NCBI RefSeq assembly: GCF_026930045.1
Contig: NC_072731.1
Location: 137,882,156-137,946,155 of the forward strand
Reading direction: 5' to 3'
Source of the DNA: Uloborus diversus
Lineage: Eukaryota
Length of the DNA: 64,000 bases
Shown: in pieces, positions 1-64,000 of the stretch
Layout of the letters: the number at the start of each line of letters is the position of its first letter
Numbering within the stretch: position 1 is the stretch's first letter
Notes under the pieces: model-generated
The model's input: the letters and a program-made list of their open reading frames with translations, nothing else
Database searches by the model: none
Told to the model about the DNA's origin: nothing
Translations under genes and position numbers: made by a program

Positions 1-910
1 TGTGTTTCGTCTGACTGTTTGAGGCTTTTCTCAAGTCAAATCTTAAAGTAACGTTTTTCCACAAGATTGGCTAAAAATAAATGAATTTAGCTGATCATTT
101 TCCATTTAAACGGAAATTAAATGTAATTAACGGTTTTTTTTATTATTATCATTTATGCGGATTGGATACTTACTCACTATCCAATCAATCAGCAGAAATA
201 TCGCCAAAATTTTTGCATAAAGATTCTGTAGCTGATGCATTTGGTAGTTTTTTCAACTGTCGCTGTTTTTGAAGCCAAAGGTTACGTAATAATGTTTCTC
301 AGCTTACACCATGTAAACAAAATATCGCCAATCAGAGAATCTTTAAAAAAAACTTTTTTATATACTGTGGAAAATAATCCAGCAACTAAATAAGGAAAAT
401 CCATAAAGAGCAAAAAAACTTCCATAAATTTTCATTTTTGCACAATTTCAAACAATCGCCAAATTTTATTACTTATTTTGGAAATATTTCGTATGAAACC
501 GTTTAGCGCCATTTTATTTTGACCAAAAATATATCTCAGCATCTGGCGACAATATTTCTATAATAAAAATTATTAAGAGGAGGGAGTATTATCGAAGGTG
601 TCCCAAAATGATTCTCGCAAATTTGGTAACATTTTAAACCGCACTAAGTGCCCACAATAATTGAAATTTCCCCCCAAAAAAAACTAAAGCAAGGGTAAGG
701 GGAACACGGGAGGCAACATTTTTTAAAACAGTTGGTACATCAATAGCCATACAGAGAAGATTTTAGATATAAAAAAAAAAGTACTAACAGATAAATCTTT
801 TTAAACATGTAAAGTTTAATTTCATATTTCGGAAATTCTTCAAATTTGTATACGCTTAGATGTCGTGCTTTCGTTTTTAAATGAATACTATTTTGTTCTT
901 TATACTTAGT
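1..910 (+). repeat. Dispersed repeat family R1, copy A; truncated by the window edge and uninterrupted
   Basis: Positions 1-313 align at roughly 80% identity with 20520-20856, e.g. 'ttttcaactgtcgctgtttttgaagc...caccatg'. Positions 307-890 align with 24815-25340, e.g. 'atatcgcc...cttccat.aatt...tttgcacaatttcaaacaat.gc'. It works as an uninterrupted paralog of the B+C copy. Confidence 0.75.
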
Positions 911-1463
911 GCTATTTTAGTTTTATGAGTAAGGAAGAAGCTCGATTTTTAATCACGTCAAAAAGGTTTGTTTTTAATTCTTTCGCTTAAAACAGAAAAC
1001 AAGGGCAAGTAACGATTGTTTCTCATAACTATAACTGACCCGGGCAACGTCGGGTATTTTTGCTAGTCCTATCTATACCAAAATAACTACAAACGACCTA
1101 CTACAAATAATACAAATGATGTTTTTGCTTCAAGGTCATCCGCCTTCTTTTCGTGGTCAATCTATAGATGTGTGTTAGCCTCTAAATTAAGCAATCACAC
1201 TGAAATGAACGGAACACGCTCATCAGATATTTAATTTCCCCCTGATTTGGATAGACTGGTCTTGACAAGACGTTGCTAGAAAATTTCACTTTAAATTAAA
1301 TGGAGGAAAAAGAAAAAATAGTTGAATTTTCCACAACATTAAAAAAATAAAAAATTCTTTGCTTTTGTTTTGTTTGACACAAGTATCGGAATTAGGGCAC
1401 CCCATTCCAAAGTATGTAAGATTCACCTCCCTCTTATTTTTTTAATACTAAAAAAATTTACGT

Positions 1464-1640
<177 letters not shown>

Positions 1641-2399
1641 ATCCAGCCACAAAAAACAACGCAATAATTAACTTGTTTGTACCAAATGCAGAATTAAATT
1701 CTTTCAAGGGTGACTAAAATAGAAATTCATACTGAAATTTAAGTAAAAAATTTTATGTGAAAACAATAATTTCCTTTATTTTGTATTAAAAAGTAAAACA
1801 GCAAAGGTCCTCCCCCCCCCCCATTTTTTTTTCGAAAACATCGTCCAATTCCATTCCAAATCCACCATCACCATTTTCGATGTTTTTTAAGGCCGAAGGG
1901 CCGATGTTTTCTGCAAGTTAGCATTGGCTGCAGATGCCGATGACTAAATTGTTGAACCATCGGCGCCGATGTATCGGCCGGGTCGATGCATCAATCGGTC
2001 GAGTCCTACTTATTATTGCAGTAAGTGATGGCTTCCACTGAACTCTTTTGAGTCAGTATATATCACCCATTTTTTGTGTGTGGATTGAGCTATTGATTGT
2101 AAAGATGTAAGCTTTTATTTCTGAAGTAAATACCGAGCAAGATGGGTTTAATTTTTCTGCCATAACTTAATCATTAATTATAGTACAAAAGCCGACATGA
2201 TCGCTTGTTTTTGATCCGTCAGTGAAAATGTCTTTATAATCAGAATACTTGCTTTTGATATCATGAAAGATTTGTTGATAAACTGTATTAGCGGTGGAAT
2301 TTAGAGAAGTCATTGATTATTGAAGGAATTACTTCACACCATGGTTTATTAGTTTGATTGTGTTGTGAGTTTTGAAATCTGATAGCTGCAGGTCTAAGA

Positions 2400-2960
2400 G
2401 CACCCGACGCATTCGGATCCCAAATGTTGGGGTCATCGAATGATAATGTAGAAATAAAACAACATTAGATGGATTAAAAATATGGAGATGTAGTGGGTGA
2501 TTAGTGCAAGGTTTTATTTTGAAGTGAAAAATTTAAAGAAAGTTTGAGACGTCTATTGTTTAGAGATTGTTCATGTGCAAGGATATATAAACTGTTGATA
2601 GGTTCGGAAGGCTCCTGTGCAGATGCGCATTGCCTGATTATGTATTGGGTCCAGGCCTTTAGATAGCTTTTCGCTGCAGAGCCATAAAGTTGGCATCCAT
2701 AATCGAGTTTTGAGCGTATAAGAGCCCTGTAGATTCTTTAAAGAGACTCTGTATCAGCTCCCCAAGAAGTTTTTGCTAAGACTTTAAGGATATTTAATTT
2801 CAATAAACATTTTTTTTCTTAGCTCTTGTATGTGCGGTATAAATTTAAATTTTTTATCAAGTGTAAGACGATCAAAAAGATGGAAATCAAAGGGAGGCAA
2901 GTCTGGATTGTGATGGGCGGACAGCATGCATCACGAACATCTGTACGCCTTTCTTCAAAG
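2400..2960 (-). mobile_element. Non-LTR retrotransposon (LINE) ORF2 C-terminal remnant, decayed
   Basis: The minus-strand translation gives '...LKVLAKTSWGADTESL*RIYRALIRSKLDYGCQLYGSAAKSYLKALDPIHNQALRICTGAFRT...'. This matches the conserved post-RT block of CR1/jockey/I-type LINEs (consensus IYRALIRSKLDYG..VYGSA.KS.L..LD.IHN.ALRICTGAFRTSP). Stop codons and frameshifts appear on both sides. Confidence 0.7.
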
Positions 2961-3315
2961 TTTCAACACCATTTTCTCACGTGACTGTTATTCATGAAAG
3001 TTTTTTCGTACACGTATCGCATCTGGCGATGAATGTATGCTGCATTGCCCCCTCCCCCTCAGCATGCAGAAATCGTGTGACATCATACAACTTGAAATTT
3101 ACAATTCGCGGGAGATTCTATCATTCCAAAGATATTTAAGTGCTTGCTACGCACTGAGAACTGACAACTACAACCTGGAGTGATAGACGGACATTAAGTA
3201 TACTAGAGACACTGCACATCACATGCGCCCGCCTCTGATTACAACATGCAGAGGAAGACAAATAAAACAGCTACCTTGCAGTCAGTGACATGAAGAAGAG
3301 GTCAAGGTAGGGGTT

Positions 3316-3400
3316 CACACCTGGGTCAGGGGTCATGGCGCAGTTTGCGGTTTGCGCCATTAAAATTTTTGAAGTGGTTGTTTTAGCGATATATATATAT
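3316..3400 (+). repeat. Copy of small repeat family R8 with an 'atggcgcag.ctgcgccat' palindromic core
   Basis: 'caggggtcatggcgcagtttgcggtttgcgccattaaaattttt' resembles 41425-41480 and the reverse complement of 32690-32740. Confidence 0.45.
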
Positions 3401-5904
3401 TTTTTCTTTCGTGTGCTCTCGCTCTCGGGGGAGAGAGTCTTTGTGGTATTTGAAGGGGGCGCGCTATTCAGGGGTGGATACAGACTACCTTTTGTGAGGG
3501 AAGGGGGACATGCTCAGGAATAACTCCCTCCCCGACGAGCGAGCCTACGGTTTGGGGAGGGGGGAGCATTACTGTTGCTTAGGTGTCAGTAAAAAGCTCC
3601 GATTCGGCCAGGAGTGATGCACCCAATGGGGTAAAAACGTTACAAGTTAATTTAATAAGCAATAAAAAGAAATATATTTCAAATACTTACTTTACATTTT
3701 TTTTATAAATTAAAAATATTGCTGCGATCGTTTACATTTTTTTCATAAATTGTTTGAACATAACGTGAATGTACAAGGGTGTCGATGGTTTAGGGGATGA
3801 TGACCCCCATGACCCTCCCCCTGTATCTGCCACTAGCGCCATTGCTCTTGAGGTCATGGGAACTCCTCCATAATGTGTAGTAATACTAACCTTAAAGCGG
3901 GGGAAATTTAGATGCTAAAATCTGATGAAAATCGAATAAGCAGTTGAGAAAAAGGTTATATATTTATCACAGTGAAACATAAATTAAAAACTCTTTCTCT
4001 GTTTGCCTGCCAACATCGATAAACTCGAGTTGCATTTTGAGCGAATGTATTACTTAGAAACAGCTCTGCTTCATTGACGATAAATCTTATCAAAAAATTT
4101 CAATTATGGATGGCCAAAAATTAGCTTTATGTTTTTTAGGTATGAAGTAAGGTGCACAAACTAATTAATCAGGCGAATTTCTGAAAAGTAAAAAAAAAAC
4201 GGGGGGGGGGAGAAAAGACTGGTAGTGGTTAGATTTCTGAAAAGTCAAAATCGACGAAAATATGATCATTGATATTGGTTCACATTAATGTCTTTCAGCG
4301 GATGACAACAATTTAACGAATGCTGACATTCTAAGCATTGTATCAAAAAAAAAAAAAAGAAAAGAAAAAAAAGCCTAAACTACGAGACTAAATGATGTAA
4401 CTAATAAAAAGGCAAATAAAAAAAGTATGTATCGTAAAGACACGTGATTTTTCTCTTTTACTTTCTAAACTGGCACTACACCGGCACGTTTTCTCTCCCT
4501 ACACACTCTTGCTCTTCCTCCGCCTGACTCAGGCATATTCACAACAAAATTGAAAAAGAAAATAGATTATAAACAACGAGAAAATACTCGAAATCTGCTT
4601 TGTAGTTGTTCCCCAAAACAATTAAATATAACAGTAATAATAAATTTAATTTTGTTAATAAAGGTTAACAAACTTATTTCTTGTCTGAACATTAGATCAT
4701 GATTTTAAACTGATGACTTGACTTGAATGAAGGAAATCTTCACTAACCTACATTATTTAAAAAGTCTAAAATGCTCAAAATAAATAAATTATATGCTTGC
4801 GTGAGTTCAGACTTGAAATTAATTTGTTAAATTTAAGCAACAAAATTAACTTAATAATTACTATTATTTTTCATTGTTCTGTCAACAACTAAAACGCAGA
4901 AGTTTTTAATTTTAGTAATTACTACTGTTTTTCATTCTTTTTGGCAACAATTAAAACAGCAACTACGTCACTTCCGTCACACAAAAAGGTTGCGGATCAG
5001 AAGTTCAAAGCCCTTCGCCGAAAAAGTTTCACTTTAAAAATAAGATTATAATAAAAGACACTAAATTTGTAATAAAAACTACATTTTACGAACAATTATG
5101 CATGGTATAAATTTTAGTGAACCAGAGTTGCTTTAAAATCGTGCAATGTATAACATTTAAAAACCGAACCATAAAAACAATAAAACACGTGTTATAAATA
5201 TTTTCGAAGTGTGCTGTGGACAAACATTTGACAATTTAAATTAGTTGAGATCTATTTTTGGATTGATAGTGATCGTTAATTCGAGTATCAAATATAGTGC
5301 TATAAATGTAATGACACTTACTTCATATAAGCATGCTGTCTTGTAAAGGAACTTTACACGGTCGCTTAAAATCCAATAAAACGTTTTCAATCGTTATCCG
5401 TTACCTGCGAAACTTTTAGCGCAAGTAGCTATGTTTAAAACTTTTGGATCGTCTGCTCTTCGGGAGATAAAAGCAGCGCCATCTCGTTGACGTAAAACCG
5501 TAACATGCCACTTCTACGTTGCATTATGAACGAGTTATGTTCCATTTTTGTCTTCCTTGTGACAAAGGGCATATCAAATTGTATGACAGCTTGAGTTCTA
5601 AGAAAGCCAACGAGTAGAGAGAATGTCATTATTTCAAACAATGTTGATCGGTCGGCATTTGTCTTTTCATCGACTATGATTTTTTTTTTTTACATTGATT
5701 CAAATTTGTATCACTTCTGAGAAAATAAGAAAGAAAACTGGAAAAGTATTGCACATGCTACTATTATATTACTTCTTGAACACTAACGATGCCAGGGGAG
5801 CCAACGAGGGTTCTTGAAATTTAAAGGTTAAATTTAGAATATTTTTGATCTCATTTAAGGCTGCTCTCATTTTGTGGGATGCTATTCCGTAGTATTTGAG
5901 GGGG

Positions 5905-5942
5905 CAGTGGCGTAGCTAGACCCGACTTTCGGGGGGGTTACT

Positions 5943-6013
<71 letters not shown>

Positions 6014-6133
6014 CGCTTGGAATTTTTTCCTTTTCTTCTTCTTTCTCATCTCTCTTCTTTTTCTCTTTTGAGACTAACGTTTCGGGGGAGGTTTTGTCCC
6101 CAAACCCCCCCCCCCTTAGCTACGCCCCTGTGA
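5905..6133 (+). mobile_element. MITE-like element with inverted termini enclosing a (TA)31 microsatellite (5948-6010)
   Basis: The left end 'ggcgtagctagacccgactttcggggggg' (5909-5937) and the right end 'cccccccccccttagctacgcccctg' (6105-6130) form an imperfect inverted repeat. The TA tract sits between them. A second, partial copy lies at 1585-1640. Confidence 0.55.
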
Positions 6134-6369
6134 GGGGGTGCGGTACACCATCACTCTTGGGGGGATGGACTCGTCTGGTGACGCACAATGCCCTTTTCTC
6201 CTTAGTCGGTTAAAATCGACTAAGGACCGACTTCTTCTCTTTAGTCGTAATTTCAAAAGTGTACCGTTGAAGAAGTGCACTAAACGGGACATTTTCAAGT
6301 TTTGAGTAAAACGCGTTTAAAGTTGCGGCGGTTGGTATAGGCATTCATCTAATTCTTTTTTCAAAAACT

Positions 6370-6600
6370 TGCTGTATAGCAGCACCTACCAGGGCCGCTA
6401 GTACTGTGGTACTACCTCTTGCCCCAAGACAGAGGAGGGGTTAACCTACCATTTGTAATGGTTATCTCCAAATTTTTAATTTTGGCACTTACATCCCTTT
6501 GCTTCTCATTGCCTTATATGCTTTTGAAAGGATTATGAGATAGTAAAGAAAATAATCTTCATAAGTAAATAAATACAATAGGGATTGGCAAGCAATGCTC
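6370..6600 (+). repeat. Dispersed repeat family R6, copy 1
   Basis: 'cagcacctaccagggccgctagtactg...cctcttgccccaagacagaggaggggtt...ttatctccaaatttttaatt.tg.cactt.catc.ctttgcttct' matches the reverse complement of 41880-42080. Confidence 0.65.
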
Positions 6601-6899
6601 TAAGACAGGGGTTTTCAATCTGGAGAGGCACATAAAAAATCTGGCACAATTAGCAATAATAGTTCCAGAAATATTTAACGCTCTGTTATTCCTTTCGTTG
6701 CTAATTGCACTAGATTTTATGTTTTACCGAAACTATACAGAGCTAGTTTTCCTATCAAGCCTATTGCTTCCACTATTGATACAGCTTCTCATTGAGTTGC
6801 TAAATATTTGGTGTCAGTGTTTTCTCCTCTTAAAAGACAGAATTTATTCACAATAAAAAAGTTCTACTGTTTTGTGTTTAAAACACCCATAATTTCGGA

Positions 6900-7260
6900 C
6901 AAAATAGCTCTTTTATGGCTCCTTTTGATGTTAAATCCTTGTTCACTAACGTTCCGGTTGAGGGCTCTTTGGTACACCTTAAGTATGGATTTTTTGAATT
7001 TCATTTTGCCTGTAAGGAATTTGAGGAATTTATTTTTCTTACTTGTATCTGTTTAGAACAATGTTCTTTTGTTTTTAATGGTAAATTTTATGCTACGTCA
7101 GACGGTCTGGTTATGAGAAACCCACTTTTCCCCATTCTTAATGCCATTTAAATGCATTACATTGAAGTTAAGTTATTCCGAAAATTAGTTTCCATTTTAT
7201 GTTCGCTATGCTGATGACTGTTTCGTACTTTTGAGCAAAACAGTTCGTTTCTTTGTTCAT
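6900..7260 (+). mobile_element. Reverse-transcriptase domain remnant, most likely Penelope-like (PLE) or another non-LTR RT; frameshifted
   Basis: ORF 6915-7151 carries the RT motifs 'FDVKSLFTNVP' and 'FxFNGKFY...G..M..PL.PILN'. In a shifted frame, 7195-7225 encodes 'RYADDCFVL', the catalytic YxDD box. There is no intact ORF, so this is a pseudogenised TE. Confidence 0.7.
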
Positions 7261-8689
7261 TTTCATTTCATTATATTGTTCTGAATATCTTACTTTTGAT
7301 TATCGACTCACCAACCTATAGTGTGACTCTCATAAGTTGAGCAATGCCCTTGACAATGGTTGCCTCTTTTTGGAGCGTTCAGAGGAATAGGGACGCGTTA
7401 AACTATTACGAAAATTCACCTTTCAACTCATGGCCAACAACCTTTCCTTGTTTCCTAAAAAATAAGTAAACATTCACAAGTCCCCCCCCCCCACATAGCC
7501 CAACTTATCAGAACCACACTAATAATCAAAAATATTCTGCTTTCAACATGTTTGTTTCGTGCTGTAAACTTTTGCTCCTCATTTAAACTTCTTAATGCGG
7601 AACGTAACCACCACATTTTTCATTTTTCCTTTTTTTTTTTTTACCATCTATTGTATTTTAGCTTTATTGTGCAAGCTTGCTTATTTGGTTTCCGCTGAAA
7701 AATAGAGCACGAAACATACATCAAATTCCAGCAATTCCCAACTGTCAGTATGGAATCCCAAATGTGTTTCCTCAACTATCCCAAAAACTCATTTCTGTCG
7801 GTACTGCCCTTTACCTTCCCGCGCTTGTGTGGCTATTGATGGTAACTTTGAGACATTAGTTGAATCCATTTATAAAAACTTGCCAAAAAAATCTCAAAAG
7901 AAAATTCTTAGCAGATCTTTTAACATCAAGAATTTGGTTCTTTTGCTATTCTTTTCCTCTTTTAGTTTACAGGTTGCTAAAATCAGGTTGTTAAGCGATC
8001 CCAATTCGAGGCGGGAGTTTTTCCTATTGATAAATTTTCGTTCTCTTCTTTTACAGATTTTATTCATCCTCTTGATTGTTGTGCAATTTATAATTTTAAC
8101 AGACAATGTGGTCTTGCCAACATTGGACAGAAACTTAAAAGGGCTAGCATTGCTCAAAACTTTTGGAATTCAAATCACTGTTCTGATTACAGTTCTTATC
8201 AAATTGTCCAAAAATGACCTTATTCATCAGAGCTTGATTTTGGGGAATGATGAATCGTTGTAATTTATATACCGATCTTCGAGTAACTCTTTATTTTTCT
8301 TCAGATTGATTACTTTTTTTTATTTGTTCTTGCGTTCACTGTTTTTTTTTCTTATTTTTTTTAATGATTTTATTCATGTAACTGGTATCTTTCCGCTCCG
8401 TCATTCTTAATTAGTGTTATTTGTCTGTATATTTCAAGTTTCTTAACTTTATTTTTAAGTTTTCTGCATATATGTTTCGTTCTTTTCTCATTTAATTTCA
8501 ATTGTTTTTCCTCAATCTGTGTTTTCTCCTTTTCTCTGATATCTTTTTTTTTTTTTTTTTTGAGCAATCACGATTGCTCATTGCTTTCATTTGACTGTTT
8601 CTGGCGTTCCTATGATTTTATTTTCCCGCCAGCACCCTCTGCAGCATCACCGTCGACTGGCTCCTCACGATGCTGCTCCTCTAGCGAAA

Positions 8690-9010
8690 GCCGTCTCGAG
8701 ATTGCGTACATATCTTACACACATCCGCATACATACACACACCTACACGCACACATATATACATACACCTACACACAAACACACACACGCATACATACAG
8801 ACACCTATGCATACACACACACACACAAACACATACACACATGCATACAGACACCTATACATACACACACAAACACATACACACATGCATACAGACACAC
8901 AAATACATACAACACCCACAGATATCCCCCCCACACACAAACACCTAACTACCCATACACTCATGCCTAACTACACAAACACACATGACTACATACACAC
9001 ACACACACAC
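8690..9010. repeat. Imperfect compound (CA)n/(CATA)n microsatellite block of about 320 bp
   Basis: CA-rich degenerate dinucleotide and tetranucleotide repeats. They generate the His/Thr-rich artefact ORFs 8560-9016 and 8743-8964. Confidence 0.9.
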
Positions 9011-9319
9011 TCTTGATTGCGAAAAACATAATTTGAATTCAACATGTCAAAATTCAAATAATTTTTTTTTCTACTAATTTGTTTTTTGATTCTCGTACTT
9101 AAGTGAATTACAGCTGGTAAAACTAAATACCCGGTTGAACAGAGACTGGTTGCTGTACTATGTACAGTACGTATATTTCCGTGGCAAGTTCAATGAATAC
9201 TAATTCATATTTTAGTTTTTGTTTCGTTGCAAAAAAAAAAAAAAAAAAGAGTCCAAACACAGAGTCGTGTAGACATTCATATCGTATCAAGGTCTGCTGA
9301 CCAATATTAGTAGTTCATC

Positions 9320-9658
9320 TTTACTAATAATAAAGCTGAAAGTCTCTCTGTCCGGATCTCTGTCAGTCAGGATCTCTGAGACGCGCATAGCGCCCAGACC
9401 ATTCGACCGATTTTCATGAAATTTGGCACAGAATCAGCTTGTAGCATGGGGGTGTGCACCTCGAAGCGATTTTTCGAAAATTCGATGTGGTTCTTTTTCT
9501 ATTCCAATTTTAAGAACAAAATTATCATAAGATGGACAAGTAAATTACGAAATTATCATAACGTGGAACCGTAACATGGGCACAAGCCAATTGGCGAGAT
9601 ACGAAAATATCATAATATGGAACTGTAACATGGGTACAAGCCAACTGGCGAGAAAATT
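9320..9658 (+). repeat. Dispersed SINE/MITE-like repeat family R3, copy 1, with an internal 45-bp tandem duplication at 9555-9655
   Basis: 'tactaataataaagctgaaagtctctctgtc.ggat.tctgtc...gaccgattttcatgaaatttg...ggggtgtgcacctcgaagcgatttttcgaaaattcgat...tttaagaaca...ccataagatggac..gt.aattacgaaattatcat.acgt.gaaccgtaacatggg' recurs at 48701-49010 in the same orientation. Confidence 0.75.
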
Positions 9659-11965
9659 CACCACACATTATTTGTAAATATACAGGCGAACCAAAAGACC
9701 ATTAAAATTTTCTATTACGGGCTAAGCCGTGCGTGTACCACTAGTTTCTTTATAAAAATAAAAGCAAAACTGAGGAAGATGAAATTACAATTTGTATAAA
9801 AGAAGTTATCTCCTTTCCTGAGATTTACTGTAACTAGAGCTGGAATGCTTTGGAAAGAGCTACTTTGACTGACCACACGCCGAGTTTATAAAAAAGGTAT
9901 TTTTGCCATTTCCAGCTCTTAAAAAATAAAAGAATAAATAAACAAGAAAAAGAAGAAAGGAATAAATATTGCATTGTTTTAATGGAGAATTTTTCAGGAC
10001 AAGCGAATAGTTCGCAAAATCGTAAGTGTTCGTAAATTAGAGTTCGTTCAGGTCATTTTGCACACATTTTGTCACATTTTTACGAAAATATTTGCACTTT
10101 ATTCTTAGAATTTTAAACCTTGGCTTTTAATTCCTGTATTTGTATATGAGGAATTATCAGGTATTATATCGTAATATAAAGTATCTATCAGCTTTCTTAA
10201 CATTTTCTTGAAATGAAAAGAAAAAACCTTTTTTGAAAGTTGGCACTTAATATTACGAGAAATTTCGATTATTTAATTTGTATTACGAGAATTTCAAATT
10301 TCTTGATTAAAATGCAAACATGTGTGTAAAAGTGTCCCATCCGATCAAACGGATAGAACAAGTTTGCGTAAAATCGAGTTTCAACTGCATTTTTGACCAA
10401 AAAAAAAAAAAAAATAGACAACTGAACGATCCGCTGCTGAATGTGTTGAGGAGCTCGACTAAGCACGAAGTCGCTCTTTTCTTTCTGCAGATATGCTGGA
10501 TGAAAATAGCTGCTTCATAAAAAGCGAGCTCTGCTTGTTTATCGGGAGCACTTCCTTGATGGACCAGACCAGAAATCCTCAGAACTCCCCCTTTTTAAGA
10601 TCCATAAAGATGTGCTTCAAAGCACCCCCCTCAGCTCTCCCGCCTCCTTCCAAACTTGGAACAAGGTCTATTATTGACGCCTATAGTGTTTACTGGAAGA
10701 AGGGATGATTTTGTTACGGCTGCTTTGTTTCGTTATGATTCAGTTTGTTTGAATTTCGGAGCAGCGTTTTAGAGCAGTCTTAAAGAAACTCTCGGATAGT
10801 TTTATCCAAATATGAAATTGTCAGTGATGTGGTTCACTTTTTGTGGAAATTTACATAAAATATGTCACGTTTTAAATTCAACAATTGCAGAGAACTGCAT
10901 ACACGTGTTTCGGCGCTATAAAGAAACCTTTTTTCAACGCAAAAGATGCTTACGTTAAGGGACAGTAATTACATTTTCCTCTTAAATTTAAGTTTAAAAC
11001 TAACTAAATTTGTTTAAATAGTTTTTTCCCTTTTGATTTGTATACTTAAGTGGGGAAATATTTGGCACGGTAAAATAGCGAGGCAAAATGAAGTGGTGAA
11101 ATACAGTAGACCTTCGTTTTACGAGGAGGTTCCGTTCCACGGAAATGCCGCGTAAATCGAAACCGCGTAAATTGAGACCTAATATTAGTGTTAAAATAGG
11201 GGTTTGGTTCCGTAGATAACAAAATACTTCATTCTAGTGATGACTAATTGTATAATAAGTTTAATGTGTAATATCGACTTTTATACACAACATGCCTAAA
11301 GAAAACATAAATTAATTTCGTGCCTTGTTTATAAAGAAGAGCTGGCTATGATAGTCTTTTGGCAGTCATTAAGAATTTTTCCATGTAATTCATTGCAGAG
11401 CATTTACGTATTCATGATCACTTGCGTCATTTCCATGATAGAATCTTTCTTCATTAACAAATCAGAAAGATAATTTCTATTGTCTAGGAATAATGACTCG
11501 AATTTTTTAATGTGAACGTTTTTGGTTGTGCGTCACTGACTTCGTTGGTTTTGGCCTCCTTTGTCACTCCTAAAAGCTCTTCTTCCAGTAAGTTCTGAAC
11601 TGTGTGAGTTCAATAACTTTACTTCTGGAAAGAGCTCTGGAACCAATCGCATAAAATGTCTACAGTGGCTCAAGCTCGATTATTCGCACGCCAAAATGCA
11701 GTTGATTACGCATAATCTGCTATTTTTAAGAGTTTGAATTTTGAAAGAGGGGAAAATTTTATCTCTTTGCACTGCCGCATCCGCGTAAAACCGAAACTCG
11801 CATACAATAAAATAAAGGTGTCAAATCTTAAACCGCGAAAAATCGAAGCCGCGTAAAAAAAAACCGCGTAAACGAGGGTCTACTGCATTTACTCTATTTT
11901 TTGAGCACCTGCCTGGTAATATTTTAACCGTGTAGTACCGCTTGTAGTCTATTCCCGCCTAGAAA

Positions 11966-12215
11966 GTTATCTCTGATGATCAAACATCTAGAGATCTCTT
12001 AATTTAATTTTTGAATAGTGGTCAGTTTATTTCCAAGTATATTTACCCTTTATCAGTAAGATAAATAAATACCTTTGTGCTGAACAGTAAAGTAAGAAAA
12101 AACAACGTCAAAAAAGCACAAATTGCAAATTGCTGTAGGCACGTGGGCTTTTGCCGGATGTCTTTTCATCCATAAGCTCATTACTTTTTGCATTGAAAAA
12201 GGCGTTCCCAGAAAA
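11966..12215 (+). repeat. Direct repeat, 250 bp, copy 1 of 2; the partner is at 13371-13604
   Basis: 'atctagagatctcttaatttaatttttgaatagtg.tcagtttatttccaagtat.tttaccctttat.agtaagataaataaatacctttgtgctgaacagtaaagtaagaaaaaaca.cgtca.aaaagcacaaattgcaaatt.ctg.aggcacgtgg.cttttgccggat.tcttttcatccataagctcatta.tttttgcattgaaaaa.gcgttccc' is about 93% identical between the copies. The two flank 1155 bp. Confidence 0.85.
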
Positions 12216-12654
12216 AAAAAAAAAAATTCTGACTTGAAGTTGATTAAGGCGAACAACCTCATGGATCTAATGTGATTCAGAACCAAGAGATAAGTAAGAA
12301 GAAGAAGAAAAAAAAAAGCAATTTTCAAAAAAAAAAAAAAAAAAAATGATACTCATATATTGTAATATATTGTGCAAGTCAAAAACTATTTTTGTTATTA
12401 TAACATAATAAAGTTCTTACATATTATTTGAGATCTACTAGTATTCAGTACAGTATTTATTTATTTGATGTTAAACCAAGCCGAGTGGAGCTGCAGCAAC
12501 AGCTCATGAAGGCCAAGGCCTACTGTGCCCATCTCAGCTTTCTTGACCGAGGATTCTGGGGAGCAGTGCAGATGTTCCAGTTAGGTGTTCAGTCGAACAC
12601 GGAACTACCAGGGTTTAGTTCCCAAGCACGCTTTGCACTCATTTTATCGATCCA

Positions 12655-12740
12655 CTAAAGCAGAGGTTCCCAACCTGTGGGTCACGACCCCCAAGGGGTT
12701 CGTGAAGCATTTCTTATGGGGTCGCAACATTATTCCTACA
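12655..12740 (+). mobile_element. 5' terminal fragment of a hAT-type non-autonomous element resembling the SPIN/OposCharlie terminus
   Basis: 'gcagaggttcccaacctgtgggtcacgacccccaaggggttcgtgaag...ggggtcgcaacattattcc' resembles the widely distributed terminus 'cagtggttctcaacctgtgggtcgcgacccc...'. I am recalling that terminus from memory and have not verified it. Confidence 0.4.
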
Positions 12741-12829
12741 TTCAAAAACATATCATTGCATAATTGAAAAACTAAAATGCTTTAGTTTAGGGGCTGCAAT
12801 CTCTACAAATTTCCGCAAAAAGAGTCCTG

Positions 12830-13270
12830 AATTCCCTCCTTCTAACATCACCCAAAATTGTCTAAAATTTCGTTTTTGGAACTTCAATTCCGAATAATTT
12901 CTGTGAGAGATTCTATAATCCCAACCCTTATCCTGAAAAGTGTTCTGCATTTGCCTTTTTAAAACTTAATTTTGATTATATTCCCGGGAAAAGTCCAGAA
13001 TAACTCCCTGTCCTTTAACTTAGTCAAAAATAGCCAAGAAATGGGTTTTTAGGATTTCAATTTCAAAAAAAATTCCAGGGGAGTGCCTGCTGATCCTATT
13101 CACATAGTTAGAGATCATATGAACTCTAGATTTTAGAGCTTATACTTCAAAAAAAAAAAAAAAAAAATCCGGGTGAGGGTCTCCGAACATTTTCCCATGT
13201 CATCAAAGATAACCTACTATTCTGTTTTTTGGACTTAAATTTCAAATAAGTTCGTTGGGAGTACCGTAAA
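12830..13270. repeat. Minisatellite array of ~95-100-bp units, about 4.5 units, array 1 of 2
   Basis: The repeated unit is roughly '..aaaat.gtctaaaattt.cgttttt.gaacttcaattccgaa.aa.tt.c.gg.gag.g.ctccgaa..'. The same family recurs at 14690-15140. Confidence 0.7.
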
Positions 13271-13370
13271 CGCGTGCTATACCTTGAACCAGATTTGTAG
13301 CTTTTCTCATTCTTTTCTGAATAATTTTGGAACTACTCATGTTTCCAAGCTGTGGAAACTTGTTTTATAC

Positions 13371-13604
13371 ATCTAGAGATCTCTTAATTTAATTTTTGAA
13401 TAGTGATCAGTTTATTTCCAAGTATTTTTACCCTTTATTAGTAAGATAAATAAATACCTTTGTGCTGAACAGTAAAGTAAGAAAAAACACCGTCAGAAAA
13501 GCACAAATTGCAAATTACTGCAGGCACGTGGACTTTTGCCGGATATCTTTTCATCCATAAGCTCATTATTTTTTGCATTGAAAAAAGCGTTCCCTGTAAC
13601 GCCG
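13371..13604 (+). repeat. Direct repeat copy 2, followed by a partial inverted copy at 13606-13680
   Basis: This is the same 250-bp unit as 11966-12215. Immediately downstream, 'cgaaacacgtgtctgcagtaatctgcaatttgtgcttttttgacgttgttttttcttactttac' is the reverse complement of 13468-13530, forming a local palindrome. The artefact ORFs 12053-12328(-) and 13536-13757(+) share the 'ICNLCFFDVVFSYFT' stretch for this reason. Confidence 0.85.
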
Positions 13605-14689
13605 AAACACGTGTCTGCAGTAATCTGCAATTTGTGCTTTTTTGACGTTGTTTTTTCTTACTTTACCTTTATTAGTGTTTTTTATTTGGGCAAATGTTAC
13701 CTTTGCGTTTGGGTTACTTTGGCCCAAAGTGGTTTTCTCTATTTAAAATCTCTGTAGAACTAATTAGAGTTAAAGAAATACATGTATTCGTACGAAAAAC
13801 TATTTATTTGGATGAAAAATACATTTTAAAAGAAGTTTGAATCACACATGTTTGTTTAAGGAAAATTATTATCATTTTCACTATGTGTATGCATACCTAG
13901 TTATTATCTCAGAAATTACAGACGGAGAACAGCCATCTTTTCATCAGTTTTGGAGGTTGAATAATTTTATTAAGACAACATTCGTAAAACAAAGGGACCT
14001 AAATTTTCGGTCACTTCCAAAACTTTTTAGTGCACTCTATGCTCTCAACATTCGCTCCTTCTCCTCTCGCAGGAAAAGCTATCTTTGAAAACCTGAGCTC
14101 ATTCCATTCTACAATAATAAAATTCCATAAACTTTCTACAACACTACACTACTACACAATTAAACAATATTTGTAAGAAGTAGTTTTTTCTAAACCTCCT
14201 GCAACTTACAATTCCTCTTCAGCTTCCATAGTGAAAGCCTTGTAACTGCGCCCTAATGAATTGAGTCTGCAATCTCTCCATTTATCCGTTGCCAATAATT
14301 CCAGGTTTTTCTTGTGTTTTTCCTGTTTAGAGTTAATTTTTGCTATTCTTTACAAATTTCACAACAAAAAATTTAAAAAAAATTTTTTTTCAAGTCAACT
14401 GATATAGAACGGTTTCTACATGAAGAAGTTTGAGAGGCTATGTAGGCACATGTTAGCACGAGGAATGCAGAACCACTCGTGTTGCTTCTTGAGCAGAGCT
14501 ATAGAACTGCTTGGAATACATAATTGAGTGCTTGGGAGTGCTCTCTGGTGAAATATGTCAAAATATGTTGAAAAGATTGCGCCCTGAAGGTTGACAGAGG
14601 ACGTTGTATCCTTTTATCCATTTATGCCAAAGAAGGACTCTAAGGTCAAAGTAGCCTACGTTTACGGTACCCCGAAATCCTCTCTTTTC

Positions 14690-15140
14690 GCCCATCATTA
14701 AAACTCATCTAAAATTTCGTTTCTGGATCTTCAATTCCGAAAAAACTCCGGGAGAGTGACTCCGAATCCAAACCTTTTTCCTTACGTTTACAAAGATGGC
14801 CTATAATTGCGTTTTTAGAACCTCAAATTCAAATTTTTTCCGGGGAAAGGTCGCCTGAACCCCTTTTCTTCCCTTAACTTCAACACAGATGGTCTACAAT
14901 TGAGCTTATTTAGGGCATATCATTTCCATGAAAAATCAGCGAGCATCCCCTATCCTCCCCCCCCATGGTCAAAATAGTCTAAAACTTGTTTTTTAGAACT
15001 TCAATTTCAAGAAATTTTAGTGGCAGAGTCTCCGACATTAAACCGTTCATAGAAGTCCCTGAACCTCACGCCTCCGAACGTCACCATGTAGTTTTCGAGC
15101 ATGTAATTTTAGAACTAAAACTTTGAACAATTTCCGGGTA
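14690..15140. repeat. Minisatellite array of ~95-100-bp units, array 2 of 2
   Basis: Units such as 'aaaactcatctaaaatttcgtttctggatcttcaattccgaaaaaactccgggagagtgactccgaatcc' and 'aaaatagtctaaaacttgttttttagaacttcaatttcaagaaattttagtggcagagtctccgacatt' are homologous to 12830-13270. Confidence 0.7.
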
Positions 15141-15641
15141 AGGACCATTGCTAGTGTTACACCTACTGCTGTAGGTTCATATTTTAAATTCTCTTTCTCC
15201 ACTAACTAACGCAATTCTCTGAATTTGATTGCTCATATGCTAGTAATGACAGCTACCCCTCCCCCTCTCCAAGCATAAATCTAGACTTTCTCTCTATCTT
15301 GTTACATATGCGTTTGAAAAAAATTGTAGGTTTTACAAACATCCCTTCGCAATTTTTTTGACATCGCAACGGCCTCGTTACAAGAAAATGCTTTCATTCA
15401 TTTGAATGAAAGTTAAAGAAAACCAAATCCTGCATTCGCCACTGCTAGGACGCAAGAATTTTGAAAGTGCCAAAATGTATGTTTAACAGTTTCGAGACTA
15501 TCTTTCTTTTATTTCTGCAATTATTACAGAAATAAAAAAAAAAAACCCCACCCCATTAAGCTTAAACAAAATATCTCAAGTACCTTTGAATTATTATGTA
15601 AAACATTCGCAATTTCTGCGCATATGCACACGTACACACAC

Positions 15642-15644
<3 letters not shown>

Positions 15645-15708
<64 letters not shown>
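15645..15708. repeat. (TA)n microsatellite followed by a hAT-like 3' terminus fragment (15709-15757)
   Basis: A perfect TA run is followed by 'gggggtcgcgacgttaaaaggggtaggaatcactg', which resembles the 3' end '...gggtcgcggcattaggaaggttgagaaccactg' of SPIN-type elements. Confidence 0.5.
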
Positions 15709-15899
15709 GGGGGACACTTAGGGGGTCGCGACGTTAAAAGGGGTAGGAATCACTGCACTAAAGGGATAAACTGCTGAGTCGACCATGCCCAACCAGGGCC
15801 TGCGGCGTAGAAGCTCGAAGAGTTACCACTAAGCCACTGGGCTTCTACTTAATATTAAGCCTGGGTTTATTTTAAATGTTTTGTACAATTTGTCAAGTG

Positions 15900-16460
15900 C
15901 TTGCGAGGCAACGTGAAGTAGTTTATTTCGTGTTCACTTATTCAATCACTTATTTACATCACTTAAGCGTTCATTTTTCATTAATTCATTTTCATTCCTT
16001 GATTTAAATATTCATGTAATTATTCATTCATTTATTTTATATTTTCTTATTCATTCACTATTTTATTTACTCGTAATTTCTCTCACACATGATTTATTAT
16101 TTTATCAGTTACACTTTTATTGTTAAATTATCTATTCATGTCTTTATTCATTATTTTAATTACTCATTCATCTGACCAAAAATCTCTTCAACTATCAAAT
16201 AGAATCTGCTTTATTAAAAAATATTTTATTTTTCATTTTGCCACCTAAAAAGAGGGAAATTTTCCACTTTTTTTTTTTTGGAAGAACAAATTTGCAGCCA
16301 AGAAGTAAAAATAATGTTTCCATGCAAGTTTCTATTACAAAATTCATTGCTCTTTCTTTACGTACGGTTATTTTCGAAACAAATTTCCAATTTTTTTCAT
16401 TTTGAAAGAAGTAATTTTTTTTACTTATATTGCACTTTGCCCCCACTTTCCCGTACATGG
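15900..16460 (+). repeat. Dispersed repeat R5, copy 1; right-hand portion of a TIR element, with an expanded 'ttcatt' cryptic simple repeat
   Basis: 16225-16450 matches 57240-57470 ('attttccactttttt...ccatgcaagttt.t.ttacaaaat.ca.tg.t.tttctttacgtac.gt.attttc.aaacaaatttccaattt.ttcattttgaaa'). It ends in a TIR-like 'ttgcactttgcccccactttccc'. Confidence 0.65.
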
Positions 16461-17252
16461 CCTAAAAATAAAAATTAACAATCACAGGTTAATTATGAGA
16501 GGAATTTCTTTTACTTGTTATGGGCAAAAGTTACCCCCCTCCCCCGCGTTGAAAAAATTACTCACTAAGACTTTGATAAAAGAAAACTGGTTTAAATACA
16601 TATGAATTAAGAAAATTTCAGTGTCAATATTGTGAAGACTGTGTTATCTCTAATTTTTAAAAATAAAAAATGAAGATAGCTTCACAGATTTAAAATCCGC
16701 ATTAAAAATAACGTTGTTTTAAAAAAGTGATAAATAAAATAAAAACGAGAAATAAAAAATTTTGCATTCAAACAAAAATAATTTCTCCCATCTCCGCTGA
16801 AGCTTTCGTTGAAGTAATGAGGCCATGCAAACAGAATAAAGTGATAGTAACAGTTCTCAAATGTTGCTAGGCAGACGATTTCGATTTATCGATTGCAGCT
16901 GCCACAGAAAGCTTTAGAAAAGAATAAGTGCCACTTCAATACTTACTCCAAACTACTAGCTGAAAAAAGATTTATTGATAATAACATTTTTTTTTTTTTT
17001 AATTCTTACTTCTGATCACAAAAGAAATTATGAATATGATTTATCAAATTAAAATATTAATGGGGAAAGAACCATTAATGATTCGTTTTAGATTAGAATT
17101 ATGCTACGTAGTTACACAAAGCTCAATCTCATAAAAGGTTTTTTTTCCTCCTTTGAAGTAAAACAATTTAGCAGTTAAATTGAGTTTTAAAATTGCTTTT
17201 GAGAAAGCACGGAAAGAATGGTGAAGGGCAATTCTACCGTCACGTGCGGCAC

Positions 17253-17595
17253 AATCCGATATAGTGATGGGCATAATCGAGTTCTCATAATCAAATCACT
17301 CGATTATTCATGATCACTCGAGAACTCGATTTTCACGAGTTCTTGATTATCACATCTCGAGTTCTCGATTATAGTCTTTCGAGTTCTCGATAATAGTCTT
17401 TCGAGTTCTCGATTATCACATCTTGAGTTCCCGATTACCACTTTCGGAGTACTCGAGCGATGGACTGCTCGAGTTCTCGATTATCACTTTCCGAGAACTA
17501 GAGCAATGAACTGTACGAGTTCTCGAGATGTTGGTTCCTCGATTTAAAGAGATTTGATTTCTCGAGTTCTCGAGATAACGGGACGCGCCCCGCCA
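17253..17595 (+). repeat. Satellite-like array of ~20-24-bp 'tcgagttctcgattatcac' units; left arm of a 15.9-kb-spaced inverted pair
   Basis: Tandem 'ctcgagttctcga' subrepeats. The terminus 'caatccgatatagtgatgggcataatcgag' is mirrored by the reverse complement of 33085-33118. The internal 'caatcgctcgagtactcg' is mirrored in 32920-32945. Confidence 0.8.
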
Positions 17596-18289
17596 AGGAA
17601 ACCAAACGTCAGCAGCCAACAGAAGCAAATCCACCGCCAAAGACGAAAGAAAATAAAAACGACCAAGAACAAGATTACACGACAGAACACATTGAGGTTT
17701 TTCGGGTTTTTTACCCCTCTGTATCTCAGCCCCATGAAAATCCCCGGAGTTGATTTTTGGTACACTTAATCTCTAGTGGCCCCTGACGCCGTAAACCAAA
17801 ATATAATCCCCTGGACCATCAGGGAGAGGAGGTATTAAAGATATAAAATTGCTGTTCAAAAAAGTTTTCGCTTTCTTTGACAGGGCTACAGCAAAGACGA
17901 AAAGAGGAATCAAGCAGAAATTTCGCACACACATTCCTTGTGCCTTACTGATGTGTCTTTTGTGCCATTTGACCCCCTCCCCTTCCCCCCTCGTTTTTAC
18001 CCCCCAAATTGTACCCTCCCGGGGTTCTATCACAGCCCCCGAGGGGCTACGGTAATGATTTTTTGTATACATATTCTTGAGAGGCCATTGAGTACGTATA
18101 CAAAAATTCAACCCCCAGGGACATCATGGGCAGGAGTAATTAAAGTTTGAAAATCACTAATTTTCCCTAAATACTTATCTCATCAAAAACAACCCTGTTG
18201 TAAAAATTTCCTCGCTGAGAAAACCTTTAACTTTTCCGCACAAAAACGAAAACCTGCATCCTAAACCCTCAGCCATAAAAAGTTATGAT

Positions 18290-18600
18290 ATCTAGTTTGC
18301 TAGTAAAAAGTTACACCGTTTTCAGCGTCGGGTTTTGGGAGGAGGGGGGAAAGAAGTTGGTAAATTAGTAGTTTTTATCAGTTTTTCGGAAATATTTAGA
18401 AAACTATGGCGTTTAGAGCAAAAAGTGCAATATACAAAATATTCTACACTAAATTACGAACAAAATGGTCCTAAGCATTATTTTGTTTAGTGAACGGTTC
18501 CAGAGTTACAGAGGGTGTAAAAATAGAATTTTTTCGGATTTTTTTAGAAAAAATATTCATTATGAGTAAAGAAACTATTTTTTTTTGTATGAATTGTGTT
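18290..18600 (-). repeat. Dispersed repeat R9, left copy of an inverted pair with 28950-29240
   Basis: The reverse complement of 18290-18540 aligns at roughly 90% with 29020-29240 ('ctgtaactctggaac.gttcac.taacaaaataatg.tta.gaccattttgtt.gtaatttagtgtaga.tattttgtatattgcactttttg.gctaaacgcc.tagttttc.aaatatttccgaaaaactgataaaaactactaattt.ccaacttctt.cccccc...cccaaaacccgacgctgaaaacggtgt.actttttac'). Confidence 0.85.
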
Positions 18601-20519
18601 TTGTAACAGCAAATTACGATTTTAGGGGCCGGTGTTATGTTTGTGATAAGCCCTTGAAGGAACGACAACCTCATTGCCTACTTAAGGGGCTCTACTTTTA
18701 AGGGAAAAGTGGCTTTCACGGGCCGTGGCTTTATAAATCTGCGGCACGGAGAATCTCAAATTTTCTCTAGACAATGCAGGAATAAGAATGAATATATTTT
18801 CAACATAGATAATTTTAAAAGGTAAAAATGCGTAACAATTATGATTTATAATTATATCATTTTTAATGATAGCATTTTTATAAGTGCAGCTTTTGAAGAT
18901 TTTTCTTTAGAAAATAGGCATATTTGCCTGTATATTGCAACCATATTTTATCAAACTTTTTGAAGTTCGTAAACTGTGTCAATACTAATATTTAATAAAA
19001 ATGTAGAACGTTACATGCGACATACTGATGAAAGATATTCACAGTATTCAGTCCTCTTCAAACAAAGCACCGTCCTCTTCTAGATCATCGTCTATGATAT
19101 TAGCGTCCCTGTTAATACATCCTGGAACTGAGCAATTACTGCACATGCTTGAGCAGTTTAGACCAGTATTTCTGCACTCGTTAGTTATGGACGCATTTGT
19201 CTTTGCAAATGTACACTATGTGGGAAAGTAATTCCTGGGGAGCCTGCAGAACACATTGTTGTAATTGATCTGAGGTGTTCACCAATCTTCTTCCACCCCC
19301 ACTGGAGCAGATTCTTTTTCTCATCCAGCCACTGTTGGATCTGTTGTAGGGTTTATATGAATGCTGCATGGAAGCTGCTGAAAAAGGGGGGGGGGGGGGT
19401 AGTGCGGCCAACTGGAACATTGAATATATGGACTGCTTTACAATAGCCTGCCAGTAACACTGGTAGCAAAAGCTATCTAGATCTTCAGTATTCTATTGGC
19501 TTCAAACATCGCAAGAAGGAAATGCTTTCCTCCGTCAGCCCTTAGAGCACGAATTCAAATGGAGGGAGCAAATCCAATCATTGGCTTAGCAAAAAGTGAC
19601 CCAAAGACCCCAAGTCACGTGAGGCAACAACGACGAATGGTTAGCACGTTTTGCGTGAAACAAGCGAAAGAAACCTGATTTCTTCCACTGCTTTGCGTTA
19701 AAATCTATCACGTGACTTGGAGGTCTTGGCTTCATGCATGAAAGTCTTCACGCCCTCCATTTTATCTCTTCTCAATCCGTCAGCCACTGAACTGGGGTCA
19801 GCTAGAAGCTTCGTACGAAGAGCGCTGTTGGCTTGTACTTTTCTATACGGTGAAATTTTCCCCTTCTTGTAGATAGATGATACAGTGTCAAATCCTGTGG
19901 AGGCGTATTTTGCTAAGAGTACACCTTTCATATATTCAATGCCTCACTGAATGTCCGAGATAGTGTACAACTTTTCCTGCTGATTGCCTTTCTTTGGTAC
20001 CACAATTTTCAATTTGTGTGTGAACAGTCAACAAGACTAGTAAGTCCGTATCATCACCAATCACACAAGCTTCAGCCCCATTTTTAGCTTTACCAATCGC
20101 TGGTAAAATTTTACTACTATTATATATGCGAAAGTTTGTCTGTATGGATGTATGCATGTATGGATGTTTGTTACTCTTTCACGCAAAAACTACTGAATGG
20201 ATTTTGATCAAACTTTACAATAATACAGCTTATGCATCAGAATAACACATAGGGTAGATTTCGTCCCGTTATGGGGGGCAAAACCCCCTTAGGAGGGCAA
20301 TAAAACACAATTTTTGTATAAATTCTCTAATATGGGTATGAAAAAATACTTGCACATATTAACATTATATGTCCATCGAAAGCTCTGATTTTTCTGCTGA
20401 AGATGGCACCTTTTCGAAAATTCTAAGTATAATGAAAAACGAGTTATGAGCATTTTAGTTCCATGTTCGAAGGCTTTCCTCAACTCAATACAATATTTAG
20501 TGTATCATCTCAACTCTCT

Positions 20520-20856
20520 GTCGAAAGCGACTATTGTTGTATTGTTGACTATCTTTGCTTTTCGTGATAGTTCAAGGCTTTTCTCAAGTCATATCTTGAA
20601 GTAAGATTTTTGCACAAGATTGGCAAATAATACATGGATTTGGTTGATTATTTTCCATTTTAATGCAACTTTGAGGCAATTAATGGGGTTTTTTTAAATT
20701 TATTTGTGTTAACTGGATATTTAATTGATCAGCAGAAATCTAGCCAAACTTTTTTTGTGGAATCATTTCAATAGCTAAGGCACTTGGCATTTTTTTCAAC
20801 TGTCGCTCTTTTTGAAGCTAAAGACTAGGCAATATTGTTTCTAGGTTATCACCATG
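20520..20856 (+). repeat. Repeat family R1, copy B (5' part), ending at the TSD of an inserted element
   Basis: Aligns with window positions 1-313 and ends in '...ctaggttatcaccatg'. Confidence 0.8.
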
Positions 20857-23800
20857 CATGGCCCCACTGAATACTTAACGGCCGTGGCAATCGCTGAAAC
20901 TCATGGCAACAAAGAGAGCGCCACTGGCTACCCCTGTTTTTGTTTCCACTTGGCGTGATTGTGAGCGTTGGCGCTTTGGCATCTGTGAATACGTGATTTC
21001 TCGACTTATTGTCGGGCGTACGTCATTTGACGAAAATTTCAATTTCAAAAAAAGGAATGAAGAGAAAACGTGCTGAATAAACATTGTATTACAAAGGTGA
21101 AGAGCATTTCTTGTCATTATTTTAATATTATATCAAAAATTACGCGTAATAAAAAATTTTAACTAAACACAGAAAACATATGATTTTTTTAAATATTAAT
21201 GCGTAATTCTTAATATATTTTTTCAAACTTTTTTTTTTTTTTTTTGAAAGCTTTGAATAATTTTCAAATTTTTTATTGAAAATCCCTTGGGGTTTCCTTT
21301 TTGGATACAACAGTTCTAAGATTGATGATATATGGCAGGCAGCCCTCATTTCTAATTTTACATGCTCATTTAGATGCGAATTTTTTTTCTGCTCAATAAA
21401 TTACATCGAAAAAAAAAAAAAAAAAAAACACGCTCCGCAATCTGTAAATACATTCATTTCGCAAAACTTGAGAGGGTCATTCATTGCCCCTTTTGACCCT
21501 GATGAGGGTTAGAGGGGGGGGTTATAGGAATTTACGTTAACAATTGCCATTCTTTTCGCTCGTAATGTAGTGTATATTTTACAACGAACAGAATTTAATT
21601 AAAAATGTACGCTTGGGAACAAACAGGTCCGACATTTAAAAATTCGCGGGGGGGGGGGGGGGGGCAAAGGTTTTGTGTTCGGGAAAAAACAAGCATAATG
21701 CCTAATTTTAGTATGTTTGTAAAATTTAGGGGTGTCATAATTGCCCCCTCCCCCGTGATATCCCCACTTGACAGGCCTGGTTAGGAATATTCTTTTTCAA
21801 ATGAAGAAGAACAATAGAAAAGTTGAAAATATGATGGCAATTTGAGAAAATGAACCATTCACATAATTTTAAAAACATTTAAAATCAGAGTGTGACTAAT
21901 ACATGGTTCTACGACGGGTCCGTGGTTCTCGCACCAATATTTTACCGACACCAAAATAATGTCATTTATCTTTTCCCCCTTCCATTTTTAGCACATCTCA
22001 TGTTATAATAACTTTAGTGTAGATTTTAGTAGTATATTAGTGCACAATACGCATAGAGATGCACAAACGTTTAGTGCACAAGAGCTATTTCGAAAAAGTA
22101 CAGATTTTTTTCCTTACAAAAGGAAATTCATAGCATAATCAAAAAATAAATAAAAATAACATGGAGCTAGAAAAAACTTTCATTTTTCCGAAGCTTAGTT
22201 TTTAATTTTTTAAATGTCTGATTTTGAAAATAAGGCGTGGTCTTTATGACGTCACAAATGATGTATTTTGGCGCATCTGTCAACCGCGTTTCTACGTTAT
22301 GATGATCAAGAAGCGAATTACATATTGCACTCTACGCTTACTATCAATCATATAATTGCCAACACTTTTGAGTAAAGAAACTAATTGAATATTGAGCTCT
22401 GTGAGTGACATCAGTGAATGGCATTTCATCATTTGTGATGTCATCTGCAGAAGCGTAAACAATGAAAGCGCACCGATTAATGCATTATTTTTTAAATATT
22501 AAACTTAGTCAAGTTATTTTAAAAAATGGTCAAATCCTATGATTTTAAAAATGTTCTTTCAAAAAAAAAAAAAAAAAACCCTTAAAAATTTTCGCTCGTT
22601 TTATAAATAATTTTTATAAACTACACAAAAAAAAGTCCGCACAAAAACAGGTTTGAGTGTACATACACACATCGGAAGGCGCACAGACCGGAGAGCGTTC
22701 ACTTTAGTTCAGATTCTATCCCCACCCCCAGGCTCCCACCTTACCGTTAGCATCCCAGGTGCTATTACTTCAATATATTTTTCAATTGTTATAAAGTGTT
22801 CACGCAAATAATAATTTTTATGATAAAGGTCAGATTCGGCCATAAAATATTTATATTATTTACAGACTCATATTACCTATTCTAGAAAATCAACAGTCAT
22901 ATTATGACGGGTGCAAATTTCTTGGTCATTTCCATTTCATTCCATTTGTAGAAACAAGAAACCCAACGAGTAGGATCCTATTGCAATTCATGATCGTGAA
23001 TAACTTTATTCGAACTCAAGCAGCCAAAATTCAAATTATTATTATTTTTTAAAATTTATTTTTAACATTTAACAAATACATGCAATAGGGAAAGAAACTC
23101 CTCAAATATCTACACATGAATTTGTGAAACTAATTTAAAAAAAAAAATGTGGAACAGATTATTTTACAAAATATCAACACTGTTGATATTTTGTAAAATC
23201 CTAGCAGGGGAGAGTTCCGTACAAAATTTATTTTGTCCTTGCAAAAGCAAAACAATGATATGATTTTTTTTATTTGCCATTTTAAAGATATTTTTAAACA
23301 TACATTCGATTTGCGATAGCTCGAATGTAAAAAAGAAAGATGGAAAACTTCGACTTATCGAAAGTTTGACTTAACGATAGTTTTGGTTTTTGATATTTTA
23401 ATACTAAAAACCATCGAATGCTTTAATCTGTACATATAACAGACAAAATTATAGAACTTAAGTTTTTTAGCACAATATGCACAGTTTAATCAAATGTATT
23501 GATAGAAAAAAATCAAAAGCATGCTGGAACCGCTTGAATAGAGCTGATTCTACTTCAGGAAATGTGCACATCTTCGTTCGTTTCAAATTCGGATTCGAAA
23601 TGAAGGTGAAATAATTATTCTCCCATAGTCACTTCTTTCTTTCTTTTTTTTTTTTTCGTTCTTTCGAAATAAATTTCGAGTAATCCTGGAAAAAACTTCG
23701 AGTTGAAAGAAGTTAACTTCGAGTTATTTATAATAATTAGACTGGAATTAAAGACAAAAAAGTAGAGACTTGATAAAAAATTCGAGTTATAGTAATGTTT

Positions 23801-24814
23801 CGGACTTCGATTTATCGCAAATCGACTTTTTTTTTTTAAAAATTAAAATATTTAGCGATATAAAATCCTGTAAACATTGAATTCTAGTCATAAAAAAACT
23901 ATTTTCTACACTTGAAAAATGAATGAGAAAGGAGCTTTGAACTAGAAACTTTGTAAGACATTTGATCGCCAAGTTTGGCGAAAATTTGGATATGAATTTT
24001 CTGTTGGAAAAATAAAATACACACACGCAGTAGATCGTCAAGAATCCGCAGGAGTCTAAGATCTGCTTACAAATTTTTGTCATCTTCTTCTAATTGTATA
24101 ACATTAGGAGCAGCTCTAAATATCTAGCATTTCTTAAAATAAAAAAAGGGTGGCGAGGGGGGTAATTTTCCGTTATAGGTACGTAGTGGTGCATTTTTTA
24201 AGCTGGCGATTAGTTTCAATTTTATTTATTGTCATGGACTATTTCAAGTTACATATAAAGTACTTATTTGGCGATACCATGAACTATTTTGTCTTTTTAA
24301 AGACTTATAAGCGAAGCAAGCCTAGAAACAAAATCAAAAAGTCCATTAAAATAAAAAATAGTCCTCTGAATAATTAAGTTTCTCCATTAAGCGTAAAATA
24401 ATCCAACAAATGAAGCACAAACTATAAATGAGCATGTAAAATTAAATTAAAAGAAATTGCCAAACCAACTTTAGATGCTCAATTTACGTATTAAATAATC
24501 AGCTGAATAACATTACTGATTCGATTCGAATTGGTTGATTCGGTATATTTCTGAGCATCTTGCGAAATATTAATGTTTGTTTTCTGTTTCATTTATTAAT
24601 TAAAATAAACAAGCTTTGAAACTTGTCGTTGATTGGTTGATGCAACCGTGGCTTGTGGCGCCTCCTTGCGGTCAGAATGGGCAAACATGAAGTTTTGAAG
24701 TTTTTCCATCTAGTGTGGCCATGTTCAAGTGCAGGAATAGTTGCCCCGGTTTAACACAGGAAAGTCAAAAATTGTCAAGGCCTGGTAAGCGCCAGCGCAT
24801 TCAGTGGGGCCATG
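20857..24814. mobile_element. Non-autonomous DNA transposon of 3958 bp with perfect 16-bp TIRs ('catggccccactgaat') and a 7-bp TSD ('caccatg'), inserted into an R1 copy
   Basis: The left junction reads 'tatcaccatg|catggccccactgaat' and the right junction reads 'attcagtggggccatg|caccatgtaacc'. The uninterrupted paralog at 301-320 reads 'cttacaccatgtaaac' with a single 'caccatg'. There is no ORF over 100 aa inside. The element contains a G18 run and a 19-bp inverted repeat ('atgacgtcacaaatgatg' at 22243 and 22427). Confidence 0.8.
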
Positions 24815-25340
24815 CACCATGTAACCAAATATCGCCATTTCTTTAATATTTCTTTCTTTAAATTTGTTAACACGTAAAGTAATTCGCCAACTAAATTAAG
24901 CGAATGCATAAAGAGCACAAAAACTTCCATTAATTTGTCTTTGCACACAATTTCAAACAATTGCTAAGTTTTTACTGTTTATTGGAAATATTTCGCGTAG
25001 CATCATTTTATAATCACCAGAAGTACCTCTGTATTTGGCGACTCTCTTTCTTCGATGAAAATTAGTAACACACAGTTTTAGGAGGGAGGAGGAGTCTCAT
25101 TTAAGGTATCCCAAAACGATTAACGCAAATTTAATAACATTTTAAATCGCAGTAAGGGATTACGGGCAGCTACACTTTTTAAAAGTTTGTACTTCAATAG
25201 CAATATAGAAAAGGTTTTAGACTATGTTAAAAAAGAAAGAAAAAAAGATAAATCTTTTTAAACAAGTGAAGTGTAATTTTTTATTTTGGAAATTCCTCAA
25301 ATTTGTATATGCTTAAATATCGTTTTTTCGTTTCTAAAAG
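24815..25340 (+). repeat. Repeat family R1, copy C (3' part), starting at the TSD
   Basis: Aligns with window positions 307-890. Confidence 0.8.
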
Positions 25341-28261
25341 AGTGCTATTTTTACTCTGGTAAAATAGTACTCTGGTGCAATGGTATTTTTACTCTGAACT
25401 TTTTCGTATTGTAATCAGGACCGTTTACGTTATTTAGAAACAGTTGATTTCCTTCTGGTGGAGATTTTAATGGTTTGATGTTCTGACTCTAAAGGGACAT
25501 TATTAGAATCAGGATTTATAGTGATTGTTGACCCTTTTACGGGACGATTTCTACGGTAAGAAAATATACATTATATAATAATTTAGATTTCCGGTGTAGC
25601 GCTGGATGTTATGTATTTGACGGAGATCGGGATTATAAGGGAACTGTTTTACTTTATTTAAGAATAGTTGACCTTACTCGAATTGGATTTTTTTAGAATT
25701 ACCCAAACTAACTTCTTTACAACTCCTGTACGTTTTCAAGATTTATTTTGTGTGATTTTTTGAGTGTCTTCCAAGTTTCGCCGACATTTCATTTATCTCC
25801 CTTCCCTCTGATTTTCAGTTTTAATCATACCTTTTGATACATTTAAGGGGGCAAGCAATTCGAAATGTCATCGAAACTAGAGACAAACAATTTTTCGGTA
25901 ACTATTTGATCTCTGCTTGTAATGACCATTAACTTGAATCAATTGAAAAAAAAAACTACATCAACGTGAGCGAAGCTGCGGGTAAAAGCTAGTTATTAAT
26001 AAGTTTGCGTCATCCGATGCTTGATGAACTGTGCAACCGCCTCTTTGCAAGTGTATTGTAAGGAGAGAAATAAGGCCAATTTTGTCCTTAGCGTTAGCTA
26101 GAAATTCCCTTTGGTTGATTGTTACATCGATTGAGTCGAATTGAGTCGAAATTTCAATATTGAAACTTTGAACAGCGGCAACCCTATGATTGGAGGACTT
26201 TTGCTTAAGCCAGGGGCGGCATTTCAGCATTTCATTTGGGGGGTCGAGTTTCTTTAATATGTATTACCACAGTGCGGTCCCAAACACACATTAGGTAACA
26301 GGAAGTAGTCAAAAAATTGGTTTAATACGAATAAAAATTAGTGTTTAGAAACAATTAAAATTTTGATTCACTTTCTAATAAGTTACCATACAAAACATCT
26401 CGATACTAAAGTTTTTATACCTTTTGGAAAAGTTTTAGTGCATGATTTTTGGAATTCGGGAGAGCAGGGAATCGTGTTACTAATTTATCAGTGCCCAGTG
26501 CCGTTGTGTTTTGCCAGTACAGCTAAATAGATTTTTTTTTTTTTTTTTTTTTGGCCCATTGTGCTTTGAAAATAAGTCTCTAATCTCCTGAGACAAAAAA
26601 AAAAATCTTTCTCTGCTAGTTGAGCTGATTGGAATAGTTAAAAACAATTAAAGCGAGTTATTATTAAGAGTTTTCATAAAACAAAGTTATGTATGAAAAC
26701 TCTTTTTATATCTTGCTCTTCAAAATCACTCAGGCAGCTTCAAAAATTGTTAGGGGCTTAATTTTTCATCATTGAATAATCTAGTCTCGTGGGCGCTCTC
26801 AGCTTCAATGAGACGTCATCTGCCTCCATCCCTGTTATTCACTATTTCAGACTGATGAGTCCATTACAAGGACAAACTGCAGTCTCTGGATGTGATAATC
26901 AGTTTTTAGGTACATTGCTTGTAATTATTCCTGCCTCATGCTAAAAATTTTACTCATAACTGAAACATTTTATTTTTCGTTTTCAAAATCCAATCCAGAT
27001 AATATAGAGCCAACCATACAGAAAAATAATTATCATCAAATCTTGTGTTAATTTCATTCAAAACTGAATCTATTACTTCATACAAAATATTGAAAAATCA
27101 ATGCTTGACTTCACATCATCATGTGGATTTTTGTCACTTTTTTTTTTTTTTTTTTTTGCGCCTTTTTAAAAGTGGCTAGGAGGTAGATTTTTTTTTTTTT
27201 TTTTTGAAAAGTTTCACGATGGATTGAAATATACATCTATGTAAAATCCATTTTCAGTTTCAATTATAGATTGAACTATAGTAGTATGGTGCACAGATCA
27301 ATGATAGATTGAACTGTGGTTTGAATAGTCCGAAAATTAAGCGTAGCGGATTGAAGATGTTTTGATAGAGTAAAGCATTTTTCAAAAACGTTCTTCAATA
27401 CAAACAAATTGAATAAAAATTCAAACGAAGTCCATACATGAAAAAGGGCATGAGCTTTTTCACCATTGAAAGAATCCTTTTGCAATAATTCTTCCAGTCG
27501 TCAAATCACTGCTTTGAAGTTATAAAGAAATCTTTTTATGGTTTTAACTCTTGAAGACCATCTTGTGTCACTCCGAGATTGCATAATTATAGAGCCTCAT
27601 AAAAGGTATTTGTTGATATGTTTTTTTATTCAATAATCACACGCATTTTTAAGAAGTTTCTATGAAAGCATATAATGCATTGAGCAGCTGAAACGTGTTT
27701 CTAGCAGAAGAAAGCGATGAACACTCAATAAACCATACACTTAAAAAATGAGCTTATACACTTAAAAAATGAGCGTAAATGTGAATGTAAAATATCAAGG
27801 AATTTTCTTACGAAAACCTTGCAGCCACACCACTTTGCACGAGTCTCTTATATTGGACACACCATACTGGGCACAGAAGTATGAAATATTTAGCCTATAT
27901 GAGGAAATGTCTTCTTTAGTTAAAATTAACCATGGTTCTTTATCAATTTTCTCTGTTTTGAAAGGGCCGGAAAATACTTCATGAATTTCTAAGTCATCAT
28001 ACAAATAACGAAAAACCCTTTTTCCAGTCTGAAAATGTGTTGAGAGTTTCATCAAATAGTTACTAAGAACCAGCGAGATTTTTTTTTTAATGAACATTGA
28101 TTTCCGACTCACATAAAATGAATTCACCCATTTTCTCTCATTCTGCTCAAAAAATTTGGGGGTGCGACCGCCCCCTCTTGACCCCCCTATTTGCCGCCCC
28201 TGGCTTAAGCAACCCTATACCATCGGTTTTTGTAATATTTTTATTTTCCTTTTTTTTACAT

Positions 28262-28860
28262 AACTTATATGGAAACTCGAGGAGGGTAAATTACCCATTT
28301 TTGGGCACTTTTTAGCCATTGGCAAGCTTGATTAGTACACACGCAACAGATAGGCAACCTTACTTTAACGTTTTCTTGACAAATTTTACTCTTCATTAAT
28401 GACAACAATTTTTGGAAACTCGATGAGGGTAAATTACTCATTTTTGGCCACTTTGTAACCTCTGGCAACCATTCTTAGGGACCGGAAAAGTAGGCAACCT
28501 TTCTTTACTGTTTTATTTACAGCTTTTACTTTTCATTTATGACAACGTTTTCCGGAAACTTGATGAAGGGTGAATTATCTCCCTTATTGAAAACCTTTTA
28601 CCTCCTGACAAGCTTGATTAGGGAGCCAAAAAAGGTTGGCAACCTTAGTTTAGCGTTTTATTTCCATCTTTTGCTCTTCCTTTATGGTAACGATTTTCGG
28701 AAACAACTCGATGAGGGTAAATTACTCATTTTTAGGCACCTATTAACCCCTGGCAACTCTGATTAGTTCACGTGAAAGAGGTAGAAATTCTTACTTTCAT
28801 ATTTTACAACTTTTACTCTTCATCTATGGTAACAATTTTAGGAAACTCGATGAGGTAGGT
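28262..28860. repeat. Satellite of ~140-bp units, about 4.3 units
   Basis: The repeated unit is 'ggaaactcgatgagggtaaattactcatttttgg.cac.tt...aacc.ctggcaa.c..ttgattag......aggcaacctt.ctttaacgtttt.tt...cttttactcttcat.tatg..aacaattttt'. Confidence 0.85.
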
Positions 28861-28949
28861 CAAGCCTAGTGGGATCCCATGTGGTACCTCTTAGCTTCTT
28901 TTAGACAACAATACGACTGTACAATTAACTTTTTAACAAAATTGTTTAG

Positions 28950-29240
28950 TTATTTATGTTTACGTAGTAGTTAAAATTTCATTTTTCCAAAAAATCTTAA
29001 AAATGCGAAAATTTTCTACTTTTACACCTGCTGTAACTCTGGAACGGTTCACGTAACAAAATAATGTTTAAGACCATTTTGTTGGTAATTTAGTGTAGAT
29101 TATTTTGTATATTGCACTTTTTGTGCTAAACGCCGTAGTTTTCAAAATATTTCCGAAAAACTGATAAAAACTACTAATTTTCCAACTTCTTCCCCCCCCC
29201 CTTCCCCCCAAAACCCGACGCTGAAAACGGTGTTACTTTT
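28950..29240 (+). repeat. Dispersed repeat R9, right copy of an inverted pair with 18290-18600
   Basis: See the evidence for 18290-18600. Confidence 0.85.
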
Positions 29241-30339
29241 TACCAAACAATGTGTGGACAGTATACAACAATTTAAAATTGACAGGAAACTTTTACTTTG
29301 GATGTTGAGGTTTATGTCTAATTGCACTGTACTACAACCACGGTGTTTGAAAATTCGGCGATGGTAAATTTTTTAGTTTTGAGGGTCAATTAACAATATC
29401 CAATAGCCAAAATATGAAAATTTAATAGGTTGCAACTTCCCTATTACTATTGGTTCGCGAATCCTCTCGAAAATAAGTGCTTTGGCAGTCATATGAGATG
29501 TTGTTAAGCGAGAGGTGTCAATAAATGAATACATCACCGGGTTTATGGGAGACGTAGTTTGGTGTGTACCGGTGATGGAAATATAGGTTCTAGAACTCTA
29601 ATAGGTTTTTCTGGAAAGCCGTTAAAATAAAAAAATATATATTTTGGGCAAAAAGAGGAAATGCTAGTTAATTACCAGAGGGGACATGGACGCTCCCCCT
29701 TACGTCCATATTCGGCTACATCTTTGGGTAACTAAATAAACCTCTCGAGTAGTTTACTTCTCGAATAATTCATTCGCAGGGGTACCACCGGGTGGGAGGG
29801 GAGGAAGAATCATAACGCAAACTTCAGTATTGTAATTTTTCGGGGATGTTTGAGATTTTCGTGGAGGGCCCTTTCGCGATATCCTTGTGTGTGGAGGGAG
29901 GGAGTTCGGATGGTTTTATCATTAAATGATTGTTTCTTGCGTGTTTCATTCATCATTCGATTATGGTTATAACGGAATGTTCGGTGTCGAATTTTCGATA
30001 TCTTGACTGTAATTTCTTCGTGAGGGTAGCCACGAGAGGATAGGCGTGATGCCGCAAAAAGCTGATTAAAATATTCATGGATTTCAGTCCATATCGTGGG
30101 ATTTTCGCTCTTGTGGGAGAGTTTGGAAGGAGGTGCGCCATCGCTCTCAGGAAGGGATGGGCGCAGCTGTCACCCAAATTATTCAAAAATGAATTAAGTT
30201 CTTCTCCAGTGTTTTATTCGTATGAGGTTTTAACGGAATGTTTATTGCCAATGTTTGGTAACCTGTTAATCGAATGATTTTTTTAGGACGAAATTGTTAA
30301 TAAAGCAGATTAAGGGGTTGGTGGGGAGAGGCATAGTCT

Positions 30340-30375
30340 AAAACAGAGTTTCTCAACCTTTTTTGACCCGCGGTC
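30340..30375 (+). repeat. hAT-like terminus fragment ('cagagtttctcaaccttttttgacccgcggtc'); a similar fragment sits at the window end, 63966-64000
   Basis: The 'g.gtttctcaacct.tt.ttttgac' motif occurs at both sites. It belongs to the same general terminus class as 12655. Confidence 0.3.
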
Positions 30376-31899
30376 AGAAAAACGCTTTATAAAAAAAATT
30401 CGCGGATCGGTGAGTTTTTTCCAAGGGAAGAAACTTTTACGCGCAGACAGTTGGACCATTGCGGTGGCTTCGCCTCCCCCCCCCCCCCTTGTTCTGCTTT
30501 TAAAGGGGGGGGGACGATTCCGGGGACCGTTAGAAAATTGAAAAAAGAGTTTTCGATCGATAGGGATTATTTTCTGAAGTTCTTACGATAATAAATGAAT
30601 AAATAAATCCATAAAACTTTATTTTGTATTAAAGAACTGTCCCAAAAAATATTAAAATGATTAGATAAGCAATATTCTAATACTTCTACACAAGTCAATT
30701 CATTGTAAAAGAATTATAAAAATTACAAAAAATAATCACAAACTGATGTAAGAAATGTCGTATAATAATTTTTTCAAAAATATACGTTTTTTCGTGTGTG
30801 TGTGTGTGTACGTGGATTTTTTTCTTTTAACGTGAACGAGCTAAAATGTCTGAAGACCGGTCGAATTTTGAGAATCGCTGGTCTAGATGATTAAAAAAAA
30901 AAAAAAAAAATCGTCCTCCAGTTTGCCTAATTCCTCTTTTTAAGCTCGTCATTTCGAACTTTTCCAAAGGGAGGGGCAATAGGTTTATACTCAATGTAAA
31001 TTATGCTGAAAAACACGCCCACACTCATGTAAAAACATTAATTTCTCTAAAACAGGAAGAACATTGGCGCCAAATGACTACCTAAATTACGTGCCTGTCG
31101 CCCATCTAGCAATCTTCTTTAGCAGCGTAAAGAACTTAAAAAGCTGAAGTGTGAAAAATATATTACTAACAGGGCCCAGCTCTAGTCAGGCGCGTGCACG
31201 GGGGGGGGGGGGGGAGATAGTACACCTGTTTGCCCGGGGCCGAGCCTGAAGGGGGCGCGAGATTTTTTAAATGAGGGGTGAAATATATGTAGGGACGTAA
31301 GGGGAAAACAATATGGAGGGGGACCCGCAAAAGTAACTTGTGACGGCCTCAAAATTTCTGTGCACTGTTCTACTTTCTGTTCCCCTGGCTCTAGTAGTTT
31401 TGCCGCCCCAGACGATATTGACATGTTCCACCCCCTCGTCTGTATAGATTTTTTTTTTTTTTTTGAATCATCAAGCATACTCACACTTGTTGCTGCAATT
31501 TGAGCTACAAAAAAAAAAAAAAAAAAAATTGAATTGTTTTTCTTTTCTTTTTTTGCTTCCTTGCATTTTGCTATCATGAAATTTGCTGCCCCTAAAATCT
31601 GGCACCCTAGGCGGTAGTACAGGTTACCTACCCCAGGAGCCGGACCTGATTGCTAATTCAAAAACCAATATGAATAGAAAACATGGTTGAAAATAAAATT
31701 TGCTTACCAAATTAAATTTTCATCATAAACATGTTCTAGAAAAGTTAAAATTTTGCAGGATAATATCCGAAACTCTAGATCAGGGACAATCAAGCTATGG
31801 GTCGTGGCAGTAAATGAATAACGAAATATTTCCTTGGGGTAGCTCAAAGACGAATGCAAAGGAGGGGTGATGGGACCTCCCTTGAGGGACCCTGCCCCG

Positions 31900-32300
31900 G
31901 TTCTTTTTTCCGAATTGAGGACCTGAAACGAAAGTGTAACCAGTTTTTGATTTGATGTTAAAGAAAGGAGTTGAGTTCGAATCTCCCTCACTGAAACGTT
32001 TTCGAATTAAAGTTTCAAAAAGGCAATTTTAGACGATCTTTGGTGATGTTAAGAGAAGGAGTTTGGAGGCTTTCCCTCTACATTTTTTCAAATTTGAGTT
32101 TAAAAATGCGATTGTAGACATCTCAGGTAGTGTTTGGGAGAGGGGGGACATTCCTCTAGTAATTTTTGGAAACTGAAGTTTCAGAAAGCAATTTTAGAAG
32201 ACTTTGGATGTTGCTAGGGTGAAGAGAGTTTCCAAACATTTCCCGAAAATATTACGAAATTAAGTTTCTAAAACTCCGTTTTAGAATACCTCTATCAACG
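31900..32300 (+). repeat. Satellite family of ~115-bp units, locus 1 with about 3.5 units; the same family as 60280-61110
   Basis: Units such as '..ttttcgaattaaagtttcaaaaaggcaattttagacgatctttggtgatgttaagagaaggagtttggaggctttccctctac' are shared with units at 60280-61110 ('gaaatttttcgaaattgatacttcaaaaacgcaattctaagactgtctttgattttgttaaggagatgggg'). Confidence 0.8.
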
Positions 32301-32654
32301 GAAAAGAAAAGAAATAGGCTCGGAGACCTCCTTCACTAAATCTTTTTATTCTAGTTGTTTTAAATAAAAATGCTTTGAACCCCACCTTCCGCCTCCATCC
32401 CCAGCAGGTGTGAATCAGATTTCCCCGTCATTGAAAAATTTCTGGATCCACCTTTGGAGTAGCTAGGTGAAAGAAATGACTGTTGTAAATGAAGTTTTAC
32501 GTAATTTAGCCTGTTAAGAACTTCTCCTCTAAATTATATTTAAAAAAAATCGTGATTAGTTTAAATAAAGATTTTGCTTGGGTTTCTTTTTTTTTTTTTT
32601 TTTTTTTTCAGTTCATGCGAAAGAAAGCAGAATCGTTTGTAAAAAAAACCCAAT

Positions 32655-32740
32655 GAGATTTAAAAGACGCTCTAACCCCCCTCACCCCTCAAAATTTTAC
32701 TGGCGTAGTCTGCGCCATGGACACCCGTAGCGGGCACCCC
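32655..32740 (-). repeat. R8 family copy (reverse orientation)
   Basis: The reverse complement is 'caggggtgcccgctacgggtgtccatggcgcagactacgccagtaaaattttgaggggtgagggggg'. It resembles 41420-41500. Confidence 0.55.
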
Positions 32741-32764
32741 TGTAAAAGTAAACTGGATTCCGAA

Positions 32765-33118
32765 AAACTCAGGAAGCCTATAAACTGATCGAGAACTCGA
32801 TTCAAACATCTCGAGATCTCGAATTGAAACATCTCGAGATCTCGATTTAAAACATCTTGAGATCTCGATTCAAAAGATCTCGAGAAGTCAATTGCTCGAG
32901 TACTCGATTCAAATTCGGAAGATCTCGAGAAGTCAATCGCTCGAGTACTCGATTCGGAAGATCTAGGGAATTCAACCGCTCGAGTTCTCGATTTCAAAAA
33001 TCTCGATTATCGATCACTCGAGTTCTCGCTTTCAAAAGATCTCGATAATCAATCACTCGATTATCAGAAGTACTCGATTATCAAAAGATATCTATTATGC
33101 CCATCACTACAATCCGAC
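32765..33118 (-). repeat. Satellite-like array of 'tcgag.tctcga' units; right arm, inverted relative to 17253-17595
   Basis: Tandem 'ctcgagatctcgatt' subunits. The terminus 'gatatctattatgcccatcactacaatccgac' is the reverse complement of the 17253 terminus. Confidence 0.8.
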
Positions 33119-34702
33119 TCGATAATTGCAACAACATTTTGTTATCTTCATATTTTAAATTAAACAAGAGAAAGCACATTTTTCAATCTTTACATTTAAT
33201 ACAGAAACACTCTTGACACTCTGATTTTTTAAATAACTTTGTGACTCAAAATTTAATTTATTTGCATGCGTCACGTGCGGAACATCTAAAGTCTTCCTCT
33301 TGCAGTTTGCTTTATGCATTACGTAATATTTTTGCTCTATTAAATTTACAATTACAAAACAATTTGTAGGTTTTGAAGGCTAAGGTACCAACATAAAGGG
33401 GAAAAAAACAAAAAAAAAACAATGTGCTTGGCCATTCCTGAAAACGATCGTTTTATCTCGCACGTGATGGTTTCTTATAATACTTCATAAAAAAGAAATA
33501 AATTTAACAGGATATGACGAAATTTTTTGCTTAAGAAGTCACATACACGTTTGTGATTTCTTAATCCGCAATTCAAATAAACTATAGGAAGCGCTGCAGT
33601 CTCTAGCCAATACCAATTGAAAGAGGTGAAGCCAAAACTAAACCACTACATCCGTCCAACAGGGTTGTTTGCTTTTATCCACGTTGGTTTAAACCATGGT
33701 TTAAACTGTGGTTTAAACCAAGTGATTAAAAAAAATGTGGTTTTTTTCTTTTTTTTTTTTGAAAAATTTTCATTGTTTTCCTCCTAATGTTTTCATAAGT
33801 TTTACATTTCATCGCAAAGAGTAAAAACTAATTAATGCAAAGTAACTGCCAAAGCTTTATAGATAAATTAGAGATTTAATAAACTTAGAAACTTATATTT
33901 TTTAAGGTAATGCAAGTTTACTATATAATTTTTATTTTATTATTATTATTTTTTTTAAATCTTTGCAGCTTTTCTACTAGGTACATAAATATAGAAGGCA
34001 ACTAAGTTTTTCTAAAATTACATGAGAAACAAATCCAAGTAGCTCTTCTTTAATTTTTCAATTATCATTATTTTTCAGTCTTTCAAGCATATTTCAACCA
34101 AAGCTACATTAACTACCTAATTTGCTTGGTTATTTAAGATTTGTTGAGATAGATTATGTACCTTTGATATTGAAGCGATTCACAGTGTACATAAACCTAA
34201 ACACTTGAATCTTTAATGACAAGAGAAAAAAATAACTAAAGAAGTCCAAGAACACTTAGAGTAGGCAAAAAATTGGGCTTATAACTGCACTTTTTGCATC
34301 CCCAATAGACAATGCAGTCAGAGCAAGAAAAGAAAATACATAAAATTATGAAAACAGAAAAAAATCATGTAACTCTATGCTCTTATTTAAAAAAAAAAAG
34401 CCAAATTTTTACCTTTCAAAAAACCTTTTTGATCCCAATAAAATAAAAGTCTCGTGTATGAATGGTGGAAGAATCAATAACCATTAATTTTTATGATAAT
34501 CTTCATTATATGTGTTAAAAAAGAGTAGTTTCATTTAAGTTTGCACTGAAGTTTTTAATTAAAATGATTTTTTTTCTTTGATAAAAAAAATTGCGTTCCT
34601 AAATGCATTGAACCAATAGAAATAATATCTACAATGGAAAATATGATGTTTTTCTTCAAACCTACTTGTCCTGCTTCTATAACTGTTGGCACTAATTCAA
34701 GG

Positions 34703-34962
34703 GCGCCCATATAGGGGGGGTAAGGGGGGCTCAAGCCCCGCCCCTTTTAGATATTTGAAGTTTCTTGCTTTTAGTGCTTTTTTCTTAGCAAAAATATAAA
34801 AACATTTCTGCTCCAGCCATTAATGAATAATTTGTTAAAAATGTCAAACTTTAATAACTCTAATCTGTACTAAAATCGGTTTCTATAGGGAAAATATCCT
34901 GCTAAACCATGGGGAAAATATCTGAGCCCCCCCCTTAAAATTTTGCGTATGGGCGCCCATGC
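34703..34962. mobile_element. MITE-like element with 'gggcgcccata' inverted termini
   Basis: 'aagggcgcccatataggggggg' (34701-34722) pairs with 'gcgtatgggcgcccatg' (34946-34962). G/C runs lie next to both ends. Confidence 0.45.
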
Positions 34963-37747
34963 ACTGATTGGGTAAATAAATTACATGATTTGTAACTTTT
35001 TTTAAAAATCTTTAAGCAAAATATGCGTTGATCTTTTGATTTTTAAAGTTATGTTTGTACATCAAACTTCTGATTCATTTGTAGATACAAAATATTTTCC
35101 ATGCTTAAGAAAGCGTGATTTTAATTTCACTTTTATTTTTTTTATTTATAGTAGATAGCTATGATTATGAGGAAATTAATTTTCAAGAATTTATTCTTGG
35201 TTGTTTGTAATTAATAATGTCTGAACTATCACAGTAATTTTTTTCTTTGATTATTTCCACCAAAATCCATTTACGTATTGTATATTTTATAATAGTTAAA
35301 GATTTTCAAACAATATTCTCCTATAGAAATCTCAAAGTATAAGAAAATGAAATTACAAGATTTTGCTCTTAATTACTTAATTAATTTCGAAGAAAATAGG
35401 TACTAATATGAATATTAAACATTCTATAACAATTAATTCATAAAATCTTCATGACTATCCTAAAATAAAAATGTTTTTCTTGCAAGTAATGTCCAAACCA
35501 AATAAACCCGGTTTAAACCAAAAAACCATTTTTTCCAAAAAAAAAAAAACGGTTTTTATATCAACCTTGCCGTCCAATGAGACATCTGCATTGTCCACCA
35601 CAAATTGAGACGTTTTATTCTTTGGTTAATCTTTTTAATTACCGCAAGGTGGCGTATTCAAGCTCTAGAACTGCGAATTTAGTTATTCATTCCAGCTTAA
35701 GTTCAAACGATATTTGATAAGTTTGACAAGTGCATTGATATTTCATCACGTAAAACGAACAATTAAGGATTTTTTTCTTCAAGAAATTAAAACAATGACT
35801 TATTCATCTTAATACTAGTTAGTAAACGTAAAGTAAATACTGCGAACGAAAACTGAATGCGAATGCCGGAAATGCAATGAAGGTGTACGAAACATGTCAG
35901 GCAGGGATTTTATGGCTTTCATTTATTGATAAGGCATTATTTAAAACTATCCGTTTCGTGAGGAAAACGCGGGAGCTGTACACGATTCCTGAAAAAGGTC
36001 AAAGGCCACAAATGACAAGAATGATAAAAGACTTCTTTGTTGCCTTCCTCGTGAGAAAGGAAAGAATGCTTCGAACTCTTGCGGAACATTGCGAAGCGCA
36101 AAAGTTTCTAATTCACACCCGGCATTAGTCATTTCTGTAATTTTACATAAACTTGGATCTTCGATGCAAGTGAGAACTTCCCGGCAGTTTGTTTTCATCA
36201 AATATCAAAAAATGAGTTGGTAAAGTATCATACAGACGAATAAAGGAAGTAGATTTAGCATTTTTTAAATCATTCATTTGAATGTTCTATTCTGGGTTTT
36301 GCTTATTATTTCAAATCGGTTAATTTTTTTTCTTTCAATTTAAATACTTGTTTTTCCGCACCCTCTTTCGAGACTGGAGCCTCCCCCTTCAAAGCACAAC
36401 TATTTTCTCTTGGATAAAATAAAAATTGGTCAACTAACAGTGAGCAAAAATCAATTTGCTATCAAAAAAAGAGAAAATAAAAGAAAATGAAGCAAAACTG
36501 ATGTAATTATACATTTTATGAGAAAAGCACAAAATTAATCATTATGGAAAAAGAAAAATATGCAAAAGAAATATGGATGAAATGAAGATTTTTCCCAAAT
36601 AAAATTGTAATATTTCTCAGTTTAAAAAACTTCAAAGTATTTCACATACAAAACCATCAACCGGCGGCGAGTCATTGTAACAAACTTTTTAGTAGTATTA
36701 GTGGGAGTTAAAGAAAGTTCTAAAATTATCGTTTGTACCAAAGGAAACGATGGTTTCACAAGCGAGTTCATGCATCAGTTAAAATGATTTTCCTGTAATG
36801 CGCCATATGCTACAGTTCTTAACGATATTATGAATTTCAGAAAATAAATTTGTGCCTAAGTGTTCATTTACTTGTCGGTGTATACCCGATATACGTTTAT
36901 TTTATTTCAAAGCCGCTCCCGTTTGTAACGAAGACGAAGAGACTCAATATAAATCTCGAGTATCCACAAGTTCGTTATAAAAAATTGATGCATGAACAGT
37001 AAAATGTGTATAATAGTAAACCTCAAATATTTTTTTGAAAAAAAAATTGAACAATTTTAGACACTTTTGATTAACCAAGAAAAGTTTGGCATTTTTCGTG
37101 TAGCAGAATGCATAATAGTGCGCCTCTCTAGCATGTTGAGTGACCTTTGAAACGTTGATTTTTTTTTGAGGGGGGGGGGAATTTAGTGAAAAAAAGGACG
37201 TGTTATAGGCGCAGATTTGAGTGGGAACACTTTTGTGTTCCTAGTTTTTGTTTTTGTTTTTGTTTTTATCGACTGGCACTGAAATGGCCCCGATGGACGC
37301 AGATTTTACTTTTACGCCCGGACACAAAGGTAAGACTTTTGATTTTTGCTGGCGGTACGGTGGAGGGACATTATTGATAGCCTTGGCTTCTAATGTCCTA
37401 GACGAAACCCCAGTGCTTAGTTTTAGGTTCTTAGTTCTAAAAATCTGCATTCATTTTTCACATGTGGTGCTTTTGCCCAATGTAATCCTGAATGCTGATT
37501 TTTTCGGAATGGGACATCCCATTCTTAGTTTTAGTTTTAAAATTTTTGGTCTTTCGACCATAGGATGAAGTTTCCACTGCTGAAGAGTACTGGATTCATC
37601 TCTGTCATTTATCTGTGTTGTAACCTTGTCTGTTTATTATTCTATTGATATTTATATTTACCTGGCTTATTTGTTTGGCTGCTTTGCGAATCTTTAGTCT
37701 TTTGGTTTATGGTACTTACTCTATTTTTTTCCTATTTAATACGTTTT

Positions 37748-37863
<116 letters not shown>

Positions 37864-40800
37864 CAATTGAATGATTTTTTTCTACCTTTGTTTAAACCCT
37901 TGATTTATTTGTTGAATGCTTTTGCTCCAGACGAAAGCTCTTTGAGCTCCTCCAAGTAAGCATTTGTTCGAATTTTCTCAGAATTTTATAACGTTCATTC
38001 TTTTGCTGAGCATGGCGATGCTTCTATCAGAAAAAGAAATTTTTACTTCACTATAATTGAGCAGTTTATTGCAAATATATCTTAAAAACAAGGGGAAATC
38101 ATTATGTAAAAGCCCAAAAATCGCTGTGCACCAAGTGTTATAAACGGGAGTCACTGTATATGAAAAAAAAAAATAATAATAAAAATAAAAATAACAAAAT
38201 ATAAAGACTCTGGTCTGGTGTTAATGTAGTGTTATACCTGCTCCAAAAAGAAGATGTCGACTTTAAGTTTTAAAGCAAACGTAACTTTTGCTTTGCATGC
38301 ACGGCAAAAAAGCAACTGCTAATTGCCTGGAAAGCGACTTATTTAATTTTATGAAACACCTTCTGGACAGAAAAAACACGAAAATGACTATTTCGTCAAA
38401 CCACGGCCGGCATTATCTTCTCACGTCGTATTTCATGAGAACAAATGCAAATAAACGCTGATAGTTGGGAATTTAACAAAGTACTTATCTGTTGTTATCT
38501 GTTTTCAAGTGTTTTTACACTGCCCCTCTCTTTGTCCGCCGAAGGATTTCCGCAGAGATGGCATTCTCCGATCATAAACACTTTCAAGTGTTGGAACGAT
38601 TTTCGAACAATAGAGGCTGCTTGAAGTAATTCCTTTATTCTCAGAGGCTCTATTCGAATTCATCCATAGGCATCGAATGCTATGAATACTTATTTTGTCT
38701 CTGTTGATGTTAGATAAATTTTTTCTACATAAATAATTTTAAATTAGGTGTTTTTAGTCTCATCTGGAAACAGTAATTGCAAATGGAAAATATGAAAGAG
38801 TATGGAAGAAAAGTTGGAAAGGAATGCAATACAAATAGGTAATTTTCGTTATAAGTCATTGTTGGATTCAAAAGTTATAAACTTGTAGGAATGAGTTTAA
38901 AAATTCAAAGAGTTGTTAGTGTTCTTCTTCTTCTTTTTTTTTTTTAAATCATTACCTTCCTTCCAGAAACGAATCCTAAGCAACGAATTTTAGAGTTAAC
39001 ACGAATTCTTCGCCCACAGCACGAAAATTTTCTGCAGAATAATTTCGGCAGAGAGCAGAACACACACACACACACAACTCATAACTCTCTCTTTCTTCTT
39101 CTTCCTTTTCTTCTGACAAGTTGGTTCGTGTATTGATGAGCATGCGCTGTCAAGAGAACCCTGATAACAATTTGATCGCGCAGTATAAATCATGATCATC
39201 ATCTTCATATTTTACGTTATAAATATAATTACTGTGTCTAATACGCTAAAATCATCCTTTTTAAAATGACTGTAAGGTTATCACTTCGTCTTATAAAAAA
39301 AAAAAAAATAGACAACGTTTAAGAATATTATTTTGAAAGTTTATCAACTTTTGTTTAATAGACTTTTCTCTCTTATTATGGAGCAAAATTATCGCATAAT
39401 TTGTTGGAAGAGTGTTTCGAAAAAGAAAAAAAAATAATAATAGAAAGTACAGGTTGCTGTTGTGAAACGATATTTTTTTCGAACTAATACTGCGATTTAT
39501 TTTTTTGTTTATTTATATATTTATTTTTTATTTATTTATTTTTTTTTCTATGGAAAATCTTTTATAACACGCTTTACGAAACCAGTTCAGTGACTATTGG
39601 TGACCAAAATCGCAAATGTGTATCGATTATCGATTTAAAGCCAATCGATATTTTTTAACGAACAACCATGGAAGAATACGGAATGAAGAACCACTTGTTT
39701 GTGATAAGATCTTCAGATATTCAAAGATTATGTAATTTGTTATCATAAATGAGACATTATTCATTGGCATTTTTTTCCTTTCATTTTCGATTGGATTCAA
39801 CATTACTTTGTTTTCTAACATGCAGACCCGGATCTATAAATTTTGGGTTTGGGCCCCCCTGGAACAACATCTGTTGGGCCCCTCCTCAGAGGTCAGCAGT
39901 GTACATCTGCAACGTTAAAAAGTCTTAGTGCTAGTTTTTGTTTCAATTTCTTGGACCGTTGGGCCCCTTAAGGACTTCTCATCACGTTATTTTACCACTA
40001 AAGTAACCAAGTAATACATGTAGATTCATAAGGAGAATGCAAATGAAGTAATTAACCCAGCCATCACCTTAGGATTAGCAATATATTTCAACAAATCTTA
40101 AAATAAAAAACCATTTTACCCTCAGTTGTTGATGAAAAGGGTACATTTTGTGACAATAGTATTCATTGGAACTAATAAACTGGGAAAAAAGGTGGGCGTC
40201 ATTTCCAAAAAGTGGTGGGTGATGGGGGAAAGCGGTGGTTATATTAGGATTCAGGAGTTCATTTTACATAAGTACCAGCAGAAAAAGTGTCAGAAGCATT
40301 TTTTATTCCTCTCAGCGCAATTAATTTGTTTATAATGAAAAATTTAAACTTTTAACTTTATAAAATCCTTGTTTTTGAGTACTATGTAGGGGAGACTTAA
40401 ATATGGTCTAAGGGCAAAAGTTTTTTTTTTTTTTTTTTTTTAGCAATACTGTTCAACTTCATTGTTTACATCAGTCAGTTTTTTTTTTTTTTTATTTCCT
40501 TAAATTTAAAAAGGATATATTGAAAAAAAAAATTTTTGTGTAAAATAATAAAATTTAGCCCTTTTGCAGCACACCTAAATATTTTTTTGATTTGAATTAA
40601 AAAAATTTTGTGGAATATGTGGGTCCAAAAGGACGACTTTTTTCAACTTGAAATTTTGAATTTAAAAAAAAAAAAGTTTTTTCGATACTCCCTACTGTTG
40701 TACATAGATATGGTCCGATTTAATAGAGCATATTTTGAATTTTACTGTCGGAAAGAAGTGGTATATTACTGATTGACACTGGTCATTTTTTGAATGTAAA

Positions 40801-41417
40801 TGGTCAATAACTAACAAATCTCCTTTTATAAACTATTATTGAAAATAATTTGAATTATAGTAGTAAATAAAACGGAATAACGATTAATGATTATTATTCC
40901 TAATATATTTATTTTCAACATTTTCAATTTTTTTCCCCTGTGATTTTATTAGGAAAACTGAATAAAACTTGTAAAAGCTTTCACTAAATGGAAAATTACC
41001 GACAGTCCACCTTACAATACATTTGAAGCGTAAAATTATTTAAAAAAATTTCACAATTCCAATCTTGTAGATCACATCTATCTTGATTAAAGTACCGCGT
41101 CAGGTGTAAAAATCAATATTCGCTAGATCGTGCAATTTTGGAAAATGAATTTTCCATTAATGAGGAAAAGAACTTCGTGATGATGAGGAATAAATGATTC
41201 GTGGTTTTAAAGTGGAAGGTTAATTATAAAGTCCTCAAAGTAGGAGATTTGGGGAAAATAAAATTCACTTTCGAAGAAAAGTATTGTCATACAATTTCGT
41301 TTTAGAAAAGAATTATTTAAAGAGTCTAAAGCTCTTTATTACAGAAACTAGAGCCCTAGGCAGCATCAGGGGACGGATTTTAGAGCTTCAGTGGAGTGTA
41401 GGATGCACCTGAAGCAG

Positions 41418-41592
41418 GGGTGTCCACCTAGGGGAATTATGGCGCAGACTGCGCCATTGACATTTTTAGGGTGTGGGGTGTTTTGAGGGGCATTTTTCTC
41501 ATTTGGAAGGCTCTTTCTTTGGGGGGGGGGGGGGGGGTCTTCAAGATATTTAGGGGGTGCCCTTGCTCTTGGGGGGGGGGGGGCGCACCCCT
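41418..41592 (+). mobile_element. R8 MITE-like element with 'caggggtg' inverted ends and a G19 run inside
   Basis: 'gaagcaggggtgtccacctaggggaattatggcgcagactgcgccattgac' lies at the left. 'ggcgcacccctgcctg' lies at the right. The artefact ORF 41366-42034 (222 aa, Pro/Gly-rich) comes from the G runs. Confidence 0.5.
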
Positions 41593-41879
41593 GCCTGAAA
41601 ACTGAAATTATAATAAGCAATGTAGAGTCGGAAATGTTTTTTCTGACGCGGTAGATGATGTGAAACGAATATTGTAGAACAGGGACGGACAATATGTCTA
41701 TCATTAGAATCAACTTTACATGTTGGTAAATATGATGCAATCTTTTGTCGAAATTTGCATTTGATAGGATAGGTGGTTCGTACGAGGTGGCAAGGGGGAA
41801 AACGGCCCCCTTAATTTTAAGATTGAAGTGGCTTTGCCTCTTCACTCTTCCGAGTTTAAAATCAAATAATAGATAAAAT

Positions 41880-42080
41880 AGATCTGTACACGTGTTTAAA
41901 GTAAGACAAATTGGCTTCATAAATAGTGTTTTATATTTGAGGTAGTAGAAGCAAAGCGATGCAAGTGACAGAATTAAAAATTTGGAGATAATCAGTACAA
42001 GTGTTAGATGAACCCTTCCTCTGTCTTGGGGCAAGAGGCAGTACTAGTAGCCCTGGTAGATGCTGCTGTTATGCGTGATT
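41880..42080 (-). repeat. Dispersed repeat R6, copy 2 (inverted relative to 6370-6600)
   Basis: See the evidence for 6370-6600. Confidence 0.65.
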
Positions 42081-44757
42081 TAGGAAAAAAAATCAATGAA
42101 AGCCTACCTAGGACGTAATCTTTATAGAGTAAGTGCTCCAGTAGTCGGACACAAGGACATAAAACTGCTTAGAAATAGAATATGAATAACTCAAAATCGG
42201 ATATGATGCATTCCCACATTTCTTTATCTGTCCACAATTACCATCCAATAACAGTGAAGTTGTAAATACGTTTTATTAAGTAGTAATGATCATTTTATTT
42301 TAAAAGGTGTGCCTATCACCCTAGTTTGCGATTCTGCTTATTTTTTTTCTTAAGAAGACACATCATCTTTAAACGTAAAGTACATTTCTTTTTTCCGTTC
42401 TAATGTAAATTTGCTTTTACTTATGTTTTAATGGATTTTATAACACTACGTTTCAATTAAAAAATAAACTTCTTCTTCAACTCAATTATTTTTAGAGGAG
42501 TGGCCGACCACTGGTTACTGAATTATTATGCATTTCCAATAGTCGGTCATGGCACATTGACCACTGGTTCTGTACTGTTTGGTTGATCTACCCAGTAGTC
42601 GACTGCGTACGTAATATGGATTTTCTAATATTCGTCAAATAATAATTAAAATAAAGTATTGACAGTGGCAATTTAGCTGTTTTGAGTAAAAATTCCCTTT
42701 CTAACGTGTTTTCTTCAAACGAAAATGTTTAGATATTGTGCCTTAACTTTTTTTGACAAAAAGAGTCGTTTCATCATTTTACTGCTTCTAATGTTTCAAA
42801 CACATTCTATCAGAACGCAGAAAAAAAATCACTTTATTTTGGTTTAAAAATTTTAAAATTTTTAACTATGTTTTCACTGCAAAAATCGCGAAAAACCTTT
42901 TAGACGTTTTTAATTAATATCTTCGTTAATTAATGTCATAAAAAGATGCAACCTAGCTAAGAAAACTCTCCATCAACTCTCCTTTCAAACATTTTTTTTT
43001 TTTTTCAAAATCGGTCCCTCCAAGACGATGGACGAAACTTCGAACACCATTCTTATGATTTCGTTCTCTTCCTTTTTGTTCGTGTAAATTTATCACTAAC
43101 ATGAATAATCACTTGTTTGGCTTTTTTTTTTTTCTTTTCTTTCTTTTTTTCTTTTTTTTTTCTTTTTTTTAATTTTCTTTTTGACGTTGTTTGGTACACT
43201 ACAGCGATAAGTAGTTGAAAAGGAATCCGTAACGCAAACTGAGCAAATTCTGGTTGTATTCCTTTGGATTTGTTCTTAATCATGTTCTTACCCCTGAAGT
43301 CAGAATTTTATATTTCCAAATTTGGTAGGTATGAATTTGCCGAACTTGACCAAAACCAAGCATCATGTTTTTGGCCTTTTGCAGTAAGAATTTATATCTC
43401 AGAATGGCCCTCACGCAAAAAAAGATCTACAAGCAAAAATCTCAACCATTCCGAAGGAGTGCAAGTTCACCACTTAAGATGATGAAACTATGAAGCATAC
43501 AGACCAGTTTCAGCATCAGAAAAAATTTTACTCCGAAGACTATATAAGGTCACTGAAGCTTGAAACGATTTTTCTGAAAATTCTGTTCTTTTTTTTTTTT
43601 TTTCAATCGATTACAGATTTAGCTTTAATTAGATACTTCCGTACTAGTTATTCAATTTCAGTTAGCAAGTTTACGCAAATTTACTTTATTTTGAATTTTA
43701 AACGTTTCAGAAAGAAAAAAAAAATCATACAAATTTCCTGCGCCTATTCAAAGTACACTAACAAGTGGTTTATTTACAGCGCAGACACTTTTTTTTTAAA
43801 ATGAATTTACCTTTTAAACGATAGCTTTTGTATTCGAGTTGTTATTTCTGTATAGTTGTTACAACTATACTATACTTAAACTCTTAAACGGCGCAACACC
43901 TCTTTTCCTCTTTCTTTCTTTGATAATAAATTTTAAAAAAAAAACAGCATACATAGACATTCCACACAAGTCTGGCTTGCTTCGTCTCTTATGTGCAATT
44001 TAGGTACCCACGCAGTGACTACTTTTGTTTCGAAGGCTACCAACAGGAAAAACGAGCTTCATTTTCAAAAAGTTTTTTTTTTTATCAAACATTTTCTTAA
44101 AATAAATAATTTAAATTATTAAATAAAATTAGAAAATAAAATGTGAGCAGACGTGGGATTTTTCAAATCAAAATTTTTACTTTTATAAATCTATTTCTCA
44201 AATTTAAGTTACTGGTAAATATTACGTACTTCAGTTGTTACTATTCGAAAGAACTATTTCGCAGTAATTTCATGATCTTCACTGTCGCAGCAACACATTT
44301 ATTTACAAACATAATGCAGCCAGATCATCGTAAGATTACAGATATCATGAATTTAATTCATTCGCTTTAACTTTCTTTTAATATATAAATAGATATTTTC
44401 AAGGATTTGTTATTGATTGTTATTAAATGGAATATTTTTAAGCTCTTGCAGGTTTAGGCTTACTTATCTATGAAATAACAAGGAAAGAAGAAAACATGTT
44501 TAACAGAATAACTATTAGGATGTATATTACAAAATAGCTCGTAAGCTAGAAGAAATAAACAAACACATTAAAAAAAAAAAAACAATCAATGAAGCAAAGA
44601 TACAACATTTGTTCGTCCCCCATTTGCCCCCGTGTGCTCATTGTTTAATAGTTGAGCCTGAAGCAATTAAAAGTTACTAAAAAAGTGTTGTGAAATAAGA
44701 AAGTAGTGGCATATGTTTTGTTATGCAAGCTACAAATGAGATCAGAAAGGAACCAAT

Positions 44758-44990
44758 ACCGTAAAATGGCCCAACTATGGGCCACTTTTCGATGTTTTTA
44801 TTGAAAATTCTGTGTACATCTTTGATTTACAAATTTGAGGATTTAGCAATGGTAGCTATACATCTCGTTTTTCGAATGAAATACTTAAAAAAAAAAATCT
44901 AAGTTGGAAAGAAGAGGAAGGAGAATTTTTCCCCCGTGGCCCATAGTTGTATCCCTACGGGTATAACTATGGGTCATCTTATTTTAACCT
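44758..44990. mobile_element. MITE (family R7) with 'accgtaaaatggcccaactatgggccac' TIRs; a second, partial inverted copy lies at 45955-46012
   Basis: The left end is 'accgtaaaatggcccaactatgggccac'. The right end reads 'gtggcccatagttgtatccctacgggtataactatgggtcatcttattttaacc'. The reverse complement of 45958-46010, 'accgtaaaacggtacaactttgcgccaagggggcaacaatgggccactg', repeats the left end. Confidence 0.6.
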
Positions 44991-46089
44991 AGAAAATACA
45001 TTGAAAACTTGATCTGGTCTATTGTTGTCTGAGTCTACACGTTGTCCTCTGCTTGAAACTGTTAAAAGAGTTTTTTTAGTCCATCATTTACCTTTTTTTT
45101 TTTCAATTTTTTAAAACTTAATCATCACTTGTCGTCTCGAATGATTAATAAAGTTCAACATGGTAAACGTAGGTAACGTTCTTTATTATTTGCCTAGGTT
45201 TTGATATAGGAACATTTGAAAACTAGAAAAATCTCACCAACTAAAGGCTTGGTACCTATACTTAGGTCTCAGAAAATACGTAGGTCTGACAAATTTTAAG
45301 CGAAATAAAAAAATAATAAAAACGAAAACTAAAATGCGAAATCTCACATTTCTTTTATTCCAAATCTCATTAAAAAAAAATATTTTTTTAAAAATTATCT
45401 CAGTTTGTATTTGGTCCGGATTTCAGTCAGCACCTTCTTCAAAAACTCCTATGAGTACAGGCGATAGGGCGACCCCCAAATTTTCTTCTATCTTTTCTTG
45501 CCATTATTTACAATAAATAACACAAAATATCGCGAAAGCATTCCTACAGAGAATAAAATAAAGCCCCAAGCCACTAAAAACCGTGAAAAATAGGTGGACT
45601 ATTGTTGTACCCCAACGTTCCCATTTTCGATAAATGTTGAGAGCTTGTGAAAACTAGGAAGCATTTTAAGTCAACAAGCGGCTTAATTCATAACTGACAA
45701 ATTAGTAAAGCACATCCGAACTTACCAGACCTTGGAAAACAGTATAAGTGGTCTGCTCAAAAGGAGACTTATGTCTCTTCCACGAATGAGTCGAATCACG
45801 CACTAAGAACGACTAAGTTATCTAAGGTTACAAAAACAATGGCAATCTCTGATAAAGCGTCTTTAACTACCTAAATTGTTACACTACCTGGTGTGTTTTT
45901 TTTTTTTTTTTGAACACGTAAGTTCGAAAATGATGCCACTAGAGAGCAAAATTATCGGGATAGTAACAGTGGCCCATTGTTGCCCCCTTGGCGCAAAGTT
46001 GTACCGTTTTACGGTAATGAATGATGATGGTTAAAACTTGCTGCAGTTGGTTGTTTCAACAAGCTGAAAAACTAAGTATATTAGGAATG

Positions 46090-46538
46090 CTTGAAATACA
46101 CCGCCAGCTCAGTCATTTCCAGCCGAGGACTGCAGTTTCGTGCTTATTAGCACTCATCAGCCCGACATAGGAAAGTGACTGAGCTGGAGATGGAAAACCT
46201 CTTAAGGAAGCCAAGAGTGCCAAACAAACTGGTAGCTGAACTAGATAGAATTAGCACGGACCCAGACGAGTGACCGAAACAATGGTTCGGTTCAACTCGA
46301 AGATTGATGGCAAGGTATGGTATATTTAATAAATTACCGCCCATTAGCATTGTTTCGGTCACTCGTCTGGGTCTGTGCTAATTCTAGTTCAGCTACCAGT
46401 TTGTTTGGCACTCTTGGCTTCCTTAAGAAGTTTTCCATCTCCAGCTCAGTCACTTTCCTATGCCGGGCTGATGAGTGCTAATAAGCACGAAATTGCAGTC
46501 CTCGGCTGGAAATGACTGAGCTGGCGGTGTATTTCAAG
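46090..46538. repeat. Near-perfect long inverted repeat (hairpin): arms 46090-46284 and 46348-46538 (~195 bp, ~97% identical), loop 63 bp; flanked by a 13-bp direct repeat 'tatattaggaatg' (46077-46089 and 46583-46595)
   Basis: The reverse complement of the right arm differs from the left arm only by a 4-bp indel ('atag') and about 5 substitutions. The loop end 'aataaattaccgcccattagc' is repeated in reverse as 'gctaatgggcggtaatttatt' at 46558-46578. Confidence 0.9.
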
Positions 46539-47699
46539 TATTTCTGCTTTAGCCCTGGCTAATGGGCGGTAATTTATTGAATATATTAGGAATGATCTTA
46601 TTTTAAGAGATAACTCTTTCATTCAAAAACTGTTATTCTCCTTTAAATAATTGAGCATTTAAAACAATTGTATGTCATTATATTATTGAAGAAGTACGTA
46701 AAAAGAAGACATAAATTACGCAACAGGAAGTCATAGGATTACGTAGTAGGAATTCGTAATTTACGAATTCCTAATCAAAAAAAAAAAAAGAAAGATTCTG
46801 CAAAAGGGCCGTTCCACGAAAAAGTAAACCCTTTGTCCCGCAAGTGTCGGTTGATATATTTCATTAAAAAGTAATAATTTTGAAAGGTAATGACGAAATA
46901 TTTTTATATTAAGATATCACAGATAAGTTCGCAATTTGTTAAGCAGAAAAAAATGTGTTCATTATTATTTTAAAGTATTATTTTTAATGAAATATATGAG
47001 GCGTCACGTGCGGGAGAAAATGGCCGTTTGCCGGAGAATAGCTCGAAAGAGGTTCAATTTAACTTTTAGCAAACTTCTTTGGACGAATTTAAGAATGTGG
47101 CTAAACCGTGGCGCCCTTGTTTTCCACCAACAGATGCGAGTTATTTCTGCAGCGGAGATAACAACTAGGGGCATGGTTTGCTCGCCATATACTTGAAAAC
47201 TTTTCCTGAGGCTTTATTTTTGAAACCATATGCAGAGGTAGAGAATTTCTGTGACGTCAGTGCAAAGCTCAGATCGATGGAATTTTCCCGTTCTACATTT
47301 TTATATCAATACCTTAACTTAAACTATAAATTTGACATCCGAAAATGGGGGTATATTAGGATGCAAAATTTGTAGTTTAATAACCTATCTGTCATCTATT
47401 ATTTACAAGAAACCATAAACCAGATTTCATAAATTTAAAATTAATGACAAAAACTAATTTCAAACTGCTAAGAATCAGTTGCAAAAATACTAATAAAAAG
47501 TGATTTATACAGGTGCTCAAACTTTTTTTGCGATAAAGCAATGGCAAAGAAATAAATTATTGATAGCTATTATAGCAGCAAAGAGTATATTGGCAGAATT
47601 ATAAGTATTATATATCATTTGAAAGTTCGAACGATTTTAGTTCTGTACCAAGTAGTTTTAAGTTATAAATTGTTTTATTAAAAAAAGCCATACGTCTAT

Positions 47700-48700
47700 C
47701 TCCTTCTCGGACTTTTTTCTCGGACGTAAGATTTTTCAAACCCTTCTCCTCTATTCTTACGTAAGATTCCATTTCGTTTTTCTATAGTGCCTAGAAAGAG
47801 TAGTGTGCCGATCGACGGGGGAAAGTGAGGTCAGATCTGAGGAAAATCCAGATCGCGCTGCGCTCGAGGAGTACGTTATATGTTCCTCAATCAGACAGAC
47901 TCGTTTTAAATCTGCGATTGCATGCTGATTTCGCAGTAAAAGCCCCGTTTTTCGGATTGAACTTATTTCTGCGCAAAGGACAAATTCTGTATTAAGTGCT
48001 ATTTATTACATGGGTGTTCATTTATTTTTTGAAGAATATAAAATTACCTTATGCTAATTTATCTTCAATGAAAATAGTAGAATATAAGGGGCCATTCATT
48101 AAATACGTAAGGGTCCCGAGGGGGAGGAGGGTTGGAAAAGCCTCTACGTACCTTGGGGGGCGGGGGGTCAAACTCATTTTTACATAATATTTTCCAAGTC
48201 GGTATTTCACATTAGAAATTGCGCGGTCAACAAGTGATTTGGCAGAGATTATGTTCCATTTGCGTCTGGAAGGTAAGAAACGTGTTAGGATAAGATGTTT
48301 TTTTTATATGTTTTACAAAGAATGAATAGTGTAAAATATACTAAAAGAGTCGCATTGTGTATGACATGTTTTATTTTTAATTAATATTACATCAAAAAAA
48401 AAAAAAAAAATGTCGAAAAAAAACAGTTTAGATTCTAACTTTTCAGTAACTATTTCTTTACGCAAAAGGTTTAATTTAATAATGTGAATTTAATAACGAT
48501 TACAGTGATGTAACGACTCCAAGATTTGTTATTTTATCATTTTGAAAAACAAAATGGAATCTTACGTAAGAATAGGAGGGGGGTTGGTGAAAAATCTTAC
48601 GTATCCTTACATGGGGGGAGGGGGATCAAAAATTGCCAAAATCATCCTTACGTAATTAATGAATGGCCCCTAAGTATTCCAATAACTGCGCGTCTCTTAT
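47700..48700 (+). repeat. Left block of a complex inverted-repeat family (R4) with palindromic 'ggggccattcattaa.tacgta.ttaatgaatggcccc' heads and 'cttacgtaag' motifs
   Basis: 48085-48400 aligns with the reverse complement of 52400-52720, roughly 75-80% over about 300 bp. 47778-47900 aligns with the reverse complement of 52160-52308 ('ctatagtgcctagaaagagtagtgtgccga'). 48556-48625 is the reverse complement of 47715-47775. 48640-48680 is the reverse complement of 48085-48125. Confidence 0.8.
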
Positions 48701-49010
48701 TTCTCTACTAATAATAAAGCTGAAAGTCTCTCTGTCTGGATTTCTGTCTGGATCTCTGTGACGCGGACAGCACCTAAACCGTTTGGCCGATTTTCATGAA
48801 ATTTGATAAAGTTGGTGTGTAGCTCGGGGGTGTGCACCTCGAAGCGATTTTTCGAAAATTCGATTTTGTGTTTTTTTTTTTATTTCAATTTTAAGAACAG
48901 TTTCCGGAGCAAAATTACCATAAGAGGGACGAGTTAATTACGAAATTATCATGACGTAGAACCGTAACATGGGAAGAGCGAATGAACATAACCAATTGGC
49001 GAGAAATTCG
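48701..49010 (+). repeat. R3 SINE/MITE-like repeat, copy 2
   Basis: See the evidence for 9320-9658. Confidence 0.75.
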
Positions 49011-49935
49011 GATTTTAAAAGGCTGAAATTAAAAAAAAGAAAAGAAATTTTAAATATAACTTACGTGCTCGTTGATTCCTTTTGTCCGAAAGTCTTATGG
49101 TCGGTCGCTAACAGTTACCAGGCTTAGCGTTGCTGGAGATTTCCAACCTATTCTCCAGACCTATAAACTGTAGAGGTGGTGCTACCATATACCGTGCCCA
49201 AGTCGGGCTCTTTCTCATTTAGGGGCCTCATTGACTCAGGAGTCGCTCCTTTCTACTTTAAACTCATGCTGGCTACATGAATAGGGCTTGAGTCTCCCAA
49301 GTGGCATTAAAAACAACAACAAACTGCGTCCTTAGTCATCTCGACTGATAATACATTTGCCTTAAAATATAAGCATCAGATTTCCAGTCAATTGTGTAAA
49401 ATTTTGTTTTGAAAACATCCTTGTCTTTGTGTCTACTTCAATAATGATCTTTTTATCGTTAATATTATTTTCCACATAATTTACATTATATACAAAAACT
49501 ACAATATTTGGAGATTTTTTAAATTTTATACAAACCCAATATTCGTTAGGCAAATTAATATGAACAATTTCATTTATAATAGACTAGTTGCAAAACCCGG
49601 CATTGCTCGGGTTAAAATACATTGCATGTTTAATGGTACATAAAATATTTAAGAATTCTCTTTTTAACATAGATAATATAGATTTCTATTTTAAATATTG
49701 AGAGACTTAGTCGACCATTAAACATGCAATGTATAGAGAGTATAACAAATTAATTAACTAATTAATTAATTGAAATTGAAATAATTATAAGTTAAAATAC
49801 GAAACATCTTAGTAAATTGAAAAGTTATGTTTTATTTTCATAATTATTTACATTCTATATTGAACATACAACATATAACAAATCTTAATATATATATAAT
49901 GCTAATGTGCGTACGTAAAGACAGGATTTTCTCTA

Positions 49936-50214
49936 TCACCACCAATTTTGACCTTGAACCTTAAAAACCGGACTGAAATTTTCTTCATGGCATATTAATG
50001 AAGCTCCAAATGAAGTCAATTGAAAACAACAGTTGTATCGACATATATTTTGTAGAAAATGATTAGAGTCTGGTGTTTTTCCAGTCATATATTCGACTAA
50101 TTGTGGTGGTAGTGCATCTAATGCCGATAAATTGACTTTACCACTAGAGCAGCACATACCAGCAGTTTCGCCTTTAAATTTCTGAGCATGGCAATACTCA
50201 CATATCGTATTCAT
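49936..50214 (-). mobile_element. Helitron Rep/Hel N-terminal (Helitron_like_N) fragment
   Basis: The ORF translates to 'CEYCHAQKFKGETAGMCCSSGKVNLSALDALPPQL...FLQNICRYNCCFQLTSFGAS'. This carries the CxxCxAxxFxxExxxxCCxxGKVxL zinc-finger-like motif and the IRxYNxxFxFTSxG motif typical of eukaryotic Helitron Rep N-termini. The Arg-rich upstream stretch is decayed and no helicase follows. Confidence 0.6.
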
Positions 50215-50643
50215 TTTTTCGATGACAATGTTTGGATGTTCACTGTACTGTTTTTTGCAATCATAACTGGAAGCCTGGAGTTCTAAACTGCTTAATTGAT
50301 GTGTAGCAGCTCGTCGTTAGCGTAAAGCAGACATTCTTTCGTTTTTTCTTCTATTTTTCAGTTCACGTTGATCGGCAGATTAACGATTTCTTAGTGATCT
50401 CACTCGAGATCGGGTTTCTTCATTAGTATGTGCTCTTTCCTCTTCAGTTACATTTTCTCTATTTTTTTTACTCCTTTGCGAATAGTCGAAAGACGTTGTT
50501 CTCCTGTTTCTGTTTGACGCGCTACTTTTTTCTTTTTGAATCCAGTTTAGGTTTTGAAAATACTTTCATTCGTCTTGGCATTGTAAATATAAACAGTGTA
50601 ATATGATTACTCAAAACTCATATCTGGATTGGTACACGAAGAT

Positions 50644-50900
50644 AAAGCTACCAAAAAGTCACTGACTTTCGGTTTATATACCATCGAATATTGAAATTTC
50701 TAGTACCAGAACAATCTGGAATAACCAAATAGTTTGTTATTTCTCACTTGTCAAAATCACTTGAATTTATATGATCACTGTTCACTCTTGACTCAATTAA
50801 TCTTTGCGCGACTGTAAGCACGATTCAACTGACGAAAAGTTATTGACTTTTGGTTTATATACTATCGAATATCGAAATTTCTAGTACCAGAACAGTCTAG
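50644..50900 (+). repeat. Two direct copies of a ~68-bp motif about 190 bp apart
   Basis: 'aaagt.a.tgactttcggtttatata.catcgaatat.gaaatttctagtaccagaaca.tct.ga' occurs at 50644-50712 and at 50835-50900. Confidence 0.8.
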
Positions 50901-51460
50901 AAGATTACAAATAGATCTTAGCAGTTGTCCACGTTTTAGAACTACCTAGATCATTCTAAATTTTTTTAGAACGTTCTAGATCATTCTGGATATTTCTAGA
51001 ACCTTCTAAGTCGATTATAACGTTCATAGACGTTTTGCAACTTTCTAGATCATTCTAGAACCTTTTAGAACTTTCTAGATCATTCTGGAAATTTTTAGAA
51101 CCTTCTAGAACATTCTAAGTCGATTATAACGTTCACAGACGTTTTGGAACTTTCTAGATCATTCTAGAACCTTTTAGAATTTTCTAGAACATTCTAAGTC
51201 GATTATAACGTTCACTGACGTTTTGGAACTTTTTAGATCATTCTAGAACCTTTTAGAACTTTCTAGATCATTCTGGAAATTTCTAGAACTTTCTAGAACA
51301 TTCTTAGTTGATTGTAGCGTTTGCGCATGTTTTGGAACTTTCTAGATCATTCTAGAAATATTGAGAATCTTCTAGAACAATCTAGATCGATTGTAACAGT
51401 TGCACACATTCTGGAGTTTTCTAGACTATTCCTAAAATTTTATGAACTTTCCCGTAGTTC
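50900..51460. repeat. Satellite built from ~20-bp 'ttctagaacattctagaacc' subunits arranged in ~80-110-bp higher-order units, about 6 units
   Basis: The unit 'acattctaagtcgattataacgttcacagacgttttggaactttctagatcattctagaaccttttagaa.tttctaga' repeats. Confidence 0.85.
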
Positions 51461-52149
51461 TCATAAGTTAGAAAAGGACAGATATACTTTTTCACATTTT
51501 TGCCACCCACAACCACCCACTTCCACCCACAGCGACCAAACTCCCTTATTCCTACCAGGAGACCAAGGGGTGCTTACCACCCCAAGCAGAAGTTGATTGG
51601 TATTGGTGGTGATAGAGAAAACCCTGTCTTTACCTACGCACATTAGCATTTTATATATATATATTAAAATAAGATTAAGATTTATACGTGGTTATTTCAG
51701 TTTCATCTGCGGAATGATCAAGTTTTATTTTTTTGAAACAGGGAACATTTTTCTTAACTGCATAATTCCTGATGGACCTTTTCTTTGGTAATTTTTTTGT
51801 AAAGTATGTTGGCAGATTTGGGAAAATTGTCGGAATGGCCTCATCTTTCAAAAAAGTTTTCCCCGAGGAATCAAAACTTCCTCACCATTTATAATATGCT
51901 TAAAATGCGTTTCATTAAAATGTTTTTCGAAATGCAGAGCACAATTGAGCAATATTTATCAAAAACTTTATCTAACCTGGGAATTAACGAGTTCCACTTT
52001 AGTTTTTCTTCATCTGCTGGAGCTTTAAAAAGCGTAACTTTTTCCTTATGTGTTTTGTACTCACTTTCAACTTTGATGCCTCTATTAAAAGCCTTGAACG
52101 CTTGTTTCATGAAATATTCACGAAATAAAGGTAAAAAAGAGAAACGCGG

Positions 52150-52720
52150 AACTAAATTGTAACAAAATCCCGCGTCTACTAATGTAAACACCGCGAAATT
52201 GAACGTGCACCTCGACTGCACTGCCATCTAACGGTTTCATACAATTCGTCTTCAAGAATCGCAGGGAAAAAAGCGCCGGTCGGCACACTACTCTTTCTAG
52301 GCACTATAGTTTTTCAAAATGCTGTTAGAAAAGGATAAGTTACACAAAAACTCCCAGTTTGACATAAATCAAAGTGTATTATTTCTCAAATATATTATAT
52401 GATGCAATACTAATTAAAAATAAAAAATACCATACAAAGCGCGATTCTTTTATTATACTTTACACTATTCATTCTTTGCAAAACAAGTAAAACGTAATAT
52501 TTTTTTACCTTCGAGACGAAAATAAAATATGATCCCTGCCAAACCAATTGACCACGCGATTTCTAATAAAAAATATCAACTTGGGAAAATATTGAAAAAA
52601 ATTGGATTTAACCCCCCCCCCCCCCCACCCTCACCCAGCCAAAGTAAAGGTATGTAGAGATTTTTCTAATCCTCCTCCCCTTCGGGACCCTTACGTAATT
52701 AATGAATGGTCCCTTATTTC
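52150..52720 (-). repeat. Right block of the R4 inverted-repeat family (mirror of 47778-48400)
   Basis: See the evidence for 47700-48700. It ends in a C16 run (52613-52628) and a palindromic head 'cccttacgtaattaatgaatggtccc'. Confidence 0.8.
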
Positions 52721-53939
52721 AAAACAGTAGTGGAAAACATTTTCTACCGACAATGCAGTCAAGGCACAAATTTTTAATCTCACAACTTTAAGGGGAAGGG
52801 GGGGGGGGGGACAGAGAAAATTAGGAACGCAGGAAGTGACTATGTTAAAAAATTTTCAATCGAGTTTCTTGTGATCTGCCATATTTTGCAGGAAGAGTAA
52901 AGATGATGATGCGGAAAAGGTTAAGGAGAAATTCTTGAAAAGTAAAAGAACTTGTTCAATTATATGAGTGGCCAAGATCTGATGATGTAGAACATGATGA
53001 TGAACAACTTTGTTTTACCCGACGGCCGCACCTCATCTTAACTAGTCTTTCAGGCCAGAGTACATGCAAAATTTTAATGTTTCAATTTATCTTTTTTCTG
53101 CGGAAAACGAAAAAAGATGGAAAAGAGAAGACAATTACAAACAAAGATTTGTTGCTGACATTGCTAAATGCTTATTTTAATACAGTAGGGTCCTGAAAGC
53201 CCGACCGAAAGTCAACCAAAAAGTGGCCAAGTTTGTAAATGCCAGGTGATTAAAAATGCGTATGTGGTACTATTTTGTGTCCGACAGGAAGTATATATAC
53301 TCGTCTTTTTACCTTAAAACTTAATTTCTACTCGTGCTCCTCTTTTTTTTTCTTTTTCTTTTCCATTTTTAATCTTTTAAAATGATCATGACTCCTCTCT
53401 GGATGGCATTCATCATTTGATAGTCACGGTGCGGCTGAGCGAGGCATATATTTTCAAGTTCCTAATTCACCAATTTTTTTAGGCAACACTTAACCACCGT
53501 TAAAATAACTCGACTCACCGGTGGTTCTCTTCCCCTAACTGCGGGGGCGTTTAAGAAATGGAGCATCTTCGGACGTCATACGGGAAGTTATTTATACGCC
53601 TGCGAAGCGGTGCCGTCAACTTTTCGGGAAAATAAAATAATCTTGAGAGTGGGGGTGTTTGCTTAACCTGCCTCATCTGCGAGTAAGATACGAGGGGATC
53701 ATGTTAACCAGAGAATAAGAACGAGGGGATGCGAGTGGATGAAGCATCAACGACTTGCGCCACAAGCACAGGCTAAATACAAATCCATCGTTTCAGAAAC
53801 GAGTGAGGTAGAGGAAGTGGTGCAAATATGGAAACCCTGTTTTAATTTTTGGTGTATCTAGTTTTTTCATCAATGAAATTTGTCTAAAATCTGGAAAACA
53901 CTTCAAAAAAAGACTATAACAATAACCGTCAAGCGCGGA

Positions 53940-54690
53940 TCCAATGGGGGGTCATGGGGGTCATGACCCCCCCCCCCCTTAGCCAGACCAAACATTACAC
54001 AACAGGGCCTTTTTAATCTTCCTGTTACTGAATTTTTCGAAGGAGAAATTGAGGACCACCCAGTTTGTGAACAAATTTAAATTATATCCAAGCACAAAAT
54101 TATGGGAAAGGGGGGGGGGGGACAAGTGTGGGTCAAGAGGGAGGTCATGGGGTCATGACCCCCCCCCCCCCTAGCTAGACCAAACATAACCCAACAGAGC
54201 CTTTATAATCTTCCAGTTACATATTTTTACGAAAGAGAAATTGAGGATCACCCACTTTATGAACAAATTTAAATTATATCCAAGTGCAAAATTAAGAGGG
54301 GGGGGAGGGGCAAGTGTGGATCCAGGGGGGGGCATGGGGATCATGAGCCTACTCCCCTTAACCAGATCAAACACTACCCATCAGATCCTTTTTATTCTTC
54401 CAGTTACAGATTTTTTCGAAGGAGAAATTGAGGATCACCCAGTTAGTATAAAAAATTTAATTATATCCAAGCGCAAAATTTACGGAGGGGAAAGGCGTGG
54501 GTCCAAGAGGGGGGGGGGATCATGAGGGTCATGACCCCACCCCCCTTAACCAAACCAAACATTACCCACCAGATCCTTTTTAATCTTCCAGTTACAGATT
54601 TTTTTCGAAGGAGAAATTGAGGATCACCCAATTTGTGTATAAATTTAAATTTTATCCAAGCGCAAAAATAGGGGGTGGGGGGAAGCGTTT
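53940..54690. repeat. Satellite of ~188-bp units, 4 copies, with palindromic 'ggtcatgacc' cores flanked by G/C runs
   Basis: The unit is 'gtgggtc.aagaggg...tcatgggg.tcatgacccccccccc.ttagc.agaccaaacat.acc.a.cag.gcctttt.aatcttccagttaca.atttttcgaaggagaaattgaggatcacccagtttgtgaacaaatttaaattatatccaag.gcaaaatt'. ORF 54241-54525 is an artefact of it. Confidence 0.85.
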
Positions 54691-55388
54691 TTGTATTTAA
54701 ATTAGAAAGATTTTCGTGCTGAGAGCTCTGGCTTTAAGCAGTTTTGAAGCAGCATATTGCAGTTATATATAGACTGCAATGCATATCTCAACACAAAATA
54801 CTTGGTACCTCTAAAAAACGATGTAGAGGCTTTGCTTGAAAAAAAAAGTAAAGAGGGGGTGGAGCAGGGGTTAAAGTAATTTTTATTGGATATTTATAAA
54901 CAAATTCTGGCAAATAGGTTTTTCTTTAAAAACCTGGAATTACTTCTTGGATTTTTTTTTAAATTATTTTTTTTTTTTTTAAGTGGAATATATTGTTTGA
55001 ACAGATCATTGATAAACCTCTATTGCGGTTACATCTATATTTGCACATAAACAATTAAAATATTCGCAAAAGAGTTGTTTTGCGGAAAATAAATTTCTTT
55101 AAGTGTGCGTAAAACAGTGAAACCTCGCTTAACGTACACTCCTCATTTCGGACTTTTTTTTTTTTAATTTCCTCCATTTTCTAGGATTAAAACATTAAAT
55201 TTCCCTTTATTAAAGTGGAGACTCTCAAACTCGGTCACGGATACAACTTTTCTTGTAAAAAGGATTTTTACTCTCATCAAAACGAACACTCTTCGACAAT
55301 TTTGGCTAAATGTGTTTAGTTTTCTATCTTAAAGCATTTTTGCCGCAAACTCTGCTAGCAGGTAATAATAACGTAGTTTTATACAAAA

Positions 55389-55790
55389 GTGAGGGATTTT
55401 TATAAAGGACTTTTGCCAGTTAATACATCATCGCTGCAAGTTGAATATCAACTGTGGGTCGCGAAGTGGAGACGGGAAAAGAATCAAAATCCAGTTAAAG
55501 ATTTCCCTCCATGTATCATAAAACTTATCGAAGAATGTGACAAGGACATGTATCCTGGAATAAATTGCCTTCTTCGACTCATAGCTACATTGCCATTTAG
55601 TATTGTCACAAGTGAGCGAACCTTCTCGACATTGCGGCGTTTAAAAACCTGGTTAAAAGCCTCAATGTGTGAGGAATGCCTTGTGGGACTTTCTCTCTTA
55701 AATATCCACAGAGACATTGATGTAAACATTGACCACATAATCACTAGATTCGCAAAGAAGTCGAAAAGGAAGTTAAACTTTGTCTTGTGA
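55389..55790 (+). mobile_element. hAT transposase C-terminal dimerisation (hATC) domain remnant; the N-terminal part is absent
   Basis: The ORF begins with GTG. It carries 'LLRLIATLPFSIVTSERTFSTLRRLKTWLKASMCEECLVGLSLLNIHRDIDV', which matches the hAT family C-terminal motif (…SERxFSxLxxxKTxLRxxMxxERLxxLxLLxIHxD…). The frame is closed by a stop 15 nt upstream. There is no BED or RNaseH-like region in the upstream 3 kb. Confidence 0.8.
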
Positions 55791-56051
55791 GAAAATGTGT
55801 GGAAGAAAACCGTTCAAAAATATTAAAATAATGTTTGGAGGGGACCCCGGAAATTGAAAAGCGCTCACCTTCACCAATGTTATTTTTCATAACAAAATTT
55901 TCATGAATTTATTTTTCAATGTTTTTTTAGGATCCCTTAAGGTTAATTAAACTACTTTTTAATGCATAAATATTACACACTAACACACTTTTGATGTGGA
56001 GGTAAAATATGTTTAACATTTCAAGCCAATTTAGTAGGGGAATGTGGGGCG

Positions 56052-57470
56052 AAGTGAAATAGCAGGGCAAAGTGAAATGGTGAAATGTCTACTCCGTTTT
56101 TAGCGCTACTTAACTAGTAATATTTTAACTATGTAGTCAGATGTGTCATGTGTAGTCTATTCCAGTCAAGAAAAAATTACAGTGACTTCTCACTTATACG
56201 CGACCAAAGGGGACAACGAAATTTTCGCGCATAAGTGAGATTCGCGAATAAGTGAAAAACCCAAAAGTCCACTTAAAAGCAATAAGTTCACATCTGTTAT
56301 AGTTATACTAATAGTTCACTACTAATACTAATGAATAAACACGCACATAATTTCTGTTTATGCATTGTAATTTAATAAAAAGGAAAAATTTGAAATTGTA
56401 CGTTTTGACATTTTTTATGCACTGTACAGTACGTAAGCGAATTCCCCAAAAAACCTAAAAAATGTCACGTGATCAGAGCTATAGTCTACGAGGATGTAAA
56501 AGATCCTGGATAGGCTACGTCAGGGCTTACCGCTTGACCACAACTTTTAGTGACGTCAACTTTTTCTTATGTAACCCGTTCTCCCCTCTCGATGTCAATT
56601 ACAAGATTAATTCTACCCCCAATTGCACACTTGTGCCAAAAAGAACGCGTTCTTTGAAGTATCCGAACAATAAAATAAAGGCGTGTGAATGCATTTCAAG
56701 AGACAGAACAAGAAGTGTACAGATCTTCCGATAAACAAAGCGTAAATATACGTGATTTAACTAAAGCTTGAAAAAAAATTATCGTGCATAAGGTGAAAGG
56801 TGCGTTTTAGGTTTCGTGTATAAATGAACAAGAGTTAACATTGTTTTCCTATATCACTTGCCGGGCCCGTGAGAAAATCGCGCATAACTGAAAAACGTGT
56901 ATAACAGAGGTCGCGTACAAGCGAGAGATCACTGTACTTCCAAAAATCTAATCGTATGATAATACAAGCAATTTTTAAAAAATCATACTCAAATTGTAAT
57001 ATTTTGTTGTAACTCAAAAATTATTTTGATATTATCGACATGATGAATTGGGACCTTCTAATATTCGGTGCGGTATTTATTTAGTTAATCTTTAGTTTAC
57101 TTGTGTTTTTAATATTTCTCACAATTAGTCAAAGTCACTCATTCAATCATCTAATAAATCACCCGCGTTTTATTTACTTAGTAATTTGATCAAAAATATT
57201 TTTCACAATGGAATAGAACATATTTCATTCGAAAAATATTTCAATTTTCTCTTTGCCCCACGGAAAAAAAAGTGAACATTTTCCACTTTTTTATTTGAAG
57301 AAACAATTATACTGCCAAAAATCAAAAATAAGGTTTCAATGCAAGTTTTGTTATAAAATACAATGTTTTTTCTTTATGTACTGTAATTTTCAAAACAAAT
57401 TTCCAATTTGTTCATTTTGAAAAAGCTTAGTCATGTTAACTATTTCACTTTGCCCCACATTCCCCTACTA
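56052..57470. mobile_element. Non-autonomous TIR element of ~1.42 kb (31-bp TIR 'tagtaggggaatgtggggc.aagtgaaatag') carrying a nested MITE; its right part equals repeat R5
   Basis: The reverse complement of 57440-57470 equals 56052-56082 with one mismatch. TA dinucleotides flank both ends. 57220-57440 matches 16225-16450. Confidence 0.65.
56180..56934. mobile_element. Tc1/mariner-type MITE of 755 bp with ~28-bp TIRs starting 'cagtgacttctcacttatacgcgacc' and a TA TSD
   Basis: The left junction is 'aaaaatTA|CAGTGACTTCTCACTTATACGCGACC'. The right junction is 'GGTCGCGTACAAGCGAGAGATCACTG|TActtcc'. Subterminal direct repeats 'cgcgcataagtgag/cgcgaataagtgaaaaac' are present. The inner ORF 56462-56734 has no transposase similarity. 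Confidence 0.65.
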
Positions 57471-60279
57471 AAAACCCTGTATAATTTCACCGAGATGCTA
57501 TAAAATAAGCGGTTTCAATTAGAAACATTGTCATAATGATTATAACACGAGACTAAGGTTTACCCATACTTCATTTGAGTTTTTATAAATTAATTTATGT
57601 GTTAACTATAAAATATTATGTAACTAAGAAAATCATACCTTCATAAAGGGTAAGTTTTATTGTATTTAGTTTATAGTATATTTACATTAGTAGTATTGTA
57701 TTATATTTAATTTTATGTAGAAATTATTTCTTTCAAAGTAGTTGTCGATTTGTTCTTAATGCCCTGATACAGATGACATACCATTTTGATACTAAATGCC
57801 GTTTCTATTAATATTATATGGCTTAGCCAAGAAACTACCATGCGATTTTTTTCATTCTACATTTTTTATAAGCTAAAAAATAAATCTATTGTTTCCAAAA
57901 TAGCTTCTTGGATAGAAATGACTCTTCTAGGCTACACATTATTTTAAAATGTTAATAGTTGATTCCCTCAAAAAGGAATTAACAGACGAAACGCTGTATT
58001 AGGTTCTTCGATGAATTAAATGTATTCTGCCGCTCTGGCCTCTGACTCCTGAAGTACAGTTGACTCTTTTACCTGAATATCCAAATATCCTGAACACATT
58101 TTGATGGTCCCGGGAACCACGTATGCATTACTTCCGTCTCCCCCTATACTGAACACCCTCTTAAACTGAAGACTTTCGTTCGGTCCAATGAGTGTTCAGA
58201 ATTATTGTACTTCCTTAGCAAACAAAATACTTTTAATCAAATATGCTTTCTGTGTTTTGTGTTCTTTTTCATGACTGAAAGTTTTTTATTTATGTAAAAG
58301 AGAAGTCAATTAAAAAATTAAATGAAATAGTTGCATTAATTTATTTCTTTGGGGGAGGGGCCTGAACCCCCTGGACTTCCCCTAAAATCTGCTACTGATT
58401 ATTCAGTATGGTATTTGTACAATTTGAAATTCTTGTTCGTTTTATAATTTTTTCATTTTCATTTTAGTATAATCTAGTGCGTTGACCAACATAAATGACT
58501 GCTGCTGCTCCTAGTTCAAATTAGAAAAATCAGGTCTCCACAAAGTTTAAAAATTGTAACATTTAGAATATACATAGTTTTCTTAGAAGCATACTGTATT
58601 TTTTGTTTTATGTATGCTAATAATGCAACAACGGTTTGTTGGTAAGTAAGAAACAAGCAAAAGATTTCAATATAAACGTTTTCAGATTCTTCATACATAA
58701 CGAAATATGGTAAAACTACGATTTAGACTGAAGAACCCCCCTTTTTTTTTGACGAGCATGTCATAACCCCCCCCCACCAAGATACCGTTGTTTGTGGGTA
58801 CAAGTTTGATGACCCCCCCCCCCTTAACGGAGCCTGGATCCGCCCTTGATAACCGTTTTTGGTTTTATGTAAAACATTACGTTCACATCGTATTAATAAT
58901 GGTTAATAATAAATTGAATCTTTAACCCGATTTTCAAAATGTGCTGGTAATGTGGAAACATTTGTTTTCTGGATAAAAACACTAACTAAAAAAATTCATA
59001 CTTAAATGTGTATTTATTATACATAGCGAAACTAATACAAAGGCTTAAAAATTAAACTTTTTAAATAAAAAAATAAAATAAAATAAATAAAATAAAATGT
59101 TCACTTGCAAAAGTCACAAATGTAATGATCATTTACACATCCAGCGCACAAAGTATGGCACCAAGACTCGCAAACCAAACATCTGATCCAAAGTTCCCCT
59201 TGAACATCATTTGAAAAAGCCTCCCCGCAAAAAATGCAAATGGCTTCCACATTACCAGCATAGCCATATTGAACTATGAAGATAAAACTACGCTATATTT
59301 TCAAGCTAGGAATCCACTTAATTGTACCAGATTGTAGAGTATTTTTTGCTTAACCAATAACTGCCTAAGTACTAAGAAATAGCTTAATGGATTGTGTAAT
59401 TAAACCAACTTTAAAGACTTACCTCGAAAGTTTCAAAAATCAAGAAAAACTGAAAACATCAACTTCACTGATAATAAACCACGACTTGACTATCAACGCT
59501 CCTACAGGCTTACTAAACAAACACTGTAACAAGTTTATGCGTTTACCGTAAAAGTGCAACGCCTCACAAACCGTACAAGTTATGTTTCCACATTACCAAA
59601 CACACTTCCTCTACTAATAGCTCTCCAACTTCTTTATACCGTGCTTCGAGTAATCACGATAAACTTAATTGTGATCAACTCAAGAGCGGACCCAGCCACA
59701 AATTCTTCAAGGAGGAGGCGATTCGTTACTTAGCATTACCTGATTTGATTTATGCACACACACACACGCACGCACACACATGCACACATTTATGTATATA
59801 TACGTTATTATTATTATTATTTAAAGTCTCACTCGTAGGTAGCACAGTGGCAAGTGTACTACAACAAGAAACTCAAAAGAATATTTACAGTGTAAATCAG
59901 AGGTGCCCCCCCCCCCAGCTCAATGGCGCAAATTCCACCCCAATTTTTTTCTCGCTTCCGAATCGGGTTAAACATTTTAACCCGATGTTTAATGTTTAAT
60001 TTCCAGTCAAATTCCGGAAGGGGGGGGGGGGGGGTACCGCTAACAAATACCATTTGAACTCAAATATTGTTGGATTGTTGATCCGCCTCGCCTTCCCAAA
60101 ATTTACAACTTGAACCTTGAGTAAACAAGCATTGGAGACCCCTGAGTTTTGGTACACCTTTTTCTTTTCTCTTTTTTTTTTTAAACGTATGAATAACTAC
60201 AGGGAGAATGGATTCAACTTTCCGGTTTTGGATGGAGTTATTACTAGATAGATACAATATGAACCTTGAAACGGAAATA

Positions 60280-61110
60280 CAATAGTCATTTAGCTAGGGA
60301 GTCCGGGGGTTTCTCCTCCGGAAAATTTTCGAAATTGTAGCTTTAAAACCAGTTTTTGACGATCTCTGGTGAAGCTAGGGGAATAAAAGGTTCGGCGGCC
60401 CCTTCCCAATAATTTTTCAATACTGAAACTTCAAAAACGCAATTGTAGATACAGATAGCCTACCGTTGTGTTAGGGAGAGGGGACGTGTTCGGAGACTCT
60501 TCTCCGATAAGTTTTCAAAATTGTATGTATCTAAAAAGGGAGTTTTAGACTATCCGCTAGAGATTCGGGGCCTCTCGCTCCGGAAAATTTACGCGATTAA
60601 AGTCTTAAAAACGCTATTTTAGGCTATGGGTTGGGGGAAAGGCAGTTTTCTGAAATTGATCCTCTAAAATTGCAATTGTAACCGAACTAAGTGACGTTAA
60701 GAAAAAGGGTTTTCAGAAGCTCTCCCGGAATTTTCTTGAAATTGAAGCCCCGAAAATCAAATTTAAGACGATCTTTACTATTGTTAACGAGAGTGGGAGA
60801 AGGGAGAGGGGCGCTCCACTTAAATTTTTGAACTTGTAGCTTTAAAGACGCAGTTTTACTAGATCTTGATAATGTTAGTGAAAGGTGAATTTCGGTGCAA
60901 TTCGCTCGGAAATTTTTCGAAATTGATACTTCAAAAACGCAATTCTAAGACTGTCTTTGATTTTGTTAAGGAGATGGGGCGGGGGAATCAGGAGCTCTCT
61001 CCTACAAAATTTTCAAAATTGCAGATTGGACAAGCAGTTTATATGACTCTTGATGATAAAGAGGGAGTTATTTGGGCATTACAGTGGGGGCGCTCGCCTG
61101 GAAGTTTTCC
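60280..61110 (+). repeat. Satellite family of ~115-bp units, locus 2 with about 7 units
   Basis: See the evidence for 31900-32300. ORF 60866-61240 (124 aa) is an artefact of the array. Confidence 0.8.
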
Positions 61111-64000
61111 AAAATTAAAGTCGCATAGCCAAAAAAGATGGATCACGCACAGATACCCTGTGACAGATATTTTTCGGCAATCCTCAGAAATGGATTCAGC
61201 TATTCAGCATGCATCGAAAATCAATGCTCGAAAATTTTAACGAATCAAACATTCTTCTATGCATATCAGATATAGAAGAAAGTAAAAATGATTTACGAGA
61301 AATAATTAAAACACCTTAAGAACTGACTGTACTGCTTCCATCAGCGAAAACCAACATCACTGAAAGTTTTAATAAAAATCATCTAATGATAAATTGAAAC
61401 AATCAGTTTAAAAATGGTAGAGAAGATGATAGTAAAGTGAAATGAAAAATTCTACATAAACATAAGCTAGTTTATGAAGAAAATATAGTAATTGTCGATT
61501 GGAGGGATTAAAAATATGTTATTCGCAAACTTCATAACTAGTTCTTAACGATTGTCAAGGTGCAAACGAATCATTGAAAGACTAAAGCATAGTGGTCAGA
61601 ATTATTACATACAATAAATAAAGAAGAGGAAAAAACTTTTTATTTTAGTCACTTTCGATCTCTCTCCCTCTCATCACTGTTACACGTATTCATCATGCAG
61701 AATTGTGTTACCTTCCAGAAAATTTATGATAAATTAAAAAGGAAGCAAATCACCTGATCCAGCTTTGAAACGGACACTAACTCCATCCCGTCTCTGATGT
61801 TCCCTTTATTGAAAAAGAGACACGTCATTAAATTTTGGAAAGAGTACGTGGAAAAAGTATTATTGATGCATCTATTTCTTGTTGAATAAATTTATATATT
61901 TTTTCCTTCCAAAAATAAAAAATTACATGTTTTAAAGAAAAAAAAAACTTCTGGAAAAAAATCCCCCCCCCCCTGTGGGCATCCAAGAATGTAAATTGAA
62001 AACCATGTAAATATGAAAAGTTGAACAATATGAACATTAAGATAAATAATAGAATGGGCAGTAACTGCTACGTTATCAAAGAGCTGGAGCAGTTGGCATA
62101 TTATACTAATTTGCAAAGGTTTCTATAGAGGTCGGTAACGCACAAGTCTGTGAGTATTTGCATTTTTATCAAATTAGTAAGAATTTACTTGCTTATTTCA
62201 ACTGTACCACGCAGTTGACACGCACAAATATGTGTAAAGTTTATTTAACTTGAATTTTTATGTTAAACTCATTTTTTTTCACCGTTTCCGACACTTTCTC
62301 GAAAAACCCAAAGTTTTCTTCCCAACTCCCTCCCACCTTTAGCTCACCCCCTAGGGGCGGGGACTTTTAGTATAATTACTTACTAACTACCCCTAACGAT
62401 ATTCTGAAGTCAAAAATTATCGCATATTCCATGCACGCTCCACCCCTGTTTTGAGCACTCATTGACTGGACTAAAAAGTTATTGAAGTTTGACTCATCCG
62501 CTGATAACTTTCTGAATTTCTAAGATATTGAACTGGTGTTTTTTTATAAGTTGGGGAACCTAGTTGGGCGGTGAATTATGAAAGTTAAAAATTGCTATCT
62601 TTCGCGCATGCGTGGTGAACAATTAATTGCTTTAAACGTTCATATTTCTTGAAATCTTCAACACTTTAATTTCAAATTTTAGTATTAACTCTTGTGTACT
62701 ATGTGTTTTTTGAATGTTTGGTAAGCTTTGATGGAAAACTTTGCGTCTTATGGGCCAAAAACTTACAAATAAAGTTTGTAGTTATGAAAGAAATACTTAT
62801 ATCTCCGTCAACGTCAGTGATACTTTCTCAAAAGTATGTAAAATAAATGTATATAGTTAGCTAACTAATTTCTGACATTTACAGCTTATTCTCAGCTATT
62901 TACGATGAATGATGATCAAAAAACATTTTTTTTTTGCCTCAATCTGTAGCTGATCCCCTAAACGCATGGGGAATATAACTTTTATTCGAAAATGACAAAT
63001 GGATCATACCTTTTTTTTTTGTGATAAAAATTCCAAAGCAATTGGTCTCTTATTTCTTGAAAAATCCATAAAAATGTGAATTTTTGAAAGTGTCCAGATA
63101 CTTTTGGTGATATAGTGTGCACGTGTCAAATTGCACTTTCATAATTAAAATCAAACGTGTTTAATATTTACTACACTGAACATCAGTAGGTCTCAATATT
63201 TGAAATAGTATTAACAAAAGCTTTTCCGTTACAAAAGCAAAATTTTTTATATTTTTATATTTATTCACACAGTTTGGTAACACCAATTTCAAAACTTAAA
63301 AACTCTTTTTTATCATGTACAGTGATCTCTAGAAGTAACTTATTTTTGACTGGAATCTACAACATGTTTAACAGAATAGTTCAAATAGCACCCAATTGGT
63401 GGAGCGCAAACAGAGAAAAATATTTTGCCATTTCATTTCCCACAAACTCCCCTACATATGTCTCCTCAAAGAAAATTTTCTGTTCATAAAAAAGTCATTT
63501 CTTTTTGAGTGCAGTAGGAAGAACTGCGCTGAAAATATTTTCAAAGGAGTCTGTACTTCCATATCGTGTTTTTGGAGTAGAAAAGAATAAAAACACAAAA
63601 ATTATACCAGACTATGAATGACGTCAAACTGACACCCGAAAATAGAGCCGCTACAAAAGAACCGCGAATATTCGACTTTATCGGAAGATGCAAGCAGCTG
63701 CTTTTGCTCTCGGAAAACAAGCACAGCACATTGAATTTTTCCTCCGAAGCTTTGGAATTTCCTGCGAGGACAGTGGCGAATCTATTTCAGAAGAGTGCGA
63801 AGATCACTTCTAGATCAACAGAGGAAGAAGCTCTTCAGCTCTAAGTCGCACACATATCATTCATTTCAGAATAAGAAATGCAATATTTCTTAGTAAGATG
63901 GAAGTAATGCATCAGGGATCATAGCTTCAAATAATATGTTTAAATAGCTGTGTTTAGTTGTGGTTACATAAATCTGCGTTTCTCAACCTATTATTTTGAC

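Follow-up and report, generated by a model that had tools for sequence, protein, structure and literature searches.

The terminus consensus of hAT transposons is YARNG, and AcademH or MULE-like elements typically have a target-site duplication (TSD) of 10 bp. Rehavkus elements have a 9-bp TSD (PMC6446971, Table 1), and the reported hosts of tandem-repeat foldback-like elements are arthropods and annelids (PMC6446971; bioRxiv 10.1101/2024.12.02.626372). [quoted passage not shown]

The window analysed here is a 64-kb stretch (64,000 nucleotides) of the Uloborus diversus genome, for which a first-pass annotation had described an ‘onion’ of inverted repeat pairs. All three layers are present essentially where it placed them: an outer layer of 16-mers and arrays, an inverted pair, R9 (18303–18543 against 29243–28999, 89.8% identical over 245 bp), and a split copy of the repeat R1 (table 1). 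Our main reading, to which we give a probability of roughly three in four, is that the outer layer belongs to one old cut-and-paste DNA transposon, here called O, which was later invaded by other transposons. A search of the window for the 16-mer TAGTGATGGGCATAAT finds just two copies, also when as many as three mismatches are allowed; these copies, identical at 16 of 16 positions, are inverted and face outward. Arrays of the palindromic 12-mer TCGAGWWCTCGA extend for about 330 bp inward of each 16-mer and are absent from the rest of the 64 kb; TCGAGTTCTCGA, with one mismatch allowed, has 18 matches, all within 17318–17573 and 32789–33029, against a chance expectation of 0.11. The inner half of the terminal inverted repeat (TIR) of O, ATAATCGAGTTCTC, is repeated inside the left array. 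Because the 12-mer core is a palindrome, the arrays are alike in either orientation (local alignment scores of 49 inverted and 52 direct) and orientation comes from the terminal 16-mer only. This corrects the earlier description of the blocks. Beyond the 16-bp tip and the 12-mer core, the two arms are not colinear.

Table 1. Features of the nested locus, in window positions. TIRs, arrays, TSDs and points of interruption are as read directly in the DNA.
Feature	Position	Strand	Remarks
O, element proper	17262–33109		15,848 bp
O, left TSD copy CAATCCGATA	17252–17261	+	directly abuts left TIR
O, left TIR TAGTGATGGGCATAAT	17262–17277	+	exact 16-mer, aligned with right end
O, left subterminal array, TCGAGWWCTCGA motifs	17278–17595	+	TRF periods of 22 and 66 bp
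Left interior, two diverged ~180-bp units	17596–18302	.	may be original O or other decayed repeats
G, left terminal region (R9-left)	18303–18570	-	outermost ~92 bp missing; continuous with G coding remnant
G, 3′ non-coding region	18571–19050	-	homologous at DNA level to sequence 3′ of the ORF in L128, L130 and L127
G, coding remnant, distal XPG-like and Cys-rich (Cys8-type) C-terminus	19051–20116	-	tblastn of P0009–P0013; frameshifts and stops; L128 82–88% identical (DNA)
R1, Helitron-like, 3′ end ...AAAGCTAG then T	20117–25992	+	boundaries good to ~3 bp
3958-bp TIR element within R1	20857–24814	.	TIR CATGGCCCCACTGAAT; 7-bp TSD CACCATG
G, coding remnant, proximal XPG-like (…LISLLTIHLQRGGCTVHQASDDANLLI…)	25993–26202	-	tblastn; L128 89.7% identical
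Nested hAT in G	26211–28202	.	TIR CAGGGGCGGCA; perfect 8-bp TSD GCTTAAGC
143-bp tandem array, 4.1 copies	28271–28855	+	no homology to L127 or L128
G, right terminal region (R9-right and distal tip)	28975–29334	+	ends ...GTCTAATTGCACTGTACTA at 29334
Nested hAT-type MITE	31170–31648	.	TIRs CAGGGCCCAGCTC / CAGGTCCGGCTCC; 8-bp TSD ATTACTAA / ATTGCTAA
O, right subterminal array, TCGAGWWCTCGA motifs	32765–33093	-	TRF periods of 23 and 39 bp
O, right TIR	33094–33109	-	exact 16-mer TAGTGATGGGCATAAT
O, right TSD copy CAATCCGACT	33110–33119	+	flank match in register

The limits first drawn, 17253 and 33118, do enclose the blocks, and they also take in duplicated target bases that lie outside the element proper. 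Just outside the block ends, where the first-pass annotation had proposed looking for a TSD, the flanks CAATCCGATA and CAATCCGACT are identical in register at 8 of 10 positions, the first eight bases all being the same (empirical chance of such a match, 0.0005–0.0014). The duplication is imperfect: it can be read as 10 bp with two mismatches, or as 8 bp if TA is taken as additional bases next to the left TIR, and a search around O for a flank duplication longer than 8–10 bp found none. The in-register match, the outward 16-bp TIRs and the arrays therefore indicate that the blocks are the ends of one insertion, which bears out the idea of a TIR-bounded element with subterminal tandem repeats and nested insertions. 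The inner side of each arm lacks the 16-mer that bounds its outer side (three mismatches allowed); the arms are therefore half-elements, and the earlier thought of two solitary MITEs of ~370 bp is not supported. The blocks might also come from a dispersed repeat, as fragments or solo ends of independent origin that happen to lie 15.5 kb apart in opposite orientation, in a region that is dense in transposable elements and with one locus seen and an imperfect TSD to judge from; however, the flanks match at 8/10 in register (p ~0.001), the motif and the 16-mer are found nowhere else in the 64 kb and the terminus stands on the outer side only, and we regard this as quite improbable.

The middle layer is an internally deleted AcademX-like transposon, here called G (18303–29334), and the R9 pair is probably its two terminal regions, with limits at approximately 18303–18570 and 28975–29334 when a related contig, L127, is taken as guide. 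G is homologous to an XPG/Cys8 protein family: its stitched minus-strand frame matches this conserved family over 100% of the length (P0009, E = 9e-63). By tblastn, residues 5–52 of P0009 lie at 26137–25994 and residues 53–87 at 20109–20005, R1 breaking the ORF between residues 52 and 53, and residues 173–240 of P0013 lie at 26200–25994. Two further related contigs, L128 and L130, are continuous over the 25993/20116 junction, with DNA identity of 75–90%. R9 sequence runs on from the 3′ end of the G gene both in the window and in L127, and the distal tip of G stops at the same base as both arms of the L127 palindrome. These arms are flanked by TTA/TTA, a 3-bp repeat seen in this single case from another species, the left tip of G in the window being missing. 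We infer that R9-left and R9-right belong to one copy of G.

Full-length relatives of G are 1,440–1,520 aa long and combine a transposase-like N-terminal part, an XPG-like nuclease and a C-terminal Cys cluster in one protein. They conserve D…D (164–167 residues apart)…GxxH…E, and the nuclease-like domain follows this motif series, ahead of the Cys cluster. In their alignment (A4), D422/D425, D589 and G617-x-x-H620 are nearly invariant, D422/D425 and D589 being the putative catalytic residues. The only PDB matches for the family are to Exonuclease 1, an XPG-family nuclease (E = 0.018, profile positions 1083–1279), and the putative XPG assignment of the nuclease domain is marginal. By description, the family matches the published AcademX architecture, with a D–D spacing inside the 138–192 range and GxxH after the second D, and the G-type terminus, TAGTAC…GTACTA, starts with T and ends with A. 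The copy in the window, on the other hand, keeps only the last ~330 codons in decayed form (the distal XPG and Cys part). One full-length relative, L129, shows no TIRs within its 5.3-kb contig. The idea that the AcademX-like element really ends at the O TIRs was considered and rejected, since both L127 arms and the homology in the window stop at ...GTACTA.

Further elements lie within G and O. As the first-pass annotation had it, the R1 copy carries a transposon, of exactly 3958 bp, whose TSD stands at 20850–20856 and 24815–24821; a second R1 copy in the window (copy A, 22–894), matching 20575–20856 and 24876–25351, provides the empty site. The nested hAT in G has its TSD at 26203–26210 and 28203–28210 and, by eye, a decayed transposase-like frame on the minus strand (SDTRWSSR…, with an hATC-like end) that has no Pfam match. 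Concentric inverted repeats arise because every nested TIR element brings its own pair of inverted ends, and the symmetry that had seemed unusual turns out not to be: the inner pairs are the ends of separate transposons, and the window holds a second concentric set of inverted pairs at 47.7–52.7 kb.

Three concentric inverted pairs could also be expected of an inverted segmental duplication, as had been suggested, yet mirrored segments between the pairs were sought and 17596–18302 shows no similarity to 29335–32764 above shuffled controls (score 14, shuffle mean 14.1). The pairs are moreover placed asymmetrically (distances to the ends of 1.0 kb and 3.9 kb), the innermost ‘pair’ has no inversion and is a single R1 copy split by an insertion, and each pair is accounted for by a separate element's own ends; a duplication is very improbable. 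With its length of 15.8 kb and its terminal inverted repeats, O recalls the Maverick/Polinton type, self-synthesising elements of 15–20 kb with long TIRs, which had likewise been named as a candidate. No signal of a protein-primed polymerase, integrase, ATPase, protease or capsid, however, was found with Pfam in stop-free six-frame stretches or in the full translation of 29335–32764, other elements identified here explain the interior, the TSD has 8–10 bp against 6 bp, and the arms share a 16-bp tip and a motif rather than long colinear TIRs. We consider this origin scarcely credible.

Searches for relatives of O gave little. No second copy was found: a 16-mer scan of viral and metagenome collections returned unrelated or chance contexts only, and none of the 126 loci fetched from it had 12-mer arrays. 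In a repeat family of the JGI contigs Ga0056126 and Ga0209458, the 16-mer stands twice in direct orientation within a larger unit, without an inverted partner; this was set aside as a chance or unrelated match (by rough estimate, a 16-mer should have several hundred chance matches in so large a collection). The translated O arms had no match as a protein query, and Pfam scans of translations revealed no transposase remnant attributable to O: no domain was found in stop-free stretches of at least 45 aa in the six frames of 17200–33150, the left interior (17596–18302) included, or in the complete six-frame translation of 29335–32764. That left interior is mirrored by no sequence on the right. 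Scans of the whole window for Rfam families and tRNAs gave nothing, and a literature string search with the termini found unrelated primers only.

In the history that we propose, O, as a non-autonomous or fully decayed element, would have inserted once with transposase supplied in trans. A staggered cut of 8–10 bp in the target would have produced the flanking direct repeat CAATCCGA(TA/CT), and the 12-mer arrays, by analogy with other TIR elements, presumably serve as repeated binding sites for the transposase. The body of O would then have been a landing pad for later elements: G, with terminal inverted regions of ~350 bp, may have entered O and then lost most of its transposase gene, the Helitron-like R1 may have inserted into the coding region of G and the 3958-bp TIR element into R1, with the 2-kb hAT landing elsewhere in G and the 0.5-kb hAT MITE in O. 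This order of events is one we infer. O could instead have moved as a large composite, a cargo-carrying giant TIR element with some or all of the interior (e.g. the AcademX-like remnant) already between its arms. The TSD shows the joint integration of the two ends only, and the inner insertions are undated relative to the arrival of O, G having lost its left tip and with it a readable TSD. Against this, two layers look younger than O: the hAT, in which both TIR and TSD are perfect, and the 3958-bp element, which has a perfect TSD. The arms of O are diverged past the first 16 bp and its TSD has two mismatches, and the translated-arm search found no other copy with the same cargo. We think a composite unlikely and prefer the single insertion of O followed by invasion.

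A nested-transposon locus such as this is ordinary for a repeat-rich animal genome and has little importance beyond annotation. It illustrates cleanly how concentric inverted repeats result when TIR transposons are nested, here in a stack of at least five insertion events, and how such a pattern might be misread as a Maverick, a giant element or a palindromic duplication. The locus also supplies exact termini and TSDs for several families (the O type with 12-mer arrays, the AcademX-like element, two hATs and the 3958-bp TIR element), from which a repeat library for this genome could be started. If the TSD of the O family is 10 bp, O would be a useful non-autonomous marker of a transposase lineage yet to be identified in this organism.

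As to its superfamily, O may be hAT-like (with an 8-bp TSD) or foldback/Rehavkus/AcademH-like (9–10 bp). A TA duplication of the Tc1/mariner type was rejected, as it would need a prior CAATCCGA-TA-CAATCCGA tandem at the target. Clear hAT insertions, each with an 8-bp TSD, occur at least twice in the window, which also has an ORF with an hATC domain. Like non-autonomous, Ac/Ds-like hATs, O has a short perfect TIR, starting TAGTG and fitting YARNG, and short motifs repeated subterminally. The exact 8-bp direct repeat CAATCCGA is present in both flanks, but TA stands between its left copy and the TIR, and a hAT-type duplication would need a 2-bp indel here; the two clear hAT elements in the window begin CAGGG, in contrast to the TAGTG of O, and Pfam finds no hAT transposase (DDE and hATC) in O-specific sequence. 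The hAT-like frame at 26.5–27.6 kb was rejected as belonging to O, as it sits in the nested hAT, which has a TIR (CAGGGGCGGCA) and a perfect 8-bp TSD of its own. In foldback-like elements (Rehavkus, FB, Tetris) the inverted termini are largely short tandem repeats, and the arms of O, ~335 bp long, consist of 22–66-bp and 23–39-bp periodic arrays; O differs in having no long colinear TIRs, the shared part being the 16-bp tip and the 12-mer core. The Rehavkus TSD of 9 bp adjoins the best reading for O, 10 bp (8/10), but a 9-bp register fails (AATCCGATA against CAATCCGAC), and the lengths that fit are 10 bp (8/10) and 8 bp plus 2. A MULE-like or PHD-finger transposase, as in Rehavkus/MULE relatives, was not found for O, and none is expected in a non-autonomous copy. 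It is a long shot, set beside these known systems, that O represents an arthropod TIR family missing from the catalogues, of which it would be the first copy to be recognised, marked by a 10-bp TSD and by foldback-like arms that consist of a palindromic 12-mer, and that it perhaps moved as a 15.8-kb cargo-carrying unit.

The first-pass annotation had picked out an inverted outer pair, an inner inverted pair (R9) and a split copy of the repeat R1, and all three proved real on repeat comparison and a 16-mer scan. Across the 64 kb, exactly two copies of the 16-mer TAGTGATGGGCATAAT are present, at 17262–17277 (plus strand) and 33094–33109 (minus strand), with no additional matches in the window at up to three mismatches. 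Each copy forms the outer edge of an arm, a block of approximately 335 bp in which TRF identified degenerate tandem repeats, with periods of 22 and 66 bp in the left arm and of 23 and 39 bp in the right. The core common to these repeats is a 12-mer, TCGAG-WW-CTCGA (TCGAGWWCTCGA), and all 18 window matches to it at one mismatch or fewer lie within the two arms (0.11 expected). Because this core is palindromic, the arrays are alike in both orientations (scores of 52 and 49 for direct and inverted comparison; shuffles approx. 10); arm orientation is set by the terminal 16-mer alone. The inner half of the terminal inverted repeat (TIR), ATAATCGAGTTCTC, recurs through the arms, a reiteration usually indicative of multiple transposase-binding sites, here putative.

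The 10 bases abutting the left TIR are CAATCCGATA and those abutting the right TIR are CAATCCGACT, the first eight being identical. Among 2 million random site pairs drawn from the window, the frequency of finding an exact 8-mer no more than 2 bp from both junctions was 0.00055, and that of an in-register match of at least 8/10 was 0.00135. This flank match is a target-site duplication (TSD), imperfect at 8/10 in register and situated just outside the ends, where the annotation had proposed looking for one. It represents either a 10-bp duplication with two later substitutions or an 8-bp duplication, the left tip of the element having slipped by TA (TATAGTG from TAGTG). A TSD of TA only was rejected, since the 8-mer tandem would have to pre-exist at the target. 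No shared sequence was found in the flanks beyond the TSD. The outer pair is the ends of one insertion, hereafter O, whose predicted empty site, ...GGCACAATCCGA(NN)CGATAATTGC..., would carry the 8–10-mer once.

Three other explanations had been put forward for the outer pair. Coincidental pairing of two MITEs is not supported, as the 16-mer lies on the outer side only of each block, making the blocks half-elements. Inverted segmental duplication was rejected: with the middle layer removed, the left and right interiors of O are without mirror symmetry, and the further mirrored segments that were to be looked for did not materialize between 17596–18302 and 29335–32764, where the alignment score of 14 is at the level of shuffled controls (14.1 ± 1.4). 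O therefore lacks long colinear TIRs past the tip and motif arrays. No Pfam domains were detected in stop-free stretches of at least 45 aa in six frames across 17200–33150, nor in the complete six-frame translation of 29335–32764, which excludes a Maverick/Polinton. The 16-mer, arrays and TSD instead support the annotation's remaining suggestion of a TIR-bounded element with subterminal repeats and nested insertions within. Two diverged copies of a C/G-run-rich unit of about 180 bp (17690–17880 and 17975–18175, approx. 285 bp apart) are present in the left interior of O, and similar C/G-run motifs turn up again across the region.

The minus-strand reading frames 26200–25994 and 20109–19051 look like one broken gene, and the stitched query gave a full-length match to a conserved family (protein P0009, E = 9e-63). 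By tblastn, residues 5–52 of P0009 fall at 26137–25994 and residues 53–87 at 20109–20005; residues 52 and 53 are contiguous in the protein but placed apart here, so the gene has been cleanly cut by a 5.9-kb insertion. Two contigs from ENA assemblies, L128 and L130, encode proteins of this family with 75–90% DNA identity to the window; they are uninterrupted over the insertion junction, and homology extends across the 3′ non-coding region as far as 18614. An exhaustive HMMER search (E ≤ 0.001) yielded 5,689 cluster representatives. Full-length members have approximately 1,440–1,520 aa, the window remnant corresponding to roughly residues 940–1,440. When 20 full-length members are aligned with P0009 and a further homologue, P0013, the nearly invariant features are D422/D425 and D589 (spacing 164–167 residues), G617-x-x-H620, E756, a domain bearing the motifs DADxLIV and GxDTDLLVLL, and eight or nine cysteines clustered at the C-terminus. 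Pfam gave no model for the family except a weak DUF6589 match, and the only match of the alignment profile was human Exonuclease 1, an XPG/Rad2-family nuclease, at the DAD/DTD domain (E = 0.018). [quoted passage not shown] An AcademX-like transposon, G, is the probable source of the R9 pair. In L128, a GC-rich insertion (836–3561) upstream of this ORF encodes an N-terminal Cys-rich motif and a C-terminus of tyrosine-recombinase type, DIRS-like by eye.

The two R9 copies (18303–18543 versus 29243–28999) are inverted, with 89.8% identity. In the window, R9 lies directly 3′ of the non-coding 3′ region of G, an arrangement also seen in L127, a contig from a related species that is a more distant relative (ENA ERZ26696514). 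R9-right (28975–29243) continues for 91 bp more, also present in L127, ending ...GTCTAATTGCACTGTACTA at 29334. L127 contains a 2.9-kb palindrome (2964–5898) formed by a head-to-head pair of 3′ parts that share 98% identity, with the P0012 ORF spanning its centre; it is a foldback form derived from an AcademX-like transposon. Both its arms stop at the same base, where differing flanks start with TTA on each side, and that point is therefore the terminus of a G-type element. R9-left and R9-right read identically outward from the G gene, as terminal inverted regions do. Most simply, this is a single G copy with an internal deletion, which has lost most of the part coding for the transposase and, at its left tip, about 92 bp of outermost sequence. 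Conceivably, R9-right is instead a separate fragment of the G family; the window contains no second G terminus.

Within this presumed single G copy, the insertion splitting the gene is R1, whose terminal sequence resembles a Helitron-like 3′ end. Its ends (20117–20330, …TTGTTACTCTTTCACGCAAAAACTACTGAATGGATTTTGATCAAACTT…; 25940–25992, …GCGAAGCTGCGGGTAAAAGCTAG followed by T) may resemble a Helitron-derived repeat common in Lepidoptera, a likeness that, if correct, would point to the lineage of the host. A second copy of R1 at 22–894 matches 20575–20856 and 24876–25351, and shows the empty site of the TIR element inside R1, the annotated size of which was borne out. A hAT element interrupts G close to the beginning of the XPG-like remnant and has a decayed hAT-transposase-like frame by eye, without a Pfam match. 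The interior of O is attributed to identified elements except for the tandem array and approximately 3.6 kb.

Nested features of the O locus, in window coordinates
Feature	Position	Size	Ends	TSD
Outer element O	17262–33109	15,848 bp	TAGTGATGGGCATAAT	CAATCCGATA/CAATCCGACT
G, AcademX-like (simplest reading)	18303–29334		...GTCTAATTGCACTGTACTA (right)
R1 insertion in G	20117–25992		...AAAGCTAG, then T
TIR element inside R1	20857–24814	3958 bp exactly	TIR CATGGCCCCACTGAAT	CACCATG
hAT element	26211–28202	1,992 bp	TIR CAGGGGCGGCA	GCTTAAGC (perfect, palindromic)
Tandem array	28271–28855	143-bp unit
hAT-type MITE	31170–31648	479 bp		ATTACTAA/ATTGCTAA

The structure is an ordinary pile of nested transposons, the product of at least five events. 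Its concentric symmetry, initially regarded as unusual, is not, because whenever one TIR element lands inside another, a further concentric inverted pair results; a second concentric set (47724–52720), probably another nested-transposon stack, occurs in this window. This set pairs 48080–48394 with 52720–52400 (76–90%) and 47782–47817 with 52309–52274, and inside these 49888–49946 with 51660–51602 (95%) around a tandem array (50931–51451).

Dispersed repeats are abundant throughout the window, which is AT-rich (GC approx. 0.30–0.39), has no ORFs over 222 aa and gave zero matches in tRNA and Rfam scans; overall it looks like transposon-dense intergenic DNA of an animal. An intact 133-aa ORF at 55389–55790 (plus strand) encodes a hAT C-terminal dimerization domain (PF05699 in all its hits; top match an Ixodes hexagonus protein, 45% identity) and is the leftover of a further hAT transposase gene. 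An inverted repeat of 199 bp (46086–46284/46348–46542; 95.5% identity, spacer approx. 60 bp) forms a foldback- or MITE-like unit, and direct repeats of 226 bp (11984–12209/13369–13594; 95% identity, 1.4 kb between) may be a local duplication or a small LTR/TRIM-like element. Three copies of the 12-mer CGTCACGTGCGG are present in the window, always on the plus strand (17238–17249, 33269–33280 and 47002–47013; 0.01 expected). The first copy stops 2 bp short of the left TSD of O, and those at 33269 and 47002 have some additional context in common; it is possibly a binding site or the end of another repeat family.

O behaves as a cut-and-paste DDE-type element, either non-autonomous or fully decayed. 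No second copy was found by a metagenome scan with the 16-mer, the matches to which sit in unrelated contexts, or with the translated arms as query (zero matches). Among JGI Ga0056126 and Ga0209458 contigs (L016, L020, L023, L029, L038, L039 and others), a repeat family contains a direct doublet of TAGTGATGAGCAAAAT and TAGTGATGGGCATAAT, spaced by 28 bp and followed by CCGTAACG-type short repeats, without an inverted partner in these contigs; the 16-mer shared with O is likely a coincidence. O may represent an uncatalogued family, though of a known kind. The candidate superfamilies are hAT and a foldback-like group. In favour of hAT, plainly an active superfamily in this genome, are the terminal TAGTG and an exact flanking 8-mer; the in-register 10-bp reading and tandem-repeat arms favour foldback-like relatives, either Rehavkus or AcademH-type elements. 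Rehavkus, found in arthropods and annelids, combines a 9-bp TSD with long inverted termini that carry subterminal tandem repeats (PMC6446971); a 9-bp register does not fit the flanks of O. AcademH-type elements have TSDs of 9–10 bp (PMC7165386).

Follow-up and report, generated by a model that had tools for sequence, protein, structure and literature searches.

Positions 20857-24814 of the stretch of 64,000 nucleotides analysed here (the window) are occupied by an element of 3958 bp that interrupts one copy of a repeat, R1, and the question raised by this locus is whether the element represents a known kind of transposon or an under-described family. The earlier note on this DNA leaned towards the latter, on the grounds that a 7-bp TSD is uncommon and that, together with a terminus starting with CATG, it matches no textbook superfamily in an obvious way. 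Our verdict is that the element is an ordinary transposon of a known kind and not the sign of an unknown family. The uncertain part is its superfamily; the reading that we prefer, with a probability of about 0.5, is mobilisation by a transposase of the P superfamily.

Insertion into an R1 repeat

The element begins with the TIR catggccccactgaat and ends with its exact reverse complement (16/16), and both TIRs are directly flanked by a perfect direct repeat, caccatg (7/7), which is the arrangement expected of a Class II TIR element. Coordinates (Table 1), TIRs, flanking repeats and length were all found in the sequence as the earlier note had given them. With up to three mismatches, the TIR 16-mer occurs four times in the window against 0.19 expected, a count reached in 0 of 100 shuffles, and a scan of the window for inverted repeats (12 nt or longer) that directly abut a direct repeat of 5 nt or more gave three candidates, compared to about 0.2 per shuffle. 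The TIR/TSD structure is not due to chance, and the 3958 bp are almost certainly a TIR transposon insertion.

R1 provides an internal control for the boundaries. Its uninterrupted paralog (copy A) carries caccatg only once, at the homologous position, and the two halves of the interrupted copy (B and C) flank the element. When copy A (positions 1-1300) was compared using BLASTN with the locus after removal of the element and one TSD, a single continuous alignment extended over the junction (363/482 identities; '...CTTA-CACCATGTAAACAAAATATCGCC' vs '...GTTATCACCATGTAACCAAA-TATCGCC'). Compared with the intact locus, the match to copy A ended exactly at 20856 and restarted at 24876 and beyond. The paralogous empty site proposed in the earlier note, i.e., a homologous R1 site with one TSD copy that is colinear through the junction, is thereby upheld, and the alignment of the R1 paralogs does not place the break elsewhere. 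The insertion is a clean textbook example in which the internal empty-site control fixes the element boundaries, and the element is a good seed for a repeat-library entry of this genome.

The R1 copies are 20-24% diverged, and the insertion is certainly younger than their split. The description of the element as young is only weakly bounded: there are 0 substitutions in 46 paired bases, a count that is compatible with a divergence of up to roughly 6%.

The TSD length of 7 bp given earlier is borne out as a perfect direct repeat but is not the only length compatible with the locus. Because the TSD begins with CA and ends with TG, the TIRs remain complementary for 2 nt beyond their outer ends, within the TSD (inward, the complementarity ends after position 16), and the full inverted repeat measures 18 nt rather than 16 (TGCATGG.../...CCATGCA). 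Three boundary models are obtained, namely a TSD of 7 bp with a TIR starting CATGG, of 5 bp (accat) with GCATGG, and of 3 bp (cca) with TGCATGG; because the inverted repeat overlaps the duplicated heptamer by 2 nt at each end, all three predict the same empty site. A shorter TSD, with a TIR of 17-18 bp, would place the element with hAT5 or Transib (5 bp) or with PIF/Harbinger, CACTA, Zator or Academ (3 bp), and TG...CA termini are frequent among DDE elements. However, the coincidences needed between flank and terminus, as calculated from the sequence, amount to 1/16 for 7 bp, 1/64 for 5 bp and 1/256 for 3 bp, so that 7 bp is favoured by about 16:4:1 and is the most likely length as far as this single copy indicates. 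Transib ends with CACNGTG, CACTA elements end with CACTA, and PIF targets TWA; the termini of the present element are unlike the ends of Transib and CACTA, and its target is unlike that of PIF. Palindromic outer TSD bases, moreover, are usual where transposase dimers are symmetric (PMC4168063) and occur likewise (G.....C) in a second element of the window. We consider a TSD shorter than 7 bp to be unlikely.

A non-coding interior between structured ends

ORFs of more than 100 aa are absent from the element (the longest has 98 aa), and a six-frame scan yielded no Pfam domain at E values up to 1, in agreement with the lack of coding capacity noted before. Since the element has no transposase coding capacity, we regard it as a non-autonomous cut-and-paste (DDE-type) DNA transposon, which would depend on a transposase encoded elsewhere. 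An autonomous partner was not found within the window or in viral, metagenomic and prokaryotic DNA collections, and the TIR 16-mer yielded only chance matches in the viral and metagenome collections. The window contains only one copy of the element, and the interior has only low-complexity matches elsewhere in it.

The two terminal 200-bp stretches are enriched in short motifs (CATGGC, 4 vs 0.06 expected; GCGCCA, 4 vs 0.10; GCCAC, 5 vs 0.30), and these subterminal clusters are presumed to be putative transposase-binding sites. The two arms of a 20-nt internal inverted repeat (E = 2e-4 for a comparison of the two ends, 700 x 700 bp) may form a sub-terminal inverted repeat or, alternatively, be the TIRs of a nested 3.09-kb element.

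Table 1. Coordinates of the R1 copies, the 3958-bp element and the second element within the window.
Feature	Position	Strand	Basis or remarks
R1 copy A, uninterrupted	22-894	+	window repeat comparison and alignment
Empty target site caccatg, single copy, in R1 copy A	307-313		sequence and junction alignment
R1 copy B, 5' half of the interrupted copy	20575-20856	+	76% identical to A 22-313
Left TSD caccatg	20850-20856		identical to 24815-24821 and to the single copy 307-313 in copy A
Left TIR CATGGCCCCACTGAAT	20857-20872	+	complementary 16/16 to 24799-24814
Left subterminal region, GC-rich (45-57%)	20857-21030	+	motifs CATGGC, CCGTGGC, GCGCCA/TGGCGC; TGGC about every 20 bp
AT-rich non-coding interior, ~31% GC	21031-24619		homopolymers T17, A20, G17, A18
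Left arm of perfect 20-nt internal inverted repeat TAATTTTACATGCTCATTTA	21353-21372	+	497 bp from left end
Right arm of 20-nt internal inverted repeat	24425-24444	-	371 bp from right end
Right subterminal region, GC-rich (40-62%)	24620-24814	-	CCGTGGC, GTGGC (3 copies), GGCGCC
Degenerate internal TIR copy CATGGCCACACTAGAT, 13/16	24708-24723	-	TIR mismatch scan
Right TIR, reverse complement of CATGGCCCCACTGAAT	24799-24814	-	exact
Right TSD caccatg	24815-24821		read from sequence and junction alignment
R1 copy C, 3' half of the interrupted copy	24822-25351	+	~80% identical to A 314-894
Second TIR element, P superfamily (assigned from sequence)	47776-52315	-	including TSDs
TSD of second element, GTTTTTC, 7 bp, perfect	47776-47782 and 52309-52315		structure scan
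TIRs of second element, TATAGTGCCTAGAAAGAGTAGTGTGCCGA, perfect 29 bp	47783-47811 and 52280-52308		element = 47783-52308
Decayed THAP exon of second element	51762-52110	-	two frameshifts

A second element with P-type features

The second TIR element of the window lies 23 kb from the 3958-bp element and is not part of it. Its reconstructed THAP domain scored 32.7 bits (E = 1.3e-7; Pfam cut-off 23.9) and showed an identity of 50% to P0004 (E = 6e-39) and of 42% to the THAP ORF of an Ixodes element; the catalytic part of the transposase is absent from this copy. Relatives are present in the ticks Ixodes scapularis (L014), Dermacentor silvarum (L013) and Hyalomma asiaticum (L015) and encode TNP-like RNaseH_N, GBD and RNaseH_C domains. 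The tick TIRs (TACGGTGGCTAGAAGG...) are homologous to the TIR of the second element, with starts that match at 11 of 14 positions, and the TSD of the Ixodes element is CCTTGGA/GCTTGGA. With a 7-bp TSD, a THAP exon near the 5' end and a TIR that is homologous to those of autonomous P elements, the second element is, judged from its sequence, a member of the P superfamily. Because of its perfect 7-bp TSD, THAP remnant and tick-homologous TIR, P-type transposases that make 7-bp TSDs have been active in this genome. This past activity, for which the second element is the direct witness, is the more useful by-product of the analysis. The second element also connects the genome with a P clade that has TAYNGTGSCYAGAA termini, THAP plus TNP-like transposases and members in three tick genera.

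Both elements of the window have a 7-bp TSD, a terminus of the form YA(Y)RG and the motif C(C/G)GTGGC in addition to the shared genome. They differ in TIR sequence, which is TAYNGTGSCYAGAA... (29-34 bp) in the second element and the ticks but CATGGCCCCACTGAAT (16 bp) in the 3958-bp element, and the second element keeps a THAP remnant whereas the 3958-bp element has no coding trace. Subterminal similarity to the P-type elements was not detected, and the 16-bp TIR matched that of the second element at only 7/16 positions and that of the Ixodes element at 5/16. Under the Repbase rule for non-autonomous elements, in which termini are aligned over positions 1-11 with at most one mismatch and TSD lengths must be the same (PMC4455052), the 3958-bp element groups with neither of these two P elements. 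The core of the tick TIRs, C(C/G)GTGGCT, has a counterpart in the CCGTGGC that the 3958-bp element carries close to each of its ends (two of six occurrences within the window); this is only a lead, as the motif was chosen after seeing the data.

Superfamily of the 3958-bp element

A TSD of 7 bp is not uncommon, contrary to what had been noted: it is the norm for 1360 and Galileo, two of the three families of the P superfamily, in which P elements also have sub-TIRs (PMC3698922, PMC4168063), and it is likewise found in hAT7, in Kyakuja, in hAT families of Repbase and in the second element described above. Nor is the combination of a 7-bp TSD with a CATG terminus foreign to the textbook superfamilies. 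The P superfamily has TSDs of 7-8 bp (rarely 9), a range into which the 7-bp direct repeat falls, with 5 or 3 bp being also compatible with this single copy. The canonical P TIR starts with CATG, which we take to be all that the TIR of the present element shares with that of the P element of D. melanogaster.

The element was inserted into one copy of R1, a dispersed or duplicated repeat of older date, when the R1 copies were already diverged. Staggered cuts by the transposase at the target CACCATG, most likely 7 bp apart, were followed by gap repair, which duplicated the target on both sides. In the reading that we prefer, the element would carry only what is needed in cis, namely its 16-bp TIRs together with some 170-195 bp of GC-rich subterminal DNA per end, in which the motifs CATGGC, CCGTGGC and GCGCCA are probably bound by the transposase; between these ends, about 3.6 kb of AT-rich sequence would be unrelated filler, as in the P-derived MITEs BuT5 and AgaP-MITEs. 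Mobilisation would occur in trans, the likeliest source being a P-superfamily transposase with an N-terminal THAP domain and a TNP-like RNase H with a GTP-binding insertion, and the mobilising family would differ from that of the second element.

P-MITEs consist of about 100-260 bp of the ends of their master around unrelated AT-rich sequence (PMC1562414, PMC3698922). BuT5 of the Drosophila repleta group and the AgaP-MITEs of Anopheles gambiae resemble the present element in that they are non-coding and have short TIRs, conserved ends of about 100-260 bp and an unrelated AT-rich interior, and their sub-terminal inverted repeats and mobilisation in trans correspond to what is proposed here (PMC3698922, PMC1562414). 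They differ in their TSDs (8-9 bp vs most likely 7), in length (about 0.2-1 kb, or 2.4 kb in AgaP8MITE2450, vs 3958 bp) and in the position of the sub-terminal inverted repeat, which in the present element would lie 370-500 bp inward of the termini; the comparison is an analogy and no more. Galileo and 1360 (Hoppel/ProtoP) of Drosophila have 7-bp TSDs with palindromic outer target bases, e.g., GTANTAC in Galileo (PMC4168063), and many of their copies are non-autonomous like the present element, whereas Galileo has very long foldback-like TIRs instead of 16 bp and the host is a different one, apparently not a dipteran (compared by description only). Should the family of the 3958-bp element turn out to depend on a P/THAP9-like transposase, this genome would have a second P family; otherwise, the family would point to a lineage with a poor record in arthropod catalogues. 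In neither case would the current understanding of transposons be overturned.

It is possible, if doubtful, that the element is instead a non-autonomous hAT of a 7-bp-TSD lineage (hAT7-like), moved by a BED-finger hAT transposase encoded elsewhere. hAT is present in this genome, as the window contains an ORF (55377-55787) with a hAT dimerisation domain (E = 7e-7), the best protein match of which is 55% identical; however, no TIR-like match to the 3958-bp element lies near this sole hAT remnant. The termini of hAT elements follow YARNG (CAGNG or TAGNG), whereas the third base of the terminus CATGG is T instead of the expected purine. Lineages with 5-, 6- and 7-bp TSDs have been described (PMC12730594) and Repbase contains hAT families annotated '7-bp TSD' (PMC4455052), but animal hAT elements mostly have 8-bp TSDs (PMC10368747, PMC12730594), and the 7-bp TSD fits only the minority lineages of the hAT7 type. 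The latter share the 7-bp TSD and short TIRs with the present element but encode a hAT transposase, and the described families are fungal, from rust fungi (PMC12730594). The short 16-bp TIR, the dissimilar ends and the clusters of short subterminal repeats are typical of hAT anatomy, and GTGGC, overrepresented at either end of the element, had at one time been put forward as the subterminal repeat of hobo/Hermes, although the proposal for Hermes has since been revised to AAGT (PMC10368747).

A superfamily so far undescribed, or a P- or hAT-like lineage of deep divergence, that makes 7-bp staggered cuts at CA...TG targets and recognises CATGGCCCCACTGAAT termini together with CATGGC/CCGTGGC subterminal sites is very unlikely. 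In its favour, no relative of the termini was found in the collections searched and the TIR aligns with none of the P TIRs tested; the missing relatives, however, amount to absence of evidence from viral, metagenomic and prokaryotic DNA, and every structural feature of the element is already covered by P or hAT.

Dada, with which the element had been compared, has TSDs of 6-7 bp but no TIRs, and its insertions are specific to a fixed position in multicopy small-RNA genes (PMC3706591). The perfect 16-bp TIRs, the target in a non-genic interspersed repeat and the lack of any RNA gene in the window (no Rfam or tRNA matches) effectively refute this identity. Kyakuja elements (KDZ group) are fungal and combine 7-bp TSDs with CA..TG termini (PMC12730594); they share both features with the 3958-bp element but have no TIRs, and the 16-bp TIR sets the element apart from this group.

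Insertion site, boundaries and anatomy of the 3958-bp element

The element that interrupts one copy of the older repeat R1 has perfect terminal inverted repeats (TIRs) and is flanked by the target site duplication (TSD) 'caccatg', whereas the uninterrupted R1 copy A (22-894), the paralog of its flanks in the first kilobase of the window, contains a single 'caccatg' at 307-313; sequence inspection and BLASTN agree with the earlier note on all three features. When copy A was compared with the intact locus using BLASTN, the matches stopped exactly at 20856 and restarted downstream of the element. Comparison with the locus minus the element and one heptamer yielded a single unbroken alignment across the junction (363/482 identities). 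Both halves of the interrupted copy (B, 20575-20856; C, 24822-25351) are thus colinear with copy A, and the break stands where it had originally been placed.

With up to three mismatches allowed, 0.19 occurrences of the TIR 16-mer are expected per window; the count actually seen was higher than in any shuffle. Scanned for inverted repeats bordered by flush direct repeats, the whole window gave three candidates, versus about 0.2 per shuffle; in a laxer window-wide scan for TIRs with TSDs, the candidates beyond this element and a second one (47783-52308) were at noise level. The pattern is not due to chance, and TIRs, TSD and empty paralogous site together represent a cut-and-paste DNA transposon insertion. 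A TIR-like site with three mismatches (19937-19952) was rejected as a further copy and attributed to chance, as its flanks were without similarity.

The automated repeat search reported the inverted repeat as 18 nt long (TGCATGGCCCCACTGAAT / ATTCAGTGGGGCCATGCA) and overlapping the duplicated heptamer, because the latter starts with CA and finishes with TG. The same empty site results from three parsings, namely a TSD of 7 bp (caccatg, TIR starting CATGG...), 5 bp (accat, GCATGG...) or 3 bp (cca, TGCATGG...). As these need base coincidences of 1/16, 1/64 and 1/256, respectively, 7 bp is preferred by about 16:4:1; the length proposed previously is thus the most likely parsing and is favored here, but the two shorter alternatives had been overlooked, and one copy is not enough as proof. 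That the element comes from a superfamily with a shorter TSD, as the 5-bp and 3-bp parsings would have it, is improbable.

The R1 copies are now 20-24% diverged (BLASTN alignment), and the insertion postdates their divergence; copy A is without an excision footprint. The 46 paired TIR and TSD bases show no substitution, which allows up to roughly 6% divergence, so that the description of the element as young is plausible but only loosely bounded.

No open reading frame (ORF) longer than 98 aa is present in the element and a six-frame Pfam scan returned nothing even at E-values up to 1, in line with the earlier view that it has no coding capacity, for which reason it would need a transposase in trans. 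Its interior is AT-rich (31% GC) with homopolymer runs and matches nothing elsewhere in the window. The two terminal 200-bp stretches contain CATGGC four times (0.06 expected), GCGCCA four times (0.10 expected) and GCCAC five times (0.30 expected); CCGTGGC occurs once near each end and six times window-wide. In a search for longer or imperfect TIRs, end-to-end complementarity stopped after 16 nt inward. Two readings fit the 20-nt internal inverted repeat: it is sub-terminal, or its arms are the ends of a 3.09-kb element nested inside, with TA on both flanks. BLASTN searches for other copies in the window with the whole element and with both of its ends gave low-complexity matches only.

Features of the 3958-bp element, of the second element and of other repeats (window positions), and positions of the tick elements within their loci
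Feature	Position	Strand	Remarks
TSD 'caccatg'	20850-20856 and 24815-24821		both sides of the 3958-bp element; sequence read
TIR catggccccactgaat	20857-20872; exact reverse complement 24799-24814		3958 bp between outer ends
GC-rich left end	20857-21030		about 170 bp; 40-62% GC for both ends
GC-rich right end	24620-24814		about 195 bp; 40-62% GC for both ends
Degenerate TIR copy	24708-24723		right end of the 3958-bp element
Perfect 20-nt internal inverted repeat	21353-21372 and 24425-24444		repeat search and comparison of ends
Frameshifted THAP exon	51762-52110	minus	about 200 bp inside right end of second element
Tandem array	50641-51447		79/109-bp spaced units, inside second element
Tandem array	53957-54686		about 190-bp units, 4 copies
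Tandem array	28270-28855		about 143-bp units, 3-4 copies
Dispersed repeat, about 220 bp	9363-9580 and 48743-48973		83-88% identical; one copy within second element
P-superfamily element, Ixodes scapularis	L014 7763-12095
P-superfamily element, Dermacentor silvarum	L013 7786
P-superfamily element, Hyalomma asiaticum	L015 7786

A P-superfamily element in the same window

The second element, found by the scan for TIRs with TSDs, is 4526 bp long and, counting its TSD copies, occupies 47776-52315; its 29-bp TIRs (TATAGTGCCTAGAAAGAGTAGTGTGCCGA) match perfectly, as do the two copies of the 7-bp TSD (GTTTTTC). Its THAP domain was joined from three reading-frame pieces (52110-51952, 51952-51851 and 51851-51762) and in this form scores 32.7 bits (E = 1.3e-7; Pfam cut-off 23.9); an unguided join scored just 17 bits. 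The reconstructed sequence is 50% identical (E = 6e-39) to an intact THAP protein (P0004), among whose relatives are proteins of Dermacentor, Hyalomma and Ixodes; with the THAP ORF from the Ixodes scapularis element it shares 42% identity. All three tick loci encode a THAP ORF followed by a TNP-like RNaseH_N, a GTP-binding insertion (GBD) and RNaseH_C, i.e., the P-element transposase core; this catalytic part is missing from the copy in the window.

The tick 5' TIRs (TACGGTGGCTAGAAGG, TACCGTGGCTAGAATA and TACAGTGGCCAGAAGG; conserved start TAYNGTGSCYAGAA) are, on sequence comparison, clearly homologous to the TIR of the second element. In the Ixodes copy, TIRs are present at both ends (34 bp, 94% identical), and the two flanks of its 7-bp TSD, CCTTGGA and GCTTGGA, match at 6/7 positions; in the Dermacentor and Hyalomma loci, the search for 3' TIRs recovered the 5' TIRs alone. 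The second element is a bona fide member of the P superfamily with a 7-bp TSD, and such transposases were therefore active at some time in this genome; to judge by the tick relatives, the host may be a chelicerate. ORFs at 49939-50565 (minus strand) inside it have no Pfam match; they may resemble the zinc-finger-like N-terminal part of Helitron Rep/helicase proteins (...CEYCHAQKFKGETAGMCCSSGKVNL...).

Superfamily assignment of the 3958-bp element

The TIR 16-mer gave seven matches among viral contigs, all due to chance, with GC-rich, prokaryote-like flanks and similarity ending at the 16-mer; with four degenerate bases added, it gave two among metagenome contigs, also chance matches in GC-rich, prokaryote-like surroundings. 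As neither a further copy nor a master element was found in the window or in the viral and metagenome contigs, the superfamily call rests on structure and context.

According to the earlier note, a 7-bp TSD combined with a CATG-initiated TIR does not obviously fit a textbook superfamily, a view that published cases do not bear out for the TSD length. In the P superfamily, TSDs are 7 bp long for 1360 and Galileo and 8 bp for P itself (PMC3698922, PMC4168063); hAT lineages with TSDs of 5, 6 and 7 bp are known, and Kyakuja elements combine 7-bp TSDs with CA..TG termini and no TIRs (PMC12730594). A genuinely undescribed lineage is very improbable. Dada is ruled out, because it lacks TIRs and targets small-RNA genes (PMC3706591), while Rfam and tRNA scans of the 64-kb window gave no match.

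MITEs derived from P elements have short TIRs, conserved ends of about 100-260 bp, an unrelated AT-rich core and sub-terminal inverted repeats (PMC1562414, PMC3698922), and the 3958-bp element is built alike, its 20-nt internal inverted repeat being a putative sub-terminal one. Its TIR shares with that of the second element a YAT.G start only (7/16 positions), and subterminal similarity is absent. The terminal motif rules CANRG and YARNG are part of the background to such comparisons. Given this low similarity, an alignment of termini over positions 1-11 at the same TSD length, as in the Repbase rule (PMC4455052), was obtained with none of the P elements compared here. The second element raises the prior for a P-superfamily origin without proving it. 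CCGTGGC, the core of the tick TIRs, reappears near both ends of the 3958-bp element; as the motif was picked after the data were seen, this is no more than a lead. We put the probability that the 3958-bp element belongs to the P superfamily at about one half.

A hAT element resembling hAT7 is rather unlikely; in its favor, lineages with 7-bp TSDs exist (PMC12730594) and hAT families are annotated with this length in Repbase (PMC4455052). GTGGC was dropped as a diagnostic hAT signature because the Hermes literature has since revised that proposal. Taken as a whole, the original observation is confirmed and its interpretation supported in part: the 3958-bp element is a non-autonomous TIR transposon of an ordinary sort, a further member of a familiar type for which the window supplies a neat internal control.

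Other repeats and reading frames in the window

The window (34% GC; CpG observed/expected 0.9) resembles invertebrate intergenic or intronic DNA rich in repeats and has many long homopolymer G/C runs and (TA)n/(CA)n microsatellites. A 245-bp sequence forms an inverted pair (18303-18543 and 28999-29243; 90% identity, 10.5 kb apart), with the interrupted R1 copy and the 3958-bp element in between. The pair, for which no obvious TSD was seen, could be a short repeat present twice or else TIRs belonging to a large element of about 10.9 kb.

An intact 137-codon ORF (55377-55787, plus strand) encodes a C-terminal dimerisation domain of the hAT family (Pfam E = 7e-7). The closest relatives of this ORF in a homology search are no more than 55% identical, and matching hAT termini were not identified. 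The interrupted R1 copy lies between two ORF fragments (19939-20178 and 25964-26263, both minus strand) that are without Pfam match and have the motif '...(G/S)DD(T/A)(D/N)LL(V/I)...' in common (GDDTDLLVLL and ASDDANLLITS); they may be part of a larger repeat unit that takes in R1. Two further ORF fragments (2504-2737, minus strand; 6882-7148, plus strand), for which Pfam returned nothing at E-values up to 0.01, look like pieces of reverse transcriptases of the non-LTR or Penelope type (RIYRALIRSKLDYGCQLYGSA, FMAPFDVKSLFTNVP).

Follow-up and report, generated by a model that had tools for sequence, protein, structure and literature searches.

The near-perfect inverted repeat at 46077–46595 of the window, the 64-kb stretch of DNA that was analyzed, is probably one insertion of a small non-coding hammerhead retroelement (a non-LTR retrozyme, or a derivative of a Penelope-like element (PLE) with a mini-pLTR), consisting of two 5'-truncated copies joined head-to-head and measuring 492 bp in total. 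Both arms contain a full type-I hammerhead ribozyme for which cleavage is predicted, and the inverted geometry, the target-site duplication (TSD), the one-sided tail and the permuted position of a short segment (segment T, see below) can be read directly from the locus.

Geometry of the inverted repeat

Two arm pairs were detected by the repeat search, 46083–46245/46383–46545 (163 nt, 97%) and 46246–46284/46348–46386 (39 nt, 97%), with one 4-nt indel separating them. The arms of the inverted repeat comprise 46090–46284 (195 nt) and 46348–46538 (191 nt), and global alignment of the reverse complement of the former with the latter gave four mismatches and one 4-nt gap, all four mismatches being transitions (46258/46374, 46199/46429, 46165/46463 and 46135/46493). 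This agrees with the earlier note on this DNA, which had described ~195-bp arms differing by one 4-bp indel and a few substitutions (~97% identity) around a 63-bp loop; the loop is located at 46285–46347 (63 nt). Two further observations of that note were reproduced. First, the identical 13-mer on both sides, TATATTAGGAATG, occurs in exact copies at 46077–46089 and 46582–46594. Second, the end of the loop recurs in inverted orientation past the right arm, with 46321–46348 and 46558–46585 being 96% complementary over 28 nt (27/28). When tandem arrays and poly-T tracts were left out, only ~3–4 complex direct repeats of at least 13 nt, 300–700 bp apart, were counted in the 64 kb; since such repeats are this rare, the occurrence of one on either side of the inverted repeat cannot be put down to chance.

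The element forms a GC island (46% vs 32% in the 2-kb flanks). TRF found no tandem array at the locus, no tandem array of the hammerhead-element family is present in the window, and ARAGORN gave no sign of a tRNA-like (SINE-type) origin. The BLAST search with one arm that the earlier note had proposed for counting genomic copies was run on the 64-kb window, where blastn returned no second arm copy of comparable identity; searching the window with the element and its flanks revealed neither a second young copy nor a paralogous empty site. A match to mir-2001 at 46262–46370 was rejected, as it is the loop-proximal stem of the inverted repeat.

Hammerhead ribozymes in both arms

The hammerhead domain of the right copy lies on the plus strand (46436–46529) and that of the left copy on the minus strand (46099–46192), each identified by its match to Rfam HH9, a structural descriptor, the R1 model and the fold. 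In the right copy, helix I is formed by GCCGGG (46462–46467) and CUCGGC (46501–46506), the core comprises CUGAUGA (46468–46474) and GAAA (46489–46492), helix II pairs 46475–46479 with 46484–46488 around the loop AAUA, and helix III consists of A46492-U46499 and U46493-G46498 closed by the loop UGCA; cleavage is predicted after C46500 (46500|46501). The left copy has CUGAUGA at 46160–46154 (minus strand), helix II GUGCU/AGCAC with the loop AAUA, the GAAA motif, and a helix III of A-U and C-G with the loop UGCA, and it would be cleaved after C46128, between 46128 and 46127 of the minus strand. Judged by the residues C3 U4 G5 A6 N7 G8 A9, G12 A13 A14, A15.1-U16.1 and H17, the catalytic core is complete in both arms (CUGAUGA, GAAA, A15.1-U16.1, C17 and G10.1-C11.1). 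The topology is that of type I, with helices I, II and III of 6, 5 and 2 bp, the last with the palindromic loop UGCA, and stem I is extended by 5 + 12 bp in the hammerhead domains. Both arm-to-arm substitutions that fall inside the ribozyme preserve pairing, changing C-G to U-G in helix I and U-G to C-G in helix III. The octamer that makes up helix III, ACUGCAGU, is self-complementary. Invertebrate hammerheads having a 2-bp helix III with a tetraloop cleave efficiently as monomers (PMC7229834), and we therefore dropped the idea that the ribozyme necessarily acts as a dimer.

Against Rfam HH9, the left copy (46107–46177, minus strand) scored 27.9 bits and the right copy (46451–46521, plus strand) 26.3 bits, both as full-length matches (E 1.2e-4 locally and 0.008 for the whole window, and E 4e-4 and 0.029, respectively). 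These scores of 26–28 bits fall below the curated cut-off of 52, so that the hammerhead was seen in E-value mode only and Rfam at gathering thresholds returned no match in the whole window. Nevertheless, the two arms were the only non-low-complexity matches to the Rfam hammerhead clan in the window. As a calibration, L006 and L010, type-I hammerheads of independent origin that share this form of helix III, score 32–33, vs a cut-off of 34 for Hammerhead_1. They came from a metagenome scan for the hammerhead signature that returned six loci, among which L006 alone, and L010 in part, are real type-I hammerheads, and these two belong to other families; when prokaryotic genomes (two scans) and viral contigs (three scans) were examined, nothing beyond chance 20-mers turned up. 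The strict structural descriptor had no match in 1000 dinucleotide shuffles of the 64 kb, and the relaxed one 0.001 matches per shuffle. Furthermore, model R1 gave 117 bits for the left and 115.8 bits for the right copy, and the hammerhead domains fold at −48.9 (left) and −51.6 kcal/mol (right), with a z of −8.3 each. A weak descriptor match at 4710, with a helix II of 3 bp and an AT-only helix I, was rejected as chance. The earlier note had overlooked the ribozyme, which is the key feature of the locus.

An older relic with compensatory changes

An old, solitary member of the same superfamily, also with a hammerhead domain, survives as a relic at 26781–26912 on the plus strand, as indicated by nhmmer, R1 and pair counts. 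The nhmmer match covers positions 48–161 of the unit (E 5.6e-6, 66% identity), identity to the young copies is about 55–66%, and the R1 score is 79.9 bits. In the relic the CUGAUGA core is intact and covariation is seen in helices I and II; the loss of G12 suggests that its ribozyme is probably inactive. Helix I is fully paired (6/6) with three of the six pairs changed on both sides relative to the young copies. Altogether, eight compensatory pairs distinguish the relic from the young copies, vs 0–1 in slid-register controls, in a set of three sequences of which two are nearly identical and one provided the structure. The loop-1 bases UAU/U are invariant between the relic and the young copies. 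The hammerhead fold has thus been kept in the relic through compensatory changes. Neither a partner repeat nor 28-nt terminal inverted repeats (TIRs) like those around the right arm were found near the relic.

Anatomy of the insertion

Beyond the ribozyme, the insertion can be divided into segments that recur in both copies. The left TSD copy (46077–46089) abuts the 3' end of segment U of the minus copy (46090–46284, the left arm, 195 nt, the reverse complement of 46348–46538), which has no tail. Then follow segment y of the minus copy (46285–46320, 36 nt), a unique sequence between T and U that presumably belongs to the unit, and segment T (46321–46348, 28 nt), the 5' end of the minus copy. 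The plus copy starts with segment U (46348–46538, the right arm, 191 nt, delimited by the arm alignment), 5'-truncated at the junction, and continues beyond the symmetric arms with a tail of segments x and T (46539–46581) that is found at the 3' end of this copy only and measures 36–47 nt depending on the assignment of microhomology. Segment T of the plus copy (46558–46585) overlaps the right TSD copy (46582–46594) with its last 4 nt (TATA), so the 13-bp TSD may consist of 9 bp plus TATA microhomology. The last 7 nt of the left TSD (AGGAATG) match the reverse complement of 46539–46545 at 5/7 positions, which may represent priming microhomology. At the head-to-head junction, the base at 46348 is common to both copies (a 1-nt overlap), and the 3' ends point outward. 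The loop is accordingly part of the element copies and not a spacer.

Segment T is located upstream of U in the minus copy (T-y-U) and downstream of U in the plus copy (U-x-T). From this one locus with its two partial copies, we infer a tandem or circular unit with a period of ~273 nt, the order U-x-T-y and two alternative 3' ends. A hypothetical 273-nt circle would fold at −95.3 kcal/mol, vs −65.3 ± 4.9 for shuffles (z −6.1).

The 28-nt inverted repeat at 46321–46348/46558–46585, with its 96% complementarity and TATA at both outer ends, would also suit a DNA-transposon MITE, in which 46321–46585 is a ~265-bp unit of Stowaway or Tc1-mariner style, delimited by TIRs of 24–28 bp and TA/TATA duplications, and the left arm a partial inverted duplicate of its interior. 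The AT-rich locus and the DNA transposon remains (hAT) within the window fit such an origin. The C-terminal hAT ORF of the window has a best protein match of only 55% identity, and none of the ten longest ORFs of the window had an exact counterpart in the collection searched. However, it is the composite as a whole, and not the right unit, that the 13-bp repeat encloses, and the MITE explains neither the exact start of the left arm at the TIR/U boundary nor the 36-nt segment y. It also leaves the conserved and covarying hammerhead unexplained, a motif that retroelements are known to carry (PMC4209133, PMC7229834); the window contains no second copy with these 28-nt inverted-repeat/TATA ends, and the relic at 26.8 kb lacks such TIRs. 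We therefore consider a MITE very unlikely. DNA transposons usually make TSDs shorter than 13 bp. Since the locus combines a hammerhead, 5'-truncated copies that meet head-to-head, a one-sided tail and a longer TSD, it is better read as a retroelement than as a TIR-bounded DNA transposon, and the MITE or head-to-head MITE dimer that the earlier note had considered is not supported. That note had likewise taken the right arm for a TIR-bounded unit, while the 28-nt 'TIR' follows from two permuted copies of one unit.

The same anatomy bears on a duplication in place, by template switching or snap-back on a single copy, and on a fold-back artefact of assembly. Fork stalling with template switching can yield head-to-head palindromes, self-priming was considered as a source of PLE inverted repeats by Arkhipova et al. 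(PMC3846280), and assemblies are known to have difficulty with structures of the PLE type (PMC8557442). A duplication in place, however, would create no 13-bp TSD around the composite. Moreover, the copies differ in their 3' ends (tail vs none), and T-y is present in the minus copy and absent upstream in the plus copy, so neither copy simply derives from the other. Assembly fold-backs, meanwhile, should be perfect palindromes, but four substitutions and a 4-nt indel separate the arms. Either origin is hence hardly credible.

Resemblance to Penelope-like elements and a proposed mechanism

The retroelement reading is strengthened by the resemblance of the locus to PLE insertions. PLE inserts end in inverted pLTRs of ~180–220 bp with TSDs of 8–10 bp, have a tail of 31 bp at just one of their sides, and are most commonly arranged head-to-head (PMC3846280; PMC8557442). 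PLE protein, when purified, cuts both strands and extends them, and its reverse transcription has two start sites 30–40 nt apart, which define the tail (PMC11167929). The insertion signature of PLEs consists of pseudo-LTRs, inverted or direct, a head-to-head junction, a one-sided tail and a short TSD, and the locus shows all of these, with its repeats inverted. In detail, the locus shares with PLE insertions (Arkhipova et al. 2013, PMC3846280; Craig et al. 2021, PMC8557442; Frangieh et al. 2024, PMC11167929) ~200-bp head-to-head repeats with a hammerhead, a one-sided extension of 30–40 bp, a short TSD of variable length, 5' truncation and a near-exact inverted/direct junction. It differs from them in having neither an RT-EN ORF nor an internal region between the repeats, a TSD of 13 bp vs the 8–10 bp reported in rotifer PLEs, and a tail of up to 47 nt, which slightly exceeds the PLE range of 30–40.

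A PLE itself is present in the window as a decayed, frameshifted reverse transcriptase (RT) at 6640–7230 (plus strand), recognized by motifs that are read across frames (RFYVLPK..IKPIAS, FDVKSLFTNVP and YVRYADDCF) and by spider homologues. Its closest homologues are spider RVT_1 proteins (E 7e-61), and loci homologous to this remnant carry the PLE-diagnostic DKG motif. A PLE-type RT would be the class of enzyme that mobilizes the hammerhead element. The remnant lies 39 kb from the hammerhead element with no physical linkage, and no hammerhead was detected beside it. Five loci around related PLE RTs of other species (Stegodyphus, ENA and Logan contigs) contained neither arm homology nor a hammerhead, and neither they nor the window yielded an autonomous PLE whose pLTR is homologous to U. 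No ORF for a PLE RT with GIY-YIG occurs between the repeats; the longest ORF of the element is 71 aa, and the translated arm ORFs had no homologues among 5.8 billion proteins.

Based on these features, we propose the following mechanism. Source units of ~273 nt in tandem (or a circular RNA), in the order U-x-T-y, would be transcribed, and a staggered double-strand cut at TATATTAGGAATG would be introduced in trans by the reverse transcriptase/GIY-YIG endonuclease of a PLE. Both exposed 3'-OH ends would then prime reverse transcription. A start at the T end would give the plus-strand copy U-x-T with its ~40-nt tail, and a start ~40 nt upstream, at the U end, would give the minus-strand copy T-y-U without a tail; the alternative 3' ends, ~40 nt apart, would fall after ...TATTTCAAG and after ...TTATTGAATATA. 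The two cDNAs would stop after 238–260 nt and be joined at 46348, and gap repair would duplicate the 13-bp target. The pre-insertion site would thus have contained a single TATATTAGGAATG between ...AAAACTAAG and ATCTTATTTT....

Priming from both ends of a staggered break is also a feature of L1 twin priming, in which an inverted 5' and a direct 3' segment come to lie within one TSD; such inversions were reportedly described by Ostertag and Kazazian in 2001. In L1, however, the two segments are adjacent and non-overlapping and thus form no hairpin, whereas both copies here span the same ~195 nt.

Comparison with retrozymes and hammerhead pairs

Non-LTR retrozymes have units of ~170–400 bp, low GC and TSDs that, where present, exceed 4 bp (Cervera & de la Pena 2020, PMC7229834), and they originate from the pLTRs of PLEs (Li, Clavereau & Pollet 2026 preprint, bioRxiv 10.64898/2026.07.22.740005). 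The element resembles those of metazoans in being non-coding and in its canonical type-I hammerhead with a helix III of 2 bp and a tetraloop, a form also seen in the retrozymes of invertebrates. Further likenesses would be the ~273-nt unit deduced from two partial copies, which is within 170–400 nt, the GC content of 46%, the 13-bp TSD, the predicted monomer RNA that is compact and highly paired, and the co-occurrence of PLEs. On the other hand, retrozyme units are in tandem, whereas the copies here are inverted, each of less than one unit, and would yield no monomer by double self-cleavage. The locus therefore falls outside the operational definition of an active retrozyme, which asks for at least two consecutive direct units with a type-I hammerhead. 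No spider retrozyme was described in the literature that we searched.

In Schistosoma mansoni, pairs of hammerheads 100–700 bp apart on opposite strands have been read as PLE remnants (Cervera & de la Pena 2014, PMC4209133). The two hammerheads here are likewise on opposite strands, with predicted cleavage sites ~370 bp apart. The Schistosoma hammerheads are minimal and lack helix III, whereas the motif here is canonical, with helix III and an extended stem I.

Fate of the locus

Since each strand carries a single sense ribozyme, release of unit-length RNA from the locus is not possible. In either direction of transcription the antisense arm would be made first, so that read-through RNA is expected to fold back on itself as a ~195-bp duplex in which the ribozyme is sequestered. 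Most likely the locus is a dead-end copy and its hairpin a by-product of the insertion; the element itself is presumably active at present.

A hairpin of this kind could also be regarded as a functional hpRNA gene, an inverted repeat maintained as a source of endo-siRNAs, for example against its own retroelement family or a host gene. Arthropod Dicer-2 processes long near-perfect hairpins, and known hpRNAs are defined by their small-RNA output and usually target host genes. Drosophila hpRNA loci with endo-siRNA hairpins, said to have been described by Okamura, Czech and Kawamura in 2008, resemble the locus in having a long inverted repeat with a short loop, a dsRNA substrate of the Dicer-2 type; the locus here differs in originating as a transposon insertion. 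Folding of 46077–46595 as RNA, a check that the earlier note had suggested for 46090–46538, gave −406.6 kcal/mol, vs −144.9 ± 7.0 for shuffles (z = −37.6), and the ~195-bp near-perfect duplex with its short loop is thus able to form dsRNA. The arms are ~98% identical, vs 72–94% for the other repeats of the window, and in rotifers and Drosophila, PLE copies give rise to abundant small RNAs (PMC3846280). However, the insertion mechanism fully accounts for the structure, the high arm identity together with the intact TSD simply indicates youth, and no target is identifiable apart from the element itself. An hpRNA gene as the explanation of the locus is thus unlikely; production of siRNAs is compatible with the insertion as a secondary consequence and provides no alternative origin. 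The earlier note had also offered a very young foldback insertion with a long TSD, and in this it was essentially right, as the 13-bp TSD and the ~98% arm identity point to one event.

Implications

It is conceivable, yet improbable, that the inverted insertion turned a ribozyme retroelement into a hairpin-RNA gene whose siRNAs silence the retrozyme/PLE family in trans. If this were true, the locus would be a natural 'killer locus', akin to maize Mu killer, arising as a by-product of PLE double-strand priming. As to annotation, an apparent regulatory hairpin gene becomes here a member of a recognizable class of mobile element, and such hairpins should be screened for ribozyme cores before they are called hpRNAs or MITEs. 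The element is of a kind already known; it adds a canonical type-I hammerhead of a chelicerate, probably a spider, in a retrozyme-like or PLE-derived repeat. Furthermore, the 492-bp locus would display compactly three hallmarks of PLEs, namely priming on both strands, two RT starts with a one-sided tail, and a head-to-head junction. The presence of these hallmarks in a non-coding passenger supports the mobilization of retrozymes by PLE machinery.

Anatomy of the inverted pair

Our repeat search and global alignment bore out the sequence description that the earlier note had given for 46077-46595. The search returned two collinear inverted-repeat blocks, 46083-46245/46383-46545 (163 nt, 97%) and 46246-46284/46348-46386 (39 nt, 97%), offset by one 4-nt indel, and the global alignment of the left arm (46090-46284, reverse-complemented) with the right arm (46348-46538) contained four transitions as its only mismatches, plus one 4-nt gap. 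Between the arms lies a loop of 63 nt, whose end at 46321-46348 is complementary to 46558-46585 at 27 of 28 positions. The exact direct repeat TATATTAGGAATG lies at 46077-46089 and 46582-46594; complex direct repeats of at least 13 nt, 300-700 bp apart, are rare in the window outside tandem arrays. The element is a GC island (46% vs 32% in the flanks), the RNA fold of the hairpin region reaches -406.6 kcal/mol (z = -37.6), and the window holds no second copy of comparable identity. An Rfam match to mir-2001 at 46262-46370 on the - strand (27.4 bits vs a cut-off of 74) was rejected as a microRNA gene; it only reflects the part of the inverted-repeat stem next to the loop.

Predicted hammerhead ribozymes in both arms

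The hairpin of the earlier note is thus confirmed, while its reading of the arms overlooked a hammerhead in each. On the + strand, the right arm contains GCCGGG-CUGAUGA-GUGCU-AAUA-AGCAC-GAAA-UUGCAG-UC|CUCGGC, by its sequence a complete candidate type-I hammerhead. The core residues C3-A9, G12-A14, A15.1-U16.1 and C17 are present with G10.1-C11.1; helices I, II and III have 6, 5 and 2 bp, helix III lying under the palindromic tetraloop UGCA, and stem I has a 5 + 12 bp extension past an internal loop (UAU/U). This architecture matches that published for canonical metazoan type-I hammerheads (PMC4209133). Cleavage is predicted after C46500 (+); in the left arm, the same motif on the - strand is predicted to be cleaved between 46128 and 46127. 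Both arm-to-arm substitutions within the ribozyme keep base pairing.

Both arms match the Rfam hammerhead clan full-length, with HH9 scores of 27.9 and 26.3 bits (E = 1e-4 in the local search; 0.008 and 0.03 for the whole window over 4227 Rfam families), and are the sole Rfam matches in the window not caused by microsatellites. Nothing passes the Rfam gathering-level scan, the HH9 scores of both arms lying under the curated cut-off. Two independent type-I hammerheads of eukaryotic origin, whose helix III is likewise CGAAACUGCAGUC, also score slightly below the Hammerhead_1 cut-off (32-33 vs 34 bits): L006 at 1408-1497 (-) of metagenome contig Ga0105240_10178229, which has an extended stem I, and L010 at 1199-1241 (-) of a metagenome contig. 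A structural descriptor with an exactly matching core, a short helix III and minimum lengths of 4 bp for helix II and 5 bp for helix I picks out only the two arms across the window. On 1000 dinucleotide-preserving shuffles of the 64 kb it gave 0 matches, and a relaxed version gave 0.001 per shuffle.

A diverged relative at 26.8 kb

With the reconstructed unit as query, nhmmer found a diverged solo relative on the + strand (match 26781-26893, E = 5.6e-6, 66% identity, overall range 55-66%; element bounds 26781-26912). It carries CUGAUGA and the same ACUGCAGUC helix III as the element; helix II is GUCC/GGAC, and helix I (UUCAGA/UCUGGA) differs in sequence from that of the arms and still forms six pairs. 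Since G12 is absent, this copy is probably dead. In the three-sequence alignment, every helix I position pairs in all three sequences, three pairs being altered on both sides, and compensatory change affects eight pairs in total vs 0-1 in controls with the 3' partners shifted by 1-3 columns; the loop-1 bases UAU/U stay constant amid covarying helices. Together with the pair-preserving arm substitutions, this covariation lends modest support to the hammerhead fold, from three sequences only and with all evidence in one direction. A covariance model of these three sequences, searched against the window unfiltered, returned no additional copy. The relic marks the element family as old and dispersed in the genome.

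Two partial copies of a proposed repeating unit

We divided the copies into segments: U, the arm; x, 46546-46557 (or from 46539); T, 46558-46585; and y, the reverse complement of 46285-46320. The hairpin "loop" then appears to be part of the copies and no spacer. The + copy runs U-x-T from 46348 to 46585 and the - copy T-y-U from 46348 down to 46090, each being shorter than one unit. T is downstream of U in the + copy and upstream of U in the - copy, which implies a tandem or circular template with successive units U-x-T-y-U-x-T..., whose period would be ~273 nt judging from this one locus and the literature. The copies share one base, 46348, where their 5' ends join; their 3' ends point outward, adjoining the 13-bp duplication. 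These 3' ends differ by ~40 nt (x-T), present on the + copy and absent from the - copy. Each outer junction shows a short microhomology: on the right, TATA of T overlaps the duplication, and on the left, AGGAATG of the duplication agrees with the first bases of x at 5 of 7 positions. In circular form the hypothetical monomer reaches a folding energy of -95.3 kcal/mol vs -65.3 +/- 4.9 for shuffles (z = -6.1), the ribozyme stem accounting for most of the stability. The centre of the element (46321-46362, +) contains TATATTTAATAAAT, followed ~30-40 nt on by GGTCACTCG (TCACT), a pair resembling the TATA-plus-initiator arrangement of rotifer pseudo-LTRs (pLTRs; PMC3846280); speculatively, it might promote transcription of just the + copy.

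A probable Penelope-like mode of insertion

Compared with the literature, this geometry is, in our reading, the one published as the mark of insertion by Penelope-like elements (PLEs). PLE inserts have bounding pLTRs of ~180-220 bp, an adjacent inverted pLTR and target-site duplications of 8-10 bp, and one of the inverted pLTRs bears a 31-bp tail (Arkhipova et al. 2013, PMC3846280); the commonest pLTR orientation is head-to-head, and mobilisation in trans needs pLTRs alone (PMC3846280). The inverted 5'-truncated copy with a one-sided 30-40 bp tail was generalised for PLEs (Craig et al. 2021, PMC8557442). A purified PLE protein was shown to cut both DNA strands and extend them (Frangieh et al. 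2024, PMC11167929), with reverse transcription starting at two internal sites whose spacing sets the tail (PMC11167929). Hammerheads occur in pLTRs, with opposite-strand pairs 100-700 bp apart, and circular RNA templates were proposed for more-than-unit reverse transcription (Cervera and de la Pena, PMC4209133). Non-LTR retrozymes are metazoan tandem repeats with canonical type-I hammerheads (PMC7229834), and a pLTR origin for them is argued in a 2026 preprint (10.64898/2026.07.22.740005).

The feature is best classified as a young insertion in PLE style, in which copies of a non-autonomous, retrozyme-like retroelement with a hammerhead lie head-to-head; the hpRNA (hairpin RNA) or MITE interpretation of the earlier note was right only in part. 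A PLE enzyme acting in trans would make a staggered cut, both 3' ends would prime cDNA on retrozyme-like RNA from two alternative start sites, the cDNAs would be joined head-to-head, and repair would duplicate 13 bp of target. The insertion anatomy is observed directly, while we infer the enzymology from the literature; a link to one particular PLE and a tandem or circular template are proposed from one locus and published work. A DNA-transposon (MITE) origin is improbable: it would account for the TATA ends and the 28-nt inverted repeat, but leaves unexplained the 13-bp repeat that flanks the composite, the exactly coinciding arm boundary, segment y and the ribozyme. Duplication and inversion in place, or an assembly artefact, is very improbable: neither the target-site duplication, nor the differing 3' ends, nor the 2% arm divergence with an indel would follow from it. 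No further family members came from protein-based look-ups, look-ups of exact ORFs, scans of metagenome, viral and prokaryotic sequences, or the five related PLE loci.

Other transposon remains in the window

The window also contains PLE remains, unlinked to the hairpin and 39 kb away, in the form of a decayed, frameshifted reverse transcriptase at ~6640-7230 (+) with the motifs RFYVLPK..IKPIAS, FDVKSLFTNVP and YVRYADDCF. It is most similar to spider proteins, those of Uloborus diversus (61% identity, E = 7e-61) and Stegodyphus mimosarum, so that the window is probably spider DNA; homologous loci contain the DKG motif diagnostic of canonical PLEs, in place of which Naiads have DKA (Craig et al., PMC8557442). 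Neither a hammerhead nor a pLTR was detected beside it. Transposon debris and satellites abound elsewhere in the window. An ORF at 55377-55787 (+) encodes a C-terminal dimerisation domain of the hAT family (Pfam PF05699, E 7e-7; best database relative only 55% identical), and two pieces were recognised by eye with no Pfam match, a Helitron-like N-terminal fragment at 49939-50316 (-; ICEYCHAQKFKGETAGMCCSSGKVNL) and a LINE-type reverse transcriptase C-terminal fragment at 2504-2737 (-; RSKLDYGCQLYG). The hammerhead core is absent from all three satellite-like tandem arrays, at 28271-28855 (143 bp x 4.1), 50931-51425 (units of 79/109/188 bp) and 53946-54682 (192 bp x 3.9, containing the palindrome GGGGTCATGACCCC). 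Immediately downstream of the element, a perfect 13+13 palindrome, TAGGAATTCGTAA-T-TTACGAATTCCTA, at 46747-46773 and a separate 39-nt inverted repeat (85%; 46832-46870/46981-47019, 110-nt spacer) could represent further small elements of foldback or MITE-like type. Near the window end, direct repeats of 13 and 17 nt that are exact and lie 499-500 bp apart (60335-60444 and ~500 bp downstream) hint at one more element that is duplicated or repeated.

Present state of the locus

With one sense ribozyme per strand, no unit-length RNA would be excised, so the copy would be a dead end for the retrozyme cycle. In both directions the antisense arm precedes the sense arm in transcription, and the fold of the ribozyme domain by itself (94 nt, -51.6 kcal/mol) is much less stable than the 195-bp arm duplex in the full hairpin fold; a read-through transcript would thus form a long hairpin. 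PLEs attract small RNAs (PMC3846280). That the locus is a selected hpRNA gene is unlikely, and such selection is superfluous for explaining the hairpin structure; an hpRNA, if made here, would be a secondary consequence of the insertion.

Follow-up and report, generated by a model that had tools for sequence, protein, structure and literature searches.

The region between 47.7 and 52.7 kb of the analysed window (the whole 64-kb stretch of DNA) raises the question of whether it holds one large transposon or several elements inserted into each other. A sequence-only reading had proposed a foldback-type or composite element of 5 kb, bounded by mirror-image blocks of ~300 plus 150 bp with palindromic heads and enclosing a Helitron fragment and two satellites, with a ~600-bp MITE family that had inserted repeatedly in varied orientations as a fallback. 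According to the present analysis the region is very probably not one element but consists of transposons that inserted independently and are nested in each other; it combines three ordinary transposon classes, a MITE, a DNA transposon (T) and a Helitron (Table 1).

Inverted similarity between the two sides

Alignment of the two sides revealed an inverted repeat, 48084–48399 against 52717–52395, with 73% identity over 339 columns (E 6e-58), and a second inverted pair, 47782–47817 against 52309–52274, identical at 34 of 36 positions. Of the two mirror blocks claimed, the longer one is real as a pair of ~320 bp (48084–48399/52395–52717), but the "150 bp" part shrinks to 36 nt; beyond this pair the similarity is no better than in shuffled sequences (score 14.5 against 12.3 ± 2.0, reached by 33 of 300 shuffles). 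Nor are the blocks collinear mirror images, the order being A...BCD on the left side and BCD...A in the reverse complement of the right side.

The palindromic heads ascribed to the long inverted repeats are absent from the window, where a search for the "perfect 40-bp palindrome" ggggccattcattaattacgtaattaatgaatggcccc found nothing even when three mismatches were allowed. Its 20-nt half-site CCATTCATTAATTACGTAAG alone is present, three times, at 48092 (+), 48647 (-) and 52690 (-), and the palindrome apparently arose when the two orientations of this half-site were merged in the earlier reading. The "several" cttacgtaag sites are two, at 47756 and 48561. Extra inverted copies of parts of the family within the left block were found as described, at 48544–48684, and so was the SINE-like copy R3 between the arms, which is a dispersed repeat.

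Table 1. Positions of the features recognised between 47.7 and 52.7 kb of the window
Feature	Position	Strand	Remarks
M1, left fragment (A-end side)	47724–47782	+	88% identical to reverse complement of 48544–48602; in collinear M1/M2 alignment
T target-site duplication, left copy GTTTTTC	47776–47782		Same heptamer at 52309–52315
DNA transposon T	47783–52308		~4.5 kb; 36-nt TIRs, GTTTTTC duplication, frameshifted THAP remnant
T left TIR (TATAGTGCCTAGAAAGAGTAGTGTGCCGATCGACG)	47783–47817	+	34/36 complementary to 52274–52309 (I7)
T left subterminal region	47818–48084		No coding signal
M2, complete MITE copy with TAA duplications	48085–48673	-	Collinear with joined M1; both ends conserved in metagenome copies
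Dispersed repeat (R3) inside T	48702–48973	+	81% identical to 9318–9580, 278 columns
Non-autonomous Helitron derivative	49584–51680	-	~2.1 kb, read 51680 to 49584; 68–80% DNA identity and same part order in moth and beetle loci
Helitron 3' terminus	49584–49613	-	Hairpin AACCCG-N8-CGGGTT (49594–49613), 6-nt spacer, CTAG (49584–49587)
Inverted duplicate of ~60–70 nt from the 5' terminus of this Helitron, left arm of I3	49888–49946	+	95% complementary to 51602–51660
Helitron Rep/Hel N-terminal coding remnant	49948–50316	-	ATG ORF 50214–49936, 92 aa
Two-copy 181-bp repeat in Helitron (D2)	50641–50902		Matches L006 and L007
Tandem array ("ttctagaac satellite")	50931–51451		79-bp units (also 109, 188); homologous arrays in L006, L007
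Helitron 5'-terminal region, right arm of I3	51602–51680	-	Matches 5' region of Eumeta copy
Decayed THAP-domain coding remnant of T	51822–52059	-	Two frameshifts, AIPTIF motif; three-frame translation
T right TIR	52274–52308	-	Pairs with left TIR
T target-site duplication, right copy GTTTTTC	52309–52315		Matches left copy
M1, right fragment	52316–52713	+	Ends in B-end TIR 52689–52713, then TTA; collinear with reverse complement of M2

Two copies of one MITE family

The long blocks, 48084–48399 and 52395–52717, belong to two copies of one MITE family of ~465–585 bp with 25-nt TIRs beginning GGGGCCATTCATTAATTACGTAAGG and a 3-bp TSD. The copy M2 lies in opposite orientation to the other copy, M1; its element proper (48088–48670, 583 bp) has TIRs at 48088–48112 and 48646–48670 that are complementary with one mismatch (terminal inverted pair I13, 26 nt, 96% complementary), and TAA stands as TSD at 48085–48087 and 48671–48673. 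The single-strand fold of M2 has a z-score of -6.8 and its longest ORF is 63 aa, so that by ORF length this element of less than 800 bp is without coding capacity.

M1 is found in two pieces, with TTA at its single intact end. Its outer left TIR is missing: upstream of 47724 no significant similarity to the family was found, and a comparison of the M1 left end with the A-end of M2 gave a score of 6.0 (shuffles 7.65 ± 1.4), which amounts to no similarity. When 47783–52315 is removed and 47724–47782 is joined to 52316–52720, M1 is collinear with M2 in reverse complement (48602 to 48080), the aligned sites being 83% identical, and the alignment is directly seen to run unbroken across the junction (...CCATTTyGTTTTTCAAAATG...). 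The middle third of the alignment is weak, 52322–52395 against 48524–48400 being poorly conserved with many indels. Since the joined M1 is collinear with M2 across the junction, M2 represents a paralogous empty site, and in M2 the heptamer GTTTTTC is present once, at the homologous position.

Besides the two copies in the window, five metagenome contigs carry the same family in copies of 430–470 bp; one copy (L002) is complete with 465 bp and both TIRs, and another of ~430 bp has both ends present. The TSDs of the two complete copies, TAA/TAA in M2 and TAT/TAT in L002, both have a length of 3 bp, but that of L002 is not TWA. With defined TIRs and TSDs and with copies in unrelated metagenome contigs, the fallback of repeated MITE insertion in varied orientations proved essentially right. 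A literature search found no published match to the MITE sequence. It had also been suggested that a palindrome centred on TACGTA is a protein-binding site; across the copies conservation is limited to TTACGTAA within the TIR, which would fit a transposase-recognition sequence and gives no support for a special palindromic operator. The TTACGTAA boxes match the PAR-bZIP D-box consensus, and boxes spread by the MITE could occasionally be co-opted as regulatory sites.

The two copies might also lie together because of a local hotspot, the family reinserting nearby or targeting such sequence, as all three recognisable family TIRs in the 64-kb window lie in this 5-kb stretch and the flanks of M1 and M2 beside the B-end TIR are alike (TTATTTC and TTATATTC). 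However, two copies cannot establish clustering without a genome-wide density, the region is merely rich in transposons from several unrelated families, and M1 and M2, being 17% diverged at aligned sites, are therefore not a recent local duplication; a hotspot is in our view improbable.

The DNA transposon within M1

The two TIRs of T, the element that separates the pieces of M1, pair with a score of 31, against 5.6 ± 1.2 for shuffles. Its TSD is 7 bp long (GTTTTTC), or 5 bp (TTTTT) if the TIR starts at C47782. No similarity was found between the left and right subterminal regions. Just inside the right TIR sits a THAP domain, which matches Pfam PF05485 with an E-value of 9e-7 and 30 bits (cut-off 23.9) when the query is a peptide hand-corrected across two frameshifts, the first nine profile positions being missing. 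The scanned ORFs of T gave no Pfam match, so that no catalytic RNase-H-fold transposase domain was found in them, and the THAP peptide had no protein homologue in a word-indexed search. T is a decayed or non-autonomous copy. A second copy was found neither in the 64-kb window nor in viral contigs, and the mobility of T therefore rests on one case of TIRs, TSD and empty site.

The position of the TIRs of T explains the apparent architecture of the region. The "long inverted repeats" appear because M2, just inside the left end of T, faces the large right piece of M1, just outside its right end, and the second, smaller mirror block because T has short TIRs of its own. As M2 lies within T and M1 outside it, the two arms are not equivalent termini and not the ends of one element. 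A single foldback or composite transposon of ~5 kb, with the inverted blocks as functional ends and the Helitron and satellites as captured cargo, would account for two ~320-bp inverted blocks 4 kb apart and for the additional inverted pair, but it is contradicted by the placing of one arm inside and the other outside the TIRs of T, by the non-collinear order of the blocks and by the junction alignment. Furthermore, the left long arm is part of an element that is complete at 583 bp and has TIRs and a TAA duplication of its own, the right long arm resumes beyond T at 47724–47782, the outermost left terminus has no TIR, and both the palindromic head and the tandem sub-repeats found in the arms of foldback elements are absent, all of which makes such an element highly improbable. 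An inverted segmental duplication of a segment with the MITE and the 36-nt motif, with later insertions between the copies, would have inverted two different blocks across the two sides but is hardly conceivable, since their order is not mirrored, the identities of the pairs are far apart (94% and 73%), the pair of 36-nt motifs has a direct duplication of 7 bp on its outer sides, and the junction alignment, in which the sequences on either side of T form an unbroken MITE copy, contradicts it.

The Helitron derivative

Further inside T lies one non-autonomous Helitron of 2.1 kb, to which the Helitron fragment and both "satellites" of the earlier reading belong. The Rep N-terminal remnant recognised earlier was borne out, the ORF at 49936–50214 (-) showing homology with Helitron Rep/Hel proteins in their N-terminal region. 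Of its 1718 homologues, those that are long have the domains Helitron_like_N and PIF1 located downstream of the match, and in proteins of 860–1797 aa the part matched by the 92-aa ORF lies upstream of these two domains. The relatives compared, in the moth Eumeta japonica (L006) and the leaf beetle Psylliodes chrysocephala (L007), match over the ORF, both repeat arrays and both ends, with 73% and 71% identity of the remnant to the respective proteins. The 'ttctagaac' satellite placed at 50900–51460 is a real tandem array, but it is part of the Helitron and not a separate satellite; homologous arrays of 79–80-bp units are found at the same relative position in Eumeta (4 copies) and Psylliodes (12.6 copies), and the array is, judged from these sequences, an integral module of the family.

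At the 3' end the homology with Psylliodes runs through ...AACCCGxGCAAxGCCGGGTTTxGCAxCTAG and ends exactly after CTAG, where the host base is T (minus strand). A candidate 5' end lies between A and TCTTAATC at ~51680, while the moth and beetle copies appear to begin ~25 nt further out, with TCTAC/TCTATC. The left arm of I3 is located at the internal deletion breakpoint of the Helitron, the homology of the Rep/Hel remnant stops at the inner edge of this arm, and both arms match one 5' region of the Eumeta copy (L006 4928–5010). The inverted 5'-end duplicate may record a strand or template switch in rolling-circle transposition. A horizontal movement of the family between distant insect lineages, with the 79-bp array conserved and the duplicate possibly derived from such a switch, is a tentative and rather doubtful reading.

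Proposed order of insertions

In this very probable reading a Tourist-like MITE copy, M1, was already resident in intergenic DNA when T, a cut-and-paste transposon with 36-nt TIRs and a now-decayed THAP transposase gene, entered it with duplication of GTTTTTC. Inside T lie M2, a copy of the same family in opposite orientation with its TAA duplication, the dispersed repeat and the 2.1-kb Helitron, with which the N-terminal Rep remnant and the tandem arrays came in; the sequence of events within T is one that we infer. The MITE would have been mobilised by a PIF/Harbinger-type transposase acting in trans on its TIRs, T by a THAP-guided transposase and the Helitron by a rolling-circle RepHel.

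The outcome is mainly corrective, an apparent giant foldback being three ordinary transposon classes in a nested arrangement, and it agrees with what the sequence-only reading had named as its own refutation, independent MITE insertions with nothing special happening. To dissect such structures, the candidate insert has to be taken out and the remaining sequence aligned at the level of the junction. As by-products the termini and TSDs of an apparently unnamed Tourist-like MITE family were defined, and a decayed THAP-bearing DNA transposon and a Helitron family with an internal tandem array conserved across insect orders were obtained, the last a further example of how Helitrons, as is already known, are linked to dispersed satellite-like arrays and to horizontal transfer. 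Both T and the MITE family may be undescribed.

Comparison with known systems

The likeness to Foldback (FB) elements is superficial and lies in inverted blocks that measure a few hundred bases and are separated by several kb; unlike in FB elements, the arms are neither terminal nor collinear, have no tandem sub-repeats and come each from a separate MITE copy.

Tourist-like MITEs, such as those of the mPing/Ping-Pong system in rice, depend on PIF/Harbinger transposases for their mobility, and their canonical TSD is a 3-bp TWA (TAA/TTA). The family described here shares with them its short, non-coding sequence, AT-rich inside, its TIRs of ~25 nt beginning GG(G)GCC, a target duplication of 3 bp made up of A and T, as seen in the two complete copies (TAA for M2), and diverged copies of variable internal length, dispersed over the window and the metagenome contigs, in which the terminal ~110 nt at each end are strongly conserved. 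It differs in that no autonomous partner was identified for the family, that one complete copy has TAT instead of TWA, that a ~55-nt G/C-tract module is found once near each end in direct and not inverted orientation, and that the TIR contains the TTACGTAA box.

T resembles P-element/THAP9-type and other THAP-bearing transposons (THAP-hAT fusions) in its 36-nt TIRs, its short TSD (7 bp on one reading) and a THAP domain directly behind one terminus, as the N-terminal THAP of a transposase would be. Unlike in these, no catalytic transposase domain survives in its scanned ORFs; its TSD could be 5 bp, and its termini (TATAGTG...) are, to our knowledge, unlike the consensus for the ends of P elements or of hAT elements.

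Non-autonomous Helitrons and Helentrons with internal tandem-repeat arrays, as well as horizontally transferred insect Helitrons, have been described (PMC7492417; PMC5714489; PMC12001565). The copy studied here differs from its moth and beetle relatives in having its 5' ~70 nt duplicated in inverted orientation, and it agrees with the array-carrying and transferred Helitrons in its 3' hairpin and CTAG, in the Rep/Hel N-terminal remnant, in a built-in 79-bp array shared across species and in a DNA identity of 68–80% with the moth and beetle copies.

Arrangement of the inverted blocks

The region at 47.7–52.7 kb had been proposed, in the sequence-only reading, to be a foldback or composite element with long inverted repeats and palindromic heads. 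The long mirror block described there is real, 48084–48399 being inverted against 52395–52717 with 73% identity over 339 columns (E 6e-58). A second block is also present, 47782–47817 inverted against 52274–52309 with 34 of 36 positions identical, its length being 36 nt and not the 150 bp first described; a comparison with shuffled sequence shows no excess similarity between the sides outside this block, which rules out any extension past 36 nt. When the order of the blocks is compared, the left side reads A (the 36-nt block, at 47782), a gap of 266 nt and BCD (the ~320-bp block, 48084–48399), while the right side, taken as its reverse complement, reads BCD (52717→52395), a gap of 85 nt and A (52309→52274). 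In a foldback element, or after inverted duplication, the order would be identical on both sides, so the observed A..BCD against BCD..A needs another explanation, and the proposal fails its defining test, that of equivalent, collinear and terminal arms.

The shuffled order is explained by two inverted pairs coming from different elements. M2, a complete MITE copy, is located inside the DNA transposon T, 300 bp from its left end, and the large piece of M1, a split MITE copy, lies directly outside the right end of T. The 320-bp mirror results from M2 and this piece of M1 being oppositely oriented and the 36-nt mirror from T's own TIRs. The region is very probably the product of nested, independent transposon insertions by well-known mechanisms, with T known from one copy only; the steps would be insertion of a MITE mobilised in trans, cut-and-paste insertion of T with duplication of its target, and insertion of a Helitron. 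The region thereby shows the very outcome that the sequence-only reading had itself named as refuting its proposal, a ~600-bp MITE inserted independently in differing orientations.

The perfect 40-bp palindrome reported for the repeat family is absent from the window with up to three mismatches allowed in the search, and only a 20-nt half of it, CCATTCATTAATTACGTAAG, is present, at 48092 (+), 48647 (-) and 52690 (-). The "several" CTTACGTAAG sites come down to two in the window. Extra inverted copies do occur at 48556–48680, where they constitute the other end of M2.

Features in and around the 47.7–52.7 kb region (window positions unless a locus is named)
Feature	Position	Strand	Remarks
M2, complete MITE copy	48088–48670		583 bp, self-contained
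M1, split MITE copy	47724–47782 and 52316–52713
T, DNA transposon	47783–52308		TIRs of 36 nt
G/C-tract modules of M2	48123–48172; 48575–48630		~55 nt, 77% identical
Further G/C-tract modules	47729–47752; 52658–52681
Dispersed repeat inside T	48702–48973		81% identical to 9318–9580
Non-autonomous Helitron	51680→49584	-	2.1 kb
Helitron ORF	50214–49936	-	N-terminal
Helitron locus matches	window 49573–51684; L006 (Eumeta japonica, moth) 4928–9568; L007 (Psylliodes chrysocephala, beetle) 4396–6561		68–80% identity
Inverted pair I3	49888–49946; 51602–51660		95% complementary
21-nt inverted repeat	49617–49637; 49714–49734		perfect, 76 nt apart
Self-inverted repeat	46083–46545		463 bp, near-perfect; 87% over 477 columns
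Hammerhead_HH9 match	46107–46177	-	27.9 bits (gathering score 52)
Hammerhead_HH9 match	46451–46521	+	26.3 bits (gathering score 52)
Tandem array	53930–54682		period ~190 bp, units 80–85% alike
ORF with hAT C-terminal dimerisation domain	55377–55787	+	PF05699, E 6.5e-7

M1 and the transposon T

The junction was tested by deleting 47783–52315, joining the flanks (47724–47782 and 52316–52720) and aligning the product to the reverse complement of M2. The joined sequence is collinear with M2 (48602→48080) with 83% identity at aligned positions, and the alignment is unbroken through the joint, reading ...ATTCCATTTCGTTTTTC/AAAATG... in M1 (slash at the joint) and ...ATTCCATTTTGTTTTTCAAAATG... in M2. 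Since the junction aligns without interruption, the right "arm" and 47724–47782 form one MITE copy, M1, which lies in the opposite orientation to M2 and is interrupted by the 4.5-kb T. The left TIR of M1 is lost, a search for family similarity upstream of 47724 giving none; TTA/AAAAAAGCCAT was considered first as the left end and was dropped as no left TIR is retained.

T shares three features with cut-and-paste transposons: its flanking duplication, its TIRs and a THAP domain. The sequence GTTTTTC is found at both flanks of T and once in M2, which makes M2 a paralogous empty site for T; the duplication becomes TTTTT (5 bp) if the terminal C/G pair is assigned to the TIR. The TIRs of T (34 of 36 positions complementary) start with TATAGTGCCTAGAAAGAGTAGTGTGCCGA, a terminal sequence that has no further occurrence in the window. 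Directly inside the right TIR a THAP domain is spelt by three minus-strand frames (...KVTLFKAPADEEKLKWNSLIPRLD... CALHFEKHF... LKDEAIPTIFPNLP). The peptide corrected for two frameshifts matches Pfam THAP (E 9e-7, 30 bits, cut-off 23.9) and only this peptide scored, the individual ORFs of the region giving no Pfam match. As no catalytic domain survives in a Pfam search of the ORFs of T, and as the remnant has no relatives in the PDB or in a word-indexed protein search, T represents a THAP-bearing DNA transposon in decayed or non-autonomous form. The THAP domain and the possible 7-bp TSD make an affiliation with P-like elements plausible, not established.

Between M2 and the Helitron, T contains a dispersed repeat with a second copy elsewhere in the window, the two starting TCTCTACTAATAATAAAG and TCTTTACTAATAATAAAG, respectively, and resembling a Helitron-type 5' terminus; it may be another short element derived from a Helitron, as opposed to a SINE. 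The SINE idea was rejected with no tRNA found by ARAGORN and no Rfam match at gathering score, a scan by E-value returning only hammerhead-like matches outside the region. The rest of T (47818–48084 and 48974–49583) gave no signal.

A Helitron inside T

A full HMMER search with the ORF inside T gave 1718 homologues; in the long ones the matched stretch is followed downstream by Helitron_like_N and PIF1 helicase domains. The earlier Helitron call is correct. Among named proteins the ORF is closest to two short hypothetical ones, from the moth Eumeta japonica and from the flea beetle Psylliodes chrysocephala, and the DNA similarity to both loci extends beyond the ORF in the same order: 5' region, 79–80-bp tandem array, 181-bp repeat, N-terminal ORF and 3' region. 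The array has the same relative position in each, with 4 units of 79 bp in the moth and 12.6 units of 80 bp in the beetle, and over the ORF part these two copies share ~80% identity with each other. A second long tandem array, unrelated, is found upstream of the beetle copy (L007, 2288–3917).

Read on the minus strand, the copy in the window finishes with AACCCG-N8-CGGGTT, six bases, CTAG and then T, with homology to the beetle copy halting exactly after CTAG; the end at 49584 is a canonical Helitron 3' end. This end and the matches in the same order show that the Helitron remnant and the two satellites, previously described as separate features, are instead parts of one 2.1-kb non-autonomous Helitron. 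At 51680 a candidate 5' terminus, A/TCTTAATC, is found, the moth and beetle copies seemingly starting ~25 nt further out with TCTAC/TCTATC. In the 3' region both arms of the 21-nt inverted repeat, CATGTTTAATGGT and ACCATTAAACATGC, are found in the Eumeta copy too, so that the family conserves a larger stem-loop besides the terminal hairpin.

In the moth copy both arms of the inner inverted pair I3 have only one counterpart, the 5'-terminal region (L006, 4928–5010), so that the left arm represents the element's own 5' ~70 nt duplicated in inverted orientation. The Helitron protein homology ends exactly at the inner edge of this arm, which sits where the interior was deleted, with the truncated ORF on one side and the 3' part on the other; 2.8 kb separate the homologous points in the moth copy. 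A strand switch during rolling-circle transposition and a second, mostly deleted copy are candidates for its origin. That the I3 arms are TIRs of a separate transposon with a captured piece of Helitron was ruled out by the moth and beetle loci, where both correspond to the single Helitron 5' end.

The DNA identity of 68–80%, including that of the non-coding 79–80-bp array, suggests horizontal transfer of this Helitron family. Published work describes both Helitron-type elements with satellite-like arrays and the horizontal transfer of Helitrons in insects (PMC7492417, PMC5714489, PMC12001565). A mild by-product of the analysis is a Helitron family with a built-in tandem array conserved across orders.

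Neighbouring repeats

The window is AT-rich (G+C 34%) and dense in dispersed and tandem repeats, holds no tRNA genes according to ARAGORN and no Rfam families at gathering score, and has the character of intergenic or intronic sequence from an animal; the relatives of its Helitron would point to an arthropod. Just left of the region lies the 463-bp self-inverted repeat, each arm with a sub-threshold Hammerhead_HH9 match and an intact CUGAUGAG...CGAAAC...GUC core; it could be a hammerhead pair of the Penelope-like-element or retrozyme type. Just right of the region is the ~190-bp tandem array. An ORF 3 kb to the right, encoded on the other strand from the THAP remnant, is what is left of a further DNA transposon (hAT); its identity to the closest database relatives reaches 55% at most.

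The MITE family and known elements

The ends of M2, GGGGCCATTCATTAAATACGTAAGG and the reverse complement of GGGGCCATTCATTAATTACGTAAGG, pair with a single mismatch (inverted pair I13) and are flanked by TAA on each side (48085–48087 and 48671–48673). As single-stranded DNA, M2 folds much better than shuffled sequence (z-score -6.8). The G/C-tract module near each end is in direct orientation, so the ends are not simple mirror images past the 25-nt TIR.

Metagenome contigs scanned with the TIR core gave five loci: a complete 465-bp copy (L002, 963–1427) with both conserved ~110-nt ends and flanked by TAT/TAT, a ~430-bp copy with both ends (L004), and three with a single MITE end each. Conserved among the copies is the TIR including the TTACGTAA box, while the internal CTTACGTAAG is not. 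Viral contigs scanned with the TIRs of both the MITE and T gave no matches, and a literature search with the TIR sequences returned no papers.

The families appear unnamed, and they are of familiar kinds. The MITE family is probably Tourist-like, of the type moved in trans by PIF/Harbinger transposases, as it resembles Tourist-like MITEs in its short length, its ~25-nt TIRs starting GG(G)GCC, its 3-bp A/T TSD and its variable interior.
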